64,000 bases of DNA from Corallococcus silvisoli (GCF_009909145.1 NZ_JAAAPJ010000005.1:336470-400469); one strand, 5' to 3'; positions 1 to 64,000 are shown, numbered from the stretch's first letter. A program made the numbers and translations. The notes: generated by a model from the letters alone, not told the origin.

Positions 1-238
1 CCAGATGCCCACCACGCTCTGGTTCACGGCCGACGCGCAGTTCACCACGGTGGAGTCCACGGGCGCGGCCACCGCCTGCTTCGTGCTCCTGCGCCACCTG
101 CTCGACCACCACGCGGGACAGTTCGAGTCACCGGGTCGTCCGCTGCACGAGCTGTACGTTCGGCTGAGGCAGGAGTGGGCGGCGTTCAACCCGTCCAACC
201 CCCTGCCAGGGGAGCCCCAGCGGTCCATGGCGGCCTAG
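1..238 (+). CDS. C-terminal fragment of a protein that starts upstream of the window (function unknown)
   Basis: Open reading frame continues from the window edge to a TAG at 236-238. GC3-rich codon usage typical of the rest of the window. No recognisable motif. Confidence 0.3.
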   Translation, partial: QMPTTLWFTADAQFTTVESTGAATACFVLLRHLLDHHAGQFESPGRPLHELYVRLRQEWAAFNPSNPLPGEPQRSMAA

Positions 239-501
239 AGCGCCGAACAGGTCGGGTATTGGCGAGGCCGAGGACCGCGGTTGGTCCGAGCAGAGCCTCA
301 TCATCCCGGGACTGCCCCGCGCGGAGGCGGAGCGCTTCGGTCGCGCGCACGGTCAGGTGGCCGTCCTGGCGGATCGCACCGGAGGTCCCGCGGAGTTGCT
401 GCTGTGTGGCAACGAAGCGCCGCCATCCGCGCCATGAGCACGGGCAACAGCCGCGGACCCGTGTCGAGACGAAGTCGGGGCGCGAGCTTCACCGCGCCAC
501 C

Positions 502-2532
502 ATGAAGTCGCGCCATCGTCCACGAACCAGAGTAGGTTCCCCCTCCCTGTTCGCTGGAGCTCCGTCGATGCCACAAGCCACACCGCGCTCGTCACCTCTG
601 GGAGCGCGTCCCAGCGTCTTCCTGCTCGCCGGAGCGTTCGTCACCGGCATGTTCCTCTTCGCCCATGGCGGCTGCGGAGGTGACGAGTGCCAGGACGCCG
701 CCGACTGCCGCTTCGATCACAGCACACCGGCCGAGGGCAAGGAGTGGGTCTGCGAGGACAAGCGCTGCGAGCAGCATCCCGTCCAGCAGCCGCCTCCGGA
801 TGCGGGCTCGGACGCGGGGATGCCCGACGCGGGGACGCCCGACTCGGGGACGCCCGACGCGGGGATGCCCGACGCGGGGATGCCCGACGCGGGGAGACCC
901 GACTCGGGGATGCCCGACTCGGGTCCCACCACGGTGAGCGTGCAGGTGCTGGCGTTCAATGACTTCCACGGACAGCTCGAGGAGCCCGCGGGCCAGATCC
1001 TGACGGGCGTGGCCCCCGACGGTGGACCGGTGCGGGTGAACGCGGGCGGCGTGACGTACTTCGCCCGGCATATCGCGGCCCTGCGGGCCACCAATCCGAA
1101 CACGGTGGTGGTGGCGGCGGGAGACCTCATCGGCGCCTCGCCGCTGCTGTCGGCGCTCTTCCACGACGAGCCCACCATCGAGGCGATGAACCTGATTGGC
1201 CTGGACCTGGTCGCGGTGGGCAATCACGAGTTCGACGAGGGCAGCACGGAGCTGTTGCGCATGCAGTCGGGCGGCTGCCACCCGGTGGATGGCTGCCTGG
1301 ACGGGGATGGCTTCCCGGGCGCGAAGTTCAAGTTCCTGGCGGCCAACGTGGCCACGGGCGTGGACCGCACGCTGTTCCCCCGCTACGACGTGCGCGAGTT
1401 CGAGGGCGTGAAGGTGGCCTTCATCGGCATGACGTTGGAGGAAACGCCGGAAATCGTCACGCCCACGGGCGTGGCGGGGCTCACCTTCAAGGACGAAGTG
1501 CAGACGGTGAACGCGCTGGTGCCGGAGCTGCGGCGGCAGGGCATCGAAGCCATCATCGTGGTGGTGCACCAGGGCGGAATCGCGACCTCGGGCTCGCTGG
1601 TGAACGACTGCAAGGGCGCGGGTGCGAACGGCCTCATCTCAGGTGCCATCGTGGGCATCGCCAAGGGCCTCGACGACGCGGTGGATGTCATCGTCAGCGG
1701 CCACACGCATCAGGCCTACAACTGCGTCATCGACGGCAAGGTCGTCACGAGCGCCTCGTCGATGGGGCAGCTCGTCACGGACATCGACCTGACGCTGAGC
1801 AAGGCGACGGGCGACGTCGTGGAGGCGCGAGCGAACAACGTCATCGTCACCCGCGACGTGCAGGAGGTCGGCGAGGTGAAGGAGCTGGTGACGAAGTACC
1901 AGGAGCTCGTCACGCCGCTGGCCAACCGGGTCGTCGGCTGGGTGGCGCAGACGCTCAGGACACAGTCAGACTCCGCGGGCCAGTCCACCCTGGGCTACGT
2001 CGTCGCGGACTCGCAGCTGGAGGCGACGAAGCCCGCGAACCTGGGTGGGGCGCAGGTGGCCTTCATGAACCCGGGCGGCGTGCGCGCGGACATCGCCCAG
2101 GGCGAGGTCACCTACGGCGAGGTCTTCACCACGCAGCCGTTCGGCAACAGCCTGGTCACCCTGACGCTGACGGGCGCGCAAATCGGGCAACTGCTGGAGC
2201 GGCAGTGGCGGTCGTCGGGAGCCACCCTCATGCTGCTTCCGTCTGCGGGCTTCACCTATGCGTTCAGCGCGTCGGCGCCCATCGGAAGCCGCGTCGACCC
2301 GGCGTCCATCCGGATCAACGGCGTGCCAGTGAGCCTGACGGCGGAGTACCGCGTCACCGCGAACAACTACCTCGCGAGTGGGGGTGATGGCTTCTCGGTG
2401 CTCGCCGAGGGGAAGAACCGGCTGGGTGGCGCCGTGGACAGCGACGCGCTGGAGGCATACCTGAAGGCACACAGCAGCCAGGCGAGCCCCTTGCCCGCCC
2501 CCGCGCTCAATCGCGTCACCGTGCGGCCCTAG
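502..2532 (+). CDS. Secreted bifunctional metallophosphatase/5'-nucleotidase (UshA-like), with an N-terminal signal and a PDAGMP low-complexity linker
   Basis: Calcineurin-like metallophosphatase motifs (AFNDFHG, GDLIG, GNHEFD) are followed by a 5'-nucleotidase C-terminal substrate-binding domain. An N-terminal hydrophobic signal and a Cys-rich segment precede the catalytic domain. Start could be ATG 502 (MKS) or ATG 568 (MPQ). Confidence 0.85.
   Translation: MKSRHRPRTRVGSPSLFAGAPSMPQATPRSSPLGARPSVFLLAGAFVTGMFLFAHGGCGGDECQDAADCRFDHSTPAEGKEWVCEDKRCEQHPVQQPPPDAGSDAGMPDAGTPDSGTPDAGMPDAGMPDAGRPDSGMPDSGPTTVSVQVLAFNDFHGQLEEPAGQILTGVAPDGGPVRVNAGGVTYFARHIAALRATNPNTVVVAAGDLIGASPLLSALFHDEPTIEAMNLIGLDLVAVGNHEFDEGSTELLRMQSGGCHPVDGCLDGDGFPGAKFKFLAANVATGVDRTLFPRYDVREFEGVKVAFIGMTLEETPEIVTPTGVAGLTFKDEVQTVNALVPELRRQGIEAIIVVVHQGGIATSGSLVNDCKGAGANGLISGAIVGIAKGLDDAVDVIVSGHTHQAYNCVIDGKVVTSASSMGQLVTDIDLTLSKATGDVVEARANNVIVTRDVQEVGEVKELVTKYQELVTPLANRVVGWVAQTLRTQSDSAGQSTLGYVVADSQLEATKPANLGGAQVAFMNPGGVRADIAQGEVTYGEVFTTQPFGNSLVTLTLTGAQIGQLLERQWRSSGATLMLLPSAGFTYAFSASAPIGSRVDPASIRINGVPVSLTAEYRVTANNYLASGGDGFSVLAEGKNRLGGAVDSDALEAYLKAHSSQASPLPAPALNRVTVRP
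799..925. repeat. Tandem 18-nt repeat (about 7 units, cccgacgcggggatgccc and variants) encoding the PDAG(M/T/R)P linker inside the 5'-nucleotidase gene
   Basis: Visible direct repetition of an 18-nt unit with only the 3rd/4th codon varying. In-frame low-complexity linker. Confidence 0.6.
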
Positions 2533-2906
2533 AGCGCCGGACAGGTCAGGTCACGACGCGCGAAGGTGACGCGCGGCGACTTCGAGGTCTGGGTCGAGCG
2601 CTCCGAGAACCGACCGCCAGCAGCGGTCGCTCGCAGACATCGGGAAGCCTCAGGAGCTTCTGCTCGCGGGCACTGCACTTCATCGTGGGCTTCCATCGGT
2701 CCAACCGGCACCTCCATGCGGAGGTGACCGGAGCACTCGGCGACGGCTCGCGTCGGCGGTGCTCGTAAGCGATCGATTTTCCCTCGGGCTGATTCCTGAT
2801 CGGCGCTCTAGCTTCCTGAAGGGGAGCGAATGCCTGGAGTTTCGCGTGCATCAGGCGATGCCCTGCGTAGGATTCAGGCCCTCACCCGTCCCCCTCCGGA
2901 GGTCCC

Positions 2907-3308
2907 ATGGCATCTCCCACCGATACGCAGGATCCCTTCGAGCGCATCTACCGCGTCTGCGAACAGGTGCCGGCCGGAAAGGTGGCCACGTACGGCGACA
3001 TCGCCGCCATCGTGGGCGGCGGCTGTGATGCGCGCATGGTGGGCCACGCGATGGCGGCCCTGGGTTCGCGCGCGGCGAAGGTGCCGTGGCAGCGCATCAT
3101 CAACCGCACGGGCGGCATCAGCACCTCCGGCCCTCGCCAGCGCGAGCTGCTGGAGGAGGAAGGCGTCGCGTTCGACGACAAGGGCCACGTGCGCATGGAC
3201 GCGCACCACTGGGCGGGACCGAGCGACGCGTGGGCGCGCGCCCACGGCTTCAGCGTGCTGCCGCCCCGGGACGCGCCAGCCCCGGCCTCGCAGCTCAAGC
3301 TCTTCTGA
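2907..3308 (+). CDS. Alkyltransferase-like protein (ATL; MGMT/Ogt DNA-binding domain family lacking the active-site Cys)
   Basis: Has the MGMT C-terminal-domain fold signature (YGDIA....VPWQRIIN). The PCHRV motif is replaced by PWQRI, i.e. Trp instead of the alkyl-acceptor Cys, which is the hallmark of ATL proteins. Confidence 0.75.
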   Translation: MASPTDTQDPFERIYRVCEQVPAGKVATYGDIAAIVGGGCDARMVGHAMAALGSRAAKVPWQRIINRTGGISTSGPRQRELLEEEGVAFDDKGHVRMDAHHWAGPSDAWARAHGFSVLPPRDAPAPASQLKLF

Positions 3309-3429
3309 AACACACCCCGCGTCGGGGCGTCCGGGCATCAGCCCGAAGCGCTCGGTGGGTCGGCTGCTTTTCAGCGCGGAATAAAGACGGCACCTTCAGG
3401 TCCTCGCCCACTCCTTGGACCTCCGAAGA

Positions 3430-3975
3430 ATGTCCCCTCCCCTGCTCCCACGGGGCCTCGTGCTCCTGGCCTGGCTGCTGGCAACCCCTGGGTTCGCGAA
3501 GGACGCGAAGGTCGGCAAGGCCCAGGGGAAGGGCCCGCGGCTGGTGCGCATCCAGGGCGCCCACCGGCTCCACCGCGACGCGGCGGCGGCCTTCGAGCGC
3601 ATGGCGGCGGAGGCTCGCGCGGCGGGGCGGACCCTGCTCGTGACGAGCGGGTGGCGTTCGTACCAGCAGCAGCGCTTCCTTTGGCGCCGCTACCGCAACG
3701 GCCTGGGGCCCAAGGCCGCGTGGCCGGGCCGCTCCAACCACAACCGCGGGCTGGCGGTGGATCTGGTCGTGGGGAGGGACATGGACTCCCCCACGTATGA
3801 ATGGCTCGCGGCGAACGCGTGCCGCTTCGGCTTCCGGCGAACGGTCGCGTCGGAGCCGTGGCACTGGGAGTACCGGCCGCGAAGCACCGCGACGCCCCAG
3901 GACGGTGAGGACTGCCTGGGGCGTCCGGTGGAGAGTGAGCCCGCGTCAGCCGTGGTCCGTCAGGACGCCAGCTAG
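3430..3975 (+). CDS. M15-family D-alanyl-D-alanine carboxypeptidase (VanY-like), secreted
   Basis: Signal peptide (LVLLAWLLATPGFA). Zn-binding motifs SGWRSYQQQ, SNHNRGLAVDL and EPWHWEY are typical of peptidase M15B/VanY. Confidence 0.8.
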   Translation: MSPPLLPRGLVLLAWLLATPGFAKDAKVGKAQGKGPRLVRIQGAHRLHRDAAAAFERMAAEARAAGRTLLVTSGWRSYQQQRFLWRRYRNGLGPKAAWPGRSNHNRGLAVDLVVGRDMDSPTYEWLAANACRFGFRRTVASEPWHWEYRPRSTATPQDGEDCLGRPVESEPASAVVRQDAS

Positions 3976-3994
3976 CGCGTGCGCCTCCGTCACC

Positions 3995-4867
3995 TCACTG
4001 GCACCTGCCGAAGCTGCACGTGAGCGGGAAGCCACACGTATTGCCGCAGCAGGGCCCGTTCCGGTAGCCGCAGGACTCGCAGCGGTTCGACACACCACAC
4101 CCACCCTGCACGCAGTAGGCCCCCGAGCAGCAGGTTTCACCGATGTGGCCGCAGAACAGCTGACAGGTCCCACCGCTGCACGTGAGGACCCCTGAGCAGA
4201 CCTGCCCCGGGCAGCACGTCTCGCCGTTGTAACCACAATGGGCCTGACCGCAGCCGAACAGCTCCAGCTTCCCCATGGAGACGACGACGATGCCCGCCGC
4301 CGGATCATTGTCATCCGTGATGTTCAGCCGGTACTTCAGGTAGCTTCCCGGGGACCCCACCGTATAGGTGCGGGTCTGCAGCCCGGGCCAGCCGGTCTCT
4401 CCCGAGCGCGTGTCCACCACCACCCAACCGCTGCCATTCCACCCCTCCAGCGTCCAGGCGCTGGGCGCGCGACTGGTCAGCGAGCCGTTGGCGAACGTGA
4501 TGGCGTAGCTGGTGACGAGCCGGGGCGTGAAGTCCGTCCACTCGTAGGCGATCCACGCCGGCGTTTGATAGACGGCGGAGATCCACATGCTCGTGTTGGA
4601 GCTGTCGAAGGCCTGCCAGGCCTCATACGAGGAGTCATAGGCGCCTGACCGGGTGACACTGCCGCTGGGGGCCGTCGCGCTGGTCATCGCTGGCACCAGG
4701 CTGACGGTCGTCGAACAGCTCAGCGCGGCCTCGCTCGTGGCCAGTTCGGGTATCGCCGCGGCGCTCTCCTCTAGCGGCGCTCCAGGCGAATCGGTATTTC
4801 CACAGCCAAGGGCGAACAGTGAAAGCAAGGCACTTCCCAGGACGACGATACGGCCAGGATTTCTCAT
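3995..4867 (-). CDS. Lipoprotein with an F5/8 type C (discoidin) domain and three C-terminal 6-Cys repeats (Myxococcus-type Cys-rich repeat)
   Basis: Lipobox LFALGC. Central discoidin-like beta-sandwich segment (WQAFDSS...WIAYEW...YRLNITD). C-terminus has three repeats of about 26 aa matching Cx4(E/G)xCCx3Cx5Cx3C. Confidence 0.7.
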   Translation of the reverse strand: MRNPGRIVVLGSALLSLFALGCGNTDSPGAPLEESAAAIPELATSEAALSCSTTVSLVPAMTSATAPSGSVTRSGAYDSSYEAWQAFDSSNTSMWISAVYQTPAWIAYEWTDFTPRLVTSYAITFANGSLTSRAPSAWTLEGWNGSGWVVVDTRSGETGWPGLQTRTYTVGSPGSYLKYRLNITDDNDPAAGIVVVSMGKLELFGCGQAHCGYNGETCCPGQVCSGVLTCSGGTCQLFCGHIGETCCSGAYCVQGGCGVSNRCESCGYRNGPCCGNTCGFPLTCSFGRCQ

Positions 4868-5318
4868 CGAGATGAGCCTCCAGGATTCGGAATGGTGAGC
4901 CTTTGATAACTCACACCCAGAGTCTCAGTTGCTTCACCCTCGATGTCCATCACCGCGCCCCCGCCCTCCCGTTCTTCCGTGGCGGACGCCGCGGCGCGCA
5001 CGTGCGTGCGGTAGCGTTCCGGTGCGGGTGGATCGCCGGCTGGGCAGGGGATGCACTTGGGCACGAAGATGTCACCCAAGACGCGCTCCTTTTTCATCGC
5101 CAATGCGAGAAGCGTCGGGTGCCCCCATCCGCGATAAAAGCCGGCGAGCCAGACTGTATTCTAGTCGATACTCGGCGGGAGCGCGTCCATGAGCAGCCCG
5201 TGTATGAGGCATGCTGCTGGCGGGTCGGTATTGCCCGTCCAGGTTGGTGTTTGGATTGGAAGTCGAGCGCCTGGATTTGAGGGGGAGCCGTTGCGCGCCA
5301 TCCGAGATCGGGTGCTAC

Positions 5319-6671
5319 ATGAAAACCTGGATTCGCTTCCTGGGGAGTCGCGCCACTCAACTCCGGCAGACGGTGCTGGGAGCCCTCCAAGGCTCGGGCC
5401 TCGAGATGGTGTCGCGCCCGGAGGAAGCTCCCCCTGGCCTCGGAGTGATTGTCTTCGATGAAGTGGAAGCGAACACGCTGGAAGCCGTGCGGGACTGCCG
5501 GCTGAGCCCTTCGACACGGGTCCTCGCGGTGGCCACGACGGGCCAGGGACTCGGTGAAGGGGCTTGCTGGCGGCTGCTTCAGGCGGGAGCCTCGGACGTG
5601 CTCGTCTGGGAGGGCGCGCGTGACGCGGCGGCGGAGATCGCCGCACGGCTGGAGCGCTGGCACCAGGTGGAGCGGCTCATCGAGTCGCCCGCCGTGCAAC
5701 GGCGCCTGGTGGGCCGGGCCGCCACCTGGCTCCCGGTGCTGCGCCAGCTCGTGGAGGTGGCCGCGTTCACTGACGCCTCGGTGCTGCTGCTCGGGGAGAG
5801 CGGCACCGGCAAGGAGGAGATGGCCTGTCTCATCCACGAGCTGGACATGCGCCCGGACAAGCGGGAGCTGGTGACGCTGGACTGTACGACGGTGGTGCCG
5901 GAGCTGTCGGGCAGCGAGTTCTTCGGGCATGAGCGGGGCGCCTTCACGGGAGCGACGAACACCCGAGACGGGGCCTTCGCCCTGGCCCATGGCGGGACGC
6001 TGTTCCTGGACGAGGTGGGCGAGCTGCCCCTGGCCCTCCAGGCTCAGTTGCTGCGGGTGGTGCAGGAGCGTCTGTACAAGCGCGTGGGCTCCAACACCTG
6101 GCAGCGGACGGACTTCCGGCTCGTCTGCGCCACCAACCGCGAGCTGTCCCAGCAGGTCGCCCAGGGCGGCTTCCGCCGCGACTTCTTCCACCGCATCCTG
6201 AGCTGGGTGTGCCGGCTCCCGCCCCTGCGCGAGCGACCCGAGGACATCCTCCCGCTGGCCCAGCACTTCCTCCGGTCGATGCGACCCGACATGGCGCTCG
6301 AGCTGGATCCCCACGTGCGGGAGTACCTCCTCAAGCGCAGCTACCCGGGAAACATCCGGGAGCTGCGTCAGCTCATCGGGCGCCTCTGCAAGCGGCACGT
6401 GGGCACCGGGCCCATCACCGTGGGCGACATTCCCCCCGACGAGCTCCCTTCCTCCGAAGGGCTCGGGGACTGGCAGGACGTCTCGTTCGCGCAGGCCATC
6501 CAGCGCGCCCTGTCGCTCGGGGTGGGGCTCAAGGAGATTGGCCGGAGCGCCTCGGACACGGCCATCCGGCTGGCCCTCGCCGAGGAGCAGGGCAACCTCC
6601 AACGCGCCGCCCGGCGGCTGGGCGTCACGGACCGCGCGCTCCAGCTCCGCCGGGCCCAGCGCGACGAATAG
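5319..6671 (+). CDS. Sigma-54-dependent transcriptional activator (NtrC-family enhancer-binding protein) with a degenerate N-terminal receiver-like domain and a C-terminal HTH
   Basis: AAA+ sigma-54 activator core: Walker A LLGESGTGKE, a GAFTGA loop (ERGAFTGA) and an R-finger region. C-terminal Fis-type HTH (NLQRAARRLGVTDRALQLR). Confidence 0.9.
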   Translation: MKTWIRFLGSRATQLRQTVLGALQGSGLEMVSRPEEAPPGLGVIVFDEVEANTLEAVRDCRLSPSTRVLAVATTGQGLGEGACWRLLQAGASDVLVWEGARDAAAEIAARLERWHQVERLIESPAVQRRLVGRAATWLPVLRQLVEVAAFTDASVLLLGESGTGKEEMACLIHELDMRPDKRELVTLDCTTVVPELSGSEFFGHERGAFTGATNTRDGAFALAHGGTLFLDEVGELPLALQAQLLRVVQERLYKRVGSNTWQRTDFRLVCATNRELSQQVAQGGFRRDFFHRILSWVCRLPPLRERPEDILPLAQHFLRSMRPDMALELDPHVREYLLKRSYPGNIRELRQLIGRLCKRHVGTGPITVGDIPPDELPSSEGLGDWQDVSFAQAIQRALSLGVGLKEIGRSASDTAIRLALAEEQGNLQRAARRLGVTDRALQLRRAQRDE

Positions 6672-6685
6672 CCGGAGTCATCGCC

Positions 6686-7522
6686 TCAGCATCCGCCGCC
6701 TCGGAGCGCATCGGGGGTCCAGGGGTCTCGCGGCTCTTCCTCCACCGAGGGGGCCGGGCCCTTCCAGGCAGACCTCCGCCCCAAGGGCCTTGGGCGGCAC
6801 CGGCCCATCAATCGCAGCAGGTTGCCCCCCAACACGAGCTGCCGGTCCTTCGGAGACAGCTCCAGCGCGAGCACCTTGGCCAGCTCCACCCCCGGGTGCA
6901 GCCACGGGCCATCCGAGCCGAAGAGCAGCTTGTGTGCCCCGGCCCGCTCCACCGCCTCCTCCAGCAGGTCGAAGCGGCGCACCCCAGCGGTGTCGGCGTG
7001 GACGTTGGGCAGGCGCGCCAGGAGGTCCAACAGCGCGCGCTGCGCTCGCCAGTCGTCCGCGAAGCTGCCCAGGTGCGGGATGATGAAGCTCACCTCCGGG
7101 TACTCGGTGGCGATCAACTCCACACCGGAGACTTCTCCCATCACGTCGTAGAGGATGGGCAGCGCGAAGGCCCGGGCCACCTCGCAGATCTCACGGGAGA
7201 TGCGCGCGTCGTAGCGGTGGACCTTGATGCCCCGGAAGCCGTAGCGCCGCACGGCCTCCTGGACCCGCTCGAAGACGCGCCCGCGGTCTCTCACGGCATG
7301 CACGAAGGCGAAGCCGTAGAAGCGCTCCGGGTGGCGTTTCACGAGGCGGGCCACCTGGCGATTCGCCGTGGCGTAGTCGGAGTGGAACGCGGCCAGCAGC
7401 ACCGTGCGGGAGATGCCCGCGGCGGACGCGCGCCGCAGGTAGTCCTCCAGCGGCGCGGAGGTGTCCCAGGGGCCGGTGAGCCCGTCGCCCTTCCCGGCAT
7501 GGCAATGGCAGTCGATGATCAT
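6686..7522 (-). CDS. Amidohydrolase-family metal-dependent hydrolase (TIM-barrel; amidohydrolase-2 like); last gene of the operon
   Basis: Begins MIIDCHCHAGKG (HxH metal-binding motif). Later conserved His/Asp positions (IIPHLG, LFGSDGPW) are typical of amidohydrolase_2. ATG at 7522, 8 nt below the upstream stop. Confidence 0.75.
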   Translation of the reverse strand: MIIDCHCHAGKGDGLTGPWDTSAPLEDYLRRASAAGISRTVLLAAFHSDYATANRQVARLVKRHPERFYGFAFVHAVRDRGRVFERVQEAVRRYGFRGIKVHRYDARISREICEVARAFALPILYDVMGEVSGVELIATEYPEVSFIIPHLGSFADDWRAQRALLDLLARLPNVHADTAGVRRFDLLEEAVERAGAHKLLFGSDGPWLHPGVELAKVLALELSPKDRQLVLGGNLLRLMGRCRPRPLGRRSAWKGPAPSVEEEPRDPWTPDALRGGGC

Positions 7523-7529
7523 CGTCGCG

Positions 7530-8516
7530 TCATCGGCGCTCGAACAGCTCGTAGAGCGCCTTGTCGGGGAGCGAGAGCGCGCGGTTGGCGATGCCAGGCG
7601 CCTTGGCGGCCCGGACGCCCCATGGATTCGGCGGGAGCAAGCCCTGGATGGAGACACCTCCTCTCACGCGGAACTGCCGGATGGAGCTCAGGTTGCGAAG
7701 GCGGCCCGCGGGGACGGCTCCAGAGAGCAGGAGCGCGCGGATCAGCGCATGCTCCACCGCCCTGCGAGCCTGTCGGGTGTTGGGCTGAATCGTCCCGAAC
7801 CAGACCGTGATGGGCTTGGGCAGCAGCCCCCCCTTCTGGGTGAGCCCCATCTGGTAGAGGCTCAGCAGGCGTCCTCGCCAGCGCCCCTGGAAGCTGTCCG
7901 TCTCGCCCACGTAGAGGGGAAGCCCCTCCTCCTCCACGACGTACAAGCCACCTCCGGCGGGAAGCGCGGAGAACGGGTGGCGATCAATCTTCCGCACCGA
8001 CCAGGAGAGGACCTTCGCGGTGACGGGGCCCCGCTGTGCCTCGAGCTCCTGCGACTCCGCGGGAGGGGGCCCGTCCTGCCCGGGCGGAGCGTCCGAGGGT
8101 TCCTCGGGAGGCGCCACATCCGGCGGCGGCTGCGCCGCGGCCACCGGCTCGACGCTGTCGGGAGGGGGCTCGTTCAGGGCCGGCTGGTAGAGCGGGTAGC
8201 CGTACGGCCCTCCGCCGTAGACCACCCAGGGGCGGCCCCTCGGCCACCGCCGCCCCGGCCTCGGCCCCTGCCCCTGCCCCTGCCCCTGCCCGGGGCTCCG
8301 CCACGCACGGGCCGGTCTCGAACCCGAACGCCAGACCTGCGCCCGGGGGACGCCCATCATCCCGCGTCCGACCCCGAACCGCCTCGCGCCGGGCTGGAGT
8401 GCACGAGCGCGGCGCGCAGGTGGCGCACGGAAGGACCGCGCGAAGTGGCCCTCCTCTTCGCCTTCCCACTCGGACTCCAACGCGTCTTCGCTCTCGTTCT
8501 CGTACCACTCATTCAT
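7530..8516 (-). CDS. Hypothetical protein with an acidic/Pro-Gly-rich N-terminal half and a GIY-YIG-like C-terminal domain
   Basis: N-terminus is EWYENESEDALESEWEGEEE, then (GQ)n and PP-rich low complexity. C-terminal GLYVV..LPLYVGETDSFQGRWRGRL resembles the GIY-x10-YIG-R arrangement of GIY-YIG nucleases. Its ATG overlaps the upstream stop by 8 nt. Confidence 0.55.
   Translation of the reverse strand: MNEWYENESEDALESEWEGEEEGHFARSFRAPPARRARALQPGARRFGVGRGMMGVPRAQVWRSGSRPARAWRSPGQGQGQGQGPRPGRRWPRGRPWVVYGGGPYGYPLYQPALNEPPPDSVEPVAAAQPPPDVAPPEEPSDAPPGQDGPPPAESQELEAQRGPVTAKVLSWSVRKIDRHPFSALPAGGGLYVVEEEGLPLYVGETDSFQGRWRGRLLSLYQMGLTQKGGLLPKPITVWFGTIQPNTRQARRAVEHALIRALLLSGAVPAGRLRNLSSIRQFRVRGGVSIQGLLPPNPWGVRAAKAPGIANRALSLPDKALYELFERR
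8262..8291. repeat. Hexanucleotide (cccctg)n microsatellite encoding (GQ)n within the 7530..8516 gene
   Basis: Four to five perfect cccctg units are visible. Potential slipped-strand length variation site (in-frame). Confidence 0.5.
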
Positions 8517-16040: not shown

Positions 16041-17599
16041 TGCGCACTTCCATTCTGTTGCCCCTGGTCAAGGTGACGGTCCTGGAGGACCGGGCCCTCA
16101 TCGAGCGCACCGGCGAGGTGACGCTGCCTCCGGGCCCGTGCCGCCTCGCGGTGGACGGCCTGCCGGCGGTGGCCGTGGACCGCTCGCTTCAAGCGAAGCT
16201 CTCAGGTGGCGTGGTGACCCAGGCCAGCCTGCGCCGCTCGATGCGCGCGGTGCTCCCGGAGGCCCTGCGCGAACACGCCACGGAGCTGGCCCGCCGCGCC
16301 TTCGAGCGCGAGCAGGAGCTGGAGCGCGCGCAGGCGGAGGTCGGTCGCCTGGAGACGCGGCGCGACCTGCTGGAGGCCGCGCGGACCGAGGTCTTCCGCG
16401 CCATCAGCGAGCGCACCGGCGCGGGCGAGGCGGATCCGACGCGCTGGAAGGAACAGCTCGAAACGCTGCGCAAGGAGCAGGCCGCGACGGACGACACGCT
16501 CTGGCAGGCCCGGCGCTCCGCGGCGCGCCTCCAACGCCAGCATGAGCAGGAGACCCGCGAGGTGCTGGCGCGCACGGCTCCCGCCGAGCCCACGGTGGAC
16601 GTGCGCGCGGAGCTGGACGTGAGCCACGCGACGGGCGGGCCGGTGACGTTGACGCTGACGTACCTGGTGCCCTGCGCCGCATGGCGGCCCGCGTATCGCG
16701 CGGCCCTGAGCCTCGCGGACGAGGGCTCGACGGTGGCGTTGGAGTGCGAGGCCGTCGTCTGGCAGAACACGGGCGAGGCCTGGAAGGACGTGACGCTGGC
16801 CTTCTCCACGGCGCGCCCCACGCTGGGTGCCACGCCCCCCAGGCTCGAGGAGGACTGGCTGTCCCTGCGGGACAAGACAGCGCGAGAGAAGCAGGTGGTG
16901 GAGGTCTCCGTCCGCGAGGAGTCCATCCAGACGACCGGCGAGGCCGGGACCTCGAAGGCCGCGGATGCGCTGCCCGGCATGGACGACGGCGGAGCGCCGG
17001 TGACGCTGTCCACGCCCCACAAGGTCACGGTGCCGTCGGACGGCGAGGCGCACCGCGTGGCGCTGTTCGCGTTCACGGCGCCCGCGACGTCGGAGCTGGT
17101 GGCCTGCCCGGAGCAGTCGCCGCTGGTGCACCGGGTGGCGCGGTTCGCCAACACGGGGCCGACGGTGCTGATGGCCGGGCCGGTGGACCTGGTGCGCTCG
17201 AAGGGCTACGTGGGCCGCGCGCAGCTCAAGTTCGCGGGCCGGGGCGAGCGCGTGAAGCTGGGCTTCGGCAGCGAGGACTCGCTGCGCGTGTCACGGCAGG
17301 CGGAGTCGAGCGAGGAGGTCGCGCGCATCACCAGCCGGCGCACGAACACGGAGCGGGTGAAGCTGTTCGTCTCCAACATGGGGGCGATGCCGGCGAACCT
17401 GGTGGTGGAGGAGCGCATGCCGGTGTCCGAGGTGGAGGCCGTGGAGGTGGCGCTGCTCAAGGACGCCACGAAGCCCGCGCCCACGAAGGTGAGCGACGAC
17501 GGCATCGTGCGCTTCGAGTTGAACGTCCCGCCGCGCTCCCGGCAGACGGTGTCCTTCGGCTTCACGGTGGCCCGCTCCGGGAAGGTCTCGGGCCTGTAG
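16037..17599 (+). CDS. DUF4139 family protein (paralog of the upstream gene, without the low-complexity insert)
   Basis: Collinear similarity to 13767..16040 (AAWRPAYRAAL vs ARWVPTYDLRL; shared C-terminal architecture). ATGA start/stop overlap implies translational coupling. Confidence 0.7.
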   Translation: MMRTSILLPLVKVTVLEDRALIERTGEVTLPPGPCRLAVDGLPAVAVDRSLQAKLSGGVVTQASLRRSMRAVLPEALREHATELARRAFEREQELERAQAEVGRLETRRDLLEAARTEVFRAISERTGAGEADPTRWKEQLETLRKEQAATDDTLWQARRSAARLQRQHEQETREVLARTAPAEPTVDVRAELDVSHATGGPVTLTLTYLVPCAAWRPAYRAALSLADEGSTVALECEAVVWQNTGEAWKDVTLAFSTARPTLGATPPRLEEDWLSLRDKTAREKQVVEVSVREESIQTTGEAGTSKAADALPGMDDGGAPVTLSTPHKVTVPSDGEAHRVALFAFTAPATSELVACPEQSPLVHRVARFANTGPTVLMAGPVDLVRSKGYVGRAQLKFAGRGERVKLGFGSEDSLRVSRQAESSEEVARITSRRTNTERVKLFVSNMGAMPANLVVEERMPVSEVEAVEVALLKDATKPAPTKVSDDGIVRFELNVPPRSRQTVSFGFTVARSGKVSGL

Positions 17600-17614
17600 G
17601 AGAGAGTCCACGCC

Positions 17615-18379
17615 ATGCCCTTCGCGACGAAGTCCGGCCGCCGCATCCACTACGAGGTCCAGGGACGTGGGCCTCCCCTGCTCCTCCTGCACGGCCTGCT
17701 CCAGCTGGGCTCGCACTGGGCCCTCAAGGGGTACCTGCCCGCGCTGACGGAGGCGTACACCGTGGTGACCTTCGACTCGCTGGGGCACGGGCGGAGCGAA
17801 GCGCCCCACGACCTGGAGGCCTACAGGCTGCGGCACCGGGTGGAGGACGTGCTGTCGGTGCTCGACACGCTGTCCATCGGCAGGGCCCAGGCGTGGGGCT
17901 ATTCGATGGGCGGTTGGACGCTGTGCGGGCTGGCCGCCGCCGCGCCGGAGCGGCTGACGTCCTACGTGGTGGGCGGTTGGGATCCCGTCGTCGGGCTGCC
18001 CATCGCCTACGCGGCCCTGGCGAAGCAGCTCAAGTCGTCCGAGGAAGTGGATTGGTTCCACGTGCTCCTGATGGGCGCGCGGCGAGCCCCGGAGCTGGCG
18101 GAGGCCATCGACGCGGGCGACCTGGAGGCCCTGCGCCTGTGCCTGAGGGCCTGCGAGGACTCAGCGGGCCAGGATGAAGCGCTGGTCCGCTCCGGGCGAC
18201 CGGGGCTCTTGTACTGCGGGGAGAAGGACCCGTACCACGACGCCATGAAGGGGGTGGCGGAGCGGGCGGGCGCGGCCTTCGCCACCATCGAACACGCGGA
18301 CCATGGTGGAGCCTGGGCGAAGGCCCCCAAGGTGCTGCCGCACGTCCTGCCGTTCCTCGCGTCGACCGCGTCGAAGTGA
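17615..18379 (+). CDS. Alpha/beta-hydrolase fold protein
   Basis: HGLLQ oxyanion region and GYSMGG nucleophile elbow (GxSxG). Late Asp/His region consistent with the catalytic triad. Confidence 0.8.
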   Translation: MPFATKSGRRIHYEVQGRGPPLLLLHGLLQLGSHWALKGYLPALTEAYTVVTFDSLGHGRSEAPHDLEAYRLRHRVEDVLSVLDTLSIGRAQAWGYSMGGWTLCGLAAAAPERLTSYVVGGWDPVVGLPIAYAALAKQLKSSEEVDWFHVLLMGARRAPELAEAIDAGDLEALRLCLRACEDSAGQDEALVRSGRPGLLYCGEKDPYHDAMKGVAERAGAAFATIEHADHGGAWAKAPKVLPHVLPFLASTASK

Positions 18380-18431
18380 CCCCCGGCCTGACCGGGGCGC
18401 GGGTGAGACCGCGCGCCCGCTCCGGCGCGGC

Positions 18432-19607
18432 TCAGCGCAAGGGCGCCACCAGCTGGCGGAGCTGGTTCTTCGCGGCGGACTCCGGGACACGCCGGAAGAG
18501 CGCATCGCGGACAAAGCGAGCGGCCGTGCTCTCCCACTGGGCCATCCGTCCCACCTGGTGTGAGCGCACGACCATCGCGTTGGCGCGCTTCACCCGGATG
18601 GCCTCGTAGGCGCGCAGCGCGTCCTCCACGCTCCCGGGAGCCGTCAGACACTCCGCCAGCACCACGCCGTCCTCGATGGCCTGACATCCCCCCTGCCCCA
18701 GGTTCGGGGTCATCGGGTGCGCGGCGTCTCCCAGGAGCGTCACCCGTCCGCGGCTCCAGTGCGCCAGCGGCGGCCGGTCGTGGATGTCCGTGCGCAGGAC
18801 GCGCTCGGGAGGCGTCGCCGCGAGCAGTCGCGCGATGGGCGCATGCCACCCCGCGAAACGCTCCTGGAGGACCGCGAGCGTCTGGCCCGGAGCATCCTCC
18901 GCCCCCGCGGGGGCGTTGAGCGTGGCGTACCAGTACACCTCGCCGTGACCGATGGGCACGATGCCGAAGCGCGCCCCGGGCCCCCACGTCTCGATCATCT
19001 GGCCCGCCGTGACCCACTCCGCGCCCGGGCAGACGCCACGCCAGCTGGTGTAGCCGGAGTACCGCGTGGGCTCGTCGCCCCGAAGGCCGGAGCGCACGAC
19101 GGAGCGCAGGCCATCCGCGCCCACCAGCACGTCGCCGGAGACGGTGGTGCCGTCGGACAGCGACACCGTGACGTGCCCCTCCGCGTCCTGGAAGCCCGTC
19201 ACCGACACGCCCAGCCGCACGGCGTCCTCGGGGCCCGCATGGGCGCGCAGGACGGCCTGGAGGCGGGCGCGGTGGATGGCGACCATCGGGGCATCCAGCT
19301 CCTGCTGGAGCGAGCGCACGTCGACGCGGCTGATGCGTCGCCCCGCCAAGTCGAGGATGAGGGTCTGCTCGGGCCGCTCGCCTTCCGCCACGACGGCGTC
19401 ACACAGGCCGATCCTGCGCAGGGCGAGCGCCGCGTTCATCTGCACGATGATGCCCGCGCCGACCTGCCGCAGCGCCTCCGCGCGCTCGAACACCGTGGCG
19501 CGAACGCCGGCCCGCTGGAGCGCGCACGCCAGCGTGAGGCCGCCAATGCCCGCGCCCGCGATGAGGACATGGCGGGAGGACGGAGGCGCGACGAGGGGAG
19601 GAGTCAT
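18432..19607 (-). CDS. FAD-dependent aromatic-ring monooxygenase (salicylate hydroxylase/UbiH family)
   Basis: GAGIGG dinucleotide-binding motif near the N-terminus. DG motif (GADGLRSVVR) and GDAAH FAD-binding fingerprint near the C-terminus. Confidence 0.8.
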   Translation of the reverse strand: MTPPLVAPPSSRHVLIAGAGIGGLTLACALQRAGVRATVFERAEALRQVGAGIIVQMNAALALRRIGLCDAVVAEGERPEQTLILDLAGRRISRVDVRSLQQELDAPMVAIHRARLQAVLRAHAGPEDAVRLGVSVTGFQDAEGHVTVSLSDGTTVSGDVLVGADGLRSVVRSGLRGDEPTRYSGYTSWRGVCPGAEWVTAGQMIETWGPGARFGIVPIGHGEVYWYATLNAPAGAEDAPGQTLAVLQERFAGWHAPIARLLAATPPERVLRTDIHDRPPLAHWSRGRVTLLGDAAHPMTPNLGQGGCQAIEDGVVLAECLTAPGSVEDALRAYEAIRVKRANAMVVRSHQVGRMAQWESTAARFVRDALFRRVPESAAKNQLRQLVAPLR

Positions 19608-19639
19608 GGTGGGCCTCGCGGGAAGGCCGGGGCTGGCGC

Positions 19640-20488
19640 TCAACCGAACCAGCGGCCGGAGTCAGGCGCGAAGACTCGCACGCGCTCCAGGAGTGAGGCG
19701 GGGAGGCGGGCCTGGAGGGTCGCATGGACCTGCGCGGGGCTGTAAGCCTGACTGAAGTGCATCAGGACCAGGGCCTCGTTCTGGAAGCGGTCGGCCATGG
19801 CGGCGATCTCCTCCAGGTGGATGTGCGCCCGCTCCTGCGCGTCGCGCACGGTGCGCTCCGAGTCAATGAACGTGCACTCCAGGATGAGCACGCGGCTGTC
19901 GAACAGGGACGGCTGGCGCTCCAATACATTGGAGAGCGTGTCGGTGCAGTAGGCCAGCTCCAGGCGCTCGACTTCATCGAACAGGGGCTCACCGGCCTGC
20001 CTCCGGCGGCCGATCTCCGCTGGAGGCAGCTCGCGGTACTCGGCCTTGAGCTTGGCGACGCGGCGGAGGAACTGGTAGCCCAGCGAGGGCACGGGGTGGT
20101 GCGTGCGAAAGGCGCGCACCCACAGGTCCTGCTGCACCTTCACGGTGTCGCCGGGCCGCAGGGGAACGGTGCGGATGTCCGACTTCATGCGGTGCAGCCG
20201 CCCCAGGGCCGCGAGCGCCTCCTGCACGGGCGCTTCGATCTCCGCCGGAAGGTAGACGAACGGAGGCCCCTTCCCCACGAGCGCGCGGATGCCCAGGAGC
20301 GAGCCCAGGGCGCTGGCGTGGTCCGCGTGGCCATGGCTCAGGAAGATGCGGTCGGTGCCAGCGAAGGACCGGATGGGGATGCCGGCATCCAGCAACACCC
20401 CCAGCTCCGGGACCAGGAGCGACGTGTACACGCCGCCCACGGACACACCGCGCACGGTATAGGGGCCCGCCTGCACTTCGGTCAGCAT
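19640..20488 (-). CDS. MBL-fold metallo-hydrolase (RNase Z/BN-like)
   Basis: HGHADH motif plus later His/Asp ligands characteristic of the metallo-beta-lactamase fold. Confidence 0.8.
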   Translation of the reverse strand: MLTEVQAGPYTVRGVSVGGVYTSLLVPELGVLLDAGIPIRSFAGTDRIFLSHGHADHASALGSLLGIRALVGKGPPFVYLPAEIEAPVQEALAALGRLHRMKSDIRTVPLRPGDTVKVQQDLWVRAFRTHHPVPSLGYQFLRRVAKLKAEYRELPPAEIGRRRQAGEPLFDEVERLELAYCTDTLSNVLERQPSLFDSRVLILECTFIDSERTVRDAQERAHIHLEEIAAMADRFQNEALVLMHFSQAYSPAQVHATLQARLPASLLERVRVFAPDSGRWFG

Positions 20489-20540
20489 GGGGACCAGCTT
20501 ACGCGGACTTTGAACGGGACCGGCGGCCCCAGGACGCGCG

Positions 20541-21608
20541 TCAGTTCTTCGCGCGCTCGTACTGGTGCGGCCACATCACGTCCGCGCGCAGCTCCTTCGC
20601 GGCGCGCAGCGGCCAGTACGGATCCCTCAGGAGCTCCCGGGCCAGGATGACGACGTCCGCCTGCCCGGTGACGAGCACGTGCTCCGCCTGGAACGCGGAG
20701 CGGATCATCCCCACCGCGCCCGTCATCACGCCCGTCTCCTGGCGCACCTTCTCCGCCAGGTGCGTCTGGTAGCCCGGCCCCACCGGGATCTTCGCGGTGG
20801 CCACCACGCCCCCCGACGAGCAGTCGATGAGGTCCACGCCCTCCTTCGCCACCAGCCGCGCCAGCGCCACCGACTCCTCCGGCGTCCAGCCCCCCTCCAC
20901 CCAGTCCGTCGCGGAGATGCGCATGAAGAGCGGCAACGACTCCGGCCACTTCGAGCGCACCGCGCGCGTCACCTCCAGCGCGAAGCGCGTGCGGTTCTCG
21001 AACGACCCGCCGTACCGGTCCGTCCGCGTGTTCGACAGCGGCGACAGGAACTCATGCAGCAGGTAGCCGTGCGCCGCGTGCAGCTCGATGACCTGGAACC
21101 CCGCCGCCTTCGCGCGCACCGCCGCGTCCGCGAACGCCTTCACGACGCGCGCGATGCCCGCCTCATCCAGCGCCGCGGGCACCGGATAGCCCTCCGTGAA
21201 CGACTCCGTCGTGGGCCCGAACGGCGTCCAGCCCCCGTCCTCCGGAGCCACCCGCGCCCCCGCGTCCCAGGGCCGGGGCGTGGACGCCTTGCGCCCCGCG
21301 TGCGCCAGCTGCACGCCCGACGCGGCCCCATTCTGGTGCAGGAAGCGGTTGATGCGCGCCAGCTGCTCCACGTGCGCGTCCTTCCACAACCCCAGGTCCT
21401 GCGGCGAGATGCGCCCCTCCGGCTCCACGGCCGTGGCCTCCGTCAGGATGAGCCCCGCGCCGCCCACCGCGCGGCTGCCCAGGTGCACCACGTGCCACTC
21501 GTTGGCGAAGCCGTCCTCGCTCGAGTACTGGCACATGGGCGAGACCACGACACGGTTTCGCAACGTGATGTCCCGCAGCTTCAACGGGCTGAAGAGCTTG
21601 CTGCTCAT
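20541..21608 (-). CDS. NADH:flavin oxidoreductase of the Old Yellow Enzyme family (YqjM/NemA-like alkene reductase)
   Basis: SPMCQY FMN/substrate motif and HAAHGYL proton-donor region (OYE signatures). Start overlaps the upstream def stop by 4 nt. Confidence 0.85.
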   Translation of the reverse strand: MSSKLFSPLKLRDITLRNRVVVSPMCQYSSEDGFANEWHVVHLGSRAVGGAGLILTEATAVEPEGRISPQDLGLWKDAHVEQLARINRFLHQNGAASGVQLAHAGRKASTPRPWDAGARVAPEDGGWTPFGPTTESFTEGYPVPAALDEAGIARVVKAFADAAVRAKAAGFQVIELHAAHGYLLHEFLSPLSNTRTDRYGGSFENRTRFALEVTRAVRSKWPESLPLFMRISATDWVEGGWTPEESVALARLVAKEGVDLIDCSSGGVVATAKIPVGPGYQTHLAEKVRQETGVMTGAVGMIRSAFQAEHVLVTGQADVVILARELLRDPYWPLRAAKELRADVMWPHQYERAKN

Positions 21609-22231
21609 GACTTGTCCTCCGGGGAAATCGAAACCTGCTGCTCCGCCAGCCCCAGCGCCGCGCGCACCTGGGCCGTGCTCCTGCCCAGCCAGTGCCGCCG
21701 GTGGTTCTCCTGCGTCGTGAGGCTGCGCGTCTCCATGCGGTCCACGTAGAGCGTGCCGTCCAGGTGATCCACCTCATGCTGGAGGATGCGCGCGTACCAG
21801 CCCCGCGCCGACACCGTCACCGGCTTCCCGTGCTCGTCCAGCGCCTCCACCCGCACGCCGCGTGCCCGGGACACCAGCGCCGCGAGCCCGTTCACGCTCA
21901 GACACCCTTCGTGGAACTCCATCGGCGTGGGGTCCTCCACCACCAGCCGCGGGTTGATCAACACGTGGAAGCCCACCGGCGCCCGCTCCCGCGAGGCGAG
22001 GTCCGCGGCCGAGGCTCCGGCCTGGTACTCGGCGCGGTCCTCGATGACGACCAGCCGCACGCCCACCCCCACCTGGGGCGCCGCCAACCCCACGCCGGGG
22101 GCATCCCGCATCGTGTCGCGCATCAGCGCGATGAGCTGGCGCGTGGCCTCGCCGCCAATCTCCTCGGGGGTCAGCTCTCGCGCGCGCTGGCGCAGCACCG
22201 GTTCTCCTGCCTGGACGATTTTCAGCACCAT
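21605..22231 (-). CDS. def: Peptide deformylase
   Basis: The three PDF motifs are present: GVGLAAPQVG, EGCLS and QHEVDHLDG. Confidence 0.85.
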   Translation of the reverse strand: MVLKIVQAGEPVLRQRARELTPEEIGGEATRQLIALMRDTMRDAPGVGLAAPQVGVGVRLVVIEDRAEYQAGASAADLASRERAPVGFHVLINPRLVVEDPTPMEFHEGCLSVNGLAALVSRARGVRVEALDEHGKPVTVSARGWYARILQHEVDHLDGTLYVDRMETRSLTTQENHRRHWLGRSTAQVRAALGLAEQQVSISPEDKS

Positions 22232-22379
22232 GGTGGCCCCCACCGTAACAATCGCTCTCCCGCCGCGCCGCATCCCCGTGAAGCGGGCACGGGCCCGGCC
22301 GCCGGGTTCCCCACGGGGAGGGCAACCCCTGGCGTGGAGGGGTGCCACTGACGGTAGGCTGCGTCGCACCATGGCTCGC

Positions 22380-22868
22380 CGCAAGAAGGCCGAAGAGACC
22401 ACCGCCCGGGTGCGCAACCTGCTCGCCCTCGACGCCGCCGGCATCATGCGGAGGCTCGCCGCGCGCAGGGAGGAGATGTTCCTGCTCTTCTCCCGCCTGC
22501 GCAGCCGAGGGCCGCTGGTGGAGACGGTGGCGTCGCGCTACGCGGAGGGCGCCTTCGCCCAGCTCATCCACCTCCCCGAACAGGAGCAGGCGGTGGTGGA
22601 CCACTTCTACGCGCGCCTGGACGAGCTGCGCTGGTACTTCACCTACACCGAGGACATGCCCGGCACCGCGCACCAGACCTTCATCGCGCTGCACCGCAGG
22701 CTGGAGGAGAGCTACCGCCTGTTCGTGGAGACGCTGGGGCTGCCCGTGCAACCCGACGGCGTGCGCGTGGTGAACGCGGAGGCCGTCCGCCACGAGGAGG
22801 TCGCCGCGGAGCCCACGCCGGTGGCGCTCGCCCCGCTGCCCCGCCGCCGGCGCGCGCCGCCCGCCTGA
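22380..22868 (+). CDS. Hypothetical protein (162 aa, basic N-terminus, Ala/Pro-rich C-terminus)
   Basis: ATG 22380 in a divergent intergenic region. Coding-like codon bias. No recognisable domain. Confidence 0.5.
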   Translation, partial: RKKAEETTARVRNLLALDAAGIMRRLAARREEMFLLFSRLRSRGPLVETVASRYAEGAFAQLIHLPEQEQAVVDHFYARLDELRWYFTYTEDMPGTAHQTFIALHRRLEESYRLFVETLGLPVQPDGVRVVNAEAVRHEEVAAEPTPVALAPLPRRRRAPPA

Positions 22869-22869
22869 C

Positions 22870-24018
22870 TCAGGCCGCGGAGGCCTCCGCCGCGTCCGCC
22901 GCCGACATCTCGGGGGCCGGAGCCTTCACCAGCCGCTTCATGGACGCCTTGCCCACGACGACGTCCACCATCTTCCGCGCGCGCGTCCAGACGCTCTCCT
23001 GCACGTACGGGATGCCGTACTTCTCGCACAGGGCGCGCACGTGTGGCTGCGCCTCGCGGTACTTCAGCATCGGCAGGTCCGGCCAGAGGTGGTGTTCAAT
23101 CTGGTAGTTCAGCCACAGGTGCGCGAAGTCGTTGAGGTCGCCGCCCGTGCGGTAGTTCGCGCTGCCCAGCACCTGCTGCACCATGCGCTCCGACTTGTTC
23201 GCGGGCGCGGAGTCGAAGCGGTACAGGTCCTCGCCGGTGTGGTTGGGCCCCACGACGAAGAACGTGTGCAGGTTGGTGACGACGTCCGCCAGCACGGAGT
23301 TGCACAGCACGCTGAACGCCGCCCACGGGCCCAGCAGCCCGAAGACCGCCGGGTACAGTCCAAAGTAGACCGCCGCGTACGGCAGGTAGCAGCGCGAGAG
23401 GAGCTCCCACACCTCCGCGCGCGTCAGCGCCCCACCCTCGCGGCGCCCCTTGCGCCGCAGCGACCCCAGCGTCTCCGGCGCGTAGTAGCTCGCGCGCCAG
23501 GTGATGGCCAGCAGCGCCAGCTGCACGTAGCGCAGCGGCAGCGGCCGGCCGGTGTCGCGCAGCGTGCCCTCCGCGTTGCGCTCCAGCAGATCCGGATCCG
23601 CGTCCTCGCCCGTGTGCGAGTGGTGCAGCACGTTGTGCTCGAAGACCCACGCCTCCGGCAGCATCCAGTCCAGCCAGTCCACGAACCTGCGGGCCCCCTT
23701 CGCGAAGCCCTTGCTGGTGCGCGACGCGGGCATGCCCGGCACCCGGTCGTAGCCCCGGTGCCCCACGTGGTGCATGAGCAGCCAGCGCGTGGAGCGCCCC
23801 AGCCCCAGCGCCACCGCGCTCAGCGGGTTGGGGGCGATCCACGCCGTGGCCACGCCCAGCGCCGTGGCCACCCGCCCCCAGCGCTCCAGCTTGCGCAGGT
23901 GCGCCGCGTCCGCCTCGCCCAGGTTCGCGTCCAGCCGGGCGCGCAGCGCCTTCAGCTCCTGGTGGAACCCCTCCACGTCCACGGAGGCGAGGTCGAAGTC
24001 GGGGGTACCGCGAGACAT
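22870..24018 (-). CDS. Membrane fatty-acid desaturase family protein
   Basis: Histidine boxes HHVGHRGYD, HNVLHHSH and QIEHHLWP (HxxxH / HxxHH / HxxHH) with intervening hydrophobic stretches. ATG 24018 preferred over the upstream TTG. Confidence 0.8.
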   Translation of the reverse strand: MSRGTPDFDLASVDVEGFHQELKALRARLDANLGEADAAHLRKLERWGRVATALGVATAWIAPNPLSAVALGLGRSTRWLLMHHVGHRGYDRVPGMPASRTSKGFAKGARRFVDWLDWMLPEAWVFEHNVLHHSHTGEDADPDLLERNAEGTLRDTGRPLPLRYVQLALLAITWRASYYAPETLGSLRRKGRREGGALTRAEVWELLSRCYLPYAAVYFGLYPAVFGLLGPWAAFSVLCNSVLADVVTNLHTFFVVGPNHTGEDLYRFDSAPANKSERMVQQVLGSANYRTGGDLNDFAHLWLNYQIEHHLWPDLPMLKYREAQPHVRALCEKYGIPYVQESVWTRARKMVDVVVGKASMKRLVKAPAPEMSAADAAEASAA

Positions 24019-24115
24019 GGAGGAACTCCTCGGGAGCGGGACGGAAACCAAGGCACGGCCAAGGCGGGCCGCACGGTAGCCTCCGCCCGCGCTCGCGAAA
24101 AGCCTCCCGGCCCGC

Positions 24116-24592
24116 TCACCCGCCCGCCGGGCGACGGGGCAGCACCAGCTTCGCGGTGAGCACCTGCAGCACCTCTCCCTTCTGGTTGCGGGTCTCGCTG
24201 CGCACGACGGCGATGCCCCGGTCCGGCCGCGTGCGCGAGGGAATGAGCTCCAGCACCTCGCTCTCCACGTGCAGCACGTCCCCCGGACGCGTGGGCTTCG
24301 GCCAGCGCAGCTCCCCGCCCGCCCCCACGATGCCCCCCTTGAACGGCAGCCCGCTCTGGACGTTGAGCTTCATGGTGAGCGCCGCCGTGTGCCAGCCGCT
24401 CGCCGCAAGTCCCTCGAACAGCGTGTCCCGGGCCGCGTCATCGTCCAGGTGGAACCCCTGCGGATCGAACTCCCGCGCGAAGGCGACGATCTGCGCCGCG
24501 TCCAGCGCGTGCGTGCCGCTGATGAACTTCTGGCCCACCTGGAGGTCGTCCAGGCAGAACTCCTTGCGCCCACCCTCTTGCGACGAAGCCAT
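24116..24592 (-). CDS. MaoC-like (R)-specific enoyl-CoA hydratase/dehydratase, hot-dog fold
   Basis: 158-aa hot-dog-fold protein with the MaoC signature region (FAREFDPQGFHLDDDAA....GIVGAG). The longer 351-aa ORF upstream looks like a non-coding GC-rich extension. Confidence 0.75.
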   Translation of the reverse strand: MASSQEGGRKEFCLDDLQVGQKFISGTHALDAAQIVAFAREFDPQGFHLDDDAARDTLFEGLAASGWHTAALTMKLNVQSGLPFKGGIVGAGGELRWPKPTRPGDVLHVESEVLELIPSRTRPDRGIAVVRSETRNQKGEVLQVLTAKLVLPRRPAGG

Positions 24593-24791
24593 GTCCACGT
24601 CCTTCCCAAATGGATGCATATCCAGATGATGAGGATAATGCATTCTTTGGGGACCGCGCCGCACCACCCGTGCGTGCCACCGCGTCCTCCGCGCCGAGCC
24701 GAGGGCGCGGGGTGCCGCCGAACGTCGAGCATCGCGCGTCCTCCCGGTGCGGGAGGAGCCGGGGCCCCGGAGCCTGGGGTATGAGCACGGG

Positions 24792-26189
24792 GTGCTCGTG
24801 TCCTCGCGCGTCCGCTCCCTGCTGTCCCTCCTCACCGTGGCCATGACGGGAGGGGGCGCGTCCGTGGCCTGGGCCGAGGAGGAGCCCGGGGCCGCCTCCG
24901 GCCCGCCGGAGGTCGCGGAGGTGCGGGTGGAGGGCGTGGACAAGACGAGGCCCTCGACGGTGCGTTCGTACGCGCGGCTGGACGTGGGTGACACCGTCGA
25001 CGAAGAGCTGCTGCGCAAGGTGGAGCGGCGCCTGCTGGCCACGGGCCTGTTCCAGGAGGCCCACGCGAGCACGGAGCCCCTGCCCGACGGCCGCGTGCGG
25101 CTGGTGCTGAAGGTGACGGACAAGGCGTCGTGGGTGGTGGCCCCGACGGTGGCCTTGTCCTCCGCCAACACCGGCGGCGGCCTGCTCTACGCGGAGAACA
25201 ACCTGGCCGGCCGCGCGAAGAAGTTCGCCGTCGCCGGGCAGGTCAGCACCGCCGAGAGCGGCCTGTACGTGGGCTTCCTGGACCCGCTCCTCTTCGGCCT
25301 GCCCCAACTGAAGTTCAGCCTGGAGGGCCAGCTGCGCAGCGACCGCGTGGACGAGTACCTTCCAGGGGCGAGCCAGGCGGATCCGGAGATCCTCCGGCGC
25401 ACGCGGCTCAACTCCGCGGCCCTGGGCGCGGAGCTGGGCTTCATCCTCTTCGAGCGGGTGCGCGCGGCGGCGAAGTACCGCGTGTCCAGCATCGACGCGC
25501 AGTCGCCGGACCCGAAGAAGCCGGTCACAGCGCAGGCGTTCTCCACCGGCCCCGCCCTGCGCGACACGTCGCTGCGCTTCATGGTGGGCCTGGACTCGCG
25601 CCAGACGCTGCACGCGGTGACGGAGGGCCTCAACCTGGAGGGCTCCTACGAGGTGTCCGTCCCGGGCGTGTGGAGCGAGTTCCGCTACCGCAAGTTCAGC
25701 GTCCTCTACCGCCAGGGCCTGCGCTTCTTCAGCGAGCACAACCTGGTGCTGCGCGGCGAGCTGAACGTGGGAAAGGACCTGCCCTTCCACCAGGAGCTGG
25801 TGATGGGCGGCACCACCCTGCGGGGCTTCCAGTACCGCCAGTTCCGCGGCGACACCCGGCTCACCCTCAGCGCCGAGTACCACTTCCCGCTCTTCTCCGT
25901 GAAGTCGCTGGCCTTCCGCGGCGTGGGCTTCTCCGACACGGGCGCCATCGCGTGGAGGGACCTGCCCGCGGATGGAACGCTGACCGACACCACCGGTCGC
26001 GTCATCCGCCGTTACCTGCCGGAGTCCAGGTCCGGCCTGGACCACGCCACCGTGGCCCAGGGCGTGGGCGCGGGCCTGCGGCTGTACTTGAGCAACGTCG
26101 TCCTGCCCCTGCTGGGCGTGGACGTCGCGTACGGCGTCAACTCCGGCCAGGTGCGCGTCTACCTCGTGGCCGGAGTCACGCCCTCCTGA
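24792..26189 (+). CDS. Omp85-family outer-membrane beta-barrel protein with N-terminal POTRA (TamA/TpsB/BamA-like)
   Basis: Signal peptide (VRSLLSLLTVAMTGGGASVAWA). POTRA-like segment (VRVEGVDKTRPSTVRSYARLDVGDTVD). C-terminal surface-antigen D15 barrel with alternating aromatic beta-strands ending in ...VRVYLVAGVTPS. Start (GTG 24792) is uncertain. Confidence 0.7.
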   Translation: MLVSSRVRSLLSLLTVAMTGGGASVAWAEEEPGAASGPPEVAEVRVEGVDKTRPSTVRSYARLDVGDTVDEELLRKVERRLLATGLFQEAHASTEPLPDGRVRLVLKVTDKASWVVAPTVALSSANTGGGLLYAENNLAGRAKKFAVAGQVSTAESGLYVGFLDPLLFGLPQLKFSLEGQLRSDRVDEYLPGASQADPEILRRTRLNSAALGAELGFILFERVRAAAKYRVSSIDAQSPDPKKPVTAQAFSTGPALRDTSLRFMVGLDSRQTLHAVTEGLNLEGSYEVSVPGVWSEFRYRKFSVLYRQGLRFFSEHNLVLRGELNVGKDLPFHQELVMGGTTLRGFQYRQFRGDTRLTLSAEYHFPLFSVKSLAFRGVGFSDTGAIAWRDLPADGTLTDTTGRVIRRYLPESRSGLDHATVAQGVGAGLRLYLSNVVLPLLGVDVAYGVNSGQVRVYLVAGVTPS

Positions 26190-26195
26190 GCGCCC

Positions 26196-27149
26196 TCAGC
26201 TGGCGCGGGCGCTGACGTCCGCGTCCGCCGGGTCCGGGACCTTCACGCCGGGCCAGTCCTCCGGCGCCAGGTCCAGGCTGAAGGGCGGCGCCTCGCCGCG
26301 CAGCGTGTGCCACAGCGCGTAGTCCGCGCACAGCGCCTGCGCGATGCGGCCGGACGTCGTGCGAACGCGCTCCACGACCGCCTGATGCTCCTCGGGCGTC
26401 TGCGCCTCCAGCATCGCGACGACGTTCTCCCAGACGCGCTGCCGCCAGACGATGAGCATCTGCATGACGGCCCGCTCCACCATGGGGCGGCTGAAGGGCA
26501 CGAGCAGGACGAGCTTCGTGGACGTGCAGTGGTAGCGCTCGACGAGCAGATCCAGACACTCGGGGATGCACGAGCGGAGGATCTCATTCACGTGGAAGTA
26601 GTCGTGCCGGTAGCGCGCCATGCGCCGCGCATCCGCCGGGGGAGACTGGTGCGCGATGTTGTCGTAAACGACCATGCCCAGGTCGTGGTTGATGTGCGCG
26701 CTGACGCCCAGGAGCGCGTCCTGGAACGGCCGCGTGAGTCGCTGGGCCGGATAGTGCGTCGCGAAGCGCCAGGCGGCCGTGGGCAGCGGCAGGTTCTTCA
26801 GCGAGTCCCGCACCGCGATGAGCGCCTCCTCCGCGAAGCGGCCCGTCAGATGCGACAGCCACTCGGGCTCCAGGAACCCGCCCGCGTCCGGCTGGCTCAA
26901 CAGGTGGACCACCCGCCGTGTGACAATGGCGTAGATGTCCAGGAAGATGGCGCGTGAATCATCCCGTGCGTTCAGCCGGGCGAGGATCTTCTCCAGACCC
27001 TCCAGCGCTTCCTCCGCGTTGATGGGATTCCAGAGGACGTCATCCAGTTGGATGGGGCCCGTGTCTTCCGGGGCCTTCGTCTCATGGAGGTGGACGGCCT
27101 TCGAACGATTCTTCCGGTGCGGCTCGGGGGAAACCGGTGAAACATTCAT
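26196..27149 (-). CDS. Hypothetical protein (about 317 aa, His-rich alpha-helical protein; family not confidently assigned)
   Basis: Coding-like ORF. Possible metal-binding His (HINHDLG, YRHDYFH). No confident family call. Confidence 0.5.
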   Translation of the reverse strand: MNVSPVSPEPHRKNRSKAVHLHETKAPEDTGPIQLDDVLWNPINAEEALEGLEKILARLNARDDSRAIFLDIYAIVTRRVVHLLSQPDAGGFLEPEWLSHLTGRFAEEALIAVRDSLKNLPLPTAAWRFATHYPAQRLTRPFQDALLGVSAHINHDLGMVVYDNIAHQSPPADARRMARYRHDYFHVNEILRSCIPECLDLLVERYHCTSTKLVLLVPFSRPMVERAVMQMLIVWRQRVWENVVAMLEAQTPEEHQAVVERVRTTSGRIAQALCADYALWHTLRGEAPPFSLDLAPEDWPGVKVPDPADADVSARAS

Positions 27150-27255
27150 GGAGTGACGCTCCACGGCTGGGGGAACGACTTCGCATGAAACCTTATCTCA
27201 CCCGGTACTTTCTGTAACGCCAGCCCCCCCGGAAAAACGCTTTGTTTCAGCGAAT

Positions 27256-27282
27256 CCCCGCGTGTCGACATGACACGCGGGG
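27256..27282. terminator. Perfect 11-bp inverted repeat with a 5-nt loop (ccccgcgtgtc-gacat-gacacgcgggg) just downstream of the cytochrome operon
   Basis: Read directly from the sequence. Lies 20-50 nt beyond the 3' end of the minus-strand cytochrome c gene. Candidate intrinsic terminator, although the U-tract is weak and displaced. Confidence 0.35.
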
Positions 27283-27305
27283 CATTTGTCACCCGCTTGT
27301 GGCAC

Positions 27306-28559
27306 TCAGGGCGCGGTGCCTTCGCTCACGCCACTGCCCGTCTTGCCCAGCACATACTTCGCGAGCGTGAGGGCGTTGGCCTCGTCGAGGAGGGATTCGT
27401 AGGTGGGCATCTGCGTCCCGGGCTTGAAGGACTCCGGGTTGCGGATCCACTTCGCCACCTCTTCGGCGGGCTTGCCCTTCGCGCCCTGGAGCTTGGCCTC
27501 GAACTGCTTGTTGGCGCCGTGGCACGAGGCGCAGCCCAGGGAGCTGAACAGCTTCTCCGGGTCGTTGGTGGGCTCCGCCTTGGGACGGCCACCGGCGGGG
27601 GGCGGCACGGCCTTGTCGTTGGCCTTCATCGTGCGCAGGAAGGTGTAGATGGCGGTGAGCTCCACGTCGTCCGCGTAGCGGTACTTGGGCATCGGCGCGC
27701 GCAGGATGTAGCCGCCCGGCGTCACACCGGTCTTCATCGCGAGCTTGAACTCCTCCAGCGTCCACTTTCCGATACCGGCCGTCTCGCTGGGGGTGATGTT
27801 GGGCGACAGCAGCTTGCCCTCGCCGCCCATGGGCGTGAGGTCGAACTCGAAGCCGCCGCTCAGCACCGTGTCCGGGTTCTTCAGCTTCGCCGCGCTGCCC
27901 TCGAAGCCGGGCGAGTGGCAGAAGACGCAGTCGTAGACGCTGGCGGACACGTAGCGGCCGTACTCCACGGAGTCCGCCGCCTTCGCGGGGATGACCACCG
28001 GCTCCGTGCGGGCCTTGTCGTTGATGCCCATCGCGAAGGAGAACACCATCCGGCCCATGGGCGTCAGCACGGAGCGCGGCGGCTGGGACTGCTCCGGCGC
28101 GAAGTCCGGGTGACCGGAGCGCATGAAGCCAATCACCGCCGCCAGGTCCTTGTCGCCCATGTTGGGGAAGGCCGGCATGGGGCGCACGTGGTTGTCACGG
28201 TCGATGGCGTTGATGACCATGCGGGCGATCTCCTCGTCCTTCCAGGCGCCCACGCCCTTCTCCGGATCCGAGGTGATGTTCGCCGAGTAGAACGTGCCCA
28301 GCTCCGGCGGGAAGTCGTGCATCTGCACGCCGGTGGGCTTCGTGTTGCCGCCGCCAGCGTGACACTCGGCGCACACCGCGCGGAACACCTGCTCACCGCG
28401 GGCGATGCCCTCCGGTGAGCTGTCTCGCTGGATGTTCGGCAGTGCCACGTCCGCGTAGGACTTGTTGATCTTGTGGGTGGCGACACCCATCGCGGTGCCC
28501 GCGCCAATCAAGACCAGGACGACCAATGCTCCAAGGGCCAGCAGTATCTTCTTCACCAT
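27306..28559 (-). CDS. Membrane-anchored c-type cytochrome with three CxxCH haem-binding motifs
   Basis: N-terminal TM anchor (ILLALGALVVLVLIGAG). Haem motifs CAECH, CVFCH and CASCH. Confidence 0.8.
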   Translation of the reverse strand: MVKKILLALGALVVLVLIGAGTAMGVATHKINKSYADVALPNIQRDSSPEGIARGEQVFRAVCAECHAGGGNTKPTGVQMHDFPPELGTFYSANITSDPEKGVGAWKDEEIARMVINAIDRDNHVRPMPAFPNMGDKDLAAVIGFMRSGHPDFAPEQSQPPRSVLTPMGRMVFSFAMGINDKARTEPVVIPAKAADSVEYGRYVSASVYDCVFCHSPGFEGSAAKLKNPDTVLSGGFEFDLTPMGGEGKLLSPNITPSETAGIGKWTLEEFKLAMKTGVTPGGYILRAPMPKYRYADDVELTAIYTFLRTMKANDKAVPPPAGGRPKAEPTNDPEKLFSSLGCASCHGANKQFEAKLQGAKGKPAEEVAKWIRNPESFKPGTQMPTYESLLDEANALTLAKYVLGKTGSGVSEGTAP

Positions 28560-28661
28560 GGGGAACGTTGCTCCGGCAGGACGGGGACACGGCTCTCCGC
28601 CGGTCCCCTCGAAAGGGGAGCCGGCGGAGCGGAGGCGTTGGGACGGGGTGTGACGGGGGTG

Positions 28662-29774
28662 CTACTGCCCGGGCACGCAGGTGCTGGGCGGGGGAATCGA
28701 CGGCGTCGTCGACGGGGTGCTGCTCGCCATCTGGAGGCCGGCGAACGTGACGATGCCGGGGATCTGCGGAATGGCCAGCGCCTGGAGCAGCCAGGGCCGC
28801 CCCTCCGGCGCGCTCGTCGTGGAGTCCTTCGCCGTGTACGTGACGACCGGCGGCGGGCCCATCAGCGGCGGGTGGACGACGGCGACCAGGCCCAGGCTGC
28901 TGTTGGGGGCGGGCGGGCCGGGCGGGATGAAGAAGCCGCGCGGCGACTGGAGCGGCGCCAGCGGCGGCGGCAGCGCGCCCACCGGTGCCCACTCGATGTT
29001 GAGCACGCGGCCGGACGTGGCCTCCACGGTGGTGTTCGCCGCGGGCACGCGGAAGACGGGGAACCCCGGGCGGTAGAGCCAGAAGACCGTCACGCCGCCG
29101 AAGCGGGCCGGGTTGAGCAGGTCCTGCACCGTGACGGAGGTGCCCTCGGAGCTCAGGCGCCGGGCCACCGCGTCCAGGATGCCCTTGTCGCTCACCTGGA
29201 GCGCCTCCAGGCCCACGCACGCGCTGTGGGCCGGCACCACCGGACGCACGGTCATCGTGGTCAGGTAGTTGCCTTCCACGACGGGCGGCAGCGGCGGCGA
29301 CGGGGCGTCGTTGGCCAGCGTGCCCTGCTGTCCCAGCGACAGGACGAAGAACGGCGCGCCCCGGCGGGTGGGCACCTTCTCCAGGGTCCACAGGCCCGTG
29401 GGCCCGGACACCACGGGCGCGGGCGGCGGGGGCGGCTGCCCCGTGGCCGGGTCCGGCACCGTGTCCTGCAGGGTCACCAGCGCGTTGCGCACCACCGAGC
29501 GCTGCAGCAGCGGGCTGAACTCCGCGTACAGCGGCGGCAGCTGGCACTGCGTGCCCGGCGGGGCGCAGTTGGCCAGGTTGATGAAGTAGGCCTCCGGATC
29601 CACCGTGAAGCCGGTGAGCCGGGAGGTCAGACCCTCCGGCTCGCGGTTCTGGTAGTTCGGGCGCGGGATGAACGTCGACACCGCGGGGGAGGAGGATTCC
29701 TGGCAGCCGGCGCCCAGCAGGGCCGCGCCAAGGAGCGTTCCAACGTAGAGGGCTCTTTGCATGGCTCGTCGCAT
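28662..29774 (-). CDS. Pro-rich lipoprotein of unknown function, between the two cytochromes
   Basis: Lipobox LLGAGC. Pro-rich (PPPPPAP, PPLPP). No haem motifs. Stop is 3 nt from the upstream gene. Confidence 0.6.
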   Translation of the reverse strand: MRRAMQRALYVGTLLGAALLGAGCQESSSPAVSTFIPRPNYQNREPEGLTSRLTGFTVDPEAYFINLANCAPPGTQCQLPPLYAEFSPLLQRSVVRNALVTLQDTVPDPATGQPPPPPAPVVSGPTGLWTLEKVPTRRGAPFFVLSLGQQGTLANDAPSPPLPPVVEGNYLTTMTVRPVVPAHSACVGLEALQVSDKGILDAVARRLSSEGTSVTVQDLLNPARFGGVTVFWLYRPGFPVFRVPAANTTVEATSGRVLNIEWAPVGALPPPLAPLQSPRGFFIPPGPPAPNSSLGLVAVVHPPLMGPPPVVTYTAKDSTTSAPEGRPWLLQALAIPQIPGIVTFAGLQMASSTPSTTPSIPPPSTCVPGQ

Positions 29775-29777
29775 CCC

Positions 29778-31688
29778 CTACTTCGCGGGGAGGATGTGTC
29801 GGGAGGGAAGCTGATCGCCGCCGTGGCACGTCTGCGCGCAGTTGCCGAACCGGCTGGGCGTGCCGCGCTGACTGAAGGCGATCTGGAAGAACTCGTCACC
29901 GTGCTGAGACACGTGGCACGAGCCGCACAGCGACAGGCTGGGCCGCTCGGTGCTCTTGCGCGTCAGGTGGCAGACGGTGCAGTCCGCGCGGTTCGCCGGG
30001 TAGCTGGGCGAGTTCATGTGGATGCGGTGCACCATCTCCTGCGTGCGGCCCACCGTGTCGGTGTCGTAGTGGTGGCACACCTTGCAGCTCTCGATGTGGT
30101 CCACCGACAGGCCGTGGCGCAGGTTGTCCAGCGACAGCACGCCGCGGTGGCACAGCTGGCAGTTGCCCACGTTGCCCGGGTAGGTCGTCGGCTCGTCCTG
30201 GCCCACCTGGAAGAAGAACGGCGACATCTTCGCCACGCGCTCGCCCATGGCGGCGCGGTTGAACTTCACCAGCGCCACGTAGGTGCCCGGCTTCGCGTCC
30301 GCGGGCAGCGTGAACGTCTGGCGCGTGGGCCACTTGAAGTCGACGAGGCCCGGCGTCAGCCCCGTGAGCGTGGCGTCATCCAGGAAGGCGAACGGGAACG
30401 GCTTGGCGAAGAACTGGGGCTTGTCGCCCGGGTCGCCCAGCACCTTCAGGTCCTGGATGGGACCGGCGATGGCCACGTTGGAGATGGAGTCGTTCTCCGT
30501 GATGATCCCGATGACGTTGGGGACGAACGTCATGATGCCGTTGGCCTGGTTGGTGATGATCTCCTTCGCGGACGGCAGCAGGTCCGGCGAGTGCAGGTGG
30601 GCGCCCGCGCTGTCGCGCAGGTCGACGTACATGCTCACGTCCTCGCCGGGCTTGTAGAAGCTGCCCTCCTTCGGGGGCGAGAACACCAGCCGCGAGTCCA
30701 GGCCCGGGCTGCACTGCACCGCATTGCCGCTGTCGTCGGTGCAGGTGGACGGGCGGTCATCCGGGATGACGTACGTCACCGGGAAGTAGAACGGGCGGTC
30801 CGGCAGCTGGCTCCAGGTCGCCTTGAGCGCGCCGGGGCCCGACAGGCGCGGGATGCGCAGCACCTTGAAGGGGTTGGTGCTGCCCACCATGTCCACGCGC
30901 GCGATGGTGCGGAACGTGGGGCCCTGCGCCATGCCACCCGGGAAGCCCGCCACGTTGCGGGTCTCCTTGTCACCGGGGAAGCGCGGCGCCTGCAGGTTCT
31001 CCGAACGCCAGGAGAAGCGGCTGTGGCCCGCGTAGGGCGAGGACGCCAGCAGCTCCGAGCGCAGGTACGTCTGGCTGGCGCGCGGGGCGCCCGTCTCGTC
31101 CAGCACCTCCACGGTGATGGTGTCGCCCTTCACCTTCTGCCAGTTCGCGTTGCCGAACTGCACCTCGCGGGTCCAGCAGTCCTCCACGGCCCCGCCGAGG
31201 CTGTAGAAGCTCCACTCGTCCGCGCCCTGGTTGACGTTGCTCCAGTCCAGGCCCGCGAAGACCGACTGGTTCTTGATCCACCCCAGCGCGGCGCTCAGGT
31301 CGGTGGGGTTGGTGTGCTGGTTGACCACCGTCTCCGAGACGGAGAACTGGTTCAGGAAGTACTGGGTGTCCGACAGGATCTGCAGCGTGCCCGTGGGGGG
31401 CGACAGCGTCAGCGGATCCTGGCCGAGCGGCGTGATGCACACGTCCGGGTACGGGACGGGCACTCCGTTCTTCGCGACCATCTGCCCGTTGGGAAGAAAG
31501 GCGCAGCCGTTGATGTACTGGAGGCTGAGCCGGATCGCGCCGGAATCAAGCCCCTGGTACGGGTCGAACCGCTTGGCGCCGCGCCCCGTGGTGGAGCCTT
31601 CGTCGTCGGTGACCTTGAGGAGGTTGCAGGACAGCAGGGGCACCAGCAGGGCGCACCACGCGCTCTTGCGTAGGATTGAGCGGATCAT
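29778..31688 (-). CDS. Multihaem c-type cytochrome lipoprotein (large N-terminal beta-rich domain plus a C-terminal cluster of 5 CxxCH/CxxxCH motifs)
   Basis: Signal/lipobox LLVPLLSC. C-terminal 120 aa carry CQLCH, CKVCHH, CTVCH, CGSCH and CAQTCH. ATG 31688 preferred over the longer ORF. Confidence 0.75.
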   Translation of the reverse strand: MIRSILRKSAWCALLVPLLSCNLLKVTDDEGSTTGRGAKRFDPYQGLDSGAIRLSLQYINGCAFLPNGQMVAKNGVPVPYPDVCITPLGQDPLTLSPPTGTLQILSDTQYFLNQFSVSETVVNQHTNPTDLSAALGWIKNQSVFAGLDWSNVNQGADEWSFYSLGGAVEDCWTREVQFGNANWQKVKGDTITVEVLDETGAPRASQTYLRSELLASSPYAGHSRFSWRSENLQAPRFPGDKETRNVAGFPGGMAQGPTFRTIARVDMVGSTNPFKVLRIPRLSGPGALKATWSQLPDRPFYFPVTYVIPDDRPSTCTDDSGNAVQCSPGLDSRLVFSPPKEGSFYKPGEDVSMYVDLRDSAGAHLHSPDLLPSAKEIITNQANGIMTFVPNVIGIITENDSISNVAIAGPIQDLKVLGDPGDKPQFFAKPFPFAFLDDATLTGLTPGLVDFKWPTRQTFTLPADAKPGTYVALVKFNRAAMGERVAKMSPFFFQVGQDEPTTYPGNVGNCQLCHRGVLSLDNLRHGLSVDHIESCKVCHHYDTDTVGRTQEMVHRIHMNSPSYPANRADCTVCHLTRKSTERPSLSLCGSCHVSQHGDEFFQIAFSQRGTPSRFGNCAQTCHGGDQLPSRHILPAK

Positions 31689-31909
31689 GGAAGACGAGGC
31701 CGGGGGAAGGCAGAGGGAGGAAGGGAAGGAGGTGCACTCACGCGCAGGCCCACGCGTCCTACCCTTCCCGACGCCGCCACCACTTCGCCACGCGAAGTCG
31801 GTGAGGGCCGGCAAGGGTTGGGAGGAGAACACCTCATCGCATCAAACTGACCACATTATGAGAGTCCGCGCAATTCGCGAACCTCCCGGGGAATACCGGA
31901 CACGGTGGA

Positions 31910-32851
31910 TCAGCGGCCTCCCGGGAGGAGAAGGAAGCCCGCGGACAACAAGAGCGCGAAGACGAGCCCCAGGCCCGCCGTCCTGCCCAGGTGGGGATTG
32001 AGGGCGCTGCCGTCCTCGCGCCAGATGGCGCGGATCTCCCGGGCCGCCAGCGGGAGCGCCAGCAGCGGACAGAGCCACGCCAGCGGGTGTCCCGGCAGCG
32101 TCATCCAGGAGATGACGGGGATGACGAACGCGCCGACCACCGCCACCGTGTACTCCCACTGACCGAAGGCCCGGCCAAAGCGCACCACCAGCGTGCGCTT
32201 GCCGGCGGCCCTGTCCGTGTCGCGGTCCCGCAGGTTGTTCACCGCGAGGATTCCGGACGCGATGAGCCCCATGGACAGGCCCGCGAGCACGACGCCCGGC
32301 GTGACGTGGTGGGCGAGCACGGCGTAGCTGCCGGACACCCCGGACAGGCCGAAGATGAGCAGCACCAGCACGTCCCCCAGGCCCATGTAGCCCAGGGGCA
32401 CCGGGCCCGCGGAATAGAAGACCGCGCCCGCGAGACAGAAGGCGCCGCCCGCGAACACGGGCCAGCCCCCCACCGGGGTCAGCACCAACAGCGCGAGCAT
32501 GGAGCCAGCGAACGCCAGGGCCGCGGCGCTCGCCACCTCGCGCGCGCTCAGCCAGCCCTTCTGGGTGACGCGCGCGGGCCCCAGCCGCTCGGCCGTGTCC
32601 GCGCCGCGCTCGAAGTCCGCGTAGTCGTTCACCAGGTTGCTGACGATCTGCATCAGCACGAAGCCCACCAGGAACGTGAGCGCTGGCGCGGGCCGCCAGC
32701 TGCCTTCCGCGTTGGCGAAGGCCCAACCCAGCAGGGTCGGAGCCACCGACGCGGTCAGCGTCTTGGGGCGCAGCGCGAGCCACCAGATGCGCGCCAACGG
32801 GGGTTTTGCTTCAAGCGCGACACTCGACGACGGGGGATTCGGAGTGGCCAT
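31910..32851 (-). CDS. menA: 1,4-dihydroxy-2-naphthoate polyprenyltransferase (UbiA superfamily, MenA-like)
   Basis: UbiA-family Asp-rich motif NDYADFERGAD and a second motif DRDTDRAAGKRT. About 8 TM segments. Confidence 0.75.
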   Translation of the reverse strand: MATPNPPSSSVALEAKPPLARIWWLALRPKTLTASVAPTLLGWAFANAEGSWRPAPALTFLVGFVLMQIVSNLVNDYADFERGADTAERLGPARVTQKGWLSAREVASAAALAFAGSMLALLVLTPVGGWPVFAGGAFCLAGAVFYSAGPVPLGYMGLGDVLVLLIFGLSGVSGSYAVLAHHVTPGVVLAGLSMGLIASGILAVNNLRDRDTDRAAGKRTLVVRFGRAFGQWEYTVAVVGAFVIPVISWMTLPGHPLAWLCPLLALPLAAREIRAIWREDGSALNPHLGRTAGLGLVFALLLSAGFLLLPGGR

Positions 32852-33079
32852 GTGACCCTGGGGGAAGGGCAGCAGGCGCACGCTAGTGCTACAAAACATC
32901 CGTATCAATACGTCTCATGTCTCAAATGAAACATCCTCACTCTCAGGAATCATGTGTTTTATCGCCCAGAAACGTAAAAACCGATAACTCGAAACACGCG
33001 CATCCGGCGCGACGGCACCAGAGCAGAATAAGCAGATTTACGAGCTTAAAATGCTCTCCCGGGTGATAAGACCCGGGGC

Positions 33080-33775
33080 ATGATCCCTTCCCATCTCCCG
33101 CTCTCCCGTTCCCCTTCCCTTTCGCGTCGGAGTGTCCTGGCGCTGCTCGGCGTCGTCGCGCTCGCGCTCGGCGGCTGCGACACGGCGCTCTCCATCGCCG
33201 ACGCGCGTTCGCGTGGCACCGGCGCGGAGGTGACGGTGGAGGGCACCGTCACCGTGGCCCCCGGCACCTTCGCCTCCGCGTTGGGGGACGAAGGGTTCGC
33301 GATCCAGGACGACACCGCCGGCCTCTACGTCAAGGTGGCCGAGAAGCTGTCGTTCGGGCTGGGCGCCCGCGTGCGCGTCACCGGCACGCTGGATGAGCAG
33401 AACCAGCTGCGCATCCTCAAGGCCGTGCCCGCGGACGTCGAGCTGAAGTCCGGAACCGGGACCGTGCCCCCGAAGGACGTCTCCACCGGCGGCGTGAACG
33501 AGTCCGTGGAGGGCCAGCTCATCCGCGTCAGCGGCGCCATCACCCAGGCGTTCCAGGACGACTCGCCCTACGGCTACAAGCTCTACATCAACGATGGCTC
33601 TGGCGAGGTGCAGGTGTTCGTGCACGTGTCGGCCGGCTTCGACGCGGCGGCGCTGAAGGCCCTCGCCGTGGGCCAGCGCATCCAGGTGGTGGGCCTGGCC
33701 GCCCAGTACGAAACGACCTACGAGGTCGCGCCCCGCATGCCGGGCGACCTCGTCGTCCAGACGACGACCCCCTAG
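33080..33775 (+). CDS. Lipoprotein of unknown function (OB-fold-like beta domains)
   Basis: Lipobox LALGGC. Val/Gly-rich beta-strand pattern. No catalytic motif recognised. Confidence 0.55.
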   Translation: MIPSHLPLSRSPSLSRRSVLALLGVVALALGGCDTALSIADARSRGTGAEVTVEGTVTVAPGTFASALGDEGFAIQDDTAGLYVKVAEKLSFGLGARVRVTGTLDEQNQLRILKAVPADVELKSGTGTVPPKDVSTGGVNESVEGQLIRVSGAITQAFQDDSPYGYKLYINDGSGEVQVFVHVSAGFDAAALKALAVGQRIQVVGLAAQYETTYEVAPRMPGDLVVQTTTP

Positions 33776-33982
33776 CACCCGACGCCCCCCTGGGTGCGAG
33801 GAACCCCGGGCACCCGTTCCGGGTGAACCGGGCCGTTGGCTTTCGTGCATCGCTTGGGATGTGGGCCTCCGAGCGGATGCACGAAAGCCAACGCGCGTCC
33901 ACGAGGTGGCCGGACGGGCAGGTTCCGTTCTCACCGGCAGTGCCAATCCATCGAGGTCCCTGGCGGACGAACGAGGGCTGGC

Positions 33983-36433
33983 ATGGACGGAGTTCGAGGA
34001 GCGACAGCGGTCTTGCTCGCGTGCGCGGGGCTGTGGGCTCCGGGCGCCGCGTGGGCCCAGGCCCCCGGCGAGGACGAAGCCAGCGACGTGATGTCGGAGG
34101 AGAAGCTGGAGGCCCTGCTGGACACGCCGACGGCGCAGCCTACCCAGGACGAGGTGACGGCGGAGGCGTTTGGACCGGAGCGGCTGACGTCCTACTTCGC
34201 GCAGGGACTGCTCGCGAAGGCGCGCGCGGAGTTCGACCGGGGCCGCTACCGGTCCGCGCGGGCGCTGCTCGCCACCGAATCCCCCCCTTCCCTTCCGGGC
34301 CGCTACCTCCAGGCCCAGAGCGCCTTCCTCGCGCGCGACTTCGCCACCGCCGCCGAGGAGTTCACCGCGCTGGCGGAGGACTATGTGCCCCTGCGCGACC
34401 ACTGCCTGATGCGGGCCGCCGAGTCCCATGAGCGCCTGCACAAGCCGCTGCGCGCGGCGGAGCAGTACGGCGCGGTGAGTCCGGCCTCGCCGCTCTATCC
34501 GGAGGCGCGCTTCACCCTGGCGCGCGTGCTCAAGCGCCAGAACCGCATCCCCGAGGCGCTGACCGCGCTCCAGGCCCTCATCGACAGCCGGCAGGCGCGG
34601 GGGCCGGACGCGCTCCGGATGAAGGCGCTGCTGGCGTACTGCGACCTGGCGCGCGCGCAGGGGCAGTACAACGCCGAGCACCGCGCGCTGCTGGAGGTCT
34701 GGGCGACGGCGCCCCTGTCGCCCGAGGCGGCCCGCGCGCGCGTGCTGCTGCGGGATCTGCCGCTGCCCATGAAGTGGCGGGTGCGCCGCGCCGAGGCGCT
34801 GGTGGAGCTGCACCAGAACGTCGCGGCCATGAACCTGCTGGCCCGTTCGGGGCCGCGGACGGAGCTCCCGGACGAGCTGGCCTGCGGCGCCCAGCTCACC
34901 CTGGGCCGCGCGCTGCGCAAGGAGCGGCAGCACCGGCGCGCCATCCAGGTGCTGGAGCCGGTGGCGCGCGAGTGCCTGTCCCCCGAGCAGCGCCCGCAGG
35001 CGCTCTACCTCCTCGCGTATTCGCAGTCGGTGGTGCAGCCGGAGGCGGCCGTGGACACGTACGCCACGCTGGCCCGGGACTACCCGGCGCACGGCTACGC
35101 GGACGACGCGCTGTTCTTCGAGGCGTGGACGCAGCAGCGCCTGGGGCTCGTGGACGAGGCGCTCCAGAACTACGAGGCGCTGGCGAAGCAATACCCCGCC
35201 GGCAACTTCGCCGCCGAGGCCCTCTTCCGCGCCTTCTGGCTGCACCAGCGCAAGGGCGAGACGCAGCCCGCGCTCGCGTCGCTGATGGCGGTGGAGCAGC
35301 TGCCGGAAGCGGCGCGCACCGACGAAGCCCTGTGGCGCGCCCGCTACTGGCAGGCGCGCGTGCAGGAGTCCGGCGGCGCGGTGGACGCGGCGCTCACGCG
35401 CTACGAGCTCATCGCCACCGAGCGGCCCACGGCCTGGTACGGCCTGCTCGCCCGGACGCGGCTCGCGCAGCACGCGCCGGAGCGGATGGCCCGCCTGACG
35501 GCGGCGTCCGCCGCACCGAAGGCCACGTCCATCCCGAACACCGCCGGGCCCGTCACCGACGAGGTCTGGCCCCTGCCCCCGGGCCCGCTCCAGAAGGACC
35601 CGCGCTTCGCCGCGGGCGTGGAGCTCTTGCGCCTGGGCCAGCCAGGCGTGGTGGAGGAGCTGCTCGCGGTGGACACGCGCGGCCTGGCGGAGGCGCCCGC
35701 GCGGCTGCTCTACCAGACGATGCGCCGCACCGGGCGGGGCCGGGCCACGCGGCAGGTGGCGCGCGTGTCGCTTCGCCAGGAGGCCGCCGGGCCGCTGAGC
35801 GCCGCGTCGCGCCCGGTGTGGGAGGCCACGTGGCCGCTCGCGTTCCGGCCGCTCATCCAGAGCTCTTCGCGGTCAGCGCGAGTGGATCCCGATCTGCTCC
35901 AGGGCCTCATCCGCGAGGAGAGCCGCTTCAACCCGCGCGCGCGCTCCGCCACGGGAGCGCTGGGACTGGCGCAGCTCATGCCCTCGACGGCGCGCCAGGT
36001 GGCGGACTCGCTGAAGATGGCCTCGTTCGACGTGTCCTCGCTGCTTCAGCCCGCGCCGAACATCCGCCTGGGCGCGGCGTACCTGGGGCAGTTGCTCAAG
36101 CACTTCGACGGCAACCCCGCCTACGCCGTGGCCGCGTACAACGCGGGACCCGCGGCCGTGGAGCGCTGGCGCCGGGCCCTGCCCCAGGCGGAGCTGGACG
36201 AGTGGGTGGAGCACATCGCCTTCGACGAGACCCGCGACTACGTGAAGCGCGTCCTGGGCAGCTACAGCGCCTACAAGCTGCTCTACGCGAACGAAGTGCC
36301 CGCGTCGTTCCAGAAGGCCCACAAGGCCCCCCTGGAGGCCGCGCGCGCGCCCACGGTGAGCCCCGCGACGGGCACCGGCGGCAGCGGCAGGAACGCGGTG
36401 ACGCCGACGTCCACCCTGTCTGGCGGACGGTAG
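33983..36433 (+). CDS. Soluble lytic murein transglycosylase (Slt70-like: TPR-like superhelical N-domain plus C-terminal SLT domain)
   Basis: Signal peptide. C-terminal SLT motifs ESRFNPRARSATGALGLAQLMPSTA and AYNAGP. Confidence 0.8.
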   Translation: MDGVRGATAVLLACAGLWAPGAAWAQAPGEDEASDVMSEEKLEALLDTPTAQPTQDEVTAEAFGPERLTSYFAQGLLAKARAEFDRGRYRSARALLATESPPSLPGRYLQAQSAFLARDFATAAEEFTALAEDYVPLRDHCLMRAAESHERLHKPLRAAEQYGAVSPASPLYPEARFTLARVLKRQNRIPEALTALQALIDSRQARGPDALRMKALLAYCDLARAQGQYNAEHRALLEVWATAPLSPEAARARVLLRDLPLPMKWRVRRAEALVELHQNVAAMNLLARSGPRTELPDELACGAQLTLGRALRKERQHRRAIQVLEPVARECLSPEQRPQALYLLAYSQSVVQPEAAVDTYATLARDYPAHGYADDALFFEAWTQQRLGLVDEALQNYEALAKQYPAGNFAAEALFRAFWLHQRKGETQPALASLMAVEQLPEAARTDEALWRARYWQARVQESGGAVDAALTRYELIATERPTAWYGLLARTRLAQHAPERMARLTAASAAPKATSIPNTAGPVTDEVWPLPPGPLQKDPRFAAGVELLRLGQPGVVEELLAVDTRGLAEAPARLLYQTMRRTGRGRATRQVARVSLRQEAAGPLSAASRPVWEATWPLAFRPLIQSSSRSARVDPDLLQGLIREESRFNPRARSATGALGLAQLMPSTARQVADSLKMASFDVSSLLQPAPNIRLGAAYLGQLLKHFDGNPAYAVAAYNAGPAAVERWRRALPQAELDEWVEHIAFDETRDYVKRVLGSYSAYKLLYANEVPASFQKAHKAPLEAARAPTVSPATGTGGSGRNAVTPTSTLSGGR

Positions 36434-36583
36434 GGCTCCCACCTCGACGGTGAGGCCAGGACGCGAACGCCCAACGGCGGCAGGACTCCATGGCACGTTG
36501 GGCGAACGCCTTGCCCCCCTCACGTCGCCGGACGGGACCTTGGCTCCCGTCCGGCGCGCGAGGAAACAGTGCGGCGATGGGCG

Positions 36584-37399
36584 CTACTTCACACCCGTGG
36601 GCGCGGTGATGGACTCGGAGTTGATGGTGTACTGGCTGGCGATGGCGTTCGTGTCGATGCCCGTGAAGTGGCGGTACGGGTAGGCACCCTCCGCGATGGT
36701 CTCGATGAACTCCACCTGATCACCGGTGATGCGCTTGCCGTTGATGTCCACCGTGAACGTGTTCTTCTCCGAACCCACGCGCCACACGCACGCGCCCACG
36801 TTCTCCTTGGCCGAGCCGAGCGACAGACCGTCGACGTCGAAGTCGTTCAGGAAGTGGTGGTGCATCTCCGCCCAGCGGAGGAAGTCCCGCCAGTTGGTGA
36901 ACACGATGACCATGCCCGCCGGCTGCGGGCTGGAGCCCTGGAGCACGCCGCCCAGGTAGACGTTCATCGTGTAGCGCGAGCCCCCCGGCGAACCGGTGAA
37001 CGTGGGCGCCATGGTGACCGAGTTGGCCTCCTTGCCCGGCGTGACCCTCAGCGTGCTGACGACCTGATCGCCGTCACGCGCGGACAGCTGGTAGCCACCG
37101 TTCGCGCCCAGGCTCATCCCGACGCGCTGCTCCCACTTCACGGCCTGCGCGAAGGTGCTCGCGACGCCGTCCTTCTGGGTGGCGAGCCCGGACACAGCGA
37201 GACCGTCCGCCACGGAATCGAGCTTCGCCCGGCCCATCGCACAGCTGCTGATGCCTTCGAACCTCTTGACACACTGGGACTGCGCCGCCGACTCCTGCGC
37301 GTTCAGGGAACCGGCGGACTGGCTGTCGTCGCCGCCCGCACAACCCGCGAGGCTCAGGAACATGGAAGCCAGCAGGGGACCCGTCATCTTCAGGTGCAT
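36584..37399 (-). CDS. Lipoprotein of unknown function
   Basis: Lipobox LSLAGC. Gly/Ser-rich beta-type sequence. No recognised motif. Confidence 0.55.
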   Translation of the reverse strand: MHLKMTGPLLASMFLSLAGCAGGDDSQSAGSLNAQESAAQSQCVKRFEGISSCAMGRAKLDSVADGLAVSGLATQKDGVASTFAQAVKWEQRVGMSLGANGGYQLSARDGDQVVSTLRVTPGKEANSVTMAPTFTGSPGGSRYTMNVYLGGVLQGSSPQPAGMVIVFTNWRDFLRWAEMHHHFLNDFDVDGLSLGSAKENVGACVWRVGSEKNTFTVDINGKRITGDQVEFIETIAEGAYPYRHFTGIDTNAIASQYTINSESITAPTGVK

Positions 37400-37486
37400 G
37401 CGCTACCTCGTCATGGGGTGAACTGCACGCCTCCCCATTGCACCCCTTGAGCCAACACACCGGACGCGTCTGTCTTCACTCTTGCC

Positions 37487-37625
37487 ATTCATTGAATGAG
37501 AAAACAGGAGTAGCGACATGAGTCACATGAAACACTGTATTTGTAGCAAGGCGAGTCACAGCGGCCGCCAAGACGGCCCGGCGGGATCCGGCGCGCCCCC
37601 TTTGAAACCTGGATTCACTGAATGA
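37487..37625. promoter_or_regulatory. Two copies of a 13-nt palindromic motif ATTCAyTGAATGA (at 37487..37499 and 37613..37625) in a relatively AT-rich divergent promoter region
   Basis: attcattgaatga and attcactgaatga both read as 5-bp arms TTCA(T/C)/(A)TGAA around a centre. They lie between divergently transcribed lipoprotein and M28 peptidase genes. Likely a dimeric regulator operator pair. Confidence 0.4.
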
Positions 37626-37721
37626 ACTGATAACGCACGGAATCGCGCCGCGGCGCACAACTTCTGACCGGCTCCGTCGGATAATCTCAGGAAGCGCGTT
37701 TCCTCCCCCGGACTCCCCACC

Positions 37722-39113
37722 ATGGCCACGAAGATCAACGACAGCTCGCGCCCCCTCACCTCCGTGTCGCGGTTGAACTCGCAGGACGCGCGGAGCACGG
37801 ACGCGAAGTCGAAGAACCGTCCCCTCGCGTTCAAGGACGGCTTCGAGTCCTCCGGCACGCGCCCCTCCCTGCCCCGGCTGCCCGCGCCGCCCCCGGTGCT
37901 GTCGCTGCCCGCGCCCTGCACTCCGGCGCCCACGACGCCGGTGCCGGAGACGCCCGCCGAGCCGCCCGTGTCGGTCGACTCGGATCCGATGACGCACATC
38001 GAGTACCTGGCCTCCGACGCGCTGAAGGGCCGTGACAGCCCCTCCGAGGGCCTGGACGCGGCGAGCGCCTACGTGCAGGCGCACGCGGAGAAGTACGGCC
38101 TCGTGGGGCCCAACTCGAACAACCCGGCGAACCCCTTCCAGCAGAAGTTCAACGTCTACTCCTGGCTGGGGCCGAACACGGCCGGCGAGGCGAACGGCGC
38201 GGCCCACGGCGAGCACAAGCAGTTCGGCCACAAGATGTTCCAGGAGGGGTTCTACCTGGACGAGAAGATGCCCAAGGACACGCTGAAGCTGCTCAACAAG
38301 CAGTACGAGAGCACGATGAAGGCGGCGGGCCAGCCGCTGGCCCCGGCGCGGTCCGGGAAGCAGCGCAGCGTGGAGGAGCTCAAGCAGGTGGCCACGGCGA
38401 CGGGACAGGCCGTGAACACGATGGCGATGCTGCCCGGCACCGGCCCCCACAAGGACGAGGTCATCGTGGTGATGGCCCACCTGGACCACGTGGGCGTGGA
38501 CCGCAAGGGCAACCCGTTCAACGGCGCGGACGACAACGCGTCAGGCAGCGCGGTGCTGATGGCGGCGGTGCCGGAGCTGGCGGAGGCCGCGAAGAACGGC
38601 AAGCTGGACCGCTCCGTGCTCTTCATCTGGACGGGCGCGGAGGAGAAGGGGCTGGTGGGCTCGCAGTACTTCGTGGACCACCCCATCCCCGGGCTGGAGA
38701 TGAAGGACATCGCCGGCGTCATCAACACGGACATGGTGGGCCGCTGGGATGATCAGCGCCTGTCCGTCGTGGACACCAACACCAAGGGCCAGCCCAACTA
38801 CTTCCGGGACGTGGTGGACCAGGCGAACCAGCAGATGGCGGACCCGTTCGACCGCATCAACCGGGACATCAACGTGTACCGCGACCGCCAGGACGGCGCG
38901 TCGTTCGGGCGCAAGGGCGAGGACGTGCTCTTCCTCTTCGAGGGCCTGTCCAACCCCGAGGGCGGCGGCGATCTCATCCCCGAGTACCACCGGCAGGATG
39001 ACGACATCGAGAAGATCATCGAGGACAACGGCGGCAACAAGCCCCGCCGCGTGAAGGACCTCCTGGTGAACGTCATCAACCTGGCGGCGAACCGCGTCCC
39101 CGCAGAGAAGTGA
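37722..39113 (+). CDS. M28-family zinc aminopeptidase (secreted)
   Basis: M28 Zn ligand blocks MAHLDHVG, NGADDNASGSA and GAEEKGLVGSQ. Confidence 0.8.
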   Translation: MATKINDSSRPLTSVSRLNSQDARSTDAKSKNRPLAFKDGFESSGTRPSLPRLPAPPPVLSLPAPCTPAPTTPVPETPAEPPVSVDSDPMTHIEYLASDALKGRDSPSEGLDAASAYVQAHAEKYGLVGPNSNNPANPFQQKFNVYSWLGPNTAGEANGAAHGEHKQFGHKMFQEGFYLDEKMPKDTLKLLNKQYESTMKAAGQPLAPARSGKQRSVEELKQVATATGQAVNTMAMLPGTGPHKDEVIVVMAHLDHVGVDRKGNPFNGADDNASGSAVLMAAVPELAEAAKNGKLDRSVLFIWTGAEEKGLVGSQYFVDHPIPGLEMKDIAGVINTDMVGRWDDQRLSVVDTNTKGQPNYFRDVVDQANQQMADPFDRINRDINVYRDRQDGASFGRKGEDVLFLFEGLSNPEGGGDLIPEYHRQDDDIEKIIEDNGGNKPRRVKDLLVNVINLAANRVPAEK

Positions 39114-39184
39114 TGGGACGGGGGGGCGGAGCGCCCCCCCTCTTTTTCCGCCGGACGACGGCGCTCCGCGGGGGGCCCTCGGCC

Positions 39185-40066
39185 TCAGGCCGCCAGCTTC
39201 TCCCCCGTCGCCGCGGGCGCCGCGGCGATGGCGTCCAGTTCGTGCTGGCTGAGCACCACCTTCGCTTCGGAGCCGCGCCAGACGAACGGGATGCCCGGCT
39301 GACGGTAGAGGTGCGCGGGGATCTCCCGCGCGAGCTGGGCGTGCAGCTCCGGCAGCTTGGACCAGTGCAGCCCGTGCCGCGTGTGATGCGCGGTGTGGTA
39401 GCCCAGGTTGCCGGTCATCAGGTTGTAGCCGCGGTGGAGGATGTTGTACGAGGCCTCCGAGTGCAGCTCGGTGTTCAGGTCCACGTGGTGGAAGAAGGTC
39501 GCCCACACCGTGACGAACAGCGACGCCACCATGGGCAGCAGGAACACGAAGAGCGCGTTGTAGGGGTTCACCCAGAACAGCCCCGCCAACAGGACGACCT
39601 GCAGCACGCCCATCGCGATGAACACCCGCAGCGCCTTGGGGTGCTGCTGGCGCCCCACTTCGAACGCCCGCGGATACGCGGTCAGCATGGTGCTGAGCGA
39701 GTACTCCAGCTCGCCCATGGTCGTGCCGTCATCGCGCTTCCAGCGCGACTCGTCCTTCGTCTGGTCCAGGTAGTTGCGGTGGTGACCCAGCACGTGGTGG
39801 AGGAACCACGCCTGCGACGTCACGCCCGTCTGGAAACCGAAGATGATCTCCAGGAGGCGGTTGGGCAGCGCGTGCCGGAACATCGACAGGTGCTGGTGGT
39901 GGTGGTTCCACGAGCAGATCCATCCCTTGGGGATGATGCCCAGGCCGAACCACAACACCGGCACCCACCAGCTGCTCGCCGTGAGGAACACCGTCACGTC
40001 GAGCGCGAACACGCACGTGAACAACAGGACCGGGATGCGATCTTCGGGATGCCGGAACAGGGTCAT
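39185..40066 (-). CDS. Membrane fatty-acid desaturase family protein (second desaturase in the window)
   Basis: Histidine boxes WNHHHQH, HHVLGHH and HTAHHTRHG. Four TM regions. Confidence 0.75.
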   Translation of the reverse strand: MTLFRHPEDRIPVLLFTCVFALDVTVFLTASSWWVPVLWFGLGIIPKGWICSWNHHHQHLSMFRHALPNRLLEIIFGFQTGVTSQAWFLHHVLGHHRNYLDQTKDESRWKRDDGTTMGELEYSLSTMLTAYPRAFEVGRQQHPKALRVFIAMGVLQVVLLAGLFWVNPYNALFVFLLPMVASLFVTVWATFFHHVDLNTELHSEASYNILHRGYNLMTGNLGYHTAHHTRHGLHWSKLPELHAQLAREIPAHLYRQPGIPFVWRGSEAKVVLSQHELDAIAAAPAATGEKLAA

Positions 40067-40356
40067 GCGCCTTCCGCGACAAGAGGGATCAGGGAACAAA
40101 TGCTGATTTTCCAACTGTAGGACGTGAAGCCCCGCCTGGAACAGGCCCGCCCAGGCGGACATGCCCCACGTCGCCCGCTCGCCCCTTCTCCCACACACCC
40201 GCCGTGGGGGCCCCCTCTGGAACGGGCAGGTTCCACAATGGCGGTAAACAACGTAGTCGCATTGAACTTGTATTTCTACTATTTCAAGAATCACAGTCCT
40301 GAATTGTGATAAACGCCGACCCAGCCCTTTCTGGCAGCACAGGCCCTGGAGGCGTC

Positions 40357-41019
40357 ATGCGGAACCAGACCATCGAGGCGGCGCTCGCGAAGAACCCCCA
40401 CCGTGAGCAGCTCATCAAGCACCGGTTCTTCGAAGTGGTGGATGAGAAGGCCTTCAGCCGCGAGCAGGCGGAGATGGTGCTGGGCCAGTGGTGGCACCCG
40501 CTGCACTACTTCCCCAACTTCCTGGGCAAGCTGCTCGCCGTCTGCCCGCAGATCGAGATGAAGACGGCGGTGTCGCACATCCTCAACCAGGAGGTGGGCG
40601 AAGGGGATCCGGAGCGCGCGCACGAGCGCTTCTTCATCACGACGATGACGGACGCGGGCTTCACGAAGGCGGGCGTGTCCGAAGCGGACATGGCGCCCGC
40701 CACGCGCCGGCTGCTCGACGGCTACCAGCGCTCCACGGACAACCACCTCACGGGCCTGGGCTTCCTCTACGGCACGGAGGTGGCGGACCTCACCATGGTG
40801 GCGAAGCTGGGCAAGCTGGTGCGCCGCACCACGGGCCTCAAGTCCCTGCCCTGGGTGGACATCCACGTGAAGCAGGAGCCGGACCACGTGGAGACGGCCG
40901 GCCACACCATGGGGCTCGAGTACACCGACGCGGAGCTGGCCACCATCACCCGGGGCGCGGAGGAGATGTGGCAGCTGTGGGTGGGATTCTTCGAGGAGCT
41001 GCGCAACCGCGTCGTCTGA
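40357..41019 (+). CDS. Haem-oxygenase-like fold iron-containing redox enzyme (CADD/PqqC/TenA-like; possible HDO-type diiron oxidase)
   Basis: Helical protein with spaced E/H ligand-like motifs (NQEVGEGDPERAHERFF; GTEVADL; QEPDHVETAGH) as in the haem-oxygenase-like diiron/iron enzymes. Start could be 40306 or 40357. Confidence 0.55.
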   Translation: MRNQTIEAALAKNPHREQLIKHRFFEVVDEKAFSREQAEMVLGQWWHPLHYFPNFLGKLLAVCPQIEMKTAVSHILNQEVGEGDPERAHERFFITTMTDAGFTKAGVSEADMAPATRRLLDGYQRSTDNHLTGLGFLYGTEVADLTMVAKLGKLVRRTTGLKSLPWVDIHVKQEPDHVETAGHTMGLEYTDAELATITRGAEEMWQLWVGFFEELRNRVV

Positions 41020-41192
41020 GCCGCCGCCGCGTCACGCTCCAACCTCCTGGAATTCGTGCGATTTCGCACGCGGCACTGGCGAATCTCTCCAGGTAGGGTA
41101 CTCACTCGCGCGCCACGGGAGTGCCACACCTCGCGCCTCTCCTCCTCCCGCGGCGGACCTCGCCTGGCCCTCCAGGCGCCGAGGGAGAATCC

Positions 41193-41819
41193 ATGCTCGA
41201 AAAGCTGATGCCGAAGTCGGACGAGTTCTTCGACGACTTCGACGCGCAATGCGCAAGGACCGTCGAGGGAGCCCAGCTCCTGCACGACCTGTTGAGCGAC
41301 TACCGGGACGTGCCCGCGCGCGTCCAGGCGCTCAAGGACGTGGAGCACAAGGGTGACGACGTCACCCACGCGGCCTTCAACCGGCTCCACCAGCAGTTCA
41401 TCACCCCCTTCGACCGCGGGCAGATCCACTCGCTGCTGTCGCGCATCGACGACGTGCTGGACCTGACCAACGCGGCGGCGGCGCGCCTGCTGTACTACGA
41501 GATCGACAGCACCCGGGCGGACGCCACGGAGCTGGCGCGGCTCCTGGTGCTGTCCACGCGCAAGGTGCAGGAGGTGGTGGCCGCCCTGCGCCTCATCAAG
41601 AAGCCGGAGCAGATCCTGGCGGGCTGCAAGGAGATCAAGCACCTGGAGTCGCAGGCGGACGAGGTGCTGCGCGCGGGCATGGGCCGGCTGTTCAAGAGCG
41701 GCGTGGACACCCTGACCATCATCAAGTGGAAGGAGATCTACGACCTCATCGAGACGGCGACCGACAAGTGCCAGGGTGTCGCCAACGTCATCGAAGGCGT
41801 CGTGCTGGAGCACTCCTGA
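41193..41819 (+). CDS. DUF47 family protein (PhoU-like, PiT-associated)
   Basis: Typical DUF47 length and helical pattern. Immediately upstream of and coupled to the PiT transporter. Confidence 0.8.
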   Translation: MLEKLMPKSDEFFDDFDAQCARTVEGAQLLHDLLSDYRDVPARVQALKDVEHKGDDVTHAAFNRLHQQFITPFDRGQIHSLLSRIDDVLDLTNAAAARLLYYEIDSTRADATELARLLVLSTRKVQEVVAALRLIKKPEQILAGCKEIKHLESQADEVLRAGMGRLFKSGVDTLTIIKWKEIYDLIETATDKCQGVANVIEGVVLEHS

Positions 41820-41820
41820 G

Positions 41821-42846
41821 ATGCTGCTCGCCGCGGTCGTCCTCATCGTCATCGTCGCGCTCGTCTTCGACTTCATCAACGGCTTCCACGACGCCGCGAA
41901 CTCCATCGCCACGGTCGTCTCCACGCGCGTGCTGTCGCCCAACCTCGCGGTGGCCTGGGCGGCGTTCTTCAACTTCGTGGCTGCGTTCGCCGGCGGCGTT
42001 CACGTCGCCAACACCATGGGCAAGGGCATCATCAACTTCGACATGCTCCGCGCGGCCGGCCCCACCGCGGTGTTGATGGTCATCTTCTCCTCGCTCATCG
42101 GGGCCATCTCCTGGAACCTGCTCACTTGGTGGTGGGGGCTGCCCTCGTCGTCGTCGCACGCGCTGGCGGGCGGGATGATTGGCGCCACGCTGCCGGTGCT
42201 GGGCTTCCAGGGCCTGGTGGGCTCCGGCATCGCGCGCATCGCGGCGTTCATCGTGCTGTCGCCGCTCATCGGCATGGTGCTGGGCATCGGGATGATGGTG
42301 GCCAGCACGTGGGCGGTGCGCCGTCAGACGCCCCTGCGCGTGGACACCTGGTTCCGCAGGCTCCAGCTGGTGTCGTCCGCCATCTTCTCCTTCAGCCACG
42401 GCACCAACGACGCGCAGAAGGTGATGGGCATCATCGCCGTGGTGCTCTTCGGCACCATCTGGCGCGACCGGCCCTTCCACATCGACTGGTGGATGATCAT
42501 CTCCTGCCACGCCGCCATCGCGATGGGCACCTTCTTCGGCGGCTGGCGCATCATCCGCACCATGGGCCACAGCCTCACGAAGCTGGCGCCCATTGGCGGC
42601 TTCTGCGCGGAGACGGGCGGCGGCGTCACCATCATCGCGCTGGCGGAGCTGGGCATCCCCGTGTCCACCACCCACACCATCACCGGCGCCATCGTCGGCG
42701 TGGGGTCCACGCGCGGCTGGCGCGCGGTGAAGTGGGGCACCGCGGGACGCATCATCTGGGCGTGGGTGTTCACCATCCCCGCCGCCGCGCTGGTGTCCGT
42801 CATCGTCTACGGCATCACGCTGGCCATCGTCCAGATGGTGGGCTGA
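41821..42846 (+). CDS. pit: Inorganic phosphate transporter, PiT family
   Basis: PiT signature GFHDAANSIAT near the N-terminus, repeated as FSHGTNDAQK in the second half. Multiple TM segments. Confidence 0.85.
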   Translation: MLLAAVVLIVIVALVFDFINGFHDAANSIATVVSTRVLSPNLAVAWAAFFNFVAAFAGGVHVANTMGKGIINFDMLRAAGPTAVLMVIFSSLIGAISWNLLTWWWGLPSSSSHALAGGMIGATLPVLGFQGLVGSGIARIAAFIVLSPLIGMVLGIGMMVASTWAVRRQTPLRVDTWFRRLQLVSSAIFSFSHGTNDAQKVMGIIAVVLFGTIWRDRPFHIDWWMIISCHAAIAMGTFFGGWRIIRTMGHSLTKLAPIGGFCAETGGGVTIIALAELGIPVSTTHTITGAIVGVGSTRGWRAVKWGTAGRIIWAWVFTIPAAALVSVIVYGITLAIVQMVG

Positions 42847-42914
42847 GCGCAAGAGCAGCGTCCCCCCACCCAGGGCGGGCCCCTTCGCGGGGGTCCGCCC
42901 TTCGTGTCTTTGGA

Positions 42915-44702
42915 CTAATCCACGACGCGGGCGTTGGTCAGCGACGGCGGCCCGCCCAGCGCGGGCGGCGTCCAGGGGATCACCTTGCGGTTGCGCCACT
43001 CGACGAACTTGAGCGACGGGTCCTCCAGCGGCACGTCGAAGGTGAAGGAGATGCGCGTGGGGCCCTCCGCGTCCGCCTCCTCGATGCGCGCCTTCATGCC
43101 CTTCATGTCGAACTCATCCCCCTGCTTCACCGGGTAGTTCACGCCGCGGTAGATGCGCTCCTCCAGGATGTTGAGGTAGTGCTTCCCGTCCGTCAGCGAC
43201 AGCTCCAGCGAGTTGGGGCCGGTGCGCGTCACCTTCTGCTCCTCCGACTTGTAGGACAGCACCCACCAGTTCTTCGGCAGGGGCCGGCCCGAGGACCACC
43301 ACTGCACGGAGCCGTAGATGCCCACCGTGCCGCTGGGGGCGTTGAGCACCACCAGGCGCTGGTTCGGGAACTGCTCCAGGTCCAGGGCCTCCGCGTAGCG
43401 CAGGTTCACGCGCTTGAACAACGCGTCCACCTGCGAATAGAAGCCCGAGGTCTGCCACCAGACGTACGGCGCGCCCACGACGTGCAGGAGCGCCATCACC
43501 GCCGCGCCCGCCAGCACCGCGCCCGCCCGGGGCTTCAGCGCGCGGCCGCGCCACGCGCAGCGCAGCACCACCGCCAGCGCCACCGCCATGCCCAGGCTGG
43601 GCACGATGAGCGTGCGGGCGCCCGCCAGCGGCGAGCTGCCCAGCCACGTGGACAGGAACGAGCCCGTCAGCAGCCACTTCAGCGTCTTGCGCTCCGCCGG
43701 CTCCACCTGCGGCCACACGCCCCACAGGAGCAGCCCGAAGAACACCAGGCCCGCCGCGCCCAGCAGCTGGAAGGTGGGCACATAGGACGGGTCCAGGATG
43801 TAGTCGTTGGGCGCGCTGAGCGTCAGCCCCGCGATGGCGGCGGGCACGCGCGCGAACATCCCCATGAACCACTGCACCGGCGCCCCGTACGGATCCAGGT
43901 GCGTGTCCTGCCTCGCCGCGCCGTAGCCCAGCGCCTTGTACATGACGAGGAAGGCGGTCATCAGCGCGCCAAACGGGATGAGCGCCTTGAGCCGGTCGGA
44001 CGGCTTGCCCGGACCCGCGAAGGCCTCATAGGCGAGGACGTAGGGGATCATGATGAGCACCGTCTCCGCGCCCGCCAGGCCCAGCGCGAAGGCGATGAGC
44101 GACCCCACCAGCGCGCCCTTGCGCTGGCGCTCGCGCCACTCCATGTGCAGCCAGAGGCCCAGCACCCCGAAGAGCATGGACACCAGCAGCACGCGGTAGG
44201 ACAGCCAGCCCACCACCGCGCTGTGGGAGCCGTTGACGGCGAAGAGGAACAGCGCCAGCCCGGCCAGCCCCGTGGGCAGCAGCCGCCGGAACAGCACGCC
44301 CACCAGCATCACCAGGCCCACGTACCAGAGCAGCGAGTGCACGTGATACGCGACGGCGACGCGGTTGTAGAGCAGGTGATCCAGGCCGAACAGCGCGCTG
44401 CCCAGCGGCCGGAAGAAGGCCAGCTTCACCCCGGGCTCCACCCACCACGGGAAGATGCCCGCATGGGACATCTGCGCGGTGTGCTCCGCGACGCCCGTGG
44501 CCGTGCGGTACACGTCGAAGTGCGTGTTCGCCAGCGGCGCTGGCTGCGGCAGGTTGTCCCAGACGCCCAGCCAGACATAGTCGTCGAACATCCAGCCCGT
44601 GTTCAGCGTCAGCAGGCTGAGCGCCGCCGCGGCGACGACTGAAATCCAGAAATAGCGTCGAAACGGCCAACCACCGGAGGATGGCGGAGGAGAGGTATCC
44701 AT
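42915..44702 (-). CDS. Large polytopic membrane protein (about 12 TM plus C-terminal soluble domain); possible GT-C-fold glycosyl/lipid transferase-like
   Basis: 595 aa. N-terminal two-thirds strongly hydrophobic with periplasmic-loop Asp/Arg motifs. C-terminal 150 aa hydrophilic. Function not assignable. Confidence 0.55.
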   Translation of the reverse strand: MDTSPPPSSGGWPFRRYFWISVVAAAALSLLTLNTGWMFDDYVWLGVWDNLPQPAPLANTHFDVYRTATGVAEHTAQMSHAGIFPWWVEPGVKLAFFRPLGSALFGLDHLLYNRVAVAYHVHSLLWYVGLVMLVGVLFRRLLPTGLAGLALFLFAVNGSHSAVVGWLSYRVLLVSMLFGVLGLWLHMEWRERQRKGALVGSLIAFALGLAGAETVLIMIPYVLAYEAFAGPGKPSDRLKALIPFGALMTAFLVMYKALGYGAARQDTHLDPYGAPVQWFMGMFARVPAAIAGLTLSAPNDYILDPSYVPTFQLLGAAGLVFFGLLLWGVWPQVEPAERKTLKWLLTGSFLSTWLGSSPLAGARTLIVPSLGMAVALAVVLRCAWRGRALKPRAGAVLAGAAVMALLHVVGAPYVWWQTSGFYSQVDALFKRVNLRYAEALDLEQFPNQRLVVLNAPSGTVGIYGSVQWWSSGRPLPKNWWVLSYKSEEQKVTRTGPNSLELSLTDGKHYLNILEERIYRGVNYPVKQGDEFDMKGMKARIEEADAEGPTRISFTFDVPLEDPSLKFVEWRNRKVIPWTPPALGGPPSLTNARVVD

Positions 44703-44921
44703 GTTTCAAAGATCTATCAGCAGCGCCCCCCGACGAGATAGGTCCTGCCGGGTCGTCCGCTGACACCGGAAACACGCGGAGTGCGTCGCGGCCCGCGGAG
44801 ATCCTTTGCCACTGCCCGGACTCCGGGTGATTCTCGGCGAACGGAGGGGGCCGCGGTCCGGCAGAGGCAACCGCGAACGGGCGCGGGGCGTTCCTTCCGT
44901 GCCCTCGTCCGGAGCGCACGC

Positions 44922-46337
44922 ATGCGCATCGCCATCATCGCCACGTACACCCATCCGACCCGCCTGCGGATCAAGGAACCCTCCATCATGCAGTCCTCCG
45001 TGCCGGAGCTGATCGCCGGCCTGTGCCCGGAGCACGCGCAGGTGGAGATCTTCAACGAGAAGGAGGCCGACCTGCCGTTGGACAGGCACTGGGACCTGGT
45101 CTTCTTCTCGTACCTGCACTCGTACTACGAGCACACCAAGGTGCTCTCCACCCTCTTCCGTCAGCGCGGCATGACGACGGTGGCGGGCGGGCGGCACGCC
45201 AGCCACTTCCCCGACGACGCGGCCCTCTATTTCGACGCGGTCATCACCGGCGAGCCCGAATCCAACGTGCCCGCGCTCATCGCCGACTTCGAGAAGGGCG
45301 AGCTGAAGCCGCGCTACAGCCTGCCGTCGCAGGGCGCCGCGGCCATCCGCCCGTACCGCTACGAGCTCATCGACTTCACGCACAACAAGGTGCGCCTGCC
45401 GGGCATCGAGGCGTCGCGAGGCTGCCCCTTCACCTGCAACTTCTGCGTGCTCACCGGCCACGAGCGCTACCGCTTCCGCCCCATCCCCGAGGTCATCGAC
45501 GAGATCCAGACGCGCATGCGCTGGAACCCGAACTTCCTGGGGCTGATGGATGACGCCTTCGTCTTCCTGGACAACAACCTGGGCGGCTCCCCCAAGTACC
45601 TGCGCGCGCTTTGCGAAGCGCTCATCCCCTTGAAGAAGACCTGGGGCTGCGCCCTCACCTTCAACGTGCTCAAGGATGAAGCGCTGGTGAAGCTGATGGC
45701 GAAGGCGGGCTGCCGCTACGTCTACACCGGCCTGGAGTCCCTCAACCCGGACTCCATCAAGGCGATGAACAAGGGGCAGAACAAGCTGTCGGAGGTGGAC
45801 GCCGTCATCCGCCGCGTCTTCTCCGCCGGCATCCTGCTGTCCTTCGGGCTCATCGTCGGCTCGGACGGCGACACCAACGAATACCTGCACCGGCTGCCGG
45901 AGTACCTGGCGGACCTGAAGTACTTCTCCGTCACCTTCCTGGGCATCGTGTGCCCGTATCCGGAGACGCCCTTCTTTCGCGAGCTCCAGGCGGACAACCG
46001 GCTGCTGCCGGGCACCACCAGCCGCGACTATGACGGCTACACGCTGTGCCACCGGCCCAAGCAGCTCCACGGGTCGGAGGTGGTGGAGCACTTCCGCCGG
46101 CTGTGTCACACGCTGGGGAGCCTGCCCAACATCGCGCGGCACTACGCGTCCAAGCTGATGATGAGCGACCTGCCCCGCTACAAGCAGACCATCCTCTTCT
46201 CCGGGCCGGAGATCATCAGCATCCGCAACCCGGTGAAGAACCCGGCGCGCCGCTACATCGCGGGCCTGGACGCCATCGAGGAGTGGGACGTGAAGCAGAT
46301 GGCCGCGCTGGGCCTCAAGCCCCAGCTTCTGACCTGA
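44922..46337 (+). CDS. B12-binding-domain radical SAM enzyme (class B rSAM)
   Basis: N-terminal B12-binding Rossmann-like region, then the radical-SAM cluster motif CPFTCNFC (Cx3Cx2C). Confidence 0.8.
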   Translation: MRIAIIATYTHPTRLRIKEPSIMQSSVPELIAGLCPEHAQVEIFNEKEADLPLDRHWDLVFFSYLHSYYEHTKVLSTLFRQRGMTTVAGGRHASHFPDDAALYFDAVITGEPESNVPALIADFEKGELKPRYSLPSQGAAAIRPYRYELIDFTHNKVRLPGIEASRGCPFTCNFCVLTGHERYRFRPIPEVIDEIQTRMRWNPNFLGLMDDAFVFLDNNLGGSPKYLRALCEALIPLKKTWGCALTFNVLKDEALVKLMAKAGCRYVYTGLESLNPDSIKAMNKGQNKLSEVDAVIRRVFSAGILLSFGLIVGSDGDTNEYLHRLPEYLADLKYFSVTFLGIVCPYPETPFFRELQADNRLLPGTTSRDYDGYTLCHRPKQLHGSEVVEHFRRLCHTLGSLPNIARHYASKLMMSDLPRYKQTILFSGPEIISIRNPVKNPARRYIAGLDAIEEWDVKQMAALGLKPQLLT

Positions 46338-47145
46338 GCCGGGACGGCAGGCGCACGTCCCACGCCAGCCCCACGGCCTGGAGCGCGCGGATGAAGAGCC
46401 AGCCTGGATCCCACTGCCACCACACCCAGCCATGCCGCGCGGACGCGGGGAAGGCGTGGTGGTTGTTGTGCCAGCCCTCGCCCAGCGCGAGGACGCTCAC
46501 CCACCACACGTTCCGGCTCTGGTCGCGCGTGTCGTGGACGCGCGAGCCGAACGCGGCGTGGCACACGGAGTTCACCGCGTAGGTGCTCTGCATCCAGCAC
46601 ACCACCGGCAGGAAGAAGTACGCGGGCACCGCGCGCCAGCCGAACGTCAGCCCCACCGCGAGCACCGCCAGCACCTGCGGCGCGATCCGGTAGCGCAGGA
46701 GCCAGTGGTAGTAGCCGTCCTGCGCCATGTCGCGGCACCAGGTGCGCCAGCCGTCCTCCTCCGTGGAGGCCTCGTTGAGGATCCACCCCATGTGCGCGTA
46801 CCAGAAGCCGCGCACGGGCGAATGCACGTCGCCCTCCATGTCCGCCTTCGCGTGATGCAGCCGGTGGTTGGCGGCCCACAGCAGCGGGCTGCCCTGGGCC
46901 GTCAGCATGGCCACCGTCACCAGCGCGTACTCCACCCAGCGGGGGCAGGCGAAGGCCCGGTGGCAGAGGAGCCGGTGCAGCCCCACCGTGGTGCCCAGCC
47001 CGATGGACACGTACACCCCCAGCGCCACCGGCAGCGCGTACGGAGGCCACGGGAGGAAGAAGGCCAGCGCGGCCAGCGCATGCACCACGAGCATGTAGCC
47101 GACGATGACGGGACTGAACCGGAAGCGGAGCGGAGCGGTGGTCAT
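46315..47145 (-). CDS. Acyl-CoA (stearoyl-CoA type, delta-9) desaturase
   Basis: SCD-type histidine boxes HRLLCH, HRLHH and HNNHH with four TM segments. ATG 47145. The upstream part of the 1166-aa ORF is an artefact. Confidence 0.8.
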   Translation of the reverse strand: MTTAPLRFRFSPVIVGYMLVVHALAALAFFLPWPPYALPVALGVYVSIGLGTTVGLHRLLCHRAFACPRWVEYALVTVAMLTAQGSPLLWAANHRLHHAKADMEGDVHSPVRGFWYAHMGWILNEASTEEDGWRTWCRDMAQDGYYHWLLRYRIAPQVLAVLAVGLTFGWRAVPAYFFLPVVCWMQSTYAVNSVCHAAFGSRVHDTRDQSRNVWWVSVLALGEGWHNNHHAFPASARHGWVWWQWDPGWLFIRALQAVGLAWDVRLPSRLRSEAGA

Positions 47146-47216
47146 GGCCTGGTGCGGAGTCGAAGGGGAGGCACGCAGCGTAGGGGCCGGGCCTGACGGC
47201 GCGGGGGGATGCACGG

Positions 47217-50200
47217 TCACCCCCCCCGCGCGGCGCGGAGCGGCGGGAGCGCCGCGGTGCCGGGCAGCAGGGCCTGCATCGCGGCCTGGAAGCGGTCCAT
47301 GCGGCGCAGCTCCGCGTGGGCCTCCACCTGCGTGAAGATGGCCCGGGCGCGGGCCAGGAACGCGTCCCGCCGGTGCGGCAGCGCCACCGCCGCGTCGAAG
47401 TAGGCCACGCCCGTCTCCCAGCGGTTGGGGCTCTTCTCCAGGACGGCGATGGCCTCCAGGAACACCGGCTCCGCGGCCCTCGGGCCCTTGCGCAGGGCCA
47501 GGGCGCGCGCCGTCACGCGCAGCGCCGGGCCCTTGAGGTACGGGTACAGCCGGGCGATCACGCGCGCCTTGAGGCAGGCCAGCCGCACGATGCGCAGCAG
47601 CTTCTTGCGCGACACCACCGTGGCGCCCTCCTCCAGCGCGAAGAGGGCCGCCTCCGCCGCGTCCACCAGCCCCACCTGGAGGAAGGGCACCAGCACCTGG
47701 TAGCTCCAGATGCTCTTGAAGCAGCGCACCGCGACGAGCGCCGCCTCCTCCACCTGGTGCTCGCGCACGGTGACGTTGGCCAGGTGGTTGAGGCTCGCGC
47801 ACTGGTTGGCCAGGTCCGCCACCTCCATGCTGATGCGCAGGCCCTGCTCCATCTCCGCGCACAGCTCGCCGACGTCGCCTTCGCCCAGCAGGTAGCGGCA
47901 CATGGGCGCCCACGAGTGCGCCCAGCCCTGGTGCATCAGCGCGTTGAGCTCCAGGCCAATGGTCCCCATCTGCTCGTAGAGCGACTCCGCCGTCCGGAAG
48001 CGCGAGTGGAGGAACTCCCCTGTCGCCTGCATCATCAGGGACGTCTGGCGCTCCCAGCGCTCGCCCACCTGGCGCAGCGTGGAGACGGCCTCCTCCTGGA
48101 ACTCCCGCGCGCGCTCCAGCTCGTTGGCGAAGAAGGCCTGGATGCCCAGGCGGCTGAGCGCGAGCCCCTCCGCCACGGGGTCGCGGGAGCGCAGTGCGTA
48201 GGTGAGCGCCCGCTCGCAGTGCAGCCGCGCGCGCTTGAGCAACCCCGCGCCGAACAGCAGCGTGCCGTAATAGCCGCTGGCGAGGCTCATGGCGTAGTCG
48301 CTGCGCGAGCGCTCCGCCATGTTGGTGGACACCAGCGTCGCCCAGGTGAGCTTGGTGATGTCCGCGAAGTAGTAGATGCGGATGAGCGAGTTGAGCGTGG
48401 ACAGCTGCTGGAGGTAGTTGCCCAGCCGCGACGCGGGCAGCGGCCGCAGCACGAACGGCATCAGCGTGGCCAGCCCCCGGAGGAGCAGGTTGCCCAGCGT
48501 CCGCGCGCCCAGCGCGGCCAGGTTCCCGGGGAGGCTGCGGCCTCGGAGGACCAGCGACTGCTCCAGGTGCTGCGTGGCCAGCGCGGACTCGCCCTTCTCC
48601 TGGTGCGCGCGGCCCAGGCCCAGGTGCAGCTCCGCCTGCTGCGGCACCTCCTCCTCGTCCACCAGGCACTGCTCGAACATCAGGATGGCGTTGGCGTAGT
48701 GGCCCGCCTGGAGCAGCGTCTCCGCCAGCTCCTGCATCACCCGGCGCGTCTTCAGCAGCATCGCCTCCGGGTCCACCGGCACGACGGTGCCCAGGAGCTC
48801 CAACCCCCGGTTGTAGTGGTAGAGGGCGTCGTCGTTGGCGTACTGCGCCCGCGCGCTGCGGGCCGCCATCAGCGTGTACTCCAGGCCCTTGTCCTCCACG
48901 TTGCCCGCGAGGAAGTGGAACGCGAGCAGACCCGCGGAGCCCGCGAGGTTGTCGCTCGCGCGGGCCTCCAGGTAGCGCGCGAGCCGGCGGTGCAGGTCCT
49001 CGCGCGCCGACACCAGCAGCGTGTTGTAGGCCACGTCGCGGATGACGATGTGCTTGAAGAGGCAGGTGTAGGGCTCCTCCGCCTCCAGGAGGGTGAGGCC
49101 CAGGCGCCGGAGCGTGTCCATGGCCTCGCGGAGCCTCGGGCCGGCCAGGGAGGGCACCAGCGCCGCCACCGCGTCCAGCGTGAAGATGCGCCCGATGACG
49201 GACGCCACCTTCACCACCAGCTTCTCCGTCTCGCTCAGCAGGTCGATGCGCGACAGCACCACGTCCTGGATGGAGTCCGGGAGCAGCAGGTCCTGCAGGC
49301 CGCGCTTCACCTCCATCCGCGACGCGCCGGGCTCCACCGGTCCCAGGTAGCCCTGCTCCGCCAGGCCCTCCACGATGGACTCGATGAAGAACGGGTTGCC
49401 CTGCACCTTCGCGAGCAGCCGCTCCTCCAGCGCCACGTCCGGCGGCGACAAGCGCAGGTGCACGCGCAGGAGCGCTCGCGTGTCCTCGTCGTCCAGGCTG
49501 CTCAGGTCCACCGGACAGTACTCGGGCGTGTCGCGCAGCCCCTTGAGCTGGTCGCCCGGGCGCATCGTCGCCAGCACCATGATGCGGTGCGACCCCACGC
49601 GCGCCGCGAGGTGCTGGAGCAGGTCCAACGAGATGTAGTCCGCCCAGTGCAGGTCCTCGAAGAAGAGCAGCAGCGGCTGCGCGTGGCTGAGCTTCTCCAG
49701 GAGCTGGAAGACGATCTGGAACACCTTCTGCTGCTTGCGCCTCGCGTCCATCCCCGCCGTGACGGACGTCTCCTCCAGGGACATGCCCAGGATGCCCGCG
49801 ACCACGGGCATCCACTCCGGCCCCACGTCCTCCAGGCCGTCCAGCCCCTGCCGCAGGCGCGTCAGCTGCGCCTCCGTGTCATCCGAGTCGTGCAGCCCGA
49901 AGGCCTGGAGCAGCACTTCCTTCCAGGGGAAGAAGGGGGTGAACATCTCGTAGGAGTAGCAGACGCCGTACAGCGCCCGCGCGCCGCCCTCCTCCGCGTC
50001 CTCCAGGACGCGCGCGCCCAGCCGTGACTTGCCGATGCCGGCCTCGCCGGACACCACGCACACGCGGCCCTGGCCGGTGAACGACGCGTTCAGCGCCTCA
50101 TGCAGCACGTTCAGCTCACGGCTGCGGCCGATGATGTCGCCCCGGCCCTTGATGAAGAGGCCGCGGCGCGTCTCCCCCAGCAGCCGGTACACCGGCACCG

Positions 50201-51509
50201 TGCGCGAGACGCCCTTGAGCTTCGCGTCCTCCACGAACTCGGTGGCGAAGCCGCCCTGCAGCGAGCGGGCCTGGGTGTTGGCGCACAGGTGCACGCCGCT
50301 CTGGCGTCCGCCGTGCGTCATCAAGCGCGCGGCCATGTTCACGACCTCGCCCAGCGCCGAGTACCCCTTGCGCGTCGGGGAGCCCATGTCCCCGCAGTAG
50401 GCGTGGCCGGTGGCGATGCCGATCTGCAGCTCGTCCAGGAACGGGAACGACTCCCGGGCCTTGAGCAGCTTGCAGGCCAGCCGGCACGCCAGCACCTCCT
50501 TGTTCTGCTGGGCGGTGGGCGCGCCGAACAGGACGTAGAGCACGTTGCCCTTGTCCGTGAAGTCCGTCATCAGCAGCACGCCGCCGTGGTGGGCGCTCTC
50601 GCGCTGGACGAACTCGTAGTAGGCGTTGAGGTCGCGGGTGAACGCGCCGGGGTCGTGGTCCGACGTCGCATGCGTGAAGCGCACGAAGAAGCAGGTGACG
50701 TCGCGGAAGTCTCCGGTGAACTCCTGGTGCGCGGTGGTGATCTTCGTGAAGAGCACCGGGTGCAGCAGGAGCGCGCACCGGCCCACCAGCTCCGCCCCTC
50801 CCGTGGGCGGCGGCAGCGGGCGCTTGACGGAGTCCACCGGCGCGTCGAGCGCCAGCCGGTGGTTGCCGCCCTCGCGGGGCTCCCCCCTTCGCGCGGCTTC
50901 CGGCAACACGTCCCACGCACGGGGGCTGAGCACCACCTCCGACACCGTGGCCTGCTTCTCCGCGCCCACCGCCTGCGCCAGCGGCTCGCCCACGAGCGCC
51001 GGGTGCATCCACAGGCCGGTGCTCCCCATCACGATGCGGGTGGACTCACCAAAGCCGATGCCGATGCGCGACGACACGCCGAAGCGCTGACCCAACAGCT
51101 CCAGCCGCGCGAAGCGCGCGAGCCGCCGCTGCACGCCCAGCGCGCACACCGCCGCGCGCTGCACGACGTCTGCGTCCGCCTCGCCGGGCGCGGCCTCGAA
51201 GCACGCGAGGATGGAGTCTCCGGCGAACTGGTAGATGTCCCCGCCGTGGTCGCGGACCACGTCGATCATCTCCGTGTAGTAGTTCGTGAGCAGCCGCTGG
51301 AGCGCGTCGATGCCTCGCGGACCCGCGCCGCTCAGCCCCACCACGATGGGCGTGAAGCCCGCGATGTCCAGCAGCAGGATGGCGCCCCGCACGGCTTCCG
51401 CGTGCGGCAGCGAATCCGCCTCATGGCTCCCGAGCCGCGCGAGGATGGCCGCCGGCATGTAGGGCGCCAGCGCCGCGACCACCGGATCAATGGGCTGCGT
51501 GGAGGACAT
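47217..51509 (-). CDS. Tandem adenylate/guanylate cyclase domains fused to an AAA/NB-ARC-like ATPase and a TPR region (large signalling ATPase)
   Basis: Two class III cyclase catalytic domains (ILLLDIAGFT...; FVRFTHAT...). Walker A GEAGIGKS. C-terminal TPR-like helical repeats. Confidence 0.85.
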   Translation of the reverse strand: MSSTQPIDPVVAALAPYMPAAILARLGSHEADSLPHAEAVRGAILLLDIAGFTPIVVGLSGAGPRGIDALQRLLTNYYTEMIDVVRDHGGDIYQFAGDSILACFEAAPGEADADVVQRAAVCALGVQRRLARFARLELLGQRFGVSSRIGIGFGESTRIVMGSTGLWMHPALVGEPLAQAVGAEKQATVSEVVLSPRAWDVLPEAARRGEPREGGNHRLALDAPVDSVKRPLPPPTGGAELVGRCALLLHPVLFTKITTAHQEFTGDFRDVTCFFVRFTHATSDHDPGAFTRDLNAYYEFVQRESAHHGGVLLMTDFTDKGNVLYVLFGAPTAQQNKEVLACRLACKLLKARESFPFLDELQIGIATGHAYCGDMGSPTRKGYSALGEVVNMAARLMTHGGRQSGVHLCANTQARSLQGGFATEFVEDAKLKGVSRTVPVYRLLGETRRGLFIKGRGDIIGRSRELNVLHEALNASFTGQGRVCVVSGEAGIGKSRLGARVLEDAEEGGARALYGVCYSYEMFTPFFPWKEVLLQAFGLHDSDDTEAQLTRLRQGLDGLEDVGPEWMPVVAGILGMSLEETSVTAGMDARRKQQKVFQIVFQLLEKLSHAQPLLLFFEDLHWADYISLDLLQHLAARVGSHRIMVLATMRPGDQLKGLRDTPEYCPVDLSSLDDEDTRALLRVHLRLSPPDVALEERLLAKVQGNPFFIESIVEGLAEQGYLGPVEPGASRMEVKRGLQDLLLPDSIQDVVLSRIDLLSETEKLVVKVASVIGRIFTLDAVAALVPSLAGPRLREAMDTLRRLGLTLLEAEEPYTCLFKHIVIRDVAYNTLLVSAREDLHRRLARYLEARASDNLAGSAGLLAFHFLAGNVEDKGLEYTLMAARSARAQYANDDALYHYNRGLELLGTVVPVDPEAMLLKTRRVMQELAETLLQAGHYANAILMFEQCLVDEEEVPQQAELHLGLGRAHQEKGESALATQHLEQSLVLRGRSLPGNLAALGARTLGNLLLRGLATLMPFVLRPLPASRLGNYLQQLSTLNSLIRIYYFADITKLTWATLVSTNMAERSRSDYAMSLASGYYGTLLFGAGLLKRARLHCERALTYALRSRDPVAEGLALSRLGIQAFFANELERAREFQEEAVSTLRQVGERWERQTSLMMQATGEFLHSRFRTAESLYEQMGTIGLELNALMHQGWAHSWAPMCRYLLGEGDVGELCAEMEQGLRISMEVADLANQCASLNHLANVTVREHQVEEAALVAVRCFKSIWSYQVLVPFLQVGLVDAAEAALFALEEGATVVSRKKLLRIVRLACLKARVIARLYPYLKGPALRVTARALALRKGPRAAEPVFLEAIAVLEKSPNRWETGVAYFDAAVALPHRRDAFLARARAIFTQVEAHAELRRMDRFQAAMQALLPGTAALPPLRAARGG

Positions 51510-51525
51510 CCCCAGGGCCTTCCGC

Positions 51526-51927
51526 TCAGGACAGCGTGGCGTAGCGAAGGTACAGGGCCCCCACGCACACCAGGCCGTAGAGGGGAATCTCCGCCGTCTC
51601 CGTCCAGGGCTGCTGCTTCATCACCGCGCCCCAGATGTGCACCGCCGTCATCAGCCCGCCAATCAGGCCGATGAGCTCGAAGATGACCAGGTGGCTCTTG
51701 GGGTCCGGAATGAACCGCACCACCGCGATGATGACGGACAGCGCCAGGCCCCCCAGGCAGCGCGCGAAGTAGACCGTCAGGTCGTTGTTGCCCGTGGGCA
51801 GCTCCCACCCGAACCAGCGCGCCCACCGCAGTGGGACGAACAGCAACGGCAGTGCGTAGACGATCAGGAACAGCGACGTGGAGAGCGCGAGGAACCAGCT
51901 GGCCAGCGGATAGTCGGGGTTGATCAT
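51526..51927 (-). CDS. Small membrane protein (4 TM), probably co-transcribed with the cyclase gene
   Basis: ATG 51927. Four hydrophobic helices. Stop is 17 nt from the cyclase start. Confidence 0.5.
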   Translation of the reverse strand: MINPDYPLASWFLALSTSLFLIVYALPLLFVPLRWARWFGWELPTGNNDLTVYFARCLGGLALSVIIAVVRFIPDPKSHLVIFELIGLIGGLMTAVHIWGAVMKQQPWTETAEIPLYGLVCVGALYLRYATLS

Positions 51928-52066
51928 GGTGGCGAACGTGGCAGGGGCCTGGCGTCCGCGATGCCGGGCGCACCCTGCCCCACGTGTCCATCCTAGAATC
52001 TTTTCCCACCCCGTGGGGTACCTTCCCCCCACCCACCAAGGCCGGTGGGTCGCCTGCCCCGGCCGG

Positions 52067-52597
52067 CTACCGGGTGGCGGCCAGGAGGAACTCCGTCACC
52101 CGCTCCAGGGAGGTGGTGCGCTCGGCCTCCGCCGGGAAGCGCCGGAACAGCTCCGGTGGCCCATGGAGGATGAGCGGCTTGCCATAGCGCAGCGCCAGCA
52201 CGGCCTCCGCCGCGGTGCCCGCGCCCCCGGGCAGCGCCACCAGGGCGTGCGGGGTCAGCACGTTGATGTGGTTGCGGCTCATGGGGTCCGTGCCCTGCTC
52301 CCCGCTGAGCGGCAGGTGGGTGTAGATGGGGATTTCGATGTCCGTGTTCGGATAGCCGGGCCGGGGCTGGTAGCGGCCGTCCGTCCCCACGGTGCCGGGG
52401 ATGATGCCGATGGCCGCCCCCCGCCGCCCCTCCACCTGGACGAAGGCCTCCGCGGCCGCGCTCATCACACCGCCCCCCGCCCCGGTGAGCAGGTCGAAGC
52501 CCGCCTCGGCGATCCACCGCGCCAGGGGGACGACCCACTCCGCGTGGGCCTCCGCCCCCGAGCCGAAGACTCCGATGATGCGGCGGTGTCTGCGCAT
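52067..52597 (-). CDS. LOG-family / TIGR00725-like Rossmann-fold nucleotide-binding protein
   Basis: GAGGGVM and PGGAGTAAE motifs typical of the LOG/DprA-like fold. Internal ATG chosen; upstream ORF extension is non-coding-like. Confidence 0.7.
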   Translation of the reverse strand: MRRHRRIIGVFGSGAEAHAEWVVPLARWIAEAGFDLLTGAGGGVMSAAAEAFVQVEGRRGAAIGIIPGTVGTDGRYQPRPGYPNTDIEIPIYTHLPLSGEQGTDPMSRNHINVLTPHALVALPGGAGTAAEAVLALRYGKPLILHGPPELFRRFPAEAERTTSLERVTEFLLAATR

Positions 52598-52840
52598 GAC
52601 TGCATCCTCCCCAGGAGCCCCGAGCTGCGTGAGCCCCTGTTCCATGCGAATCCGTTGCCAACGCCGCAAGGGCTCACGGACCGCCGTGCGGCCTCCCTCC
52701 CGTCCACCCGTGGAAGGTGCGCGGGGCGAGCGTCCGACACCCGTCGCTTCCCCCCGCCTGGAGCGCCAGACGCCCTCACCCAACCTGGGATGTCGGACCC
52801 CTCCTCTACCTTCGTTCACGAATGAGCCCGGAGACTGCCC

Positions 52841-53146
52841 ATGTTCGACGCCTGTGGAGGTTGTGAGCGCCGTGGTACCGCCGGTGAGGTGTTCGACTGG
52901 TGCGCGCACTGCGAATTGTCCCTGTGCCCCCTCTGCCTCGGACGGGGCTGCTGCGGAAGCACCCCCGCGGAGTCCGGACGGGGCGCGCCCCGGGAGCTGC
53001 CCGAGCCCCCCGAGCACGCGTGCGAACCCCTGCCGGAGCACTTCGGCGGACGCTGCTGCACGCACGCGCGCGCGGTGGCGTGCTCCTGCGCCTTCCACTG
53101 GGTCTGCGTGCGCCACGGCGACGTGCACGTGGGGACGCACGACTGA
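52841..53146 (+). CDS. Small Cys-rich protein (101 aa, about 17 Cys, several CxxC pairs; zinc-ribbon-like)
   Basis: GGAGA RBS 7 nt upstream. CxxC pairs CGGC, CAHC and CPLC plus further Cys/His. GC3-rich but with coding-like periodicity. Could still be an artefact of GC bias. Confidence 0.4.
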   Translation: MFDACGGCERRGTAGEVFDWCAHCELSLCPLCLGRGCCGSTPAESGRGAPRELPEPPEHACEPLPEHFGGRCCTHARAVACSCAFHWVCVRHGDVHVGTHD

Positions 53147-53274
53147 CATCCGGTCAGTGCCCGGGTGACGTGAAGCATCAACCCCAGGCGGGGCGTTGAC
53201 ACATGGGGGGCCTGTCCACGACGGTTTCAGCCCGTCGGGCACTCCTGCCCGGACGCATCGCGGAGCAAGACACC

Positions 53275-53667
53275 ATGGGACTCGCCGAACGGAAGGAAAT
53301 GGCGGCGTTCAAGAGGGATTCCTTCGAGCCGAAGGTGCAGGAGCTGAGGCAGGCCGCGGGCGGCGCGGACATCCAGGCCACGCTCGACGAGGCCAGCTTC
53401 ACCACGGTGGCCGCCATCCAGATGATCTCCAACGGCATCTTCGACCGGCTCATCGACGACATGAAGTCCGTCTGCGACGACGACATCGGCAAGGAGGCCG
53501 TCCGGGACGGCATCAAGACGGTGCACATCCTCCACAAGGACGACGCCGGCTACACGCTGGAGCTGGGGGGCGGCACCTTCACCATCCGCGCGAAGGTGGA
53601 CGGCTCGCTGGGCGACGACCTGCCCGGGTACGGCGCCTACAAGGACTTCCTGCTGAAGAAGCTGTAG
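53275..53667 (+). CDS. Hypothetical protein (131 aa, acidic)
   Basis: Good codon bias (AAG/GAC/ATC third positions). Asp-rich (DDMKSVCDDDIGKE). Follows the Cys-rich gene. Confidence 0.5.
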   Translation: MGLAERKEMAAFKRDSFEPKVQELRQAAGGADIQATLDEASFTTVAAIQMISNGIFDRLIDDMKSVCDDDIGKEAVRDGIKTVHILHKDDAGYTLELGGGTFTIRAKVDGSLGDDLPGYGAYKDFLLKKL

Positions 53668-53733
53668 GCCGCGCCGACAGGCCGGTGGGACGCCCGAGCT
53701 GGCCACCGCCAGCCCGGGATCATCCGCTCCAGC

Positions 53734-56700
53734 TCAGGGCACGTCCAACGCGACGCCCTGGCCCGGGACGGCCATCACCCAGCGGACGAGGTCAGGCTTG
53801 CCGCCGCAGGTGACGCGCACCTCGAACTCACGCCCCGCGGGCATGGGACTGGCGAGCGGCGTCTGCCCCTGGAGCACCTGGGAGCCCAGCGCGACGCGGC
53901 ACCCCTGGGCGCCGGTGACGCTGAGCGTGCCCCGGGCATCCGCCTGGGGCGCGGCATCCGCGAGCGTGCGCAGGTCGATGTGCTCGGCCTTCGCCACCTT
54001 GCCAAAGCGGTGCAGCTTGCCGTCCACGGCGGTGGAGACGAGCCAGCCGCCCGGATCCTCGGGCAGGGCGTGCTTGCCCTCCAGCAGCACGCCGGACACG
54101 TAGACGCGCTCACCCTCCTGGGCGTTGCGGACCTCCATGCCTCCCTTGGGCAACAGGAAGGCCAGCGCGAGCCCCGCGAGCACCAGTCCGCCTCCGCCCA
54201 CCCACAGCCCCTTGCGCTGACCGGACGTCAGGCCCTTGCCTGGCGCGGGGTGCCCGCCCGCGCTGGGAGCAACGGGCGCGGGCGGCGGCACGGCATGCAC
54301 CGGGGCCGGAGGTGGGGCCACGCGCTCTCCCGAGGCACGCGCATGCGTGGGCACGGGAGTGGAGCCAATGGGCGGCAAGGAGGCCGTGTGCGGAGGAGGC
54401 GGCGGCGCGGAGACCTGCGGCGCGGCGGCGACGGGAGGAGGCGGCGGGACCGCGGTCATCGGCGCCACGCTGGGCACGGAGACCGAGGGCCGCGCGGGCG
54501 GCTGCGGAGGAGGCCCCACGCGCGTGGGCACGTTGGCGGAAGCGGCCGGGCGCACCGCCGTCGGTGACGGCAACGGCGACACGGGCGGCGGCGCGGCAGG
54601 GCGCGAAGGACGGGGCGCGGGAGCGGCCATCACGGGCGGCGCGGCGGGAGGGCGCGGCGGTTCGGAGGCGACGGAGACGACCTCGGTGCCCCGCTCGGCG
54701 GGCTCGGGCGCGGCGGCGACGGGCGGCGGCTCCATCCGCGGCATGCTGCCGGAGCCCCCGCGCACGGGAGGCCGGGACAGGTCCGACGGAGCCCGCATGT
54801 CGCTGCCAGAACCGGAGCCCGTGCCCAGGTTGCGCGAGTGCGAACCCGTGCCCGGCATCAGCGCCCGGGGGTTGGAGCCCGTCCCCGAGCCGGCGATGGA
54901 GGACGGCGCGTACTCGGAGAGCCGGTCCCCCAGCGCCTCCTTGAAGAACTGCGCCACCGACGCGGGCGACGAGGACAGCCGGTGGTGCGCGATGACCGCT
55001 TCGATCTCCTCGCGCATCGCCGCCGCGGAGGGCGTGCGGCGCGCCGGGTCCTTCACCAGCGCGCGCAGGATGAGGTCGGACACGTCCTGCGGGATGTGCG
55101 GCTTGAGCTGCGAGGGCACCGGCGCGGGCTCGCGCACGATGGCCGCGAGCGTGGCCGCGTCATGGTCCCGGCGGAACGGCAGCTGCCCGGTGAGCAGTTC
55201 GAAGAGCACCACGCCCAGCGCGAACACGTCGTTGCGCCAGTCCAGCGGGCGGCCGCTGGCGGCCTCCGGGGAGAGGTACGAAATCTTCCCCTTGATGACG
55301 CCCGCCTGCGTCTGCTCCTCGCCCTGCACCTTGGCGATGCCGAAGTCCGACAGCTTGATGGCGCCGTCGAGCGACACGAGCACGTTGTGGGGGCTGACGT
55401 CGCGGTGGACCACCGGGTGCGCGGTGCCGGACGGGTCCACGTAGCTGTGCGCGTAGTGCAGGCCCGCCGCGACCTCCGCCACGATGCGCAGCGCGTGCTC
55501 CAGCGGCAGCGCCATGCCCTTGCGGCGCAGCTCCGTGATCAGGCGCTTGAGGTCCGGGCCGCGCACGTACTCCATCAGGATGTACGCCACGCCGTCCGTC
55601 ACGCCCACGTCGAAGGTCTGGACGATGTTGGGGTGCGTGAGGCGCGCGTTCGCGCGGGCCTCCGCGAAGAGCATGTCGACGAACTCGGGGTTCTCCGCGA
55701 ACTGCGCGAGGATCTTCTTCATCACCACGAACTTCTCGAAGCCCTTCACGCCCTGCTGCTTGGCGAGGAACACCTCCGCCATGCCGCCCTGCCCCAGCCG
55801 GCGGATGATCTGCAGCCGGGCGCTGCCGCCGTGCACGTCCGTGGGCGACGTGCCGCGGGCCCCGGGGTCCGCGTTGGTGGAGCCGAAGAGGTACTGGCTG
55901 AGCGCGCGCTGCTCCAGCGCCTCGATGTCGTCGAGCGGCTTCTCGGTGAGCGGCGTGCGCGCCAGCAGGCCCTGGAACTGCGCCAGCGCCGGGGCCCGCG
56001 CGGTGCCGCCGCAGACGGGGCACACGCGGTCCATGGTGCCCTTGGCGCGCAGCACCTCCAGGTATTCGGAGGTCTGGATGCGCTGGTGGGTGACCTGGCC
56101 GCAGTTGCGGCAGTCGCACGGCAGCCACAGCGTGGCCAGCTTCGCCGGCAGCGGCTTGGAGGACTTCGCCAGCACGCCCAGCATCGGCGGGGGCACGCGG
56201 CAGAGCACCACCTGCGCGCCCTGCGCCGCCACCTCCAGCACTTGTTCGATGCGCGGCAGGGCCTCCGGCTCCACCGTGCTCACGTGACAGCAGTCGAACG
56301 CGACGCGCCCCTCCAGGCCGGACGCGAGCCGGCGCACGTTGAGGTCGCCCTTCAGCGTGCTGGCCAGGGTGATGAAGGTGATGTCGTCCTGGATGATCTT
56401 CAGGTGCGAGGAGAGCTCGGACGGCTCCGACGGACTGCTGGCGCGCAGGTAGCGCAGCACGGCCGGGTCCACCGCGGAGAACTGCTGGCGGCGGGCGAAG
56501 TCGAAGAACTCCGTGGGCTCGTCCGCGAACTCCAGGGGCTGCGCGCACACGGGGCACTGGTGCGGCGGGGCGCCGCCCTGCTCCAGGATCTTCGCCTCCT
56601 CCACCAGCCGGACCAGCCGCAGCCGGTCCTCCTTGCAGAAGCGGCAGGTGTAGGGCGCCAGCAGGGAGAGCACGCGCGCGACGCCCGCGAAGCCCTCCAC

Positions 56701-56973
56701 CATGTTGAGCTGATCCACCACCACCGGCGGCGCGTTGACGACGTACAGGGCCGACACGCCCTGCGGCGGGTGGCCCACGAACTCAATCCACCGGCGGACG
56801 CCGAAGGAGCTGATCCGCTCCACCAGGCCCAGGTCCACCACCACCAGCCCCGACATCCCCTTGGAGGCGGGGGAGAGGGGGAAGGTCTCGTCGATCACTC
56901 CGGCCACGCGCACGTGGGTCAGACTGCCCACGCGCAGGGGGGTGATGCTGGCATTGGAAGTTTGGCTTTCCAC
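53734..56973 (-). CDS. Hanks-type Ser/Thr protein kinase with an N-terminal STAS (anti-sigma-antagonist-like) domain and Zn-ribbon, plus a C-terminal Pro-rich linker, TM helix and extracytoplasmic domain
   Basis: STAS-like segment (VIDETF....LVVVDLGLVERISSFGVRRW). CxxC...CxxC pairs. Kinase subdomains (VAMK-like VVMKK, HRDVSPHNVL, DFG, SPE). Long PPAP region, then TM GGGLVLAGLALAFLL. GTG 56973 is 5 nt after the upstream stop. Confidence 0.8.
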   Translation of the reverse strand: MESQTSNASITPLRVGSLTHVRVAGVIDETFPLSPASKGMSGLVVVDLGLVERISSFGVRRWIEFVGHPPQGVSALYVVNAPPVVVDQLNMVEGFAGVARVLSLLAPYTCRFCKEDRLRLVRLVEEAKILEQGGAPPHQCPVCAQPLEFADEPTEFFDFARRQQFSAVDPAVLRYLRASSPSEPSELSSHLKIIQDDITFITLASTLKGDLNVRRLASGLEGRVAFDCCHVSTVEPEALPRIEQVLEVAAQGAQVVLCRVPPPMLGVLAKSSKPLPAKLATLWLPCDCRNCGQVTHQRIQTSEYLEVLRAKGTMDRVCPVCGGTARAPALAQFQGLLARTPLTEKPLDDIEALEQRALSQYLFGSTNADPGARGTSPTDVHGGSARLQIIRRLGQGGMAEVFLAKQQGVKGFEKFVVMKKILAQFAENPEFVDMLFAEARANARLTHPNIVQTFDVGVTDGVAYILMEYVRGPDLKRLITELRRKGMALPLEHALRIVAEVAAGLHYAHSYVDPSGTAHPVVHRDVSPHNVLVSLDGAIKLSDFGIAKVQGEEQTQAGVIKGKISYLSPEAASGRPLDWRNDVFALGVVLFELLTGQLPFRRDHDAATLAAIVREPAPVPSQLKPHIPQDVSDLILRALVKDPARRTPSAAAMREEIEAVIAHHRLSSSPASVAQFFKEALGDRLSEYAPSSIAGSGTGSNPRALMPGTGSHSRNLGTGSGSGSDMRAPSDLSRPPVRGGSGSMPRMEPPPVAAAPEPAERGTEVVSVASEPPRPPAAPPVMAAPAPRPSRPAAPPPVSPLPSPTAVRPAASANVPTRVGPPPQPPARPSVSVPSVAPMTAVPPPPPVAAAPQVSAPPPPPHTASLPPIGSTPVPTHARASGERVAPPPAPVHAVPPPAPVAPSAGGHPAPGKGLTSGQRKGLWVGGGGLVLAGLALAFLLPKGGMEVRNAQEGERVYVSGVLLEGKHALPEDPGGWLVSTAVDGKLHRFGKVAKAEHIDLRTLADAAPQADARGTLSVTGAQGCRVALGSQVLQGQTPLASPMPAGREFEVRVTCGGKPDLVRWVMAVPGQGVALDVP

Positions 56974-56977
56974 CCGC

Positions 56978-57823
56978 CTACCCTCGTTCCAGACAGAACA
57001 GCAGCGACTTGGGCTGCGCGGCCCGGCGGCGTGTATCCCCCAGGTCCACCCCACAAGCGAATTGCGTCCGCTTTCCCGGGGTCACCCGCACCGCCACTGC
57101 GTCGCTGTGCTCCAGGATGCGCCGCAGACCCAGGCCCGCGCCACCGCCAGAAGCATCCACCTGCGCCTTCTCACCCCACGCCTTCACCACCCGCACCAGC
57201 GGTGACACCGTCAGCCGGCCGAAGCGGTCCGTCGCCTCCAGCCACGCGCGGCCCTCCGCCACCGCCCAGGACACCAGGCAGCGATCTTCCTCGGCCACCG
57301 CCTGCACCTGTCCCCGCCGGTGGGCGTACTTCGGCTGCCCCTCGGCGTCCACCGGGGCGTCGAGGAGCGCGTTCACGCCAATCTCATGGACGACATCCGC
57401 CACCCGGCTGGCCGCGCCCTTGGAGGCCCCCGTCCGCAGGACCTCCTCCGCGGCGCGCTCGCCCGCGGCCGTCACCTCCGCCACGCTGCCCAGCCAGGCC
57501 ACGGACGTGGCGGCCTCCCGCGGAATCAGGGGCTCGCCGCGCAACAGCGAGCTCAAGAGCCGCGCCTCCCAGCCGGACGGCTGCCCCGCCTCGCCGCGAG
57601 TGGCCAGGAGCAGGGCCGGGGGCCGCTGCTCCAACATCGCCGCGTGCGCGGCCGTCAGCCGCCCGTCGAAGAGCACCAGTCGCGGCGCCGCGTCGTCACC
57701 CCGCCCCAGCAACAGGCCATCCCGGGCGAGCACCCCGGAGGCCTTTTCCAGCGCCTCCGGCGTGAGGGTCGTATCCGGCGTCAACTTCAGGGGAGCATCC
57801 TTCACGGCGGCGACGGTATCCAA
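56978..57823 (-). CDS. RsbW/SpoIIAB-like HATPase_c protein (putative anti-sigma-factor-type Ser kinase)
   Basis: N-box-like HEIGVNALLDA and G-box GGGAGLGLRRI in the C-terminal half. Start (TTG 57823 or GTG 57805) is uncertain. Confidence 0.5.
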   Translation of the reverse strand: MDTVAAVKDAPLKLTPDTTLTPEALEKASGVLARDGLLLGRGDDAAPRLVLFDGRLTAAHAAMLEQRPPALLLATRGEAGQPSGWEARLLSSLLRGEPLIPREAATSVAWLGSVAEVTAAGERAAEEVLRTGASKGAASRVADVVHEIGVNALLDAPVDAEGQPKYAHRRGQVQAVAEEDRCLVSWAVAEGRAWLEATDRFGRLTVSPLVRVVKAWGEKAQVDASGGGAGLGLRRILEHSDAVAVRVTPGKRTQFACGVDLGDTRRRAAQPKSLLFCLERG

Positions 57824-57831
57824 ACAGCGCC

Positions 57832-60453
57832 CTAATAATGGAGTCGAACTTCTGTGAAGACGCCCAGCGGCGGAGCGGGGAAGCCGTGGGACTCCTCGTA
57901 CTTCGCGTTGAACAGGTTCGTGCCCAGCAGGGACACCGCCACCCGTTCGTGGACGTTGAAGCCCACGCGCGCCGTCGCGGTGATGTAGCTGGGCAGCTTC
58001 ACGCGGGTGGTGGTGCCCGCGTTCTCGTCCACCACGAAGCCGGGGTCGAAGCGCGGGCCCACGAACAGGCCGTAGAGCTCCACGAAGGCGAACTTCCCGA
58101 TGTTGGTGCGGCCGCGCAGGTAGACGCGGTGGCTGGGCGCGTAGTCCAGCGGGTAGCTGGCCCCGCCGCCCACGGGCAGCGCCTGGGCATCCAGGAACTG
58201 GTAGGCCACGTCGAAGGACGAGTTGAGGGACGGCACCTGCGCCGCCGCCTCCGCCTCGAAGCCCGCCACGCGCGCGTCGCCCAGGTTGCGGAACTGGGAC
58301 GTGGAGCCGAAGACGAGCTCCTGATTGATGAAGTTGCGGGCGCGGTTGTAGAAGCCCGTGCCCGTCAGGCGCACCCGGCGGTCGAACGGCCAGAAGTCCA
58401 CCGCCGCCTCCACCGTGTCCAGCGTCTCCGCGCGCAGCGACGGGTTGCCCAGCAGCGTCGCGGCGTACATCTGCTGGTTGATGGCGAGCTCCGCCAGCGT
58501 GGGCGCGCGGAAGGCGCGGCCGTAGTTGGTGCGCAGCGTGAGCAGCTCCGGGATGGCGTGGAACACGACGCTGGCGCGCGGGGAGATCTGATCCGTGCGC
58601 GCCTCCCAGACCTTTTCGGGGATCTGGTAGTTGTCGTAGCGGGCGCCCGCGCCCACCACCAGCCGGTCCGTGGCGCGGAACTCCGCGTCCACGAAGCCGC
58701 CCAGGATGGTCTGCTTCGTGTCATCCAGGGTCAGGCCCGGGAGCACGTTCTGGTTGTTCACCTGGTCGGCCTTCACGTCGCCGCCCACGGTGACGGACAG
58801 CCGGTCCAGGGAGAAGAGCGCGCGCGCCTCGCCGCCCAGCCGGCTGCGCTTGCCCAGCGTGTCCTCCAGCGCGCCCGTGATTTCATTCTCCAGCGTCACG
58901 TTGCGGCGCTTGAAGAACGCATAGCCCTGGGCGAACACGCGCACGTTGTCCGTCACCTGCTGATCCAGCTGCACGGCGGCGTTCAGGTTCTGGACGTGCT
59001 CGTTGTCCTGCGCGGTGTAGTGGCAGCGACCGCAGTTGCCCACGGTGGAGATGTTCTGCCCACCGGGCCGGCCGATGTTGCCGTCGGTGAAGTCCGCGTC
59101 CAGCGCGAGGGGACCCACGCGGACCTTGCCGTTCACCTGGTGCACCAGCGAGTCCTCGTTGGTGTCCGTCTGGTTGAGCTGCGGGTTGTTGAAGAGCTGC
59201 GGGCCGTCCGAGCCGTAGCCGTAGTAGCCGAGCAGCGCCTCCACGGGGCCACCGCGGCCGGCGACGTTGGTCTGCAGGCGCCACGTCTTGTCCTGGCCGG
59301 CGAGGATGCGCGCGTCGGCGCCCACGTTCTGGCCCTTGGCGATGAGATCGCCCGGCTGGCGCTCGATGATGTTGATGACGCCGCTGAAGGCGTTGGAGCC
59401 GTAGAGCGACGAACCCGGGCCGCGGATGACCTCCACCTGCTTGAGGTTGGTCAGCGGCGTCGTCTCATCCGCGTAGAACTGGCCCGTCCAGGGATCCGTC
59501 AGCGGACGGCCATCCTTGAGCAGCAGGAGGCGGTTGGACAGGTAGTTGGAGCCCAGGCCGCGCGCGCTCACCGCCGCCTTGCGCATGGAGCCCCGGCGGC
59601 ACTCCATGCCGGGGAAGTACTGGATGGCCTCGCAGAGCGAGAACTGGCCGGTGCCCTCCAGCTCCTCCGCCGGAATCCAGGACACCGTGAGGGGCACGTC
59701 GGAGATGCGCTGGCTGCGCTTGGAGGCCGTGGTGACCATGGCCTCGCTCAGCGCCTGGTTGACGGTCTTCTCGAAGTCGTCGCCGTTGCCCAGCGCATCC
59801 GGGCCATCCAGGCCGGAGAGGCTGGAGGGCGGCGGCATCGCGCGGTCCGACGCGGGCTCCGTGAAGGGCGCGCGGTCCGGGACGTTCTCGTTCATCCGCG
59901 GCTGCGAGCCCGACAGCACCGCGCCAGCGCCCAGGTGCTGCGCGGGCGGCGGGTTGGCCGGCACATCCGACGTCAGCGGGCCGTCGTAGGGAGACGGCGA
60001 CGCGACGGGCGTCCCCGGCGAGGCGACGGGCATCGGATCCGCCACCGACGGGCCCGGGCCGGGCGCGGCCACCGGGGCCGGCTGCTCCACGGGCGGCGTG
60101 GCGACGAACGGCTCCTCCGTGGGAGATGGCGCGGCGTCCGGCTCCACGGGCGGCGGAGGCGTCTTCGCCCCCCTGCGCGTCTTCGCCGTGCGCGCGGGTT
60201 TCGTCCCCGGCGCGGCGCTCTTCGCCGCTGGCGTGGCGCTCTTCGCCGCTGGCGTGGCGGGCGCGGCACGCTTGCGCGTGGCCTTCGTCCGCGTCTTGGG
60301 AGCCGGCTCCTGGGCCTCCTGGGCCTGGGCACGTTCCACCGTGAACAGCGACAGGGCGCACAGCACCAACGTCAGACGCGCGAACGCGCCCGGCCGTCCT
60401 GCAAGCCCCTTCACCGCGAAGCTTCGCGGCCCACCGTACTCAGTCGAGTCCAT
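57832..60453 (-). CDS. TonB-dependent outer-membrane receptor with a long Ala/Pro/Lys-rich N-terminal extension
   Basis: Plug domain (DVPLTVSWIPAEEL...VEVIRGPGSSLYGSNAFSGVINI). 22-strand barrel ending in the terminal aromatic motif ...EVRLHY. N-terminal ATPAAKS repeats. Confidence 0.85.
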   Translation of the reverse strand: MDSTEYGGPRSFAVKGLAGRPGAFARLTLVLCALSLFTVERAQAQEAQEPAPKTRTKATRKRAAPATPAAKSATPAAKSAAPGTKPARTAKTRRGAKTPPPPVEPDAAPSPTEEPFVATPPVEQPAPVAAPGPGPSVADPMPVASPGTPVASPSPYDGPLTSDVPANPPPAQHLGAGAVLSGSQPRMNENVPDRAPFTEPASDRAMPPPSSLSGLDGPDALGNGDDFEKTVNQALSEAMVTTASKRSQRISDVPLTVSWIPAEELEGTGQFSLCEAIQYFPGMECRRGSMRKAAVSARGLGSNYLSNRLLLLKDGRPLTDPWTGQFYADETTPLTNLKQVEVIRGPGSSLYGSNAFSGVINIIERQPGDLIAKGQNVGADARILAGQDKTWRLQTNVAGRGGPVEALLGYYGYGSDGPQLFNNPQLNQTDTNEDSLVHQVNGKVRVGPLALDADFTDGNIGRPGGQNISTVGNCGRCHYTAQDNEHVQNLNAAVQLDQQVTDNVRVFAQGYAFFKRRNVTLENEITGALEDTLGKRSRLGGEARALFSLDRLSVTVGGDVKADQVNNQNVLPGLTLDDTKQTILGGFVDAEFRATDRLVVGAGARYDNYQIPEKVWEARTDQISPRASVVFHAIPELLTLRTNYGRAFRAPTLAELAINQQMYAATLLGNPSLRAETLDTVEAAVDFWPFDRRVRLTGTGFYNRARNFINQELVFGSTSQFRNLGDARVAGFEAEAAAQVPSLNSSFDVAYQFLDAQALPVGGGASYPLDYAPSHRVYLRGRTNIGKFAFVELYGLFVGPRFDPGFVVDENAGTTTRVKLPSYITATARVGFNVHERVAVSLLGTNLFNAKYEESHGFPAPPLGVFTEVRLHY

Positions 60454-60688
60454 CGTTCTCTATTCCACGAGGGGAAGCAGGGATGTCCGCGGTCCTTGCG
60501 CCAGGATCCAGAGCCGGTGCGACTGGCAATCGTCCACAGGGGCGTGTTTCCACCCCTGAACGGTGGCGTTCCGCTCGACTTCTCAAATTACCGCAATAAC
60601 TGGTCTAAGGCCAAGTCATGGCTGTCGATCCCAGCAAATCGCGCGCGCGGCATCGCAAGGCCGCGCGCGGATCAGCCGCGCCACGCCG

Positions 60689-61606
60689 TCAGTCGTCGGG
60701 CTGTTCGGCGGAGACGGCCAGGTCGTCCGCGAACGGCGGCAGCGCGGGACCCAGCGAATCCGACTGCACCAGCGCGGGCGTCTCCACCCGCAGGTCGGGG
60801 GCGTCCGCGAAGACGGGCAGCCGGCGCGGAGGACCCTGGGTGACGAGCTTGCGGAAGTCGTCGAATTCACGGCCCTGGATGCGGGCGAAGGCGTCGAACG
60901 GGGCCACCGCCCCCACTTCGGGCAGGGACTGGGCCAGCGCGCTCCCCCCGCCCTTCAAGTCCACCAGCACCGCGCTCGGCACCCGGGCGCTGCGGAAGAG
61001 CACGCGCTGGTCCTTGGGGACGTGCGCCACGGGAACGAGCGCGGCCTCCGCGCCCTTCGCCTCCAGCATCTTCACCGCCGACTCCACGTTGGGCACCGGC
61101 ACCAGCTTGAAATGACGCTGCGCGTCCAGGTCTCCGCCCAGGACGACGTGGGAGACGAACTTGGGATCCGCGGGGCCCGCGCCCTTGACGAGCGCCATGC
61201 GCTTGCCGGCGAGGTCCTTCACGGTGCCCTTCTGGGTGGAGATGATGGCCCAGCGCTGCTGCGTCTCACCGGCGTGCGGCGCGTACGCCACGGGGTCCGC
61301 CTTGGCGCCCAGCTGCACGGCGGCCCAGGCGTCCACCACGGCGAAGTCGATCTGCCCCTCGCCCACCGCCTTGGAGAAGTCCTCGTAGCGGCCGAAGCTG
61401 CGGGCGGCGACGGGGCGCCCCAGGGCGGCCTCCAGCTTCTGGGCCAGCGCCTCCGCGTACTGGAAGCGCTCCTGGCCGTCCGACAGCGTGGTGGCGAGGA
61501 ACACGCCCAGCGTCGCCTTCTTGGGCGCCGCGGACGCGGGGAGTGCGACGAACAGCACGGCGGCGAGCAGGAGGCTCCACCGCGCGACAAGGGATGGCGT
61601 CTTCAC
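60689..61606 (-). CDS. PhnD/SsuA-like periplasmic substrate-binding protein (phosphonate/phosphite-type ABC transporter binding-protein family)
   Basis: Signal peptide. Venus-flytrap two-lobe pattern resembling PhnD-family binding proteins. GTGA overlap with the upstream gene. Confidence 0.6.
   Translation of the reverse strand: MKTPSLVARWSLLLAAVLFVALPASAAPKKATLGVFLATTLSDGQERFQYAEALAQKLEAALGRPVAARSFGRYEDFSKAVGEGQIDFAVVDAWAAVQLGAKADPVAYAPHAGETQQRWAIISTQKGTVKDLAGKRMALVKGAGPADPKFVSHVVLGGDLDAQRHFKLVPVPNVESAVKMLEAKGAEAALVPVAHVPKDQRVLFRSARVPSAVLVDLKGGGSALAQSLPEVGAVAPFDAFARIQGREFDDFRKLVTQGPPRRLPVFADAPDLRVETPALVQSDSLGPALPPFADDLAVSAEQPDD

Positions 61607-64000: not shown

What the first reader, a model, noticed from the sequence alone, without database searches (positions are those of the whole stretch)
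27306..32851. MenA, multihaem cytochrome lipoprotein, Pro-rich lipoprotein and trihaem cytochrome: a compact envelope electron-transfer cluster
Four co-directional genes sit with 3-100 nt spacing: menaquinone prenyltransferase, a lipoprotein with a large beta-rich N-domain and 5 haem motifs, a Pro-rich lipoprotein, and a membrane-anchored trihaem cytochrome. It looks like a dedicated menaquinol-to-periplasm (or outer surface) electron conduit rather than part of a standard respiratory complex. An imperfect hairpin sits between the last two genes and a perfect 11-bp inverted repeat follows the operon.
Basis: partly seen in the sequence, partly recalled or inferred. Interest (0 to 1): 0.5.

Follow-up and report, generated by a model that had tools for sequence, protein, structure and literature searches.

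The report
Myxobacterial MtrC-like cytochrome lipoprotein gene cluster
A soil myxobacterium (Corallococcus) carries an uncharacterised three-gene set found across its family: a five-haem outer-membrane lipoprotein distantly related to the metal-reducing cytochrome MtrC, a partner lipoprotein, and a membrane-anchored three-haem cytochrome; it sits beside vitamin-K2 (menaquinone) synthesis genes and probably moves electrons between the membrane quinone pool and the cell envelope.

Summary
Four co-directional minus-strand genes lie at exactly the stated coordinates, with 5 and 3 haem motifs, two lipoboxes and both hairpins. One detail is wrong: the menA-to-cytochrome gap is 221 nt, not 100 or less, and it holds a conserved non-coding leader.

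In 60 related genomic loci the invariant core is the pentahaem lipoprotein (MHC) plus the Pro-rich lipoprotein (ProLp), present in 59 of 60. A di- or trihaem class-I cytochrome c is adjacent in about 34 loci, at varying positions.

MenA is adjacent only in this Corallococcus clade. In Hyalangium, however, the trio sits inside the men cluster (menF-trio-menD-menA-menC), so a link to menaquinone genes recurs in different gene orders.

The MHC haem domain is a remote homologue of MtrC/OmcA domain II. Its N-terminal region is tandem beta-sandwiches, not an enzyme. The trihaem protein is homologous to the quinone-reactive cytochrome subunit II of membrane-bound dehydrogenases.

A TonB-dependent receptor with a conserved CGRCH motif flanks MHC-ProLp in other lineages, and one lies 26 kb away in this window.

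Verdict: a real, undescribed, probably quinone-linked envelope electron-transfer module. Direction, substrate and surface exposure are unknown.

The parts
31910..32851 (-). menA, 1,4-dihydroxy-2-naphthoate polyprenyltransferase (313 aa). A neighbour, probably transcribed separately.
   Evidence: TIGR00751 187.5 bits (cut-off 102); PF01040 UbiA E=7.5e-34. Adjacent to the MHC gene only in the 10 clade-A Corallococcus loci.
31689..31876 (-). Conserved non-coding block upstream of the MHC gene (promoter/operator and/or structured 5' leader).
   Evidence: Present in all 11 clade-A sequences; the first ~60 nt are nearly invariant (32 identical, then 21 identical, with 2-3 variable columns between). 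Indels of 1 and 3 nt exclude coding. RNAalifold gives 60 pairs, 5 with compensatory changes. Single-sequence z = -2.26. No Rfam hit. Not found in clade B or C loci by nhmmer.
29778..31688 (-). MHC: pentahaem lipoprotein (636 aa) with tandem beta-sandwich domains (about residues 45-500) and a C-terminal MtrC-like five-haem domain (about 500-636).
28662..29774 (-). ProLp: Pro-rich lipoprotein (366-370 aa), obligate partner of MHC, no cofactor motif.
28595..28629 (-). Conserved GC-rich hairpin in the 102-nt ProLp-TriC spacer (possible intra-operon attenuator or RNA stabiliser).
   Evidence: Inverted repeat. Conserved in 9 Corallococcus loci, with 5 pairs changed on both sides.
27306..28559 (-). 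TriC: N-terminally membrane-anchored trihaem class-I cytochrome c (417 aa).
   Evidence: 3 CxxCH, each followed by a conserved Met-Pro motif. PF00034 and PF13442. PDB phmmer: FdhC 7w2j_C 4e-20, GDH beta subunit 8hdd_B 6e-19, AdhB 8gy2_B 7e-16.
27256..27282 (-). Perfect 11-bp inverted repeat after the TriC stop; terminator-like hairpin without a U-tract.
   Evidence: -29.5 kcal/mol, z = -3.5. An equivalent hairpin is visible in six of the other clade-A sequences by eye in the alignment, though the RNAalifold consensus there is weak.
57832..60453 (-). Candidate distant partner: TonB-dependent receptor (873 aa) with a conserved CGRCH motif, the subfamily that flanks MHC-ProLp in other lineages.
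   Evidence: PF07715 and PF00593. CGRCH at residue 474, aligned with the motif in 7 MHC-adjacent receptors; 64% identical to the L014 receptor. In L014 the same synteny block holds MHC-ProLp between the kinase and SLOG genes.

Best explanation
MHC, ProLp and TriC form a Myxococcaceae-specific envelope electron-transfer module with its own conserved upstream leader. menA is a neighbouring menaquinone-biosynthesis gene, not a subunit.

Proposed mechanism:
- TriC is held in the inner membrane by its N-terminal helix. It exposes three His/Met c-haems to the periplasm and exchanges electrons with the menaquinone pool, as its homologues (subunit II of membrane-bound alcohol, fructose and gluconate dehydrogenases) do with ubiquinone.
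- MHC is an outer-membrane lipoprotein. Its beta-sandwich domains act as a stalk or binding platform. Its five bis-His haems form an MtrC-type chain that passes electrons to or from an extracytoplasmic substrate.
- ProLp is a non-redox outer-membrane lipoprotein that stabilises, positions or targets MHC.

I favour outward flow, at about 55:45 over inward: menaquinol to TriC to MHC to Fe(III)/Mn(IV)/humic-type acceptors. This could serve reductive iron acquisition together with the CGRCH TonB-dependent receptor.

Shown: gene anatomy, haem motifs, homologies, synteny. Inferred: quinone reactivity, localisation, partner contacts, direction and substrate.
For: - The MHC-ProLp pair is present in 59 of 60 loci, with gaps of 3-40 nt in most loci. 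A cytochrome of the TriC family is adjacent in 34 loci, despite moving from downstream to upstream of the pair.
- TriC is homologous to FdhC, AdhB and the GDH beta subunit. That subunit reduces ubiquinone (PMC9171043).
- men linkage occurs in independent arrangements: menA-MHC-ProLp-TriC (clade A); menF-CytC-MHC-ProLp...menD...menA-menC (L021); menF upstream with menD and menA downstream (L011); menA divergent and menF downstream (L034); menF downstream (L009).
- Lipoprotein sorting: +2 is Asn (MHC) and Gln (ProLp), not Lys; +7 is not Ala. By the M. xanthus rules this predicts the outer membrane (PMC3222651; sequences).
- A CGRCH TonB-dependent receptor is adjacent to MHC(-ProLp) in L033, L036, L040, L041 and L053, and three genes away in L014. 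Distant relatives also sit next to TonB-dependent receptors: L062 (two CxxCH) and L061 (only the plug domain is on the contig). L061 also carries a 30-haem cytochrome.
Against: - No trans-outer-membrane porin or periplasmic multihaem carrier is encoded at this locus or in most of the 60 loci. How electrons would cross the periplasm or outer membrane is therefore open.
- Every characterised TriC relative carries electrons towards quinone, not from it. His/Met haems at the inner-membrane end and bis-His haems at the outer end suit inward flow better.
- In Myxococcus and Archangium (clade C) there is no men linkage, and the cytochrome is a dihaem lipoprotein.
- menA adjacency in Corallococcus may be a remnant of an ancestral men-cluster location.
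- Six close metagenomic relatives of the CGRCH receptor have no MHC nearby. They pair instead with a cytoplasmic 281-aa protein and a Ser/Thr kinase.
- The hosts are known as strict aerobes (own knowledge).
- There are no experimental data. All homologues are annotated as hypothetical, and literature searches found nothing on this family.
Confidence: 0.45

Rival explanations
1. Same anatomy, opposite direction: an electron-uptake (oxidative) module. MHC collects electrons from an extracellular or periplasmic reductant, such as Fe(II), reduced humics or quinones, or prey-derived reductants. It hands them to TriC. TriC then feeds the aerobic chain, either by reducing menaquinone or by donating directly to a cytochrome oxidase.
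For: - All characterised TriC homologues accept electrons from a periplasmic partner and pass them to quinone (PMC9171043).
- TriC's third domain also resembles c551/c550-type oxidase donors and the caa3 subunit II cytochrome domain (2yev_B, 2pac_A).
- Bis-His haems (usually lower potential) at the outer end and His/Met haems (usually higher) at the inner end make inward flow downhill. This is an inference from ligation seen.
- The hosts are aerobes (own knowledge).
Against: - His/Met haems would reduce menaquinone (about -74 mV) only if their potentials were unusually low.
- Characterised MtrC-family proteins act mainly as terminal reductases.
- Lithotrophic or humic oxidation is not known in Myxococcaceae.
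- The TonB-receptor association fits iron uptake better.
Confidence: 0.25
2. The module is real but is not tied to the quinone pool. TriC is simply an inner-membrane-tethered c-type carrier connecting MHC to bc1, alternative complex III or the terminal oxidases. The proximity to men genes is inherited synteny with no functional meaning, and menA here is the ordinary housekeeping gene.
For: - menA is separated by 221 nt and a conserved promoter/leader block. Conservation falls to 0.30 after its stop codon.
- In L008 an extra ~580 nt separates menA from the leader.
- Clade C and the TonB-receptor-type loci have no men genes.
- MenA divergence tracks that of its neighbours, with no sign of a specialised paralogue.
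- TriC scores below every curated NCBIfam cut-off.
Against: men genes flank the trio in at least four different orders and orientations across two clades. Pure inheritance would be expected to erode such linkage. The nearest solved homologues of TriC are specifically the quinone-reactive subunits.
Confidence: 0.2
3. MHC is a conventional periplasmic redox enzyme (for example a reductase or peroxidase) whose large N-domain is catalytic, with ProLp as a maturation factor. This would give a standard enzymatic assignment.
Against: - No Pfam or NCBIfam catalytic domain was found.
- All five haems have conserved distal His, so none has the open coordination site typical of catalytic haems.
- The Kustc1130 match is a generic 79-residue transthyretin-like domain.
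Confidence: 0.07

Closest known systems
MtrC/OmcA/MtrF/UndA outer-membrane multihaem cytochromes of Shewanella (PF22113, TIGR03507)
   Same: It is a lipoprotein. Its C-terminal pentahaem domain aligns with MtrC domain II, with four haem motifs and three distal His in register. These proteins are the best structural neighbours. Beta-rich domains precede the haem domain.
   Different: It has only one pentahaem domain (5 haems, not 10 or 11), and the last site is CxxxCH. The N-terminal region is about 450 residues of Ig/MG-like sandwiches, not the MtrC split barrel. It scores below the Pfam and TIGRFAM cut-offs. No MtrA or MtrB genes are nearby. It is always paired with ProLp. The hosts are aerobic Myxococcaceae.
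Trihaem cytochrome c subunit II of membrane-bound quinone-reducing dehydrogenases (AdhB, FdhC, gluconate/glucose dehydrogenase cytochrome subunits)
   Same: It has three class-I c-haem domains with His/Met motifs. Sequence similarity is significant and co-linear over domains 1-2. It is membrane-associated.
   Different: No PQQ, FAD or molybdenum catalytic subunit is adjacent; the partner is a multihaem lipoprotein. The anchor is an N-terminal helix. The host quinone is menaquinone, not ubiquinone (own knowledge). Clade C uses a dihaem lipoprotein version.
Porin-cytochrome conduits (MtrCAB, Geobacter Pcc, Cyc2)
   Same: It combines outer-membrane and inner-membrane c-type cytochromes in one cluster. 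In other lineages a beta-barrel with a CxxCH motif sits next to the MHC gene.
   Different: There is no porin and no periplasmic multihaem protein in this cluster. The candidate barrel is a 22-strand-type TonB-dependent receptor with a plug domain, located 26 kb away here. Its CxxCH may instead be a disulfide loop plus a His ligand for transported haem; its closest solved relatives are Cir and the haem receptors PhuR and ShuA.
CymA/ImcH/CbcL quinol dehydrogenases (functional analogues only)
   Same: The proposed role is the same: connecting the menaquinone pool to periplasmic or outer cytochromes.
   Different: There is no homology. TriC is built of class-I domains, not a NapC/NirT tetrahaem or a cytochrome b-containing protein.

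Membership tests
MtrC/OmcA family decahaem outer-membrane cytochromes | N-terminal lipoprotein signal (lipobox Cys) | tested here: met
   The lipobox reads LLSC, and Cys21 is conserved in 90% or more of homologues.
MtrC/OmcA family decahaem outer-membrane cytochromes | Ten (or eleven) haems in two pentahaem domains (II and IV), each preceded by a beta-barrel domain | tested here: not met
   There are five haem motifs only, all within residues 510-622. Only one haem domain appears in the AF2 model.
MtrC/OmcA family decahaem outer-membrane cytochromes | Passes the curated family models (PF22113, TIGR03507) | tested here: not met
   PF22113 scores 22.2 bits against a cut-off of 30. TIGR03507 scores 16 against 209. 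Some homologues carry a precomputed PF22113 hit.
MtrC/OmcA family decahaem outer-membrane cytochromes | Homology of the pentahaem domain, with haem sites and distal His in register | tested here: met
MtrC/OmcA family decahaem outer-membrane cytochromes | Genetic association with an MtrA-type periplasmic decahaem protein and an MtrB-type porin | tested here: not met
   The ORF clustering of the 60 loci (up to 7 kb each side) produced no recurrent neighbour resembling MtrA or MtrB. These were not searched for by name, and whole genomes were not searched.
MtrC/OmcA family decahaem outer-membrane cytochromes | Cell-surface exposure and extracellular reductase activity | not testable with these tools
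   Only an outer-membrane prediction from the +2/+7 sorting rules is available (PMC3222651).
Trihaem cytochrome c subunit II of membrane-bound quinone-reducing dehydrogenases | Three class-I c-haem domains (CxxCH plus a distal Met) | tested here: met
   The motifs are CAECH63, CVFCH211 and CASCH343. The following Met motifs are RPMPAF, APMPKY and TQMPTY. PF00034 matches in three stretches.
Trihaem cytochrome c subunit II of membrane-bound quinone-reducing dehydrogenases | Significant sequence similarity to characterised members | tested here: met
   FdhC 4.3e-20, GDH beta subunit 5.9e-19, AdhB 6.9e-16, ALDH cytochrome subunit 8.9e-9.
Trihaem cytochrome c subunit II of membrane-bound quinone-reducing dehydrogenases | Encoded next to a PQQ, FAD or molybdopterin catalytic subunit | tested here: not met
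   The neighbours are MHC, ProLp, DUF5995 and an Omp85-family gene. No recurrent dehydrogenase catalytic subunit appeared among the neighbours clustered; only the recurrent clusters were annotated.
Trihaem cytochrome c subunit II of membrane-bound quinone-reducing dehydrogenases | Reduces (or oxidises) membrane quinone | not testable with these tools
   This is inferred from homology and men-gene linkage only.
MenA (1,4-dihydroxy-2-naphthoate polyprenyltransferase) | Passes the equivalog model and has the UbiA fold | tested here: met
   TIGR00751 scores 187.5 against a cut-off of 102. PF01040 gives E = 7.5e-34. NF004751 scores 251.7, just below its cut-off of 264.
MenA (1,4-dihydroxy-2-naphthoate polyprenyltransferase) | Sole (housekeeping) copy versus a dedicated second copy | not tested
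   No other men gene lies in the 64-kb window. Divergence tracks that of the neighbouring genes.
Porin-cytochrome trans-outer-membrane conduit | A beta-barrel sheath plus a periplasmic and an extracellular multihaem cytochrome encoded together | tested here: not met
   This is absent from the cluster. The only candidate barrel is the CGRCH TonB-dependent receptor at 57832-60453. That subfamily is adjacent to MHC in other lineages.

The most novel reading that the evidence does not exclude
Myxococcaceae, known as aerobic predators, may possess a previously unrecognised type of envelope electron conduit. In it, an AdhB-type trihaem cytochrome taps the menaquinone pool. A 'half-MtrC' pentahaem lipoprotein with its obligate partner lipoprotein acts at the outer membrane. 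A TonB-dependent-receptor-like barrel carrying covalent haem (CGRCH) provides the trans-outer-membrane step. This would be a new porin-cytochrome architecture used for extracellular metal reduction, reductive iron capture or electron uptake.
Probability: 0.2. Interest if true: 0.8.

Novelty: new variant of a known kind. Interest (0 to 1): 0.55.

Why it matters
Extracellular and envelope electron transfer is understood mainly from Shewanella and Geobacter. A conserved MtrC-related cytochrome module in aerobic, predatory soil myxobacteria would widen both the taxonomic and the architectural range of such systems. Its distinctive features are a single pentahaem domain on a beta-sandwich stalk, an obligate partner lipoprotein, an AdhB-type rather than a CymA-type inner-membrane cytochrome, and a possible haem-bearing TonB-dependent barrel.

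It would also give a testable handle on two questions: how myxobacteria cope with micro-oxic swarms and fruiting bodies, and how they mobilise mineral iron. The family is small: 225 hits with E-value up to 0.001 among 1.84 billion cluster representatives. It is entirely unannotated, so even a basic localisation or knockout study would be new information.

Tried and rejected
- Pfam and NCBIfam on ProLp gave no family.
- An Rfam scan of 26900-33300 gave only a chance-level hit.
- The sigma-70 promoter and T-tract terminator scan gave nothing above the shuffle expectation. A sigma-54-like GG-N10-GC seen by eye in the leader was rejected because the -12 GC is not conserved between species.
- A longer MHC starting at GTG 31832, or a uORF in the leader, was rejected because of 1-nt and 3-nt indels between species and the NCBI start.
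- nhmmer with the leader profile found it only in clade-A Corallococcus loci.
- A search for remnants of MHC, ProLp or other men genes elsewhere in the window found none.
- The idea that the window's menA is an aberrant paralogue gained no support. Its divergence matches that of ProLp and TriC.
- The metagenome scan with the CGRCH-receptor alignment used generic plug motifs. Only 6 close relatives were recovered, and none had an adjacent MHC.
- A second homology search with distant relatives returned only 8 unnamed metagenomic proteins.
- Four literature searches found no paper on this family or on haem-bearing TonB-dependent receptors (the one candidate, read, was irrelevant).
- The afdb50 fold library was unavailable.
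- The M. xanthus DK1622 locus tag could not be obtained, so published proteomes could not be checked.


Full report
**1. What is in the sequence**

The window has about 70% G+C. Its proteins match Corallococcus silvisoli entries NBD09400-09402 exactly. Between 27306 and 32851 four genes lie on the minus strand.

- menA runs from 32851 to 31910. It passes TIGR00751 (187.5 bits, cut-off 102) and matches Pfam UbiA.
- The pentahaem lipoprotein, here called MHC, runs from 31688 to 29778 (636 aa). Its signal peptide and lipobox read MIRSILRKSAWCALLVPLLSC. It has four CxxCH motifs and one CxxxCH, all between residues 510 and 622.
- The Pro-rich lipoprotein, ProLp, runs from 29774 or 29762 to 28662. 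It is 15.8% Pro and has no Pfam or NCBIfam family.
- The trihaem cytochrome, TriC, runs from 28559 to 27306 (417 aa). It has a hydrophobic N-terminal helix and three CxxCH motifs, each followed by a Met-Pro motif.

The gaps are 3 nt (MHC to ProLp), 102 nt (ProLp to TriC) and 221 nt (menA to MHC). That is unlikely. NCBI annotates the 636-aa product, the signal peptide begins at the ATG, and related species differ by 1-nt and 3-nt indels in the upstream stretch.

Both hairpins are real. The perfect 11-bp repeat lies at 27256-27282 (z = -3.5). The imperfect hairpin lies at 28595-28629. It is kept in nine Corallococcus loci, with five pairs changed on both sides.

**2. Which genes belong together**

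A search with MHC found 123 proteins. All named ones come from Myxococcaceae (Corallococcus, Hyalangium, Archangium, Myxococcus, Pyxidicoccus), apart from one record labelled Comamonas, and all are annotated as hypothetical. A scan of species-representative genomes returned 60 loci. I compared them by tblastn and ORF clustering.

- ProLp follows MHC directly in 59 of 60 loci. This pair is the invariant core.
- A cytochrome of the TriC family is adjacent in 34 loci, but its position varies. It lies downstream of ProLp only in the window's Corallococcus clade (A, 85-91% MHC identity). It lies upstream of MHC in clade B (Hyalangium and Archangium MAGs, about 50% identity, three haems). In clade C (Myxococcus, Pyxidicoccus, Archangium, about 40%) it is upstream and is a dihaem lipoprotein.
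- menA is directly upstream only in the 10 clade-A loci.
- Several MAGs carry two MHC loci, so paralogues exist.

Clade B nevertheless shows a striking men context.

- In Hyalangium versicolor (L021) the order is menF (TIGR00543), CytC, MHC, ProLp, then menD (TIGR00173), menA and menC (TIGR01927). The trio therefore sits inside the menaquinone biosynthesis cluster.
- L011 has menF upstream of the trio, then menD and menA downstream.
- L034 has menA divergent from the trio and menF after ProLp.
- L009 has menF after ProLp.

Clade C instead has a Rieske/VanA-like oxygenase upstream and TldD/PmbA pairs downstream.

No other men gene lies in this window. MenA divergence tracks that of ProLp and TriC: 84, 79 and 86% within Corallococcus, and 44, 41 and 42% to Hyalangium. 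There is thus no sign that this menA is an unusual paralogue. Whether it is the only copy could not be tested.

**3. The menA-MHC gap**

A 188-nt block (31876-31689) is present in all 11 clade-A sequences. Its first ~60 nt are nearly invariant: 32 identical positions, then 21 identical, with 2-3 variable columns between.

Mean pairwise DNA identity is 0.63-0.89 within menA. It falls to 0.30 directly after the menA stop. It then rises to 0.75-0.93 through the block and to 0.85-0.97 in the MHC coding region. In L008 menA lies about 580 nt further away, but the block stays attached to MHC.

RNAalifold predicts 60 pairs, five of them with compensatory changes. The single-sequence z-score is only -2.26, and the species are close relatives, so a structured leader is plausible but not shown. 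The block has no Rfam match and is absent from clade B and C loci.

I read this as MHC-ProLp-TriC having their own promoter and leader. menA is probably a separate transcript, although read-through cannot be excluded.

**4. What the proteins are**

MHC.
- In 79 homologues all five haem sites are invariant or nearly so (H592 of CGSCH is conserved at 90% or more), as are His525, 554, 596 and 631; His557 is conserved at 90% or more. This implies five bis-His haems.
- Invariant Cys62, 84, 316 and 326 suggest two disulfides.
- The single sequence hits PF22113 (MtrC/MtrF domains II/IV) only below the cut-off. The family profile, however, hits MtrC (6qyc_A 8e-5; 6r2q_C 1e-4) and MtrF (2e-3). Four haem motifs and three distal His align in register with MtrC domain II.
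- Foldseek against the PDB finds only tandem beta-sandwich proteins, with TM-scores of 0.14 or less.

TriC. It hits the trihaem cytochrome subunits of membrane-bound fructose, glucose, alcohol and aldehyde dehydrogenases, with E-values from 4e-20 to 9e-9. In those enzymes subunit II, with three haem c, reduces ubiquinone (PMC9171043).

Localisation. By the M. xanthus sorting rules, +2 Lys means the inner membrane and +7 Ala means the extracellular matrix (PMC3222651). MHC (CNLLKVT) and ProLp (CQESSSP) are therefore predicted to be outer-membrane lipoproteins.

**5. Wider family and an unexpected partner**

A profile search of 1.84 billion cluster representatives found only 225 hits with E-value up to 0.001. 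About 16 were full-length clusters. A second tier consisted of 590-780-aa lipoproteins with the same layout of four CxxCH plus one CxxxCH.

Two of these distant relatives had readable contexts.
- In L062 the MHC-like gene is followed, after 8 nt, by a TonB-dependent receptor carrying two CxxCH motifs.
- In L061 a 30-haem, 1287-aa cytochrome precedes two MHC-like genes, which are followed by a TonB-receptor plug domain at the contig end.

Within the 60 loci, a TonB-dependent receptor with a CGRCH motif at one conserved alignment position lies next to MHC(-ProLp) in L033, L036, L040, L041 and L053, and three genes upstream in L014. These occur in different orientations.

The window itself encodes a member of this receptor subfamily at 57832-60453 (minus strand, 873 aa, CGRCH at residue 474). 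It is 64% identical to the L014 receptor. It is followed by a 281-aa protein without a signal peptide, a 1106-aa Ser/Thr kinase, a SLOG-family gene and a cyclase/AAA16/TPR gene.

L014 has the same block, but with MHC-ProLp inserted between the kinase and the SLOG gene. L012 has kinase, CytC (three haems), MHC, ProLp, SLOG.

The link is not universal. Six close metagenomic relatives of the receptor all show receptor-p281-kinase without MHC.

The receptor's nearest solved relatives are Cir and the haem receptors PhuR and ShuA. Its CxxCH could therefore bind haem covalently, or it could be a disulfide loop with a His ligand for transported haem. This is undecided.

**6. Mechanism**

The best-supported reading is an envelope electron-transfer module, in three parts.
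- TriC is anchored in the inner membrane and exchanges electrons with the menaquinone pool.
- MHC is an outer-membrane lipoprotein with an MtrC-type five-haem chain.
- ProLp is its structural or targeting partner.

The anatomy, homologies and synteny are shown. Quinone reactivity, contacts, localisation, direction and substrate are inferred.

Direction is open.
- For outward flow: the only characterised relatives of the haem domain are extracellular reductases. Menaquinol is a fitting low-potential donor. The TonB-receptor association suggests reductive iron capture.
- For inward flow: all TriC relatives carry electrons towards quinone. His/Met haems inside and bis-His haems outside give a downhill inward path. 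The hosts are aerobes.

I put outward against inward at about 55:45.

One gap in the model remains. No periplasmic carrier or porin is encoded here, so the periplasmic and trans-outer-membrane steps are unexplained.

**7. Comparison, novelty and verdict**

The MHC works like, and is distantly homologous to, MtrC/OmcA. It nevertheless fails membership of that family: it has five haems rather than ten, scores below the curated cut-offs, and has no MtrAB genes nearby. TriC belongs by sequence to the AdhB/FdhC-type cytochromes but lacks their dehydrogenase partner.

I found no paper describing the combination of MHC, an obligate ProLp and an AdhB-type cytochrome, often beside men genes and sometimes beside a CGRCH TonB-dependent receptor.

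I classify it as a new variant of a known kind, with interest 0.55.

Noticed in passing
window 57832-60453 (-): A TonB-dependent receptor (873 aa) carries a conserved CGRCH haem-type motif at residue 474 and a long Pro/Ala-rich N-terminal extension. The same subfamily flanks MHC-ProLp in six other loci. I found no literature on TonB-dependent receptors with c-type haem motifs.
   Followed up: partly
window 53734-57823 (-): A 281-aa protein with no family and no signal peptide, followed by a 1106-aa Ser/Thr protein kinase, always follows the CGRCH receptor (6 of 6 close metagenomic relatives, plus L014). This suggests a receptor-linked signalling unit.
   Followed up: partly
window 31689-31876 (-): A 188-nt non-coding block upstream of the MHC gene is conserved across 11 Corallococcus loci, and its first ~60 nt are nearly invariant. 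It may form a structured leader (5 compensatory pairs). It has no Rfam family.
   Followed up: partly
window 32852-33079: The 228-nt divergent intergenic region between menA and a 231-aa OB-fold/DUF5818-like lipoprotein gene has only 51% G+C in a 70% G+C genome. It is a likely shared promoter region.
   Followed up: no
window 26196-27164 (-) and 24747-26189 (+): A DUF5995 gene lies directly after the terminator hairpin, and next to it is an Omp85/POTRA-family outer-membrane protein gene. Both are syntenic with the cluster in most clade-A Corallococcus loci but absent from the others.
   Followed up: partly
L061 6057-9920 (+) and 3877-5964 (+): In a metagenomic contig, distant MHC relatives sit beside a 1287-aa lipoprotein with 30 CxxCH motifs and an FG-GAP/ASPIC-UnbV repeat protein. 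This looks like a large extracellular electron-transfer-type cluster.
   Followed up: no
L042 4899-5897 (+) and equivalents in clade C loci: In Myxococcus, Pyxidicoccus and Archangium a Rieske/VanA-like oxygenase without a signal peptide lies directly upstream of the dihaem cytochrome-MHC-ProLp genes, and TldD/PmbA peptidase pairs lie downstream. The relation to the module is unknown.
   Followed up: no
window 47217-53242 (-): A SLOG (LDcluster4) gene and a 1430-aa adenylate cyclase/AAA_16/TPR gene form a block that in clade-B genomes lies immediately downstream of MHC-ProLp. Here the block is present but the pair is not.
   Followed up: partly
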